This document shows positions 1 through 41,553 of a DNA stretch of 41,553 bases, one piece after another. How positions within the stretch are numbered: the stretch's first letter is position 1; every line of letters begins with the position of its first letter. Under the pieces are notes generated by a model, which saw nothing but the letters and a program-made list of their open reading frames with translations, was not told the DNA's origin and did no database searches. This stretch comes from Collodictyon triciliatum (taxonomy: Eukaryota). The DNA lies in the NCBI GenBank assembly GCA_043381765.1, contig JBHJMP010000118.1:1-41553 (forward strand). Direction: 5' to 3'. A program made the position numbers and the translations under genes.

Positions 1-18
1 AATATCGCTCAAACTTAC

Positions 19-184
19 TTGCTTCAGCTCCAGAAGCTTTCGGGCGTTTTCTGCAGTGCGGAAGGCAATCAGGCAAAGGCCTTCGCTGTCCGGTAAGCGC
101 AATTGGATGGACTCTTCCCAAAGTTTGTTCGCTTTCAAGAAGGAGGCGAGCGCATCTGTGAGCCTGCCTGCCTTGCTCTTGTTT
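19..184 (-). CDS. Internal exon of a partial gene running off the window start; RRM-like fragment
   Basis: AG acceptor at 185-186 and GTAAGT donor at 18. Open frame NKSKAGRLTDALASFLKANKLWEESIQLRLPDSEGLCLIAFRTAENARKLLELKQ has a helix / RNP1-like GLCLIAF / helix pattern. Upstream exons (about 218-550) could not be phased consistently. Confidence 0.4.
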
Positions 185-1371
185 CTATATAAAAGGACTG
201 TCGTTAAAAAAAAAACCCTGTGTATCGAACCATCAAACTCTCAGCAGCCTATTCACGAGAAACTTCCACACCGAATCACGGAGGAAAGAACAAACCAGGG
301 TTACAAAGGAACTGCATGGCACTATCGAAAGAAAAGTTCTTCAGGAAGCCTGCACCACGTATGGGTGATGGGGAGTTGCAACGCACGGACACAAATGGTC
401 GACAGACATGTTCCCCACGACTGATGAGACGATTGGATAGGACACTTCATCAGCCCACAAACCTTTAGTAAGAACTGCCAACGGAATAGCGGTATGCCTC
501 CACCGTTGGGCAAGCTCTGACCGAAACGGTATCAATCCGAGTTGAATCTGTAAGTGCGAACGAGCCCAGGGCATCAAGTCTGTTTTGCAAACGAAGGATG
601 TGATTTGCGAGCTATTTTGCAATCTACGCTTTCCTAACTTTGAAAGTTTTCTAGTTTTCAATAGTAATATCGTTAATAGTGTAGCCATTCTTTTGGCCAT
701 CTAGATTTTGACCGACCGGGCGTTGTAGTTCCGCCTCCACATCTTCTAAGTGTGTGCGAATATCACATCGTCCGATTTCATTCTTTGTTTATTTAGGTGT
801 GTCTGCTTCGTCTGAAGTTGGGTTCAACTCTTCGTACTGTGTTGGGGCAAGAACGGTTGCTCATGAGCCCCTTTCATTTCACGCTCTCCTGTTGCTGTTT
901 TTTTTTTATCTAAACTTTTATTTTATTTATATCTGGCTCATTGTCCTGGTATCCCCTTATGGCCATGAGTATGCTTAGATGTGTCGCTTATGTATTTTCC
1001 TCATGAAATAGAAAATTATGGATAATTGTTCACACGGCCAAGTGACTGCGCAAAAGTTAGGCTTCTAGGGATGGATGCATCGTGAAAGGCAATTCAAACT
1101 TGAAAGGAAGAATAGCAAAATAGTCACTTGTGCGGCGCATAGTGAGGAACGAACGAACTCAGGGAAAGAAGATGAGTGGGATGACACCTTATTCATACCT
1201 GATACCAAGACAAGTAGTCTCGAGTGACGGCGTGGGGTGATTATTTCATGTTTTATGTATCCGTTTAAAGTAATTAATAATATCAAAAGAAGAAAAAAAA
1301 GGGGGCGATATGTGAAGCAAAGAGGAAGAAGTACTTTGTGATTGAGTTCAGTTGATATCCAAATGCGCAGG

Positions 1372-2654
1372 TCATGGATTGGTTTGGTTCAGATGTGACA
1401 TGGCTTCTCTTCTTGAATCATGATTTGTCTTAAACACACCCGTCATAAACGTGGTAGTAGTGGTCACCCCAGACTTTCGGACACCCCTCATAGCCATACA
1501 AAAGTGCCTAGACATTCGTAATATTCAACTCTATCAGTAAGCAGCTCGGTGCAGACTGATTTGTGTGTTCGTATGGATAATCAACACATTTGAATATGTA
1601 AGGGAAAAAATAAAAGGCATGCCATCAGCATCACAGGTACATGGAAATCAATTGAACACCATTTGTATTCGAATATATACAACTCACGTGGCCTCAAGCT
1701 TTACAGCCACTCCTTTCGGCTCCAGAACGTCCTGCAAACACTCTGCAATGTCCTTCGTCATGCGTTCTTGAACCTGAAATCCAAGTACTTAGAAAGGCCT
1801 CCTTTCTTTTTTTTCTTTTTTTTCTTTTTTTCTTCTTTTCTTCTTTTCTTCTTTTCTTCTTTTCTTCTTTTCTTCTTTTCTTCTTTTCTTCTTTTCTTCT
1901 TTTCTTCTTTTCTTCTTTTTTTTGCATATGGTGGCGATAACCTTCATAAATGTAAAAAAAAAAAAATTATCGAAGACCAAAAACAAGAGAAATATCTAAA
2001 ATGAAAACAAGCACAAAAAAAAAAGTGTACTGATTATTCTCGACGGTACAAGGTATGGAAAAGGGGTCTTCAAACCTGCAGCCGGCGCGCATAGGCGTCC
2101 GTGATTCTGGCGAGCTTACTGAGGCCGACAATCTTGCCCGATGGCTGGTACAGAATCGTTGCCTTTCCGACAAAAGGCACGAGATGGTGCTCGCACAGAG
2201 AAAAGAACTCTATGTCGCGCAGCATCACAAGCTGATCGTTTGTCTCTTCATGGAACAGGGCCTGCCGAAGAATCTGCTTTGGGTCCTGCGTGTACCCGTG
2301 TGTGAACTCGAGCATGGCTTTTGCAGCCCGATCGGGCGTCTTCAGCAGGCCTTCTCGTCCCACGTCCTCGCCAAGCGTGTGGAGGACATCGCGGTAGTGC
2401 GCTGAAAGTATGTTGCGCTTCTGCTCGCGATCGGCTTCGTTCATGGGCCTCTGCTGCGTCCCGTTCTGTGCGTCTTTGTGTGGGTGGCTGTGAGTATGGT
2501 CGTCACCGTCGCAACACACCGCGGAGGACAAGCTGCCCTTTTTGTCTGGGTGTGACTTTTCTTGGACGTTTGGTGTCCTTGAAAAGCCTCGGTTGAGCCA
2601 CAGAAGCCCGTCGCGACTGCCTCGGCCAAGTAGCGTCATATTGCGTGTGAGCAT
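1372..2654 (-). CDS. GCH1: GTP cyclohydrolase I, 3 exons (2654-2076, 1773-1688, 1507-1372)
   Basis: Spliced translation has [38 protein letters not shown] and HFCMAMRGV. Both introns are GT-AG in compatible phase; ends ...HLNQTNP TGA. Confidence 0.95.
1800..1923. repeat. Pyrimidine-only (TTC/TTTTC) tandem repeat in GCH1 intron 1
   Basis: Directly visible T/C-only array. Confidence 0.9.
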
Positions 2655-2782
2655 TGTGCCGGAAGTGCGCTAGTGGGCAGTGGATCATGAGTATTCTTCT
2701 GGGGTGTGTTGCCTATGCTATGGAATTGTGCGATGCGCAGGATATTGGTGCAGGGCAGGCTGCGGTAGCGACTGGGAGGGGC

Positions 2783-2997
2783 GGTTTTTTTATTGGGTTT
2801 TTTTAATTGGGTTTTTTTATTGGGTTTTTTTATTGGGTTTTTTTATTGGGTTTTTTTATTGGGTTTTTTTATTGGGTTTTTTTATTGGGTTTTTTTATTT
2901 GGTTTTTTTATTGGGTTTTTTTATTGGGTTTTTTTATTGGGTTTTTTTATTGGGTTTTTTTATTGGGTTTTTTTATTGGGTTTTTTTATTGGTTTTC
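2783..2997. repeat. 13-bp minisatellite (TTTTTTTATTGGG)n, about 16 copies
   Basis: Near-perfect tandem array about 130 nt upstream of the GCH1 ATG. Confidence 0.95.
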
Positions 2998-3087
2998 TGC
3001 CGATGGAAATGTTTAACGTTTAAAATTCGGTTTTGGCAAAGGTCAAGAAAAGAGAAAATGGATCGTATCGAATCCAAAACGCTTGCA

Positions 3088-3182
3088 CATCATATCATAT
3101 CATATCACATCATATCATATCATATCATATCATATCATATCATATCATATCATATCATATCATATCATATCATATCATATCA
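3088..3182. repeat. (CATAT)n microsatellite
   Basis: Directly visible. Confidence 0.95.
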
Positions 3183-3350
3183 AAGGAGTGATGTTGCGTA
3201 ACAGGAGCAGGCCACCAAGCAAAGCAAGCTGATTTGGGCTTCACTGAGGTTTATATGGAAAATTGGGGGGTGAGGAAGGCGCAGGTCTGCACACAAAGTG
3301 GGCGTTGAAAAGGGCAGCCGTGTCGAATGAATTATTTTCTATTCTGTTTT

Positions 3351-6300
3351 CTAAACAGCGCTTTCCCCTACGCGGGATGGTTCTTGGTTGGCCGTAGAAC
3401 TTCGATTCTAAAATATTGACACATGAATATATATATTTCGGATATTTGACATGCAGTAAAATCTTGAATTCTATATTTACTGAGGGTCATAATAAAGACA
3501 CAGATTGAGTACAGATACGTACTACTTCATTTGCTGATTTCCTGAGTCTTCGAAAGACTATGAACCCGATGGATACAAGAACAGCAGCACCAAATACAGC
3601 AATTATGACTGAGCCATAAACTGGGAATCCGTTTTGGTCTTTTGACGAATATTTTCGCGCAACGGCAGTGTAAGTCGATAGCTCCTTACAGGCACAAGCT
3701 ATTGAGTCGGGTGAAGTGGATAAAGTCGTGCATAGAGAGTCTGTCCAGTGGCCTTCACGACTCAAAGATTGGCATCGAGGGTACTCTGGGGTGTTTTAAT
3801 GTGAGGTTTGTCTCGTAAATAAATTGTCGATTAGGATTTATTTCCATAATTATTCGTTTATTTGTTTATAGTTCACTTGGCTTCTTATTTTGCTTCCAAC
3901 CATTAGATTAGCTGGTCAGATATGATTTAAAAAAAAAACCTTTTCCTCGAACGCTATCAATGGGGAGCTCGATAGTCACGCTGTTTATCTCTGAGTTTAC
4001 AGGGAACACTTGGATTGGTGTGGAAAGAGACGTCAAGATTTGAACAGATGTTGTGTTTGCGATGACTCTAATGATGGATAGAACCTTGAGCTTGACCTAA
4101 TTAATTTCCATAGAGACGAGTACGCATAGCATTTAGATTGGTGAAGAAAACGTCATCAAATGAACCTGTTTTTAAGTGGAGCATCCACCATTAAGTGTTC
4201 AGGACTTTTATTTAATGTTAACACATATACACCATAACAACTGCCGTCTATGTTCTCAAGGTTCCTCAACCTGTGGTATTGTTTATCACGTTTTGTTCAA
4301 AAAAGAAATTATACTTAATCAGATGATAATATCAAAAAAAAATATTATACCTCGCTTTTACCGCTTTTCCTGTCGTTCTGGTTCGAAGTTCAAAGTCTCC
4401 TGATGATTTGGTGGAGAATCCTGCTATTGTGTCTTCGTTTTGACTAATTAGTGGATTGGTACTCTGGCAACGCATGTGAAAATAATTTTCTCTGCAGTCA
4501 AAGAAATTACACGAATATAATTGAAGTGAGTATAATTGCACTTACCTCTCGAGAAAGACAATGAAAATCCATTTGTATGATATTGATCGGGTGGGAAACC
4601 ACAATCCAGTTCATCGAAGGCCAGAATGGCTACATTCTGCGATTTCAAACTAAATAAGAAAGCATCCTCCATATCTTTTCCTTTATTTGATTCAAACCTC
4701 TGTATTTTGTTAATATAAATGCAGTTGATTATCTTTGAATAACCTCTTCTATCAATCGCTTCATTTCATAGTTTGTAGCAGAGGCTCTGGACTGGAATCG
4801 GTTATCTATCTCACGTAAGAGATTCAATCTGTCTGTTATCTCCAGGAAACTCTTGAATATTTACAAAAGCTTTAGGATTTGACCAGACGTAAACACCTCG
4901 ATAAAAAAAAAAGTATTATCTTTAAACAAAGGCTATATCACCTGTACGGTTTTAGCCCTTAAAGACCTGTTGACAGGTGACATCGACACAAACTTTTTAG
5001 ATAGAATGGTGTTGTAAGTAGTATAGTTAGTAAAACCATCAAGTGTTGTATGAGGAACCAAACGGAGTCCCAGTTCAAAGGCTTGTGAAATAACAGAAAT
5101 GGCCTACAGTTGGATTCAACGGTCAGACTGAGTGCTTTTTGATCCTTACACGAGCACTAGATGAAGTTGCTTGACCTTATTTAACCACTGACTCATTTAT
5201 TTGGACTTTCTTTTTTTTTTTGAGAAAATATAATAGATTTCATTGAGTATATTTATGGGGACGACCCACGTGTTCAGGGGCATTGATTCCATCGCTGATA
5301 TGTTGACTCAATATTTTTTCAATAAACGTGGGAGAGAGAATCGGTTCGGATTCAGGGTGAATAATTTGATAATTTTCTATGCAAAAGATGACAATTTAGA
5401 TTCAAAGTTGAGTTTAGATGTATCCAAATTTTCATATACCAGTATGAAAATAACCGTATGAAAATGAAAAATATTCATAGTAAGGTCGGATGTTGGGAAT
5501 TTACCAACACTCCAGAAAATAATCGATAATGTCGCGCTAGATGCCCAGTAATCCGACATCAACCAATGCAGAGTATTGTAAGATTTTAATGATGCCTTGA
5601 TTTGCTCATCAATGGTGACACTTTTTTGAACAGTCACAGTCGTATTAGATTCTGTGAAATCACCTTCAGCGAAAGGTATATATTTAAGTATGCATTTTTT
5701 TTTTATTAATCCATCATTTGAGGAAAATAGAGAATGATTACAGAGGTTTTATAAAAAAAAAAATATAGCAACTCTACTATTGATATACCTGTTTCATCAT
5801 GAACCCGTAGGCAAATGAATAAAATGCCTTTCGAATTTCTTGGCCATGGCAGAGGAGTTCTTTATAGTATTAAGTTAGTGCTAGAGGCAAATAGAATCTA
5901 CATAATAACTGTTTGCTTCATTTTCATACTAGTTCTTACGAAATTTTGTTTGAAAGCATCTTTGGTGTCAGTAAAATTTCTCTGGACTGAAAAGATTCAG
6001 AATCTACCACCGAGAACGAAAATTGGAGCTGCTGAGAATTACTATCATCAACCCATCCATCAGCTTGAATGTGGAAAACTGTATCCATCGCCTTTCAATT
6101 TTTTGAATGCGTGAAAATCAATCTTGTGCAAGAATTTTGAGATTTTTTTGGAGCAAATGAATAAATATAATTTTATCTTGTGAATGAAAGTATTCATGTC
6201 TACACCTCGAAAAAGTTCGTATACTTATTCATCTCAAATCAATAAATAAAAAAATTACTTTTCCTTGAGTTGGGAATACTTTAATAGAACCTCGAAAAGG

Positions 6301-9300
6301 TGGTTTGTTGTACTGAATCATTATTGTGGATTTGATTTTCACGCCTTCATGGTTTGTGGATAATTCGATCTCATAAGGAAACATAGGAGCAATTTTCTAA
6401 GTTTTTTTTGTATTGAGTTACTACAATGTCTTTTGACTTCATTTATATTCGAGTTTGATTTTTACATAATTGGAAGGAAACCCCATACATTTTCAGGTCG
6501 TATAAGAATAGCCAATGGATTTCGTGTGGATGATATATTTGGGTCAGACAGATTTAATCCGGGCCTCTCGTATGACCAAGTGATATTACTAAGAGCTGCA
6601 TTTTGTCCTATTACTTTTCCTTTTACTTGAGTTGCATACCACGATGGTTTCCCTGAACTGTTAAAAATTATGTAGTAAGAGACTACTTGTTTAATACTCG
6701 ATGAAAAATATTAAAAGTCTACTTTTCTACTTAAAAAGTATGTACTATCAGTGCAAAATACCTGAAATCTCCCTCAATTTTGATATTTGGAATATTTGTA
6801 ACATTAACAAAATCTATGTAGCAATACGCTGCTTGCTTGAATCCATTCGCCCTGGCTGTGACAACAAACTCAGATCTATATATGACGAATTTTGGTTTAA
6901 TACTTAATCCCTCGTTGGGAATCAAATGGCAATCGTCCATCATATACGTTCAATTTCACATTTTAAGTAACCTATCGAAAAATGCAACGTAAATATATTC
7001 ACTTAACCTTCCTAAGGGAAATTGTGGCGATGAGAAATAGTTTTTCGGTGTCGAAGTGATCTTTTTAAAGCTAAATGGACATTCTTCATTATCATATCGG
7101 CTACACATCCACTCATAAATAACTAAGGTGCTTGTTTGTAATCCGTGTGTAATCGCCTCTAAAGTAAAATTTTGTGCAAAACTGCGTGTGGTATTGCATC
7201 CGTCTAGGTATATATTATGCACAGGACTGACAAAAACTCTCATCTAAATATTATTTCGTTGGGACATTTTTAAAAATGAAGTCAATTAACAAACAATTTT
7301 TGGTAAAAGAAAAAAAAAAGGCACGAACCTGTGACAATTGTGCTATATTTGATCCTTGTTTCATGGCAATATTTATGTTGATGTTAGTTCCTATGTATGA
7401 TTTCATTCTGCCCGCAGGTATAACCTACAATAATAGATATTTTATCAATAGGTTTAAGAATCCTTCCAAATGTAGAATAGAATAAAAGTAAGACTATGTC
7501 GTTTATTGTCAATATATTGAACTATATACCAACATACCAAGTCTTTCTGAATGAGCTCTTGTAATGAAAACACATTTGATATTCCCACAGAGCTTCCTTC
7601 TGGTTGTATTGTCCATTTATATGTGATAGGGGATACAACGCTACAGTTTGAGAACAATGCCATCGAATGTATGATATAGTCGACGGAATGATCAATTTCT
7701 ATGGAACGTGGCCCAACAATTCCGGAACTGAATCCACCATTTTCAGAGACTTTGACCGAAAATTTTAATGGTAAGCTTTCCAATTCTTGATAATCTATGA
7801 CTACCAGTTGAACAGTAACATAAAGAGGCAGGTTCTTACTCATCTAAGTAATTGTAAAGAAAACTATGTTTGGTATAAATTTTACATGCTGTGCAATAGG
7901 TGTGCAAATTCAACGCAAATACAAGGAATGTAAATATAGAACATACCATTTGTCTAACAAGAGCATTTGGTATCAACATGTTTTCTTTTGTTTGATTTAA
8001 AAGATGTTTCTGATACATGTTATGTATGAAAGATATTTAGTTTATCGTAAAGGCTCTACTGCAGAAACATTTCTTTAAAAATAAAAATCATATATTGGTC
8101 TCATATCTAGAGTACAAAAATCGTCTTATTTTTAAAAAAAAAAATCACCTCGACTAATGAATTCTGTGGTGCAAGTAGTTCCCATTTAAATTTTAGTGGC
8201 TCGTAACTTGATCCAATAGATAGGCTTCCATCTAACTCAATATCGTCACATGCAGAAATGTAGTCATATCCTGTTATCTTTGCAACAGGCTGAAATTGCT
8301 TCGTGGATGATATTATATCTAAATTTTGGCCACATGTAAATAATATGCACATCACTTTTAAAAAAATTATAGATTTTTAGTTCATAACACCTCATTCGTT
8401 ATTAATTATATTTTAATCATCCATCTCGAATTATATGCACCTGAGCCTGAGGAAAATGGAAAAGCTTCCCGGTTAATGTTTTCTGTCCCCTTTTCGAATA
8501 TTACATCACTTTTTATTGTGATAAACAATGAACCATTAACCACATATTTAGGCCATACTGACAAGATTTTGTGAGATGACCATGTACACGTGGAATCCTC
8601 TCCGATTATCTGCTCAAATATTGTATTCAGAAATACTCGGTAAAAAAATTAGAGTTTGCCAGTCAAAGTCGAAGTTAAAGTCAAAGTCAAAGTCAAAGTC
8701 AAAGTAAAATATTTTTATCCAAGAGTCGAAAAAAGCGAAATAGAAAATGAAAAGTAAAAAAAGCAAATAAGAACGTGTAAAGAGTTTAATAGAATACCTT
8801 GATACAATCATCGGTCAGAAAATCAGAACATTTGCTCTTCAGAGGAACAAATCCGCCCATATTCGTATCGATGTCAAATTTTACATCAAATCGAAGCTGT
8901 CTTTCTGTGTATGATATCTCAACAATTTTTGGCGGGGGTTCTAAAGTAGTGTTATTTAGTTATAGACATATTGACGGGAAAACATTATAACGCAATGAAC
9001 CCTTACTTTGATATATGATGGTTGCTCCAATGCTTTCGTATTGTTGTCCATTAGGGCTAATCAACACGTCATAGATGCCCGCGTGGTTTTTGGGTGTTTC
9101 AGCTGATAAGCTTGTATAATCGTCCCAATATAATTTGTTTGCGTTGCCATTCCCTATTCGTATCGATGTCCACCCCCTGTCGACGAAATTGAGGCCTACC
9201 AAATATTTGATTGACTTTCCAAAAACAATACAGTAATTTTTATATTTTTATCAGTTGTATAGAAGTTTATATGATCGAGGCAATCAAGAATCTACCATTC

Positions 9301-12300
9301 AAGCTTATCTCTGATGCCTTTTTATATGGGACTATATTTGGAGTCATGCTAGAGGCATCTAATTTCTCATAAAAGTAGAAATTCTCTGGACCAATAACCC
9401 CGTTCTATCAGTATTATTGAATAATTAAGTTTTTTTTCTGAACTTTCTGACTGATCGTTCAAGAGTTATCTTCAGTTTTTTTTTTGGATTAGATGAATGA
9501 TAATGTGCAAAATATCATAGGCAATTGAAAAAATCACCTCATGTGATATAGTAATCTGTCCAACCGAATAACCATATTTTCTCAAAGGAATTGTTCCAAC
9601 GTATGTACCAGAAGTCATCTTCGATAAGCTGAAATCCACATTTACCCTCTATACGTAATATAGAGCTAATTTATTCAAGCAAATCTTGTGACTGAATAAC
9701 TCTTTTCTCAATTACTGTAAAATACATCGTATATTGCCCTAAAAAACAAAAAGAAGAATAAGAAAAGTGGACAAACCTGAACTACCAGTGTCGCTGTATA
9801 TGTTTCTGAAGTTAAGTGTCTTGATTTTACCGTAATAGACGTGCCTCCTGGAAATTCGTATGACATTATTGTGACGGCTTAATTAAGATATTGTACAAAT
9901 ACAAAGTCCAAAAATATAGAATTATGAATAGGTACAATCAGAAAATTGTAATTCGAAAGGTGTCGCGGTACCTGTAACAGGGCCAAGATTCGGTTCCAAA
10001 TCTTGAAATCCGTTATCAAAATATTGAATGTGGTTTGAGTCTTGATTCATTTGATTCCCGACCTTGGCTGATACATTTGCAACTTTGCTGCCTTTATATT
10101 CAGGAGGCAACAGGCAATGGATAATAGAGTCACTGATATATATTGTGGTTATGCATGGGCGCTCGTCAACAAAAATGCTCTAATAGTTATATGTGTGTCA
10201 TTCATAGTCAATCTAAATATTTATATCAATTTTTCTACTCACAAGCAATTATGTGAGAAGGATGGTCATAGTATATAAAGATAAGCTTATTATTTAATTG
10301 ATATAGTTGATGTGTCACAAATGGCTAGTAGATAGTAACCTGTTGCCTTTTTTGAAATCCAAAATCTGACCCTGATATGGTTATGTAAGATCTTCCAACC
10401 AAACTTGAGGATGACGGGATAATAGAGCGAATAGAAGGCGGCGAGTAGCTCCAAAATACTTGACTCAAAAAATCGAATCCATTTATGTGAATGTATACTG
10501 GGTTATTTGCTCCTAGCCCTGGTGGTGATTTGCATAGAATGTAATCAAATGCTCTTTTCTGGATTGCGCAACTTGAATTTCCAAATTTTACCTGAGATAA
10601 TACGTCATATCATATTAGACAACAATTTAACTCTACAAATGATGCATAAAAATGCCCTATTAATGTGTTCAATTTTAACTTTTTAATTGCTTACATGTAA
10701 AGGAATACTGTCAGAAAAAGTTGATATGTTGTCCCCATAAATGGTAACTAGCGTTCCACCTCGCGTTGGTCCTCTGATTGGTTGGGTATTGAAGAGAACA
10801 GGGGCTGCGTATGACCACAAAAACTGGTTATTAATTTGCTTTAACTGGTTGACATATATGTAGATGGGTATGTCAGATCCGAATCCAGGATAGGTTATAC
10901 AGGACAGGACAGATTGCGTTGGGATCCCAGATAACTCGCAAGTTTGGTTGCCGATTGTAATGTTAACATTCTCAATTACATTTCCATAAGAACCAGATAA
11001 AGTGATGTTTGTGCCTCCGCCAAAAGATCCAGTATTCCGAGAAATCGATTGTGTAAAGGGGCGATACAGCCACACACCAAGAAGGGCAGCTATCTGAGAG
11101 AATTATTAGTGACATCTGCACGAAATGTTAGATAGAATTTTTCATAGTGGTCAATAATTCAGATGTCATTAGATGTCGATACCTGATTGGCTTGGGTGAT
11201 TTTAATGTCACATTTAAATCCTACAGCAAAGCCGGGTGGACTGTGAATTACTAAGACCTCATCGCTCCTAACAACTGCCCTTTTTAAGTCAACTAATCCC
11301 GTATCTAAGTAGACCCTTTGATCACAGTTCTCATGATTTGCGAAATTTTCCCCTTTTATTGTAACCTTCAAAAATTCTCATTAGTTAAAATATGATCCTC
11401 ATACAATATCTTTATTTCGACATTCGCCAGTATGTAATATTTAAAAAGCTGTCGTTGAGCTGACGAATAACTATATATGCTAGTAAAGTGCTTACCAAAT
11501 CACCCCCGACAATGTCTCCGATGTTGGGATAAATCGAATATATTCTAGGGGCGGCGTAAGAGAATGATGCACCTCCATACCCTTTCTCTTGTCTGTGTTA
11601 AATCATCCAGGGGGGGGGGGAATTATATATGTTTTTATGATAGGGCTGACGAAATTCAAGTAGTTTTTTCATGTGTAATCTTGCATCCAAAAAGAAAATA
11701 CAACGAGTTTGGATGGAATTACCTGATTATATATTGAACCGCCAAGTCCTTCCCACATCCGGGTGGGACGAAACATGAGGCTTTATTATCACTCAATATT
11801 TTTAGTCGGTGGCACCTGTGATTTCCAATGACAACTTTGGCAGTGTGGATTCTCAGTGCTGTGAAGTAGTTTCCAAAGACAAACATCTGATAACCTAGTA
11901 GACCAATCCCTCTGAATATCCTCTGATGAATACTTGATAAAGATATCACACTAGTTTGGTATTTTTTTACCTCCTTCTGTGGAATTTTGGTGTACTTTAA
12001 TGTTTGTGGTGATCGGTGCATGATATGTGAAAGTAAAGGAAGACGGAAGTGATCTGATGCTTCCACAAGACACCTGCAATCGAAGTATATTATCGATGCC
12101 TACCATTAGTGATTAAACAAATGCAGGATAGCAATATTTATGGTCTCAATTTGAAATATGAATCATTTTATGTAAGGGATTAGGGCTAGGCATTAATTTA
12201 TCTCTGACTTACAAAGATTTGGTGCACTTCTTTATCTAATCCCTCAGGAGTTATGCATGTAAATTCCTTTTCGGATAATAAGTGTGGGCCTAGGCAACTT

Positions 12301-14089
12301 TTCTTTCCAACGAATATTTTCGTTTTTCTGCCACAAAAGTTTTCTCCTGATACAGTTATATGAGTTCCTCCACCAATACCTCCTAATGTGGGCTCAAGAT
12401 TGGTAACAAAGGGTCTGCGAGTAGGTTTCCTAGATGCTGTATGAATCTTATGTTCATATGAAACCTTTATAATATTCGTAAGAGAGGAAAAGTAATATAC
12501 AATTAATTTTAAAAGAAGTTCGATTACCACTAAAAGAATTATGTTGCATCCGAGATTTTGACTTTGATTTTGGCGAAGTTCTTGAATTTGTAGGAAGCTG
12601 TGTTTCATCAGCAAATCCAGAAGGTACTATATTTGAAGGTACATTCGAAAACATGGATTCGCCCGAGGGAGATGCAATTGGTGGGCTTTTGAGGGATGGC
12701 ATTCCAGACAGGGAACCAAGTGGTGATGATGACGGAATGGCGCTTGATGCGAATGCAGATCCACTGAATCCACTAAATGCGGCTACAGAACCAGTAAAGT
12801 AATTGGGATCAATTAGAAGTTTGCCGTATTATAAATTTTGACAATTATTAACTTCTGTCGCCTGGTTTCCATAATTTATCATAACATATTATTCATTGGT
12901 GAGAATTTGGGGAAGGAATGACAAATTAGGTTAAAAATATAAAGAAAGCTCACGAGTCGATGATATCATCGAGTTAAACGCTGAATCAGACCCTGATACA
13001 CCGATGACAGAATCACTGGGTCCAACCTCAGAAGAAGATGGAACTTCCTCACTGGGAGAAACACTAAATTGTGAAGGCTGTCCAGATGGCGATGATGAGG
13101 GTGCGATTGGAGAGGTAAATAAGATTGGACTTTTGGACACCAAAACTGACGGAGATGGTTGCAATGTGCCTGAAGCTGATGCTGGCCCTATTTGTGATAT
13201 TGAATCTGGGAAGTCAGACCCGCTTATTTGAAAACTCGGGGACTCACTCATAATTCCTGTTGTTGGTGCGACTGATGAAACTGCTATGGAACCAGATAGA
13301 ATCGGAGATTGGGCACGATTATTAAAGTCCTCGTTTTGTTCAAACAATTGCTGTTCATCAACTTCTTGGAACTCTTCTGTTGGGTTCGAATAATTCTTAT
13401 CGCTGAGATTATTCACCGTCGTATTTCCTGGTTTTAAATTTATAACATCAGCAAGTACGTCCTCGACTTCTTGAAGTTGTAACCTTGTAGTATTTTCTAT
13501 CTCTGTGGCTTTAGATGGAATTATATCACTATTTTTTTGTTCTGGGTATAGCTGTCCAAGATGAACATCGCCAGTGTTCTTGGCATCCTGAATTGAATAT
13601 GACTTCGTCGTATTATTTGAAGTTGTTAATGATGTTTTCAAGGATTTTGAATACAGTTTTTGATCAGAATGTTCTAGGATATCAGAACCATTCATATTTG
13701 TGCCTGTTGAAGGGACCTTCCCAAAAAGAGAAGTTTGCTTTGTCTTCTCATTATTCTTTTCAAAGTTTCCCATCATGACATCATACACTCTTTGTTGGAA
13801 GGCGTCTAACGCACCCTTTTCTCCGTTTCTCGAGTATGCACTGACCTGAGAATTGTATTTTGCATTTTTATTGCATACATATAGGTAGAAAATAGTGTCT
13901 TGTAAATAAAACTGCAAAGTTGGATTTTTTTTTCATTTTATTTTCTGCAAAGATGATGGATAATATCCTATACACCCAAATTTACAAAAGATTTTAGATA
14001 ATTACATCAGCCTGTGCTTTGGTGCCAGCGATACCCGATCCGAGGGTGAGAATGAGAATCACTGCCCAGAACAGAGTTTGCCCGCCCAT
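3351..14089 (-). CDS. Large multi-exon type I membrane protein: signal peptide, Ser/Pro-rich stalk, about 6-7 IPT/TIG repeats, REJ module, GPS-like motif, one TM helix, short tail (polycystin/REJ-like)
   Basis: Exon 1 MGGQTLFWAVILILTLGSGIAGTKAQAD. IPT repeats such as PTLGGIGGGTHITVSGENF, GSFGGGTNITLSG, GPTRGGTLVTIYGDN. REJ-type motifs CDDIELDGSLS...FKWEL and NKPPFRGSIKVFPTQGK|AMDTVFHIQADGWVD. GPS-like WTDSLC...IACACKELSTY, then TM VIIAVFGAAVLVSIGFIVF-RRLRK. Exons traced with GT-AG junctions from 14089 to about 6000; 3800-6000 was not fully resolved and the last exon is tentative. Confidence 0.8.
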
Positions 14090-15093
14090 CGGGATGGTGT
14101 AGCGGTGCGGTTTTTTTTCTTCTAGATCGTCCTAACCCTTCTTTCTGCCTTCTTTATTTGTTCTTAGTCCTGCCTTTGTCACCTCGATTTAGTATATCCC
14201 AAAGTACAAATAAATTCCTCAGAACCTTTTTTCTTCCATGATTAAAAAAAAGTATTGTTTATTAAATATCAATATTGCTGTTATAATCATTTGTAAATTA
14301 ATTATGAATATATGAAATATTATTCACCAGGGAACGTGAGTTGTACATACAGTATTAGTGAAACATGATACGAGATTTGATTCTGTGAAAAATGATAATA
14401 CTGGTATAAAGAAAATATGCCTATTATATGACTTCCTTACAAATCATGAAATGATCGGACTTAACTTTTATTTATACATCCCAAAAGTGTGTCCTTGCTT
14501 AGTTGTTTGAGTATGAGAATGAATGTGTTAATTGGTGATTGTGTAAAAATCGGAATTCGTCGTGAATAGGACATGCCCATGTAAGTATCCGTCAGACTGG
14601 CCACTAGACTCAGTTTGGCCATTTGAGAGAAAAATGGTATAAAATGTATTGATGCTTTTATTGTCTAATGTCTTTGAATAATTGACAAATCTATCTATTC
14701 ATGGAAATTTTGTAGTTTGTTGTGCTTCAATTTCCAGTGTAATTTTCTTGATGATAAGATAGAATTTTGAAGAAAAGCAAATTGATAAAAAAAAAAAAAT
14801 TGACAGAGATTTCTTCGAAAGTATCGATAAACTCATATCAAGAGACATTTTAGTAATTTGGTACTGAAGTTACATGCATAGACAATTCCTTGACGTCTAT
14901 TTTAAAGACATCGGTCATTTTAAAAAAAGAAAGTAAAAACGCAGTACGAATCGCATGTATAAATACATGTTTTATTATTTAATGTCGAAATAATTCGTTA
15001 GAATTACACTGGAGTCTAGTCTGTTCATAGTAATTTGAATGAATTTTAAGTCAGAGAATTTGCTGTTTTTTCTTTTTGAGCAAGACACTCTTG

Positions 15094-15662
15094 NNNNNNN
15101 NNNNNNNNNNNNNNNNNNNNNNNNNNNNNNNNNNNNNNNNNNNNNNNNNNNNNNNNNNNNNNNNNNNNNNNNNNNNNNNNNNNNNNNNNNNNNNNNNNNN
15201 NNNNNNNNNNNNNNNNNNNNNNNNNNNNNNNNNNNNNNNNNNNNNNNNNNNNNNNNNNNNNNNNNNNNNNNNNNNNNNNNNNNNNNNNNNNNNNNNNNNN
15301 NNNNNNNNNNNNNNNNNNNNNNNNNNNNNNNNNNNNNNNNNNNNNNNNNNNNNNNNNNNNNNNNNNNNNNNNNNNNNNNNNNNNNNNNNNNNNNNNNNNN
15401 NNNNNNNNNNNNNNNNNNNNNNNNNNNNNNNNNNNNNNNNNNNNNNNNNNNNNNNNNNNNNNNNNNNNNNNNNNNNNNNNNNNNNNNNNNNNNNNNNNNN
15501 NNNNNNNNNNNNNNNNNNNNNNNNNNNNNNNNNNNNNNNNNNNNNNNNNNNNNNNNNNNNNNNNNNNNNNNNNNNNNNNNNNNNNNNNNNNNNNNNNNNN
15601 NNNNNNNNNNNNNNNNNNNNNNNNNNNNNNNNNNNNNNNNNNNNNNNNNNNNNNNNNNNNNN
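15094..15662. other. Assembly gap (N run)
   Basis: Run of n; probably hides 3' exon(s) of the RA/WH2 gene. Confidence 1.
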
Positions 15663-15737
15663 ACATGAATTTAAGGGTTGTTTAGAATAAAGTGACTTGA
15701 ACTTTGTTTTAAAATTATTGTTTTAAAAAAATAATAC

Positions 15738-18700
15738 CCTTTCGTGCACTGGAAGCTCCGCTTGAAGGTGTGGATGTAACTACTGCCCCAACTTTTGCGC
15801 TAGGCGGCTCTCTTTCAGCAGGAGCAACCTAATATACGAAATAGCATTTATTTACATGTCTAAATATTCTAAGGTGATTCGTAGATCAGAGAAAAAACAC
15901 TAATATGTTGATTTATACTGTATTTTGGTGGGAATAGTTTCGAATAAATTTCGTAAATTATCTCTTTCATTCACAGATAAGATCTCGAAATGACCAATCA
16001 ATAGGATATGAAAAAAATACAAGTGTTAAAAAGTAATAATGAGACCTGTATAATACATCATAATGCAATTTTTTTTCACTGTACAAACCTTTTTTAATTG
16101 TGCACCTTGGCGAATAGACGCCAACAAAGCAGAGCGTCCATCTGAATCACCTAGTAAGATTTCATGAGTTTGTTAAACAGTAATACAAATAAAAATAGAA
16201 TCTTCAGTGATCAAGAAGAATCAAAATATTTTTATTTTGAAAGAAAGTAAAATTTTGGAGTGCATGAAGTTGATATTTGGTGAAAATACCTGAATCTTGG
16301 TCGCCTTTCTTGCTGGTCTATTTTCAGTTCACACCATAAATAAGTATTTTATGCGTCGTTTTCATATTTTTGATGAAATAGAATCATTTTAGTTGTAGAA
16401 TAAAAGAAATTGGACAGTAATGTGAGAAGAATGTATGGAAATTGTATAAAATATTAAAAGGTTGAAGAATATGCAATTACTGGAGGTGGTAGTGGTGGTC
16501 CTGATGATGCAACTGGTGCTTTGATGCCTGCACCTCCCATCGGTGGTGGCGGTGGTGGAGGTGGCGGGGCTCCTCCTGATGGCCCCATCATAGGCGGCGG
16601 TGGTGGTGGCGGTGGAGGAGGGCCGCCTGATGATGTAACTGGTGCTTTGATGCCTGCACCTCCCATCGGTGGCGGCGGGGGCGGCGGGGGCGGAGCTCCG
16701 CCTGATGACCCTACCATGGGCAGTAGTGGGGTAGCTGTTGGAAGTAGAGAGCTTGGTGGTGTGTTGAGTGTAGTTGCAGGTGGTTGATGAGTTGAACTTG
16801 GCTTGGGGTTATTCGGTGGTGTGGATGTTGATGTTGCTTGCCCCGAATTCAACTACAGATGATATTATCGTACATCATTTTATCTCTTTACACCAGAGAA
16901 TGAAGAAAGAAACCTTGTCTATAATTAATAAATTGTTTGGTTGTGAACTATAATATTTGCGCACATATGATATGGTTTATTGTATGTTTTTCTCTATTTG
17001 ATTGAAAGTGATATTTTATTGTATAGATCCTTGCATAAGAATTACTTGTCTCGCGGAACCCCCACTTTGCAACTTTGATAATAATTCAGCACGAAAATCT
17101 TTGACTGGAGCAGCTCCTACATTTTGTTTGGGAGCAGCACTTGGTGTCTCTGCAGGTCCTGTTGTTGTATTTGAAGTACTGCGAGCCTCTCCAACCTATT
17201 AAATATGATATGCATTTCTTAGATTTTGTATCAACCATGATGTATGCATATATATAGGAAAGATTGAACGTTTTGTTCTGCGTGATTGCAGAGGATCAGT
17301 CAAGGTATTAAGAAGATTCCAACAAGGTTGGTTACCTTCTTAAGGGATGCTCCACTCCTAATCGATGCGAGCAGATCAGATCTAGCATCACCCGAACTGC
17401 TATTGGATTTAGAGCTAGAGATGGCGGGTGGTGGGGGAAGGCCTCCTGATGATGCAACTGGTGCTTTGATTCCTGCTCCTCCCATTGGTGGGGGAGGTGG
17501 GGGAGGGGGAGGGCCTCCTGATGATGCAACTGGTGCTTTGATGCCAGCTCCTCCCATTGGTGGAGGAGGTGGAGGTGGGGGAGGGCCTCCTGATGATGCA
17601 ACTGGTGCTTTGATTCCTGCTCCTCCCATTGGTGGAGGAGGTGGAGGTGGCGGTGGAGGTGGCGGTGCTCCCCCCGACGATGTCGCCATTGATGGTGGTG
17701 GCGATACCACCGCTGGCGGCGGTGGTGGTGTCGGCGCGGATATTACCGGCGGCGGTGGTGGTGGTGTCGGTGTTGATGTAGATATTACTGGTGGCGGTGT
17801 TGGTGTCGGTGTTGGTGTTGGTGTTGGTGTTGGTGTTGGTGTTGGTGGCGGTGTTGGTGTCGGTGGTGTCGGCGTTGGAGTTGGTGTTGGTGTTGATTCA
17901 ATCGCTGGCGGTGGTGGTGGTGTCGGCGCGGATATTACCGGCGGCGGTGGTGGTGTCGGTGTTGGTGTACATATTACTGGTGGCGGTGGTGGCGTCGGCG
18001 TTGGTGTTGGTGTTGGTGTTGGTGTTGGTGTTGGTGTTGGTGTTGGTGTTGATACAACCGGTGGCGGTGTTGGTATCTGTGTAGATATCACTGGCGGTGT
18101 TGGTGTCGGTGTTGGTGTTGGTGTAGATATTACCGGCGGTGGTGGTGGTGTCGGTGTTGGTGTTGGTGTAGATATCACTGGTGGCGGTGGTGGTGGTGTC
18201 GGCGTTGGAGTTGGTGTAGATATAACCGGCGGTGGTGGTGGTGTAGATATAACCGGTGGCGGTGTTGGTGTCGGTGTAGATATCACTGGTGGCGGTGGTG
18301 GTGGTGTCGGCGTTGGAGTTGGTGTAGATATTACCGACGGTGGTGGTGGTGGTGTCGGCGTTGGTGTTGGTGTTGGTGTTGGTGTTGATACAACCGGTGG
18401 CGGTGGTGGCGTAGATATCACTGGTGGCGGTGTTGGTGTTGGTGTAGATATAACCGGTGGCGGTGTTGGTGTAGATATCACTGGTGGCGGTGGTGGTGTT
18501 GGCGTAGATATAACCGGTGGCGGTGTTGGTGTCGGTGTAGATATCACTGGTGGCGGTGGTGGTGGTGGTGTCGGCGTTGGAGTTGGTGTTGGTGTTGATT
18601 CAATCGGTGGCGGTGGTGGCGTAGATATCACTGGTGGCGGTGTTGGTGTCGGTGTTAGTGTTGATACAACTGGTGGCGTTAGTGTTTGTGTAGACATCAC

Positions 18701-18804
18701 CGCTGGTGTGGGTAACTTTGGTGGTGACTGTGGTGCTAGATCTGGTGGTCGTAGTATGAGAATATGCGAAAAATACAAGATATATCGTGAGCTTTGTGCT
18801 AGAC

Positions 18805-18837
<33 letters not shown>

Positions 18838-21800
18838 GATAATGATAATGATAATGATAATGATAATGATAATGATAATGATAATGATAATGATAATGAT
18901 AATGATAATGATAATGATAATGATAATGATAATGATAATGATAATGATAATGATAGTAATTAACTGATCCATAATATGAGGTGAATTATATGAACTTTAA
19001 TTAATTCAATCCTTTTTGTACTAGTTCAATAAAGTATCCAAACCAGTTAACTGAGTCCCCTCGTCACCAAGGGAGTTCAGTATGTCATCCAACTCTGTAT
19101 CGATGTTTACTCCTTCACGAGAAGGTTGGGTAACTTTGATGACAGAGGCCTCCAAGGGGTTCCGGGCAACCTTGACCACTTCAGGTGTCGGCAAAGATCC
19201 AACCGTTTCATGAATTTTTGGTTTTGTCTCATAAGTGCTCTATCGAATGATAGAACGTACGTTACCTTATGCATCGTATATTTATGTATCTGATGTATCA
19301 AAATCTTGTGTGAAAGGGAGGTTTATTGTATTATATTCGAGTAAGAAGGAAGAATATCACCAAGTTTACAAGAGGCATGTGAAATGCTCATAATATTCAA
19401 TCATTTTGTCTGTCAGGTGAATAATTCACCCTGAAACATATTGCGTGAATGAAAAAGTACCGCTTCCTCAATTTTTAATGCACTTTCCGAATTATATGTG
19501 CGCACTATCAAACGGCAGTATTCAAGAAATCACTAACAATATATGTGAATTTATGTTTGAATAACATGAGTCGATAAGATTTGCAAATTACGTGCAGGTG
19601 GATTTTGAATTGGAGAGTTGGATATCATGCTCCCTCCAACTTTAGGTGCCTGCAGTACCGAATAAGGAACATTTTTTGAATCAGAATATTGGTTATATCT
19701 CGAATTTCCCAATATAATTGAAGCCATAGAATAGACATGGGCTTCGTTACAATAGGAGAGCATATATATTTCAGCTGAGTAGCGTTTAAAGGAAAGCACA
19801 CTTGCAGAAGTTATAACATAGATTCGCTTACTTTGGGAGCTGCAAAAGATGGCGGTCTTTCGTATCCATATTTTGTCGCGACCTCATGTGGCGAATATAT
19901 TCTGACTGACTTAGACGAGCGAGCAGATGCGATGTCGTGTTTTTTGTCTTAAAGGCATTCATACATGTTAGTACAGAGCTCAAAAACGTTTTTCTATTCT
20001 TCCTTTCAGAGAGCTAAATAGCATAGACTATCTTTCGATTTGGATGATATAATATTACAGGGAAGGTACCTTGAGGAATAGGGCTGCTTGTGGGGACCAT
20101 CACCTACAGGGGTCGAGTTTGTTAAAATAACAACAATAATTCAGATTTACTCTAAATGTAAAACGATCTATATGCATCGTGAAACCCCATGGGTGAATGA
20201 ACTTTAAAATTTGTCACTAGAAATTCAAATATCATTTGGGACGTACAGATTCCATCGGCTTGTCCGAGACAAATTGTCTAAGACATGACATGCATATGTA
20301 GTTCTTCTCTGACTCTCTCCATGCTATTTGATCAGACTAAAGATAAAAAAAAAAATTCGAATTATGATAAATTTGTGACATCAATTGTATCATACAAATT
20401 TATACCGAACAGTGGGGACATTTGCTCGCAATTTTAGTCTCTGGAACGCTAGATGTCTAATGTGTTGTTGTCGATTAAATGGCTTTTCTTCTTAAAAATT
20501 AAAATAATAGACTAAGATTAAAAGAATTGCTTAAGGACAGCAATAGATCATGATTGGTAAAGACGTAAATTCATTTTAATTCTTCCTTTCAGTTTGTGCA
20601 AGGTGGTGGAGGTTTTGGAAAAGAAGTCGAATCTTAATTCTGAAACCATACCAACGGATTAGGCTTCCAGTCTCCAAACGAAGACGACTTCGACTTCGAA
20701 CCCTCTGAAATCGATCCTCGATGTGTGCCTGACCAAGCCATCCACCTCCCAGATTTTGTACGAATGGCTATATGTTTGCATATATTGTTATATCAAAGAG
20801 CACATGGTGATATCAAATGTTACTATCAATTAGGAATATGGGCATAGGTTTCTATACGTTCGATTCCTCTTTTTTTTTCAAACTAATGAAAGAATATATG
20901 ATTCATCGCAATAGTAGCTAGTGTGCTGCAGAACTCACCTTTCCTCTTTACCAGCCATAAGAATGATGAATCTGCCCCATGTTGTTGATAAATTCGATGT
21001 GGTTCATCCTCTGTCACAAGTTTTGTTTCTGTCAATCGAGAAATGAACGATTTTAGAAATATTTGTAAATCTTCTCGAAGATTAATCACTAGGTAAACTA
21101 ATACACTGGGCTATTGCCCTTCAAGCTTAGATATAAACAGTTGTTGAACGATGTCAGATTTCTGTGACGGTCAAGTAGAAAAATGAAAAATGACGGAAAA
21201 TAGACGTATAGGGTGGAATAGTTTGGATATTTCTGTTACGTTCCTCCTTTCACTTTAGAAATATTATGGACAAGAGTATAAGAAAGAATTTAAACGAACC
21301 ACTTCCTTTGACTGAATAACGCAATGAGCACTCTTCGAATGCAAGTTTCTCATGAGAACTTTTGTTTACTGAGTCACAAATGTCCTTGGTGAAACTCTGC
21401 GACAGAAGCCATGAAAAATTACAGTGGCACAGTCAGAAAATAACACATATACAAAGTAAGTTTGAACCATCAATTCGAGCAGATATGTGTAGTATATTGC
21501 AGGAGAGAGGGCAAGACATGACAAATATACTTGCATACAAGTTGTGTGGAGAATAATCCACTTTCACATTACCGAGACAGTGGTGGACGGATTAAGCCAA
21601 ACACTGACATACTCTTGCTGTGAGTTCAAGTTTTTGTCGAGGTATACTCTTGCAATCTATGAATGCAAACACGTATGTTAAATGAAGAAAATATTGGTTG
21701 AGTTAAAGTTTTGAATATTGAAATGAATCTCTTAAATCTAAAACATAATCATTTGAGGACAATTACAATAATAAATTCGGGAAAAAATTGATATGTGAAT

Positions 21801-22167
21801 CCCCACATCGCACAATGTTAAGGTTCATATACAGGGAATATAGAACTATAAATATATTATATCACAAACAAGTTTTTCTGCCCGCTGGTTCAAGGGGACT
21901 GCAAAGATACCAGAGGCTAAAGAATGCATATAGGAATTAGAAAGGGTTCAAATTATGTGATTTAGATCACATAAAGATAAAAGTTTTAGACAGATTCATC
22001 CGACACTAATTGTAAGACTCAAAAAAATATAAAAAGGGAAGCACATATGAAAGAAATGGAGCAAGGAAGCATTAATTTTTGTTATAATTCGCACACGAGG
22101 GTTTTGGAAATAGCGAGTCGGGGGAAATATGCTGCGAGAGGAAGGAACACTTACATCGGCCCTCCAT
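15738..22167 (-). CDS. Multi-exon putative actin regulator: RA/ubiquitin-like domain, C4 zinc ribbon, long Pro/Thr repeat, polyproline, two WH2 motifs plus one degenerate; 3' end lost in or beyond the gap
   Basis: Spliced N-terminus MEGRSSGIFAVPLNQRAEKL-IARVYLDKNLNSQQEYVSVWLNPSTTVS-SFTKDICD...CSLRYSVKGSE-TKLVTEDEPHRIYQQHGADSSFLWLVKRK. Then KCPHCS-SDQIAWRESEKNYICMSCLR. WH2 motifs ARSDLLASIRSGASLKK|V (about 17340-17390) and GRSALLASIRQGAQLKK|V (about 16090-16140). All junctions used are GT-AG and phase-consistent. Confidence 0.75.
17440..18710 (-). repeat. Coding tandem repeats: (PPPPVISTPTPT)n-type units and GGAGIKAPVASSGG-polyPro units
   Basis: Visible in ORF 17300..18778; the GGAGIKAPV unit recurs twice more in 16480-16700. 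Confidence 0.9.
18806..18954. repeat. (GATAAT)n intronic microsatellite
   Basis: Directly visible. Confidence 0.95.
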
Positions 22168-22357
22168 TAGAAGAATCTTTAGGGGATTTGATCAGTGTTG
22201 TCTTCTTGTCTGTTTTTTCCCAATCCTAATTGATCTAAATGGATGAATTGCTTGGGACAAGATCTGCGGTGGGTGGCTCCTGTATAAGTAAATGAAAAAA
22301 AATATGTTTTAAGGAGTACCAAAGAAAACTTAGTTGCACAAGGAGAGGAGGGAGGAA

Positions 22358-22556
22358 NNNNNNNNNNNNNNNNNNNNNNNNNNNNNNNNNNNNNNNNNNN
22401 NNNNNNNNNNNNNNNNNNNNNNNNNNNNNNNNNNNNNNNNNNNNNNNNNNNNNNNNNNNNNNNNNNNNNNNNNNNNNNNNNNNNNNNNNNNNNNNNNNNN
22501 NNNNNNNNNNNNNNNNNNNNNNNNNNNNNNNNNNNNNNNNNNNNNNNNNNNNNNNN
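22358..22556. other. Assembly gap (N run)
   Basis: Run of n inside the presumed last Roco intron. Confidence 1.
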
Positions 22557-25500
22557 TGAATAACAAACAACGATATCTTACGTGGTCTTTCAGCTCCAGT
22601 TTACGAATAATTTCATAATCTGGATTGCTCTGCTCGTTCCAACAAGGCAGAAGTGTGATGCCGGGAGGCGCCTTCTTGATGTTCGATTTTCCTTCTCTGT
22701 TGCGGATGCGCAAGCGACTGAGAGCAGTCAGAGCAATAATTCCGACAGGAAGCTCATCAATCTGTAGGAATGGAAATATAATTATGAGTTCAAAATAGTG
22801 GCCTGACTTTTCGACATTTATACATTTAACAAACCGAATTATCACGGATATCCAACTGTACAAGGCCCCTTAAAGAGCATAGTCCTGGTGGTAGTGATGA
22901 CAACTGATTTTGAGAGACATCAATACGAGTGAGGCCATACAAGCATGATATTTCTGGAGGTAGTGATGACAGCTGATTTTGAGAGACATCAAGGCGAGTT
23001 AGGCAATTCAGGCGTGATATTTGAGCAGGTACTGATGATATCTGTAAATCATGGTAAATGAGAAAAAAAATAGAGCTTCGAACGAAATTTCTTCAATAAT
23101 TGAAATGAGATTAAACACACTTTTTTCATAAAGGTTGGTAAATGAAAAAATAATACTGCAAACCTGATTATTTGATAAGTCCAGATACACAAGGTTTGTA
23201 AGAGTAAAGCATGGCTTCGGGAAAGATTCAACCTGAAAATGAGATGTAGGTTACAGTAAAAGTAATATTTATATGAAAAGTATGGTTGTTTTAGATGTTA
23301 TGAAATATTACTTTGTTTGAATGGACGTAGAGTTTCTTTAGCCCAACTAAATGCTTGAGCGAATCAGGAATCTGGGAGAGCTTCATATTGCCCATCCACA
23401 GCGAGGTTGCATGTTGGATTCCATGATTGTTAGGAGTGTATCGCACATTCACAAGTGGAAATTCTTCTAATTCTTCAAGGATACCAGAGCTTAATGGCTG
23501 TTTACGATGTTCAATCTCATTTGGCCGCAAATCGTCGTTAATCACTTGTGATGCAAACGAGAGTTCTTGCTCAGAAAGCGAATGGGTCGCATGGACATCA
23601 GGCTGGTCAAGCTTGGATATTATTTTTCCATCAAGCCTCAAAGCCATCACTTTCTCAAGTAATCTTTTTGACAATTCGTCTTTCTTTTTCTGCAGATGAG
23701 TCACCAATTGGCTGTAAAATAATTCCTTAACTTTTCTCTTCGTAGCTTTGGAGTTACTGGCGGCATCTTCCTCCATAGACAATTCAACGAAAGCAGAAAT
23801 GTCATCTGGTGATATGTGATACATCTCAACCATTGTGCTTTCATCCAGTTTATCTTGAATTTCTTGGAATCTTTCCCAGCCCATTTGATTTGAAATTGTA
23901 TCGCTTAGTTTTAAAAAGCCATGTTCTCGAAGCCACTCCACAAATTCGCCCTGGTTCATATCAGCCAAAGGAGTATATTTAATTGGAATCAATTCATTCA
24001 TCGTCTTTTGAGAAAGCCTTTGTTTACCTGATTCCAATTCATCCAAGTATGCACAAACTTGATTTAAAGAAGGTCGGAGCTTGTAGTTTTGCCTCCAGCA
24101 TGCCCTGATAAGATGGTTATACTCACGAGTGGCTTCTTTCGGTATTTGAGGTCGTAATCCCCTCATGACAAAACTCTGCGTTTGTGCTTCATTCTGGAAA
24201 GGATCGACGCCAGAAAACATGTACCAAACGAGCATTCCCAAGGCATACACATTACTTGGTTCTCCTCGATGGCCAATATTGACTTTTTCCTCACCATACA
24301 TGTAAGGATTATCATCATAAAACGGCTTAGATGAAAGTTCATGAATTTCCGGTGCTTGCCAATTAGCAGTTCCGTCTTGTTTGTCCTCGCCAAATTTCGT
24401 CGGTAAGCTTGACCCGACTTTATCAACTCGACGACGGCTCACTATTCCGAAATCCACAATTTTTACCGTTGTTTCGCCCGCAATCATAACGTTGTCGGCC
24501 TTCAAATCCTCGTGGTAAAGGTGTTGAGAATGCATGAAAATGAGACCCTTGCACAGTTGTTTTGTGTAAGATATAATTTGAGGCAATGTTGGTTTAATAT
24601 TTTTCTTCTCCAACATCGCTTTCAACGAAATACCTGCATTCTCCATAACCATGAAAAAGTCGTCGTCTTTGCGATACACGCCGGACAATTTGACAATATT
24701 CTCACATTCATAACATTCATGTAGAAACTTGCTCTCAAAAATGAGTGATTGAATCACCTTACTGAGGGTCTGCTCCTTGCTCTTCTGCATAGTTTGGATT
24801 TTCACCACAGCACTTTTTCCTTCGTATGTTGTTGTATAAACTCGCCCATACGACCCCTTTGCGAGATAACTCGAAAGTTCTATTTTTTCATCAATCCACT
24901 GTTTCTTCAATTCTCCGTCGATTGAATCCAGCTCAAGAGTTGCTTCAGCAGATTGCGGCGTCTTTTTCTTTTTCGCTCTCACCACAGAGTTGAATCTCCT
25001 TGATATCCCTTTTTCAAGTATTAAATCATTTACTAGTTTTCGATAATTTTTAATCAAATTATCATTAAGTTTTAAAAAACATGTATAATAATATATTGAT
25101 TGAATAAACCTTGTTCAAGATAGACGCGCCCTTGCTTTACTTCACTTGCTTCCAATTGATGGCTCTCAGTACACTCATTCAATTTAGAGTCATCTATCTT
25201 TCCCGAAGTTTTAATGTAGCCGCGTAATCCATGACGTTGACATTCTGGACATTCAAATTGGTATTCTTTCACAAAATCTTGTCGAATCGATGATATTTGT
25301 TCGATGAAGGTTAAAAGAATATCGAAAATCCTGACGAATCTATCGCCTTCATCAATTTCATTTTCATATTTTCTAACCTTGACTGAAATATTCTTCTGGC
25401 GGATTTGGTACAAAATAATCAAGTCATTTCCAGGATGAAGTTGAATTTCATCCGTTCCTGTTTTGTAGGAAGCATTCAGATGTATGAACGCTACATCTCT

Positions 25501-26714
25501 GAAAAACTGGTCGTCATACTGAACTCCAGCTTGTGCCTCTTTTGACAAACGAAGTGCTTGAATGATGAAGTTGCTTTTGTCAGAGAGCTGGACCTCACCA
25601 TTGGTCATTATTTTTACCGATGTTTCAGCGATGCAGTTTGACTCTGGTTTTTCATTCCACAAGGACTTAATATTGCTACAATCTTCCATCAGTGAGGGAA
25701 AGGCGATACATTCTTTGTTAAATTGAACCCCAAGGCCGAAATGGTCAAAGATTCGAAGAATTGTACTGAACACTTGTTCATCTAGTTCTATACTCAACTC
25801 TTGTTTTATTTGGTCTTTTAGCTTTCTCAACAAAATAATGCCATGTGTGTCCTTACTGATACCTTTGAAGCTGAAGACACAGCGATATATGTTGATGAGG
25901 AATAGGGGGTCTAAAAAGATACGATCTCTAGCACTTGTAATATCTGAGTACCAAATGATCGAACCAAGGTCGTGGAGGAAACTGAGAGCACTTTCGCAAA
26001 AGCTTTCATCCTTTCCTTGCGATATCCTGCAGAAATCTTTGACACCCTGGAGAGATTCATATGGCATTGAAGCCTTTGATTCCAGGTAACTCTTGATAGA
26101 AATGTAATCTTTAGAGACAAGCTTCATCACATTATCCAGCTGGGTCATTCCTTTGTATATCAATTCCTTCAAATCTGAAATGTGTTCTCCACTCTTATTG
26201 CTAACTTTCAATTCTGTGTTGATGAAGATGTGGTGAGCCTTTTTATTCGGTTTTTGTTCATTTATTTTTCTTGATTCTCTCAATTTCTTCATGCATCTCT
26301 TGGCTATAATTTTTAACTTCAGAATCCTGATAAGTCCCAGCGATGATGATTTTTGAACCAGGTGCAAAGTCATCAAGCATCTTAATCCACCGATCGAGGT
26401 TATTCTTCTTCTTGTCTTGGTCGAGTCTGTACAGAATTAAAACGAGGGCGCCTGATGACAAAAAGAACGGGTGTGTTACTTGGAACTCGTCTTGTCCCCC
26501 AAAGTCCCATACACGAACTGTGATTGGTTCATGCTCACCACGCACAGAAAATTCATGAATATCAACGTGTGCAATACCATCGGTTCGCTCTCGCTTCTGG
26601 TCTGTGGTGTTCTTGAAATCCTCAGATTTCTGTGAGATTGACTTTGAGAGTGTGGTTTTTCCTGTTTCACCCTCGCCAAGAAGCAATAATCTTCCTTGTG
26701 TCCAGCGCATAGAC

Positions 26715-26946
26715 CGTAAGGAGAGGATACTGGGGTCTCGAAAGACTATGATGCTTTATTGTTCTCGCTAGGAGAAAAGGGGAAAGGTAGGCACAGCCAG
26801 GCGTAGGAGGGGCCCATAAGTATGGGAGAAGACGCCTAAGTGTGGCTCATCCTTATTTAAGCCGCTTGCGTGTCTCTTCCTCGAAATTTTCCTGGTGAAC
26901 TGTGTTCCAGAAATGTATAGTCCCTTGCAAAAGGGCGTTTGTTACA
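26715..26946 (-). mobile_element. Solo LTR-like element, 232 bp, inserted in Roco coding sequence
   Basis: Minus strand starts TGTAAC and ends CCTTACG (TG...CA with the last base altered). Flanked by direct repeat TAGAC at 26710-26714 and 26947-26951 (extendable to CATAGACC). Contains TTAAATAA (TATA-like) and AATAAA about 40 nt before its end. Removing it plus one repeat restores ...FLLGLKGGS-MRWTQGRLLLLG. Confidence 0.8.
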
Positions 26947-28984
26947 TAGACCCTCCCTTGAGACCCAATAGGAAATTAATCACAGATTCTGATCCTTGTT
27001 CAATCACGTCCAGTGGTATATTAATTATTGGGTTGCCTTTAACATAGAGTCCCCTCTTCAACAGTTTCATTTCAGCCAGCTCATATGGTAACATCTCAAT
27101 CTATCATAAAAAGAGAGGGTCAAAAATCACTCGCACATAAATTTCAAGTTAATGACCGGACAATAAATGTAAAAAATAAACATCGGGATGCGGGGCAACC
27201 TGGTTGTCTCTAACATCTAGACTTTTGAGATTACTCAAGATACTGATTTGGGGTGGAATTCCTACCAACTAAAAGAAAAAATGGGTGAAAATGAATAATT
27301 TTTTTGTAAAACTTCGTCACCATTACTGATTTCAAAGTACCTTGTTCTTGGACAGATTTAAATTTTCCAAGGAACCCAACTGGAACAAGATATCTGGTAT
27401 CGACGTCAACTATTGATTCCAAGGTGAGTGTGCCGAGCGAAGGAAAAAGATAAATAGGCAAAATGATAAGATACTTTGCGATGCAAATATTTTGTTTTTT
27501 CTAGTAAAAACAAAAAAAAAACCTGATTGGAGGAGAAATCATATGCCTTTTTGTGAGGAAGAAGGATAATTTCGTTTGGTATTCTACGAAGGTTTTTTTG
27601 TGACATATGCACACCATCCTCCACAAGACTGATTGAATCCAGAAAACTTTGAACACTCTCAGCAAACTTGTTATTTTGCAGGTTGAGATATCTTAAAACC
27701 TCTAACCTCTTTAAGTCTGGAATTTCTGAAACCTACAAAAGTATACGAAAAGAATCTTATCATAGTATCATATTTTACACAAATTCGAGTCGAGTACATC
27801 AAATCCAATATGATTGAAAAGACAGAGATTGATGCTATAATACCTCATTGTGAGACGCAGATAGCTCCTGGAGTGATGGCATCTCGCCAATAAATGCTGG
27901 GATTTCACTAAGCTAAAGCCAGAAAATAAGATTTGGATGCGTAGTAAAGTAATTACATGGCTCATGTTTATCAAGCGAATATGACTAATATTTAAACCTA
28001 TTGAAGCATATGCACCTTATTATAATCGACAGTGAGCGCGCTTAGATATCTAAGATTTGAAATCCCATGAGGGAGGTACGACAAAAGATTTTGGGCTAAA
28101 TGTAATCTCTGAAGTTTGGTGATAGAGGATATGGCATCAGGTATGAACGAAAGTCTGTTACGCTTGAGATCGACTCCCACAAGATTTGTAATTCCCAATA
28201 ATCCCTCTGGGAGGGAGGAGAGTGAGTTTTCACCAAGTCGCAATTCGTCAAGCTTCTTTAAGTTACTCAAGTCTTCAGGGAGATGGTTAATTACATTTCC
28301 TTCTAGGGAGAGAACCGTCAGATTTGTTGCATTATGAATTCCGTATGGAAGTTCTGGGAGTTGGTTGTGATCCAAGAGTAACTCGACCAGCTTCGACATA
28401 ACAGACAGTGCTCTGGGAAGGGAATGGATAGAGTTATGGCTCAAGTGTAATCTTGAAAGAGAGAGAAGGGCTGACAACTCTTCTGGTAGGGAGGTAAGTT
28501 GGTTTTGATCCAAACCCAAGCTCCGTTAGCCCTGATAGGAGAGATATCTGAGGTGAAAGGAAGGACAGCCCTACATTTGTTAAGTGGAGGACAACCAAAT
28601 TTGTCATCAAGTAAAGGTCATCTGGTGCCCGAGGAATGCCGGTGTTTTCAATGATGAGGTTGTAGGCATTGCAAAAATTAAGATCGGCGGTAAGTGCATA
28701 CATATAGGCAGAAGACTCAAGAAGTCTGAGTCCAGGGCTGTTCTGGAGAAGTGTTGTGGTCCCCTTTGCTGCCATGGTGCGGCTGCTTTCTGCTCTCAAA
28801 AAATGAAATGAAACAATATACAGCATTAGGAGGGCAATCACAACAACCTGCTTTCAACCATGACCTTGATGCGCCTTGTGTACGATTCCTCCACCTTAGC
28901 CCTTTGCAACAGGTTTTTTGTTGTTGCTCTTTCTCTGTCCACTCTCTTTGGCACCGTCTCTACCTTTGCAGTGTTTGCTTTCTG

Positions 28985-29051
28985 TCCTTTTCCTTTTCCT
29001 TTTTCTTTTTCTCTTTATTTTTCTTTTTCTCTTTATTTTTCTTTTTCTTTT

Positions 29052-29123
<72 letters not shown>
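28985..29123. repeat. Poly-T / pyrimidine tract
   Basis: TTTTTC units followed by a long T homopolymer. Confidence 0.9.
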
Positions 29124-29127
<4 letters not shown>

Positions 29128-30378
29128 TTCTCTTAGCTTTTTTTCGTATTGCGCCACCTTTCATTCCCTGGTTGTAGTGTGTGGGCAATAGAAGTGCTGT
29201 GCGGTACTTCTGTCCTCGGTCTGAATGGTGCCACGCATTTGGCGTTTCAACAAAGCTAATAAATCAAAAAAAGTCTTCCAGAATTGATCAGAATATTCGT
29301 TGAAATAGTACAAATTCTGGATAATTCATTGTATGACATCGTGTTATAGTCACCACTGTAGCAAATCTTAGCTCAATGCTATGATCGATTTTACATTGAT
29401 TCTATCTTTATTAGTAAAAATCTATAGAAATTTTGAACAATTGCTTGTGGAATATACTGAAAAATGTGGGTTGATTATCTTGTTTTGGTTTGTTAACTTT
29501 ATCAATTATGGAATATATTAATTTTGATATTTACCACTATACAATCAGTAATTATGGGCATACATATATCAATAGTACCAACAGCATTATAAAGTCTATA
29601 ATATACGTCTATTTTTATTCAACAACTTCGCTATGCCTTATTCCACACCCACACGAGCCCCAAACGCCTTCGCAAGATAACAAGCTAAACCATCACAAGA
29701 AGATTCAAAGCTGAAGGCAAAACGACATCGTGGATGAGCAAGAGACGCACAAGCTTCGACGATGTGCAGCCCTCCATTCGTCTTAGTCCGCCTTGCAACA
29801 AATAATCCTGGTAAACACGCGCTACAATTCCATCTGCGCCATTTATCTTTACTAAAAAAAGAAGAAAAAAAAAGAGAAAAGGGTCAATAATACCCCACTC
29901 GAATCATTTTAGATGTAGAATAAACTTCCCTCCCTCAGATGATGCAAGTTTGGTTGTGCTCTGTTTGCAAACATCCGCGCCCCAGATTTCCCCTGCCCCT
30001 GCGCTATTATTTCCTTTGTTTGCTTGGGTGGCACTAGAAATTTTTATGATACCATATAAAGTCCGATCGACCAATCTATTTCCTGTTCAGAAAGCCACAA
30101 CAACAGCAACAAAACATCATCAGCATTAATCTGGTTCCTCACATACTTTGTCGCCCTGATTCAGCCAAGTTTCTGCCGTCACACAGAGACTCACGCAACC
30201 AAGACAACGACACCAAACAAAGCGAACAGTCATAAGCGCCAGCAAACTCACATCGAACGGAAGCGGGATGTGCCGTCGGACACATCGCACACAATGCGGC
30301 CCTTCAAAGCAGAGTCCGCCAAGAGCGACTGACGCACAACCACATTTGTAGCCCAACCTTTCGGCCGCAGAGCAGGAC

Positions 30379-33300
30379 ATGAATCGCAGCAAAAAGCCCA
30401 ACTCGCTGCCTGCTGTGAAGCAGACAGAAAGCCCGGCTCTCTTCCCGGTCGATGTGGAGGCGAAGCTGGAAGGCTTTGTCGGACGGGCCGTGGATTTGGC
30501 TGAAAAGACTCCGTTCGAGTTTCTTGTCCCTGATGCGGATCTTCAGCAGCAGTCGCGGCAATGCGCACACGGCTTCTTGGAATTGGGTATCCCTTCGATA
30601 GTCTGGCCATCAGTTTTCTGGGCTTTTAGTCATATCCTCCTTTCATACTCTATACTTTATTTTATTTTGTTGCATATTCAATATGTCCCACGTGCGGACC
30701 TCTTTTGGGGCTGCGTACATGAATTAAATCATTTGCCTAAACCTTCCTTGGAATATGTAAAACTACAGGCCTTCGCTTCCAACCGAAACACCCTCAGTTT
30801 CTCGACCGAATCCAGTTCGAACCGCTCGATCATCAGCAGTACTGGGAGGCGATGCTTCTCTTTCTAAACCCTACCATCTCCCAGGCTGAGCAAATGATGC
30901 GTGAAACAGATCCATTCGGGCCGCTTGAGTCTCTTCACAAGATTGCTGTTTGTGCTCTTATACTAATGCGATGTTGGTTGCATGCGCCTCCTTTCTCATC
31001 GTATATATTTTCTTTCGATCTATGCTTTTCGATCTACGTTTTTTTTTTTTTGTGTTTGCTTTGTGTTATGAATATGTGTTGCTCCTCTCTATTAGCACGG
31101 AGAAATGTCTGGTATTCAAGAAGCTAACCTCGAAGAAGATGGTGAAGATAATCAGTGTGAAGAAGACGAAAAAGATGATATAGAAGGTAATGAAGAAGAG
31201 GATGAAGATGAGAATGAAGATGAAGATGAGGATGGACAAGAAGAGGAAGGTGGTGAAGATGAAGATGAAGATAATGAGGAAGATGCTGATGACGAGGAAA
31301 ATCCGCACAATGAATTTAATATGCGTGATGAGGATAACCTTAGCGAAGGAGAAGCTGATATCAGTGCCCCAGTATTGGACAAGAAAGAACTTGCTAAGCT
31401 GAAGGCGAAAAAAGTGAAAAGTATAATTTCTTCACTTATAATTAAGCATATTTATATAGACTGACTTAATTTAACACACCAAATTGTTATTCCTTCAGGC
31501 GAGTTGGAGGGACATGAAATGTTCTTTCGTTTGGGGGACATGGAAAAGTTCATTCGTGATGCCGAGGAAGCCGAATACGATGATCAAGATGAAGGGGATG
31601 AAAGCAGCTCTGAAGACGGTAAAGGCGCCGTAGTTATTTCCAAACCCAAATATGATAGCAATAATAATACTAATATTACTGCTATTAATAATAATAATAA
31701 AATACGAAAGCTGAAATCTAGTATATTACGAAAGTATGGGGTTGAAACCATCACTCAAAAGACAAAAATACGGTCTTAATTACCAAAAAAAAAAATAAAA
31801 TAAGTAATCGATGGCTAGCTATCCAAAGCCAACACCTCCACTATCCCGTACAAAATTGAAAGGAAATATAAAAAAATTAATCATTATGCACTGAAATAGA
31901 AACTCCCAGAAAAGGAAAACCTGCCAAGATGACAAAGAGTAAAGAGTTTGATGACCCACCCCTATTAGAATAATATATGCCTTTCTATTTGATTTTGTGA
32001 TTCTATTATTATAATCGCATCTAAAGTATTATTATGTTCATCCCGCCTTATCATATCTTTAAATTTTTCTAGAAACTATTGAATTCGCCGATGAAGAGGA
32101 TGACGAAGATGATGAGGGTGAATTCGATGAAGTTTACGACGATTTTGACGGAAGAGATGCAAAATACTCTGATTTCTTTGATAACCCCAACGAATCAAAG
32201 TGATCATTTTTCATTTTGTCACACTTTTCTCAATTTATAATTTTACTGGATTTTTAATGATTAAATATTAGTTTTTAAAAGAAAATAAACTAAAGAATCG
32301 TAACACATTCAGGAGTTATGACGAAGAATACATAAGCGATGAAGATCACGATTCCGATGCAGATGGTGGTGAGGATGATGGCGATGGTGCAGAGGATGAT
32401 GAAGGCGCTGATTTGGATGAAGAAGGAAAGACAGAGGATGATGATATTGGAAACGATGCAGACATTAAAGGCTTGATGAACTTGAATCAGCCGAGTTATT
32501 ATGCAACTGCTCTTATTCTTGATTAAAATATCCATATAACTTCAAAATCAAGATTCCACTCTGCAAAATATTTAAAACTCTAACGATGAGGTATTCTAGT
32601 TATCTTTTTTTTTTTTTAATTGCATATCTCTTTTTTAGAATCCAAGTTTGAACAAAAGATGGACAAGACAAGAGAGAAAATTAAGCAGTTGGAGGACATC
32701 AACGTCGAAAAAAAAATCTGGTCGATGATTGGAGAAGTCACTTCCAAGGAACGTCCTCTCAATTCTCTTCTTGAAGCAGATGTGGAATTTCAACAAGGCA
32801 TCAAAGTAAATTGCTTTTATCTAAACAAACCGTTCCACATTGTGTCAGCAATGTCCTTACGTATGCAAGGATGAATTATGTAGCAAAGATTTTACACAAT
32901 AGGCCAAACCTATCATCACAGAAGAGTTCACACAAACGATTGAAGAAATGATCAAGAAGAGGATTCGTGATGTAAGTTAAGCTCTGAAACATGATTTTTT
33001 TTTCCATTTTAACTCCTTTTTAGTAACGGACCCATTGTAGCATGCAGTTCATATCTTGTTTTCTTTTTCTGGAGATTAGGGGGAATTTGACGATGTTCTA
33101 CCAAAAGTTGCCTTGAACTTTAAAAGCAGAGAGGAAGTAGAACTCAATCAAGAAAAGAGCAAACAAGGTCTCGCTGAAGTCTACGAGGAAGAGGCGAGTC
33201 TCATTGCTTAGCTTTACGTCGGAGCTCCTTTTTTTTCCTTTTCCTTTTTTCCTTTTTTCCTTTTTTCCTTTTTTCCTTTTTTCCTTTTTTCCTTTTTTCC

Positions 33301-34687
33301 TTTTTTCCTTTTTTCCTTTTTTCCTTTTTTCCTTTTTTTTCCTTTTCTTTTTCTTTTTCTTTTTCTTTTTCTTTTTCTTTTTCTTTTTCTTTTTCTTTTT
33401 CTTTTTCTTTTTCTTTTTCTTTTTCTTTTTCTTTTTCTTTTGTATGTATGTATGTATGTATGTATGTATGTATGTATGTATGTATGTATGTATGTATGTA
33501 TGTATGTATGTATGTATGTATGTATGTATGTATATATGTGTGCGTTTAAATTAAAAAGATAGAACAAAATCAAAATCATTCAACTTTACCACCTACTTTC
33601 AAATCTATCCAGTACATGAAAAAAGCATTTGCAGCAGAGGATCCATCCACCCTAAAGGCGAAATATGACGAAATCACTGATATATTCAAAAGCCTTTGTT
33701 ACAAGTTGGATGCTTTATCAAACTTCCACTTTACACCAAAGCCCGTATGTTTGAACATAATTTAATATTTTCTTTATTCGTAATTATGAAGGTAGAGAAA
33801 ATTGTCTATGATGTTTTTTTTTAAGAGATCCCTCTCCCTTCCTCTCCCTTTCTTTCCCTTTCTTAGATTCACTTTTATTCATAGACGAACTGATAGCGAT
33901 ATACTCGTTGATTAATATCACCCACAGGTCAAAGCTGATTTGACTGTCGTCTCCAATGCGCCTGCACTGCACCTCGAAGAAATCACACCTGCCGTCTCTA
34001 GCACCGCTGCGAGACTTGCTCCGCAAGAAGTTTACTCCCGACCAGATCAACCGATGCTGGTAAGAAATGGCATTTATTGCCAGCTTGCTTGTTCTTTTGC
34101 ATATTGATTGCTTTTGGTTTCTGAGACATCCGTTGATTTTTCACATAGTGTTATTTTGATAGAGGGTAAAGGTATCATATGTATTCAACTCTACATTATG
34201 AAATTAGGGAGAAACCGAGAAATCGAGAGAGGACAGAAAGAGACTACGTCGACAGCGAAAAGAGAAGAGACGCAAGCAGCAGACCCAAAAAGAGCATAAA
34301 CAAAGGATTCTCGAAAAGATCGACCCGAACCTTGCTGCAAAGAATTCTCGCAAGCGAGCAGTCGAAGCCATTAAAAGCGATAAAAAGGTTTCTTTACTCG
34401 AACCCTAATCTTTGGTTCCACTTTCTCCAACTTCATTTTTCTGTCAAATTAGAATGAAAAAAAAAATTAAGAAAAAAAAAAAGAGATATCATGTTCTAAC
34501 AGTTGTATTGTCCTTTGTGCAGATTATCAAAGTCGGCGCGGGAGACAAGTCTCAGGGCGGTAATCTCAGTCGCTCAACTGCGTTCTTTGCTAAGCTCCAA
34601 AGCGATGTCACAAACAGCATCAAAAGCGCAACCGCCCCAAAGGCCAAGGAGAAACCCAAGCAGTCTGCAAGCAAACTCAAACTCTAA
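30379..34687 (+). CDS. MPP10: U3 snoRNP / SSU processome protein Mpp10 (about 12 exons)
   Basis: Spliced translation: long acidic tracts, KSELEGHEMFFRLGDMEKF, SKFEQ...KIKQLE...KIWSMIGEVTSKERPLNSLLE, KPIITEEFTQTIEEMIKKRIRD-GEFDDV, EKSKQGLAEVYEEE-Y, KLDALSNFHFTPKP, LAPQEVY, RSTAFFAKLQ...ASKLKL TAA. No frameshift needed. Confidence 0.93.
33228..33535. repeat. Compound intronic microsatellite (TTTTTTCC)n-(TTTTTC)n-(TATG)n
   Basis: Directly visible within MPP10 intron 33194-33612. Confidence 0.95.
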
Positions 34688-35238
34688 ACTCTTTCTCCGC
34701 AATAATCACAAACAACATAAACCGCACACGCACACACCCACGGTTTAGTTAAACCCAAACTCTGGTCGAGTCACCGCAAGCCATTTTCGTCAACATATCT
34801 TTGGCGTGAAAGTGGAGCGGAAGTGAATGATGAAAAGTGATGGAAAAAATAGAGGGCGAAAAGGTAATAGTTGAGTAAAATGATTCTGAGTTCTTGATTT
34901 AGTTTTATTCATGCACAGGGTCAAAGCAAGTTTCTTATAAGTCTAAGAGAGATTGGAGTGAGGCTCATACAAGGGTAGTGCGTGAAAGAATTGAAAGAAG
35001 AGTGTCGTGTGTAAGTTGCAGATTGGCAGAGTTTGGCCTCTCTTCCTTTGTCTTCTTTTTATTGTTTGAGATAGGGAAGGGAGGTATTTATAAGTAGCGC
35101 AACTACATTTACATGGGGCAGCATTAAGTCCTTCTAAGGAATAACATTCACCCACAGACCAATACGACGGCCACGAAAAGAGTGGTCTATGATAATAATA
35201 TCATGCTTCTCTTAATTATACAAGCTAACTGAGCCAGC

Positions 35239-38162
35239 CTACGGGTCAAGCCAATCCCCGCTGTCATCACTCGGGACGTAGTCGCTTTCGTCAGATTGCA
35301 TTAGACTCGCTTTTCGAACCGAGAGGGCTTGCTTTAGCATGGTTGTGAATGACTTCATGAAATTGATGGACTGCCGTACGTTGTTCTGCAATTGAATAAT
35401 CACAAAAGAAAGGAAGAAAGAAGTAAAGCCACAGAGTCAGGTTGAAGTATATGAATTACAAAATCTCTCAACTAGAGTGGACACGAATGCTGGTGCTCTG
35501 TACATTCCAGCAATATCCATGTGGGGTTTAAATATTGGACGGTGTTGGACAGCCAAACCTTTCGCGGGGGTTGCTCGGCCACCTTTCGAAGAGAAATGCC
35601 CTGCCGAATCTCCTCCAAGAGCATGGCCATCGGTGCTGCGACAAAGAAGCAAGTTATGGGTGCGGCATAACAAAACTAAAACAAGGGAAACAAAAAGGGA
35701 GGCTTGTATATGTTTGATAGGCATTCGAATCAGACTGCTCTAAATGGAGCTTATATAAATGAATAAATTGCTCTTAAGTCACAGCTTATGTTAAAATATG
35801 AACAACCATAGTATGGAGAGTCTGTACATATTCAAAGGCAGTGTTACTTCTTTTCTCTTTTCTTTCTTTTTTTTTTTTAAAAAAAAAAGGTATGGAGAAT
35901 ATTTTGTATGTACGAACTTGTATCTTTTGTTTTGTTCTTTGGAGATTCGGAAATATTGACATGCTTTAGATTTCCTGCCTTTTGTCGCATTTCATTCATA
36001 AGTTGGGACTGTACATCCATCGAACCTAATTATGAGTTAAAAAATAGATACATATTTAATAAAGAAAAAGATAGATGAATAAAACAACCACATGAAAAGG
36101 ATAAAGTTAGCATCTGTAGGGAAGCAAATAAGTGATTGCTCTCTCAAAAAAACAAAAACAAAAACAAAAACAAAAACAAAACAAGAAAAAAACAAGAAAA
36201 AAAACAAGGATTTTCATTCCACAAACCTGACTTTGGTCCGTTCGCCTTGTTGGGTTCAAGATTATCATGGCGCTTCTTCAGGGCAACTGCAGCAAGGTCA
36301 GACGGCGAGAAAGGTATGCCACCAAAAGCTCTGTTATCTGCACCAGCAGAAGAAAAAGAGGGGATTTCTTTTGCAGAGGTGGGAAAAGAATGAGGAATTG
36401 GTGGCGGTGGCGGTGGCGGCGGTGGCAGTGGCAGAGAAAAGTTAGGTAGAGATGGGGGAATCACGCTGGTCTGTTTTTCATTGGGCGTGGGTGTAGATTG
36501 TGCTTCGAAAGAGAACGGGAGGGAAAGGACGGCCTTGTGTGCGTTGGATGCAAGCAGGGAAACAGGAGTAAGTGCACTGAGACCGACCCACGTGCCTGTG
36601 AGCGACTCTGGAGCCGCCTTGCCTGCCCACAGGTTAAAGTCCAGCATGCAGGCTTCCACGCGGGATGCTACGTCTGCCATGGTGCCTGCAAATGCAGCCA
36701 GATGCGGGACAAAAGCGGGCAACCCCGTTTCTGCCTGCGTCCCGCCGCGCTCCACGTCAAAGCCCGCCACGGCCTGGGTGAGGACGGTGAGCTGCGCAGA
36801 CATGGCCGATATGGACGAGTAGAGTGCCTTGAGCGTAGTCTGGACCACAGAGGACTCCTTTGCGATGCGCATCTTGTCCTTCTCGGCAAGCATCTGCGTC
36901 TGCTCCAGCTGCCTGATCTGCTTCTCGAGCTCATCCACACCGATGTTTTCGATCACGTCGGTGATTGCACGCGTGGCCATCTTTGCAGAGGCAGCATCAG
37001 GCCCGGTCTTTCCTTTCTCATTGCCTTTGTCTTTGTCTTTTGCCCTCTCCTTTGCTGCAGACGCATGACTGAAGCGGAAGCGCGGCGGCGGAGGCCCGAC
37101 GATGCCCTGGATGGAAGGCAGCGGCGCAGACAGCGAATCTGCGTCGGACGCGGCAGACCGGCTCTGCTGCTGGGCCGGATTTGAGCGGCGGGACGCTTCG
37201 TCCCAGGCGGCAGACGGCTTTCTGCGCAGGGCAGAGACGGGCTCGGCATCGGGCGGTGCCTCCGCCCCAGGGCCCCGCATCTGCTGCATCTGCTGCTCGT
37301 AGTGCTGCTGCATCTGCCGCAGACGCGACTTGTACATGCGCGTGCGCTCGCTCAGGGCGCGCTGCTGGTCGTAGACCTTCCTCTGCAGCTCGGCAACACT
37401 CCTCTCCAGGTCAAAGATTTTGCGCTCCTGCGTCAGCTTCTGCGCAAGAAACGCCTTCTGCTTCGGCTCTACACCGGGCGGGTTAGCAGCTGTTGCCGTT
37501 GCCGTTGCTGTTGCTGTTGAGAGTGATGGTGATGGTGATGGCGATGGCGATGGCGATGGCTTTGTTCGGCGTGGCTGTGCGGAGGCTGCGGCCGTGGCAT
37601 TCGGAGAATCGCTCTGCGGCTGCGACTCGAGCGAGAGGACAGCCTGCTGCAGGCGCTGGACTTCGCGGTCGTACATGTCGCACATCTTATCGTAGAGCGA
37701 CTGCAAGCGCAGATTGTCCTGGGCCACTGCATCCAGCCGCTGCCGGGCCGTCGTCGCCTGCTGCTGCAGCCCGTCCTTGTCGGCCGCGAGGATCCGGCAG
37801 TCCTGCTCGAGGCGTCGGATCTGTGCGCTCTGCTCCTGCACCTGCGACTCCAGCGCAGTGATCTTTGCAACAGGCGGCGGCGCTTTTGGCCCGGGGCTCG
37901 CGTGCCGGCCGGATTGGGCGGACGATCCGCGCGTGGCCGCCGCAGTGCCGGGTGGGCCGTGTGTGCTGCTCGGTGCCGCCGGGGCGCAGACGCGTTGTGT
38001 GCCGGGATCGGAGAGCAGCAGCTGCGACGGCGTGGGTTGCCGTCCCCGCGCAGAGGCGAGTGTCGCAGGCGCAGCCGGAGTTTCGCTTGGGCGTCGCGCT
38101 GATCGCAGCCCTTCGATTGGACGCCGCACCTGCGTCCCAGCAGAGCCGGAGCGGACAGACAT
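35239..38162 (-). CDS. Coiled-coil / polyproline / WH2-central-acidic (WCA) protein, putative Arp2/3 nucleation-promoting factor; exons 38162-36227, 35635-35559, 35385-35239
   Basis: GT-AG splicing joins ...PPPPPPPPP...FSPSDLAAVALKKRH...GPKS-APMAMLLEEIRQGISLRKVAEQPPRK-NNVRQSINFMKSFTTMLKQALSVRKASLMQSDESDYVPSDDSGDWLDP TAG. Phases 1 and 0 match exactly. Confidence 0.85.
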
Positions 38163-38471
38163 CGGGGGAGTCCTTCTTTTGTTGTGGTTTTTTTGTTTTT
38201 GTTCTTTGTTTTTGTTCTTGTTTTTATTTGTGGGTATTTGGGGTTGGGTGTGAAGAAGGCTACGGTGGCTGATTAGCGCCCGCATGCGTGTGTGTGTGCG
38301 TCTTTCCTTATCTTGTTGGGTAGGAAACTGTATATGATTACATGTATGTGTATCTGTGTGTGTGTATGGGTGTGCGTCATTCCCTTCGGTGGAAGGTCAG
38401 AAAACGTCTCTGTCTTAATCTTTCGCCCTGTTTTTCCTCTTCTTCCTCTTTTTTTTTTTTTTCCTTTTTTT

Positions 38472-38528
<57 letters not shown>

Positions 38529-38646
38529 TTGGCCAGACGACGCTGCAAGGCTACATGGGAGCGTGTATACTCCAGCCTGTTCTTGTGAGAGTGCAAAACT
38601 TGTGCGCAGGAAAAGGGCGAAGCGTCCGGCGGCATCAGCGGGTCTC

Positions 38647-38832
38647 CTAGGACTGCTTGCGGGCAGCGGCCTTCTGTGCAACCAGAGCTGCGATGCTGAA
38701 CATGCCCGATGCGCCGGCTGGTGGCTTCTTTCCTCCTGTGTCTGGGCCGCCTGGGCCGCCCAACGACCCTGCGGAGGCGCTGCTTGTCTATTGTTTAAGC
38801 AGAGAGAAAGAGAGAAAGAGAGAAAGAGAGAA

Positions 38833-38912
<80 letters not shown>

Positions 38913-41313
38913 AGGTGTTTGCAAGGTACATCAGCGCACAGATATGATAATAACTATACTGATTGTTATCATCATTGTCGCCGAATGTAACCATCGTATA
39001 TCGCAAACACCACCCGGATGTCATCACCAAGATGAATGCTTACTGCAGGAAGGAAAAATAACATAAAAATAATCAAATGAACCATCGGCGGCTTCTCGGG
39101 TGGGGGCGCAGCCTTCTTGAGCTTCTTGCCGGCCTGGATTTGCGCAAGAAGGGCGTTGCGGTTGTCGTCGGCAGGCGGGGCAGCCGATCCTGCGGCCATC
39201 GGGGCAGACGCGGCCTTCATCAGAGGTGGCGGGGGCGGCGGTGGGGCTCCACCCATCATGGGCGGGGGCGGCGGAGGCGGCGGAGCTCCACTCATCATGG
39301 GCGGCGGGGGCGGCGGGGGCGGAGCTCCTCCAGCAGAGGCAGAAGCGGCAGCCTGGCTCTCGAGCTGCTGGATGCGACTCTGCGCCTTCTCGAGCTGCTC
39401 TTCGGTGCGCTGCAGCTTTGCAAGCAGGTCGGCCGAGCCCGGTACTGAAGCCGAGGTGGACGCGGTCGAGGGCGGAGCAGCTGCGGTCGGTGTGGCTGAC
39501 TTCTGTAGTGGGCCGTTGAATGTGGTGAGTCGCATGTCACGGCATCTGCTATTGCTGCTGCTAATCCGTACAAAGCGCACGAAGCCTCATGGAGAAGATA
39601 CAAGAGAATACAACGGCTGGTAACATTTTTTTTTTTTATTTTTTACAAAAATAACTTATTCTTACCTTTTCAGCTTCGAGCTTTTTGACTTTCTCCTCCA
39701 AAACGGCCTTTTGCTATGATTTGGCACGTGCGTTTAGATCTGAGAGTTGGTCTCGATTGTGGTGTATTTAGGATACAAGCAAGGGTTTCGGTAGAGGATA
39801 AACCTGGCGTGCTTCATCGCGCTCGGCTGTGGTGGTCTTCAGGCGCTGTTGTGATGAGCACGCGTTAGTATTCTGAGCAAATATACGAACACACAAATGA
39901 CAGAACATGTGGCTGAAAGACTGCGAAATAATATTCGCGATGGTGTCAATGAAATCACACCCCTTCGGCTGAGCTCAATTGAGTGGTGGCTTCTTTCAGC
40001 TTCTGTATAGTTTTATTTTTATAATGTATGCAAAAAAAATCAATACAAGGGATAAATTTCTTTTTTTTTAAAAAAAAAATGATGGTGATGTAGGCAGCTT
40101 TACCCGGTCGGCCTCGGTGCGGGCTTCCTCATTTGATTTGGAATCCTTGTGTTCAGAAAGTAATATCAATGTGCATTTATTAAAGATTGATTGGTATATT
40201 ATGACATAAAGTGATGATCATTTGCAGATGTCATTAATGAGAGCAAAATGGACTATGATTTTTTTCCCATTATTCGATTCAAAGAAAATGGACTATGATA
40301 ATCATACTTATAATTACAGCAATACAATGTAATTTGAATACAGATGAGGAAATTGAGAATTCCAAACTGTCATGTATGAATGTCAGCAAATCTACCTGGG
40401 ATTGGCTCGCACGAAGGGATTGAACTTCAGAGTTTTTCTACATTCCCAACAAAAACATCAAAAGTATGTGGGGTAGAAAATGATAAAAGTAGAAAAGGGA
40501 GCGAATGGATGATGACTTCACTCAGAATTTGGATACATCGCCAAATAAGTCATACTAGAAGACATATAGGATTTTCAATCACTCACCTTTTCAAAATCAA
40601 GTTTTATTGCATCCAAATCCTTTGTTTTCTGTTTTTATCATATGTTAGTATATTAGTGTATGATTTTGTTTTTCTTGGGAACAATTTTGCCAAAGGGGAA
40701 AAAAACATTCGCAAATTCCAAAGGTGAAAAATGAACATACCTTTTCAAGGTCAGTCTTGAGCAGCTCCGACTTTTTGGATGACTTTGTTGGGAAGAATGT
40801 GTATTGGACGAGGAAAAATGAAAATGAAAATTGGCAATATGTTAGATAATAATACGATACTCGAATGTTAAAACGCTATTACTTGGAGTGTAATTGTACA
40901 TTTTTATTCATGTGACGATAACAAGCGCAGGTTGAAGTTTTTGAATTTACTTCATTCATTTGATCATCATAAATACCTCTGTTGCCTCACTTTTCAGCTT
41001 CGAAATTTCACCAGTAAGCTTTCGATTGAATAATAATTAATTCAGGGCCCCGTATAGGTAATCGCAATCGGAGAAACTCATCCAGTAATATTATTATTAT
41101 TTATTTAACTTTTGCAAATCGCGAATAAGAAAAACCTTCTCAACACTTTCTTGACTTTGAGATAGCTCCTTCTTTTTCTAAAAAAAATAATAATGATTAA
41201 ATCAGTAGGAAGAAGGAAACACAACTATAAAAAAAAAAAAAGCTTCATAAAGTTGAAGCTCAAGGTTTTACATTTTCTATCTCAGATCGCAGAGACTCTA
41301 ACTCGCGCTTGGA
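38647..41313 (-). CDS. Coiled-coil / polyproline / WH2 protein, 5' end outside the window; ten micro-exons followed by exons 39502-39083 and 38787-38647
   Basis: Heptad-patterned micro-exons, then [12 protein letters not shown] repeats, WH2 [18 protein letters not shown], and a terminal exon ending [22 protein letters not shown]. Confidence 0.85.
38801..38909. repeat. (GA)n / (GAGAAAGA)n intronic microsatellite
   Basis: Directly visible. Confidence 0.95.
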
Positions 41314-41553
41314 CTAAAACAGTAAATTGTTTTTTTTAAAAAAAAAATAATTATTCACGTGCTTTAGAAAGTGTTAAACATTTAATTTTCATAAACGTGA
41401 TTACATTTCACAAAAGCTTGCTCGTAACATGGGCTGGTTATGAAAATCAAGAAGGAAAGGGGGGGGGGGGGGGGGGGGGGAGAAAAGGAAAAAAAGAAGA
41501 GGAATGCGCCCCCCCCCCCCCAAAAAAAAGAAAAAAAAAAAAAAAAAAAAAAA

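Follow-up and report, generated by a model that had tools for sequence, protein, structure and literature searches.

The window, a 41,553-nucleotide stretch of Collodictyon triciliatum DNA, carries on its minus strand what is probably a single gene of five parts, four coding exons of which were found; it would encode a protein of about 755 residues that ends in a WASP-like tail. The exons are as follows.

36227..38162, minus strand: exon 1, 645 codons plus one base, with the start codon, the disordered N-terminus, the helical modules and the polyproline tract; donor AGTCAG/gtttgt, from splice-signal inspection
35918..36025, minus strand: exon 2, 108 nt, phase 1-1, splice signals ag/GT..AA/gt
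35559..35635, minus strand: exon 3, the canonical WH2 exon
35239..35385, minus strand: exon 4, with the C helix and the acidic tail with Trp; stop codon at 35241-35239

The peptides quoted in the preliminary description were located on the minus strand by translation, and the two small tail exons that it had proposed (exons 3 and 4) agree in coordinates, GT..AG borders and phases; its exon set was incomplete, since the 108-nt exon at 36025-35918 had been overlooked. Inspection of the minus-strand splice signals gave GT..AG at all exon borders with compatible phases. The start codon of exon 1 is backed by BLASTP alignment of residues 1-38 with the start of a Diphylleia rotans transcript ORF (17/38 identical). 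Transcript-like contigs were available from two runs presumed to be RNA (X1 and X2). One X2 contig skips exactly 173 bases between 35385 and 35559, the skipped intron ending CT..AC on the plus strand and hence GT..AG on the minus strand, so that both tail exons (35635-35559 and 35385-35239) are present in one transcript-like sequence and spliced as predicted. Contigs of X1 and X2 also span 36562-37482, differing from the window by 1-3%; the ten coding differences comprise five synonymous changes and five replacements, the latter in linkers or loops. No contig covered 35636-36400 or 37483-38300 in the searches of X1, X2 and X3 (X3 yielded nothing), and the joins of exon 1 to exon 2 and of exon 2 to exon 3 are predicted from frame, splice signals and homology. 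The loose-end letters upstream in two contigs resemble what we take to be a template-switch cDNA adaptor, and such ends would fit minus-strand RNA.

The C-terminal portion of the predicted protein contains the following features.

36399..36431, minus strand: polyproline tract, residues 578-588, within the proline-rich residues 576-590 of exon 1, aligned with the polyproline tract of the Diphylleia homologue
36270..36311, minus strand: WH2-like remnant FSPSDLAAVALKKR, conserved in position and aligned to MLGV..LQDLGSVQLRPT of the homologue
35958-36002, minus strand: WH2-like motif LMNEMRQKAGNLKHV in exon 2, a match to the loose WH2 pattern
35580-35621, minus strand: canonical WH2 LLEEIRQGISLRKV in exon 3
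35299..35385, minus strand: central (C) amphipathic helix, F-x3-L-x3-L-x-V-R-K-x-x-L, in exon 4
35239..35298, minus strand: acidic tail SDESDYVPSDDSGDWLDP with the stop codon, Trp four residues from the end, in exon 4

The WH2 motif of exon 3 scored 24.0 bits against Pfam PF02205, for which the curated cut-off is 23.1, and it is one of four matches in the six-frame window to the strict WH2 pattern given by Kollmar 2012, which gave a mean of 0.01 matches in 100 block shuffles. The exon 3 peptide is 64% identical to residues 885-909 of the homologue (E 1e-9). The peptide of exon 2 aligned to residues 848-878 of the homologue with a Smith-Waterman score of 56, a value reached in none of 2000 shuffles. 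It was the only stop-free peptide of its interval to align there, the other nine of at least 20 aa scoring 27 or less, and its inclusion gave a global alignment score of 1114, against 1049 without it. The exon 2 motif deviates from the strict pattern at three positions, a Pfam search of the peptide gave no WH2 match, BLASTP against the homologue missed the alignment found by Smith-Waterman, and the GC content of the exon (36%) is intron-like and below that of the other exons. The WH2 linkers are 4 and 5 residues long. A possible degenerate WH2 had also been suggested at FSPSDLAAVALKK in exon 1; its position is indeed conserved with Diphylleia, but it lies outside the WH2 pattern, the remnant FSPSDLAAVALKKR matching neither the strict nor the loose form.

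The C helix, FTTMLKQALSVRKASLM, agrees with the general C-domain description in Kollmar 2012, in which three large hydrophobic residues at spacings of three are followed by a basic doublet and then by a closing hydrophobic residue. This pattern is unspecific when taken alone (47 matches in the window against a shuffle mean of 28), and the call carries weight because of the position of the helix and the identity of exon 4 to the homologue, which stands at 73% compared with 34-39% for the N-terminus. The sequence GDWLDP is invariant between the Collodictyon and Diphylleia proteins, and the acidic tail lines up with WAVE1 (3p8c_D) where the latter ends in DWL. When the VCA part of the homologue was compared with PDB sequences, the best match was an N-WASP WH2 construct (3m3n_W, E 8.5e-6), and an end-to-end alignment was obtained with the VCA of WAVE1 (E 0.039). 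The sequence marks of a class I nucleation-promoting factor (NPF) are present: a proline-rich region, at least one WH2, a C helix and an acidic C-terminus with Trp.

Upstream of the polyproline tract, exon 1 encodes a series of modules.

38118..38162, minus strand: conserved N-terminal motif M-x-x-R-S-x-S-x-G-T-x-x-R-R-P, residues 1-15
37626..37874, minus strand: helix 1, residues 97-179, AlphaFold2 pLDDT about 90, conserved with homologue residues 225-305
37278..37466, minus strand: helix 2, residues 233-295, AlphaFold2 pLDDT 83-91
37053..37091, minus strand: motif PPPRF[RK]FSxASAA, residues 358-370, in a disordered linker (pLDDT below 50)
36525..36995, minus strand: three-helix bundle, residues 390-546, 39% identical to the homologue

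AlphaFold2 predicted about the first 95 residues to be disordered, followed by two long helices and then a three-helix bundle of generic type, with disorder between them. The preliminary description had seen only low-complexity sequence and three coiled-coil segments here; the word "only" has to be given up, as three helical modules are conserved with Diphylleia rotans. The N-terminal motif was taken from the BLASTP segment pairing residues 1-38 with residues 1-32 of the homologue. Helix 2 is the best conserved N-terminal block, with a long run of invariant columns, and columns P358-A370 are likewise invariant. A reading of IVGPPPPRFRFSH as a CRIB motif was rejected, there being no PBD match in either protein and no corresponding His in the homologue. 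Modelled alone, the bundle reached a mean pLDDT of 80 and a pTM of 0.58. Its best fold match was a plectin spectrin repeat (VIA-align wide; Z 12.0, rmsd 2.2, 105 aligned), a Z score within the range generic for helical bundles, and many unrelated bundles scored nearly as high; the 50 matches listed include no WASP-family chain, in a fold search that excludes nothing here. With Foldseek, neither the whole exon 1 model nor the bundle had a match at E 0.001 or better, and the ESM Atlas returned generic coiled-coil clusters only (best score 0.89).

For helix 1, the model of a homodimeric coiled coil, parallel and in register, scored 0.51, compared with 0.02 for the best of three controls, with 100% contact agreement between runs and a partner pLDDT of at least 89. 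The mark used for such dimers was reached by 21/30 microbial proteins solved as same-chain pairs and 0/23 single chains, and among eukaryotes by 17/29 pairs, but only 1/7 of those without an older solved relative, and 0/30 single chains. A dimer model of this kind can pass on the predictor's familiarity with generic coiled coils, and this one was run without an alignment.

The N-terminal 577 aa were searched with phmmer against 1,835,955,588 representatives and gave one match at E 0.001 or better (E 1e-72), the complete transcript ORF of Diphylleia rotans, which has the same layout including the tail. A BLASTP alignment of the two N-termini covers 527 columns at 34% identity (E 6e-77). With homologue residues 575-745 and 845-960 as queries, the homologue recovered only itself among 2443 and 97 candidates, respectively (0.55-1.75 times query length). 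A profile of alignment A1, searched against proteins of about 0.55-1.75 times query length, gave zero matches and missed even the homologue, its 8000 candidates probably being swamped by low-complexity words, and was uninformative. Among metagenome contigs, alignment A1 gave 121 pattern matches and zero relatives, and the tail alignment A3 gave 191 pattern matches, two loci of which passed tblastn. Both loci (L001 and L002) were rejected: they lie on dense, prokaryote-like contigs and carry a chance VRQSINFM word in an ORF without WH2 or an acidic Trp tail. An upstream WH2 gene was likewise dismissed as a paralogue, its matches to the Diphylleia homologue being of low complexity only. By sequence, the family has two known members, the Collodictyon gene and the Diphylleia rotans transcript. 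A literature search for a Diphylleia Arp2/3 or WASP factor, or for a novel protist NPF, found none, and the literature searched on WCA-bearing NPFs across eukaryotes named no such family, although the additional files or database of Kollmar 2012 may hold unclassified WCA proteins; in PMC10330494 the relevant terms occurred only in a reference-list entry.

Given the WASP-like tail, the N-terminus was compared with those of the known groups. Pfam hmmscan, run on exon 1 with matches up to E 1 and on the homologue with matches up to E 10 (25 of 26 families listed), gave coiled-coil noise and WH2 only, and WH1, CRIB/PBD, WAHD, WHAMM/JMY and IMD were absent from the listings of both proteins. In PDB sequence searches, N-WASP and WAVE1 aligned only through the WH2/VCA part. 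The preliminary description had seen no WH1, CRIB or WAVE/WASH homology region, and the comparison of the N-terminus with WASP-family domains that had been proposed as a check gave no match in either type of search. The Pfam listings thus contain neither the WH1 nor the GBD/CRIB by which WASP and N-WASP are recognised; the Collodictyon protein shares with N-WASP its tandem WH2 motifs and linkers of 4-5 residues, but lacks the WH1, basic region and GBD. In Kollmar 2012, WAWH is defined through its GBD, with two N-terminal CxxC motifs in type II. Exon 1 has no PBD match and no CxxC, its four Cys lying far apart, although type II WAWH of amoebae, as described there, resembles it in having a WASP-like tail without WH1 and a long coiled coil ahead of the polyproline tract. 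The N-terminal IMD of WAML was absent from the Pfam listings. For WASH, Pfam listed no WAHD in either protein, and the short WH2 linkers are of the WASP/WAVE/WHAMM type (4-5 residues) rather than the WASH type (about ten residues) of Kollmar 2012.

The layout also has much in common with those of WHAMM/JMY and SCAR/WAVE. With WHAMM/JMY it shares an N-terminal region followed by long coiled-coil helices, polyproline, at least two WH2, C and an aromatic residue within the acidic tail, and the lack of a GTPase-binding domain. WHAMM/JMY is marked by a WMD followed by a coiled coil; that family was not listed by Pfam for either protein, and no relation to its sequence is detectable in the conserved helices, so that with a coiled coil present the likeness is architectural only. 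With SCAR/WAVE it shares a helical N-terminus, polyproline and a VCA alignable end to end with WAVE1 (3p8c_D, 7usc_C and 4n78_D). The same chains show no similarity in the WAVE1 N-terminal region, those that contain it aligning via the VCA only, and fold search cannot separate long helices. The Collodictyon protein differs further in its approximately 95 disordered residues ahead of helix 1, its two WH2-like motifs and its modelled homodimer, as against the heteromeric bundle of SCAR/WAVE. We know of no Pfam model for the SCAR homology domain.

Taken together, the protein is probably a dimeric class I NPF of an undescribed, narrowly distributed subfamily with its own set of N-terminal modules, which would activate the Arp2/3 complex. 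The subfamily is called undescribed because sequence, structure and literature searches gave no described relative, and the preliminary description, which had proposed a possibly undescribed NPF subfamily, is supported by the WCA marks and by an N-terminus without a WASP-family match. Since such motifs have established roles, the polyproline tract may recruit profilin-actin, the two WH2 motifs of exons 2 and 3 may hand over actin monomers, and the C helix and acidic Trp tail of exon 4 may bind and activate Arp2/3. Helix 97-179 would make the parallel homodimer, which could offer a CA tail to each of the two CA sites of a single Arp2/3 complex, an arrangement that strongly raises potency in known NPFs. 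Targeting or regulation probably involves helix 2, the three-helix bundle and both conserved linker motifs. A bolder and distinctly less probable version is that these proteins form their own WASP-family subgroup, limited to the lineage around Diphylleia (CRuMs); the protein would be a constitutive dimer through its coiled coil and would have a three-helix regulatory module of its own, and its tandem WH2 motifs would allow it to nucleate actin unaided as well as to activate Arp2/3.

It was also considered that the gene might be a strongly diverged lineage orthologue of SCAR/WAVE, WASH or WHAMM/JMY whose helical N-terminus has drifted beyond sequence recognition. SCAR and WASH have helical N-termini from which multi-subunit bundles are built, WAVE1 gave the only end-to-end VCA alignment from the PDB, and the comparison bearing on remote N-terminal homology draws on two sequences. 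This origin is nevertheless unlikely: Pfam lists none of these groups for either protein, WAVE1 chains with the N-terminal region align by the VCA alone, two WH2-like motifs are present and not one, and 95 disordered residues come first, whereas in SCAR and WASH the domain begins at the N-terminus. The linker lengths would suit a WAVE or WHAMM origin by the typing of Kollmar 2012, although WHAMM is restricted to Metazoa according to that study.

JMY can act without Arp2/3, as do Spire and Cordon-bleu. The protein could similarly nucleate actin through its tandem WH2 motifs, or be a scaffold that sequesters monomers, with the CA-like tail serving another partner, as two to three WH2-like motifs follow the polyproline tract in a row, a dimer would double their number and Spire WH2 chains were among the weak PDB matches (E 0.63-3.2). 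This appears slightly less likely again, as just one WH2 is canonical, and the C helix and acidic Trp tail form the most conserved part, above the WH2 motifs, which points to selection on the part that binds Arp2/3. That the model fuses two genes, or that the locus is a decaying copy with the coiled-coil exon 1 apart from the transcript of the tail exons, is very improbable, for although no contig bridges exon 1 to the tail exons and both cDNA-like contigs begin inside exons, all four exons are collinear with one complete Diphylleia transcript ORF in which the order and spacing of the two parts are the same, and the frames are open and compatible without a stop or frameshift.

In WASP-family proteins the N-termini set both classification and regulation, and new N-termini have pointed to new sites of action, as with WASH at endosomes and WHAMM/JMY at the ER/Golgi and autophagosomes. 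As a dimeric NPF of its own subfamily, the Collodictyon protein would be a conserved, expressed WCA protein that has an unrelated helical N-terminus and occurs in deep-branching, little-studied protists, and so a data point on the re-use of the WCA cassette; it would also offer a compact, probably dimeric candidate for biochemical comparison with other NPFs. The gain is moderate, the distribution being narrow, and further lineage-specific subfamilies were already expected by Kollmar 2012. In the bolder version, the small separate exons of the WCA, of which one is symmetric (phase 1-1), would fit exon shuffling that attached the tail to an older coiled-coil gene and, if so, the independent assembly of an NPF.

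The gene under study was found to combine a conserved polyPro-W-W-C-A tail, confirmed in part by transcripts, with its own N-terminus, which is helical and likewise conserved. Translation of the minus strand gave an open frame that begins with an ATG at 38162 and, after 645 codons and one further base, meets a GT donor following 36227; the gene model comprises four exons.

38162-36227, minus strand: exon 1, with ATG start and GT donor
36025-35918, minus strand: exon 2, 108 nt, both borders in phase 1, with a second WH2-like motif, SMDVQSQLMNEMRQKAGNLKHV...
35635-35559, minus strand: exon 3, with ag/gt borders and fitting phases, encoding PMAMLLEEIRQGISLRKVAEQPPRK
35385-35239, minus strand: exon 4, with an ag acceptor and fitting phase, encoding NNVRQSINFMKSFTTMLKQALSVRKASLMQSDESDYVPSDDSGDWLDP, then a stop

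The two small exons put forward in the preliminary description (35635-35559 and 35385-35239) proved to be open segments with matching splice borders and phases; its exon set was, however, incomplete, since 36025-35918 had been overlooked. The model stays open either way, at 755 residues with exon 2 and 719 without it. Throughout the window, which is eukaryotic DNA, introns and spacers are AT-rich (25-40% GC) and coding exons GC-rich, and the contrast is sharp within the gene itself (35918-38162; exon 1 63%, exon 2 36%, introns 25-40%), with GC of up to 75% and GC3 of up to 0.92 in the first 300 nt of exon 1. Microsatellite-like coding repeats (SPSPSP and TATATA runs) occur in exon 1 at 37483-37568, and the spacer to the upstream neighbour contains long tracts of poly(A) and (GA)n at 38400-38930; both stretches counted as repeats and were passed over in the contig comparison.

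A phmmer search of 1,835,955,588 cluster representatives, using the N-terminal 577 residues as query, returned one protein only at E <=0.001, the 960-aa P0005 (E 1e-72), which exact look-up in EukProt identified as the complete ORF of a Trinity transcript from Diphylleia rotans. Exon 1 aligned to this homologue with 34% identity over 527 columns (BLASTP, E 6e-77), the first 15 residues agreeing as well, while exons 3 and 4 aligned with 64% (E 1e-9) and 73% identity (E 9e-25), respectively. After its polyPro tract, P0005 carries in the same order a WH2-like remnant, LQSKLMSEMLAKGNQLRSV, MGMLLEEIRQGVQLRKI, the C helix and SDESDYASSGDSGDWLDPADE. The short alignment of the exon-2 peptide was not recovered by BLASTP, but the peptide reached a Smith-Waterman score of 56 against P0005 848-878, a value attained by 0/2000 shuffles; of the 10 stop-free peptides of at least 20 aa that lie between exons 1 and 3 it alone aligned, the others scoring <=27. 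Inclusion of exon 2 also raised the global alignment score to P0005 from 1049 to 1114. As P0005 derives from RNA, at least Diphylleia rotans has one message that includes both the WWCA tail and the helical N-terminus, and it is mainly because this transcript carries both that exon 1 was joined to the tail exons. The higher conservation of the tail than of the N-terminus (73% versus 34-39%) argues for selection on the putative Arp2/3-binding part.

The exon-3 motif scored 24.0 bits against Pfam WH2, for which the curated cut-off is 23.1 bits. A strict WH2 pattern from Kollmar et al. 2012 (PMC3298513) matched at four places when the window was translated in all six frames, compared with a mean of 0.01 in 100 block shuffles; one match was exon 3 and the other three fell in two neighbouring genes. 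The peptide FTTMLKQALSVRKASLM agrees with the C-domain description given in that paper, a pattern which is unspecific by itself (47 matches in the window versus a shuffle mean of 28).

Contigs from two sequencing runs, X1 and X2, putatively of RNA, match the locus in part, diverging from it by 1-3%. Within the region examined (35100-38300), an X2 contig covers 35155-35385 and resumes at 35559-35593, omitting exactly 173 bases whose ends read CT..AC on the plus strand and hence GT..AG on the gene strand; this skip is the predicted join of exons 3 and 4. Two contigs carry loose letters at the gene-upstream end; these look like a template-switch cDNA adaptor, which would agree with transcripts from the minus strand. 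Part of exon 1 (36562-37482) is spanned by contigs as well. Ten coding differences separated the window from the contigs, five synonymous and five replacements, the latter in linkers or loops, a weak sign of constraint. In the 3' UTR (window 35134-35199), X2 contigs have a 3-base insertion behind 35199, and a loose end at 35155 whose letters apparently correspond to window sequence some 100 bases downstream; a strain indel, or an intron in the UTR that lacks clean GT..AG ends, could account for these differences.

Searches of exon 1 against Pfam (E up to 1) gave just weak coiled-coil matches under the cut-offs, and among the 25 of 26 families listed for P0005 (E up to 10) there were matches of that kind plus WH2. 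WH1, PBD/CRIB, WAHD, WHAMM/JMY and IMD were absent among the matches listed for either, in line with the preliminary description, which had seen no WH1 or CRIB. In PDB sequence searches with P0005, its tail and a two-sequence profile, two alignments alone were obtained, of the WH2 to N-WASP (3m3n_W, E 8.5e-6) and of the whole VCA to WAVE1 (3p8c_D, E 0.039). In these searches the N-terminal parts did not align to the WAVE1 chains, although the chains include their N-terminal region. AlphaFold2 on a two-sequence alignment predicted the following for exon 1.

Residues 1-93, 181-232, 298-387, 551-579 and 590-645: disorder, pLDDT <50
Residues 97-179: long helix 1, pLDDT about 90
Residues 233-295: long helix 2, pLDDT about 90
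Residues 390-546: helical module

Modelled alone, the module formed a three-helix bundle (pLDDT 80, pTM 0.58), whose best structural neighbours were spectrin repeats (Z 12.0, rmsd 2.2, 105 residues), a level common for helical bundles. For two copies of residues 95-182 the model was a coiled coil with the chains parallel and in register; its score was 0.51, against 0.02 for the best of three controls, with contacts agreeing in 100% of runs and partner pLDDT >=89. The mark reached was attained by 21/30 microbial proteins whose solved structure is a pair of one chain and by 0/23 with a single-chain structure, and in eukaryotes by 17/29 pairs and 0/30 single chains, but by only 1 of the 7 that have no older solved relative. 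The model supports a putative dimer. Two short motifs within disorder are kept between both species, namely the first 15 residues and PPPRF[RK]FSxASAA; the latter was considered as a CRIB and rejected.

According to Kollmar et al. 2012 (PMC3298513), WASP-family proteins are classed by their N-termini: WASP by WH1 and GBD, WAVE by SHD, WASH by WAHD1, the Metazoa-only WHAMM by WMD and coiled coil, WAWH by a GBD without WH1 (type II with CxxC motifs and a long coiled coil) and WAML by IMD. None of the sequence-testable N-terminal features described there, SHD aside, was found in the study protein; the SHD is a set of helices, and the profile available for comparison drew on two family members. 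By architecture WHAMM/JMY stand nearest among the families compared, a likeness already proposed from the sequence. By its predicted mode of working the protein is most likely a class I NPF, but it could not be assigned to any named subfamily. By analogy with established WASP-family motif roles, its polyPro tract would bind profilin-actin, its WH2 motifs actin monomers, and its C helix and acidic Trp tail would bind and activate Arp2/3; were the protein a dimer, as modelled, two CA tails could engage one Arp2/3 complex. Literature searches aimed at such an NPF family found no description, homology searches found the Diphylleia transcript as sole relative, and two metagenome scans gave no true relative. 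We regard the finding as genuine, a predicted class I NPF whose N-terminal modules form an undescribed set and whose distribution is narrow. Its significance is moderate, since WCA proteins specific to a lineage were to be expected and its activity is a prediction.

Other genes in the window were as follows.

About 41313-38650, minus strand: upstream neighbour, a coiled-coil gene of about a dozen small exons, with WH2
23291-28525, minus strand: Roco-type kinase gene, whose domains are, in this order, LRR, Roc GTPase, COR-A and protein kinase
About 18985-15700, minus strand: actin-regulator-like gene with two strict WH2 (17333-17374, 16086-16127)
10683-12626, minus strand: gene with IPT/TIG domains
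2070-2669, minus strand: GTP cyclohydrolase I exon (136.5 bits)

The upstream neighbour closes with polyPro in three runs, a strict WH2 (39110-39151; 31.8 bits in Pfam) and a C-terminus that is short and basic. It lacks an acidic Trp tail, and comparison with P0005 detected no real similarity. The actin-regulator-like gene, which could be verprolin/WIP-like or WASP-like, contains, besides a long Pro/Thr repeat, polyPro-MGGAGIKAPV units (five) and a further WH2-like DFRAELLSKLQSGG, and runs into an N gap at about 15092-15662. All four strict WH2 matches lie on the minus strand, in three genes spanning 23 kb (16086-39151), and these genes may form a local cluster.

What the first reader, a model, noticed from the sequence alone, without database searches (positions are those of the whole stretch)
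39666..41313. Coiled-coil rod built from ten consecutive phase-0 micro-exons of 42 nt (two heptads each)
Seen: minus-strand AG/GT-bounded exons at 41313-41272 ([14 protein letters not shown]), 41177-41136 ([14 protein letters not shown]), 41018-40977 ([14 protein letters not shown]), 40782-40741 ([14 protein letters not shown]), 40628-40587 ([14 protein letters not shown]), 40437-40396 ([14 protein letters not shown]), 40145-40104 ([14 protein letters not shown]), 40002-39961 ([14 protein letters not shown]), 39845-39804 ([14 protein letters not shown]) and 39707-39666 ([14 protein letters not shown]; an alternative AG gives 48 nt from 39713). Sequences are diverged but length and phase are fixed, with hydrophobic residues often at positions 5, 8 and 12. 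All are invisible to the ORF track. Established: 14 aa is two coiled-coil heptads. Inference: any exon can be skipped without losing frame or heptad register, so this could be a splice-tunable molecular ruler in front of an actin-binding polyPro-WH2 tail, or a relic of exon-duplication growth.
Basis: partly seen in the sequence, partly recalled or inferred. Interest (0 to 1): 0.8.

Follow-up and report, generated by a model that had tools for sequence, protein, structure and literature searches.

The report
Two-heptad micro-exon array, confirmed by RNA
An expressed gene of an unidentified freshwater eukaryote builds a helical rod from nine 42-base exons and one 48-base exon, each about two coiled-coil heptads, ahead of an actin-binding tail; it is a tidy case of growth by exon duplication, not a new mechanism.

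Summary
All ten AG/GT-bounded open segments are in the sequence. Spliced RNA contigs from 4 runs of 3 studies join them in order. Each of the 10 joints appears in at least 2 runs and 2 studies, and one 1706-nt contig crosses the whole array. Exons 1-9 are exactly 42 nt.

The 142-residue product has a strong 3.5-residue hydrophobic period (0 of 2000 shuffles reach it). It also shows weak but significant in-register similarity between exons (0 of 2000 shuffles).

Downstream lie a short unsplit coil, three polyproline tracts, a Pfam WH2 motif and a basic amphipathic tail motif. Unnamed environmental Kelch-spacer-polyPro-WH2 proteins share that tail motif.

The most likely origin is old tandem duplication of an exon-plus-intron unit, with exon length held by reading frame and heptad register. 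No exon-skipping joint was seen, but contigs cannot show rare isoforms, so the "splice-tunable ruler" is unsupported rather than refuted.

AG/GT chains alone are not beyond chance; the RNA and the periodicity carry the case. Known parallels include the paired 42-bp K-domain exons of MADS genes and the one-exon-per-repeat arrays of Ectocarpus. I rate it a new member of a known kind, of moderate interest.

The parts
41272..41313 (-). Micro-exon 1 (42 nt, 14 aa), first unit of the heptad rod. It is joined upstream to an exon outside the window.
   Evidence: AG/GT, open; joint 41177/41272 in X1 and X4. Loose ends of 255 letters at 41315 in X1 and X2 show a further upstream exon, also phase 0, whose last 10 residues are Ala/Gly/Ser-rich and not heptad-like.
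41136..41177 (-). Micro-exon 2 (42 nt)
   Evidence: joints 41177/41272 (2 runs) and 41018/41136 (4 runs).
40977..41018 (-). Micro-exon 3 (42 nt)
   Evidence: joints 41018/41136 and 40782/40977 (4 runs each).
40741..40782 (-). Micro-exon 4 (42 nt)
   Evidence: joints 40782/40977 (4 runs) and 40628/40741 (3 runs). Its 3' end plus donor resembles that of exon 5 in register (family D6).
40587..40628 (-). Micro-exon 5 (42 nt). It is the most AT-rich exon (GC 0.26) and shares 23 of 42 nt with each of exons 2 and 4.
   Evidence: joints 40628/40741 (3 runs) and 40437/40587 (2 runs).
40396..40437 (-). Micro-exon 6 (42 nt)
   Evidence: joints 40437/40587 (2 runs) and 40144/40395 with cut +1 (4 runs).
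40104..40145 (-). Micro-exon 7 (42 nt). GC-richer (0.60), with polar or Ala residues at the core positions.
   Evidence: joints on both sides in 4 runs.
39961..40002 (-). Micro-exon 8 (42 nt)
   Evidence: joints 40002/40104 (4 runs) and 39845/39961 (3 runs).
39804..39845 (-). Micro-exon 9 (42 nt)
   Evidence: joints 39845/39961 and 39713/39804 (3 runs each).
39666..39713 (-). Exon 10, 48 nt (16 aa), not 42. The two extra N-terminal residues put its two Leu on the same heptad position as the main core position of exons 1-9.
   Evidence: joints 39713/39804 and 39502/39666 in X1, X2 and X3..
39083..39502 (-). Exon 11 (420 nt, GC 0.71). It holds a Pro/Ala/Ser/Thr linker, a short unsplit coil (about 39353-39430), three polyproline units (39-nt repeat, 39228-39328) and a WH2 motif (39110-39169).
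   Evidence: contig pieces 39083-39502. (39-nt tandem repeat). (WH2 PF02205, residues 113-132 of P0001). (aligns to the N-WASP WH2 repeats).
38647..38787 (-). Last coding exon (46 aa plus a TAG stop). It carries a basic amphipathic tail motif, has no Trp, no Glu and one Asp. The 3' UTR runs to about 38502, next to a genomic A-run.
   Evidence: loose ends at 39083 in X1 and X2, whose 30-letter consensus matches window 38758-38787 at 29 of 30 letters (compared by eye). The intron 38788-39082 has GT..AG ends; 14 of 27 residues identical to the collinear motif in P0013.

Best explanation
These ten segments are real exons of an expressed protein-coding gene on the minus strand of an unidentified eukaryote. 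All available transcript contigs include every one of them.

Shown:
- Nine exons of exactly 42 nt and a tenth of 48 nt, all phase 0, are spliced in order.
- They encode a 142-residue, proline-free, K/E/S/L-rich stretch with a strict 3.5-residue hydrophobic period.
- Each 42-nt exon is one 14-residue unit with the same internal layout: hydrophobic at positions 5, 8 and 12, and polar at position 1.
- Downstream come a linker, a second short coil inside a large exon, three polyproline tracts, a WH2 motif and a short basic amphipathic motif.

Inferred, origin:
- The array grew by tandem duplication of a unit made of one 42-nt exon plus its intron.
- The duplications are old. Exons are only about 33% identical in DNA, and the introns share nothing detectable.
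- The exact exon length has been kept because any change that is not a multiple of 21 nt would break the frame or the heptad register.

Inferred, function:
- The rod is a parallel coiled coil. It oligomerises the protein and holds the C-terminal actin-assembly module at a distance of roughly 21 nm from an N-terminal part that lies outside the window.
- The actin module would work through profilin-actin recruitment by polyproline and monomer binding by WH2.
- The N-terminal part may be a Kelch propeller, as in the nearest relatives.
For: - Splicing: one search lists 10 of 10 joints with GT..AG ends, each in 2-4 of 4 runs and at least 2 of 3 studies. One 1706-nt contig carries 9 x 42 + 48 + 420 nt in order.
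- Frame: one search finds 0 stops in frame 0, against 7 and 13.
- Phase: all 12 introns of the visible gene part are phase 0.
- Periodicity: one search counts L/I/V/M/F by position mod 7 as [6,4,1,1,11,0,1]; 17 of 24 lie on an a/d-type pair, reached by 0 of 20000 shuffles. One search gives power 72.2 at period 3.5 against 9.1 +/- 8.9 in shuffles (0 of 2000 reach it), with 0 Pro and 2 Gly.
- Repeat unit: one search gives mean in-register identity of 13.78/42 nt and 2.67/14 aa, against 11.96 +/- 0.43 and 1.51 +/- 0.16 in codon shuffles (0 of 2000 reach either). Register shift 0 is the best of 14 shifts and shift 7 the second best. In one search (D6) the adjacent exons 4 and 5 share their 3' end plus donor.
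- Actin module: one search finds WH2 above Pfam's cut-off, and one search finds the polyproline repeat.
- Relatives: searches find P0013, P0030, P0049 and P0004 with Kelch, a helical spacer of 256-485 residues, a short coil, polyPro, WH2 and a basic tail motif. WH2 is 18/23 identical and the tail 14/27 identical to P0013.
- Micro-exons are not the local norm. The neighbouring ROCO gene has its LRR, Roc, COR and kinase parts in open frames of 165-607 aa, and the same gene's second coil is unsplit.
Against: - No intron-to-intron similarity beyond A/T runs (best 26.5 bits), so duplication of exon-plus-intron units is not directly visible.
- Exon-to-exon similarity is weak (19% aa). Part of it could reflect convergent coiled-coil composition, although the codon-shuffle and register-shift controls argue against composition alone.
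- Position 1 of 9 of 10 units is polar, and exons 7-9 have Ala or polar residues at the core positions. The middle of the rod may therefore not be a stable coiled coil.
- The spliced product could not be sent to the structure tools, so neither the fold nor the oligomeric state was tested.
- No orthologous genomic locus was found, so the age and history of the array are untested.
- The N-terminal part lies outside the window, so its identity is unknown.
- Function in actin assembly rests on motifs only.
Confidence: 0.6

Rival explanations
1. Periodic intron gain. A pre-existing, uninterrupted 14-residue repeat rod acquired introns independently at the same recurring proto-splice site. The units tend to end in ...AAG or CAG and are often followed by A, so exon boundaries mirror the repeat without any exon duplication.
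For: -: 7 of 10 exons end in AAG, GAG or CAG, a splice-site-like context that recurs at the same place in the repeat unit.
- in the relatives P0013 and P0004 the helical spacer lies in one uninterrupted ORF on 11-kb and 6.3-kb contigs. That these are genomic contigs is an inference.
- the introns share no sequence.
Against: - It needs about ten independent insertions at exactly equivalent codon boundaries, with none elsewhere in the rod. Duplication explains this in one process.
- The spacers of the relatives are unrelated low-complexity repeats, not the same 14-residue unit. They say little about the ancestor of this rod.
- The second coil of the same gene has no intron.
Confidence: 0.15
2. 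Splice-tunable ruler. Regulated skipping of one or more 42-nt exons changes rod length in steps of two heptads (about 2 nm) without loss of frame or register. This would tune the distance between the N-terminal part and the actin module.
For: - All exons are symmetric (phase 0-0), and nine are exact multiples of a heptad.
- Spacer length varies widely among relatives, 256-485 residues, so length is evolutionarily free.
- Titin's PEVK region is a known case of length tuning by exon skipping (listings and abstracts only).
Against: -: in 4 runs of 3 studies every listed joint links neighbouring exons, and none skips an exon.
- The full-length contig holds all ten exons.
- no cryptic cassette exon lies in the introns.
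- Contigs cannot show rare isoforms, so the test is weak.
Confidence: 0.1
3. The rod is not a coiled coil. It would be a charged single alpha-helix or a partly disordered spacer, and the heptad signal of exons 1-6 would be only a local feature.
For: -: 46% charged residues and 25 i/i+4 opposite-charge pairs.
- the core positions of exons 7-9 are Ala or polar, and position 1 is polar in 9 of 10 units.
- the relatives P0004 and P0013 have A/E/K- and A/K/D-rich low-complexity helical repeats at the same place. By recall, these resemble single-helix linkers.
Against: -: 17% L/I/V/M/F, sharply confined to an a/d-type pair, with a 3.5-residue period that 0 of 2000 shuffles reach.
- By recall, stable single helices are typically more charged and lack such a hydrophobic stripe.
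Confidence: 0.12

Closest known systems
MIKC-type MADS-box genes, K-domain exons 5 and 6 (42 bp + 42 bp)
   Same: Consecutive 42-bp exons encode heptad-repeat, coiled-coil-forming sequence. Their lengths are conserved across many plant genes (PMC4852290, passages read). Exon duplication lengthened the K domain (bioRxiv 10.1101/2023.03.15.532791, passages read).
   Different: Plants have only two such exons side by side, in a transcription factor. Here there are nine plus one in a row, in a cytoskeletal-type protein of an unrelated organism. No sequence relationship was tested or is expected.
One-exon-per-repeat arrays in Ectocarpus LRR and TPR genes (ROCO, NB-ARC-TPR)
   Same: Runs of successive phase-0 exons of identical length, each encoding one structural repeat, so that gain or loss of an exon adds or removes one unit (PMC3341825, passages read).
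   Different: Those exons (for example the 72-nt LRR exons) are recently shuffled and similar to one another. Here the copies are old and diverged, and the repeat is a heptad pair rather than an LRR or TPR. The ROCO gene in this window has unsplit LRRs.
Titin PEVK exons; collagen 54-bp exons (collagen by recall)
   Same: Many short, symmetric exons of near-constant length, each encoding a repeat unit of an elongated protein. In titin, exon skipping changes the length (listings and abstracts only).
   Different: Different folds (disordered spring, triple helix). Regulated skipping is documented for titin and was not seen here.
Schistosoma micro-exon genes (MEGs)
   Same: Genes made largely of short symmetric exons (abstract of bioRxiv 10.1101/2023.06.21.545858, seen in the listing).
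   Different: By that abstract, MEG exons vary in length (3-81 bp), have long introns (up to 5 kb) and encode secreted proteins. Here the exon length is fixed, the introns are 90-250 nt and the product looks cytoskeletal.
Unnamed Kelch - helical spacer - polyPro - WH2 proteins from environmental assemblies (P0013, P0030, P0049, P0004)
   Same: The C-terminal module is collinear: short coil, polyproline, WH2 (18/23 identical to P0013) and a basic amphipathic tail motif (14/27; alignment). It is preceded by a long helical spacer.
   Different: Whether this gene has the Kelch propeller is unknown, because that part lies outside the window. The spacers share no sequence with each other. In P0013 and P0004 the spacer is in one open frame. 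No paper on such a family turned up in one search.
Ena/VASP EVH2 module and the WASP-family VCA module
   Same: Both combine polyproline with a WH2-type monomer-binding site, a short amphipathic helix and an oligomerising or regulatory part. The Ena/VASP-like hit P0053 (WH1 + VASP_tetra) has a similar basic motif after its WH2-like site.
   Different: There is no acidic, Trp-containing end as in the WASP-family hits. The coil lies N-terminal to the polyproline, not at the C-terminus as in P0053. BLASTP does not detect the tail motif against P0053.

Membership tests
Tandem exon-duplication repeat arrays (one exon per structural repeat) | Successive exons of identical length | tested here: met
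   9 of 10 exons are exactly 42 nt and the tenth is 48 nt.
Tandem exon-duplication repeat arrays (one exon per structural repeat) | All exons symmetric, flanked by introns of the same phase | tested here: met
   All 12 introns of the visible gene part are phase 0.
Tandem exon-duplication repeat arrays (one exon per structural repeat) | Exons similar to each other in register, beyond composition | tested here: met
   13.78/42 nt and 2.67/14 aa against codon shuffles of 11.96 +/- 0.43 and 1.51 +/- 0.16 (0 of 2000 reach either). Register shift 0 is the best of 14. The signal is weak in absolute terms.
Tandem exon-duplication repeat arrays (one exon per structural repeat) | Similarity between the duplicated introns | tested here: not met
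   only A/T-run matches (26.5 bits at most). This is expected for old duplications, but it leaves the mechanism inferred.
Coiled coil (heptad repeat) | Hydrophobic residues at a and d positions with a 3.5-residue period, and no helix breakers | tested here: met
   (17 of 24 on an a/d-type pair; 0 of 20000 shuffles reach it). (period 3.5 power 72.2 against 9.1 +/- 8.9; 0 Pro). The core is weak in exons 7-9.
Coiled coil (heptad repeat) | Forms a stable oligomer of supercoiled helices | not testable with these tools
WH2 motif (Pfam PF02205) | Match to the family model above the curated cut-off | tested here: met
   32.7 bits against a cut-off of 23.1, residues 113-132 of P0001; aligns to the three WH2 repeats of the N-WASP chain 3m3n_W.
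WASP-family Arp2/3 activators (VCA) | Acidic C-terminal motif with a conserved Trp after the WH2 and connector | tested here: not met
   The last 46 residues hold one Asp, no Glu and no Trp, and end basic. The WASP-type hits P0015, P0020, P0060, P0064 and P0067 all end in acidic runs with Trp.
Ena/VASP | N-terminal WH1/EVH1 domain and C-terminal tetramerisation coil | tested here: inconclusive
   The N-terminus is outside the window. No coil follows the WH2, because the protein ends 65 residues (19 of exon 11 and 46 of the last exon) after the Pfam WH2 match, so the C-terminal coil is absent. The oligomerising part is N-terminal instead.
Formins | FH2 domain after the polyproline (FH1) region | tested here: not met
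   Only 98 residues (52 of exon 11 and 46 of the last exon) follow the last polyproline tract, and Pfam finds nothing but WH2. The formin hits match the polyproline only.
Kelch - spacer - polyPro - WH2 proteins (unnamed, environmental) | N-terminal Kelch beta-propeller | not testable with these tools
   The 5' part of the gene lies beyond the window end. There is no whole genome and no metagenome contig.
Kelch - spacer - polyPro - WH2 proteins (unnamed, environmental) | Collinear short coil, polyPro, WH2 and basic amphipathic tail motif | tested here: met
   (P0013 aligned over query residues 6-138, E 5.4e-7). (18/23 and 14/27 identical). (alignment).
Splice-tuned length modules (titin PEVK type) | Transcript isoforms that skip individual repeat exons | tested here: inconclusive
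   no skipping joint in contigs of 4 runs.

The most novel reading that the evidence does not exclude
The rod is a length module that the cell adjusts. Condition-dependent skipping of individual two-heptad exons would change the reach of a dimeric, Ena/VASP-like actin-elongation module in steps of about 2 nm. The gene would belong to an undescribed Kelch-rod-polyPro-WH2 family in which spacer length sets where actin is assembled relative to the propeller's binding partner.
Probability: 0.07. Interest if true: 0.7.

Novelty: new member of a known kind. Interest (0 to 1): 0.4.

Why it matters
This is an unusually regular example, confirmed by transcripts, of protein periodicity written into gene structure. 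One exon equals two heptads, nine times over, and the exact length has been kept although the sequences have diverged almost completely.

It gives gene-structure researchers a test case for three questions:
- how 42-nt exons are recognised in a genome with short, AT-rich introns;
- how repeat rods grow;
- whether symmetric exons are used to vary rod length.

Standard ORF-based annotation misses such genes entirely. The gene also points to a group of Kelch-spacer-polyPro-WH2 proteins that I did not find described, which may be actin-assembly factors of protists.

Tried and rejected
- Whole genome: none is held. The array could not be extended upstream and no genome-wide exon-length census could be made.
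- Protein searches with the large exon gave only polyproline, formin and WH2 noise, and no annotated protein of this gene.
- Metagenome scans found nothing, with an exact 33-nt stretch of exon 1 or with the large exon as a protein (596 pattern matches, none confirmed). No orthologous locus or extra transcript was obtained.
- The AG/GT chain statistic does not separate the array from chance. I rejected it as evidence.
- Intron-to-intron BLAST and the direct-repeat search showed no relic of duplicated introns.
- A search for hidden cassette exons in the introns gave 7 open AG..GT candidates in the 11 introns. All are hydrophobic or low-complexity and none resembles the rod.
- PDB sequence search of the last exon gave only a chance match (E 0.89).
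- Protein Atlas: best score 0.79, below the level the tool calls a lead.
- BLASTP of the tail motif against the Ena/VASP-like P0053 detected nothing, so the resemblance rests on the small alignment and on recall.
- Earlier findings of the scan held nothing relevant.
- Literature searches found no paper describing an array of 42-nt exons in a coiled coil other than the MADS K-domain pair. No supplements were opened.
- Odd rows:
  - X2 shows letters between 39644 and 41330 (table 5c). Both ends lie at homopolymer runs, the ends are not splice sites, and it is not listed as a joint. I read it as a low-complexity artefact.
  - X1 shows a joint at 39248/39301 that skips 52 nt inside the 39-nt polyproline repeat. 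I read it as repeat collapse or a copy-number variant.
  - X4 has one unspliced piece at 40792-40951 (intron 3), either pre-mRNA or DNA.
- The parts of the stretch without RNA cover are the introns, and contigs join across them.
- Structure prediction and complex prediction were not used. The spliced product is not an accepted input, and the unsplit pieces would not answer the question.
Full report
**1. The observation**

Each is 42 nt, open in frame 0, preceded by AG and followed by GT, and gives the stated peptide.

Sequence alone is not compelling. I searched the whole window for chains of AG-42 nt open-GT segments spaced 50-400 nt apart. The opposite strand gave a chance chain of 12 in GC-rich, stop-poor DNA (36359-39122). 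One hundred block shuffles of the minus strand gave chains of mean 4.1 and up to 10.

The decisive evidence is RNA. No whole genome is held. A search of public runs found 7 runs holding part of the stretch, and I laid four of them: X1 and X2 from study P1, X3 from P2 and X4 from P3.

- Their contigs show ten joints with GT..AG ends. These remove 39503-39665, 39714-39803, 39846-39960, 40003-40103, 40146-40395, 40438-40586, 40629-40740, 40783-40976, 41019-41135 and 41178-41271.
- Each joint is seen in 2 to 4 of the 4 runs and in at least 2 studies.
- X1 and X2 are only guessed to be RNA by the tool, but contigs that lack precise GT..AG intervals can only come from spliced RNA.
- One X1 contig of 1706 nt carries 9 x 42 + 48 + 420 nt in order, at 99% identity or better.

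**2. The rest of the gene**

Loose ends at 41315 in X1 and X2 show that exon 1 is joined to a further exon beyond the window.

- The 30 letters shown translate in frame to an Ala/Gly/Ser-rich stretch that is not heptad-like, and that intron is again phase 0. The heptad array therefore seems to start at exon 1.
- The contig holds 572 nt upstream of exon 1 that I could not see.

After exon 10 comes a 420-nt exon (39083-39502). A loose end at 39083 matches window 38758-38787 at 29 of 30 letters (compared by eye). This defines a 295-nt GT..AG intron and a last coding exon of 46 codons ending in TAG. All 12 introns of the visible part are phase 0.

**3. What the array encodes**

I built the spliced product inside scripts only. 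It has 0 stops in frame 0, against 7 and 13 in the other frames.

Composition and periodicity of the 142-residue product of exons 1-10:
- It is K/E/S/L-rich, with no proline and two glycines.
- L/I/V/M/F fall on positions mod 7 as [6,4,1,1,11,0,1]. Seventeen of 24 lie on two positions three apart, which 0 of 20000 shuffles reach.
- Hydrophobicity has power 72.2 at period 3.5, against 9.1 +/- 8.9 in shuffles (0 of 2000 reach it).

The repeat unit:
Position 1, the fourth core position, is polar in 9 of 10 units.
- Exons 7-9 have only Ala or polar residues at the core positions, so the middle of the rod is weak.
- The two extra residues of the 48-nt exon 10 bring its two leucines onto the same heptad position as the main core position upstream.

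Similarity between exons:
- In register, mean identity is 13.78/42 nt and 2.67/14 aa. Codon shuffles give 11.96 +/- 0.43 and 1.51 +/- 0.16, and 0 of 2000 reach either value.
- Among 14 register shifts, shift 0 is best and shift 7 second best.
- The neighbouring exons 4 and 5 share their 3' end and donor site.
- The introns share nothing beyond A/T runs.
- No hidden rod-like cassette exon lies in any intron.

Base composition:
- Exons are purine-rich (0.62 against 0.44 in introns).
- Exon GC rises along the gene: 0.26-0.48 in exons 1-6, 0.52-0.67 in exons 7-9 and 0.71 in exon 11. Introns stay at 0.23-0.43.

**4. The tail and its relatives**

The large exon holds four features in order:
- a Pro/Ala/Ser/Thr linker;
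- a short coil that is not split by introns;
- three polyproline units, a 39-nt tandem repeat;
- a WH2 motif above Pfam's cut-off (32.7 against 23.1 bits), which aligns with the WH2 repeats of N-WASP.

The last exon carries a short amphipathic motif followed by basic residues. It has no tryptophan and one acidic residue.

A full HMMER search of 1.84 billion representatives gave 59 hits at E of 0.001 or better, none near-identical.

- **Best collinear hits.** P0013, P0030 and P0049, together with P0004, have an N-terminal Kelch propeller. It is followed by a helical spacer of 256-485 residues, a short coil, polyproline, WH2 and a similar basic tail motif.
- **Identity to P0013.** The WH2 is 18/23 identical and the tail motif 14/27 identical, in collinear positions.
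- **WASP-type hits.** These end in acidic runs with Trp, which this gene lacks.
- **Ena/VASP-type hit.** P0053 has a similar basic motif after its WH2-like site, but BLASTP does not detect it.
- **Source of the relatives.** All are unnamed environmental ORFs. In P0013 and P0004 the spacer lies in one open frame on contigs of 11 and 6.3 kb, so I infer it is probably not split there.

**5. How it most likely works**

Shown:
- An expressed gene, with every exon of the array included in all contigs seen.
- A heptad-periodic rod of 142 residues, about 21 nm long if it is a coiled coil.
- Polyproline tracts plus a WH2 motif downstream.

Inferred:
- The rod oligomerises the protein and spaces an actin-assembly module from an N-terminal part that may be a Kelch propeller.
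- The actin module would recruit profilin-actin by polyproline, bind monomer by WH2 and possibly bind filament through the basic helix.
- The array arose by old tandem duplication of an exon-plus-intron unit.
- Exact length has been preserved because only changes in multiples of 21 nt keep both the frame and the register.

Rivals:
- Periodic intron gain at a recurring AAG/CAG context.
- Regulated exon skipping (the ruler idea).
- A single-helix or flexible spacer instead of a coiled coil.

No skipping joint was seen, but contigs cannot exclude rare isoforms.

**6. Comparison with what is known**

Arrays of equal-length symmetric exons that each encode one repeat are well known:
- Ectocarpus LRR and TPR genes (PMC3341825, passages read).
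- Titin PEVK (listings and abstracts only).
- Collagen 54-bp exons (by recall).
- For coiled coils, the MIKC MADS-box genes. These keep two adjacent 42-bp K-domain exons (PMC4852290, passages read), and exon duplication lengthened the K domain (bioRxiv 10.1101/2023.03.15.532791, passages read).

Four full-text searches found no description of a long run of 42-nt exons in a coiled coil. One search found no paper on a Kelch-WH2 family. Those searches cover open-access text only, and I opened no supplements.

The micro-exons are not a general habit of this stretch of genome. The neighbouring ROCO gene has its LRR, Roc, COR and kinase parts in open frames of 165-607 residues.

**7. Verdict**

The rod, the actin-type tail and the duplication relic stand. 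The tunable ruler has no support yet.
- It is a new, very regular member of a known kind of gene architecture, of moderate interest.

Noticed in passing
window 16454-18985 (-): A second polyproline-WH2 gene. It is a 561-aa open frame with very long Pro/Thr-rich repeats and repeated Gly/Pro units, ending in a WH2 motif (Pfam PF02205, 29.3 bits). The opposite strand is open over the same repeats.
   Followed up: partly
window 36144-38396 (-): Directly downstream of the finding's gene lies a 750-aa open frame with coiled-coil-like stretches and a polyproline tract, all in one frame. It has no Pfam family. This contrasts with the split rod next door.
   Followed up: partly
window 23291-28853 (-): A ROCO-type gene with LRR_8 (28001-28525), Roc (26261-26755), COR-A (25075-26436) and a protein kinase (23294-25114), in large open frames. 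The closest database hit for the kinase part is only 25% identical.
   Followed up: partly
P0013, P0030, P0049, P0004 (environmental proteins, not in the window): A group of unnamed proteins with a Kelch propeller, a helical spacer of very variable length and sequence, a short coil, polyproline, WH2 and a basic amphipathic end. In P0004 and P0013 the spacer is low-complexity A/E/K or A/K/D repeats. One search found no paper on them.
   Followed up: partly
window 39666-41313 versus 38647-39502: There is a sharp composition step inside one gene. Exons 1-6 have GC 0.26-0.48 and sit among introns every 42 nt. Exons 7-12 have GC 0.44-0.71 (0.44 in exon 10, 0.52-0.71 in the others), and exons 11 and 12 are large. 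The window's GC profile shows the same step near 40 kb.
   Followed up: partly
window 40245-40299 (intron 6): A 15-nt exact direct repeat, 40 nt apart, lies inside the longest intron of the array (D5). One X1 contig lies on 40230-40288 and then runs on unlike the window. This may be a dispersed repeat inserted in the intron.
   Followed up: no
window 39228-39328: A 39-nt tandem repeat encodes the polyproline units. One X1 contig skips 52 nt here (39248/39301). This is either repeat collapse in assembly or a copy-number variant.
   Followed up: no
window 2073-2669 (-); 10686-11102 (-): A GTP cyclohydrolase I exon (PF01227, E 8.9e-40) and an IPT/TIG-domain exon (PF01833).
   Followed up: partly
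window about 15090-15650 and about 22330-22560; 38440-38530; 38800-38920; 41459-41553: Runs of N (assembly gaps) show as X-runs in the ORF list. There are also very long homopolymers and a (CT)n microsatellite. The window ends in homopolymer runs 140 nt or more upstream of exon 1.
   Followed up: no
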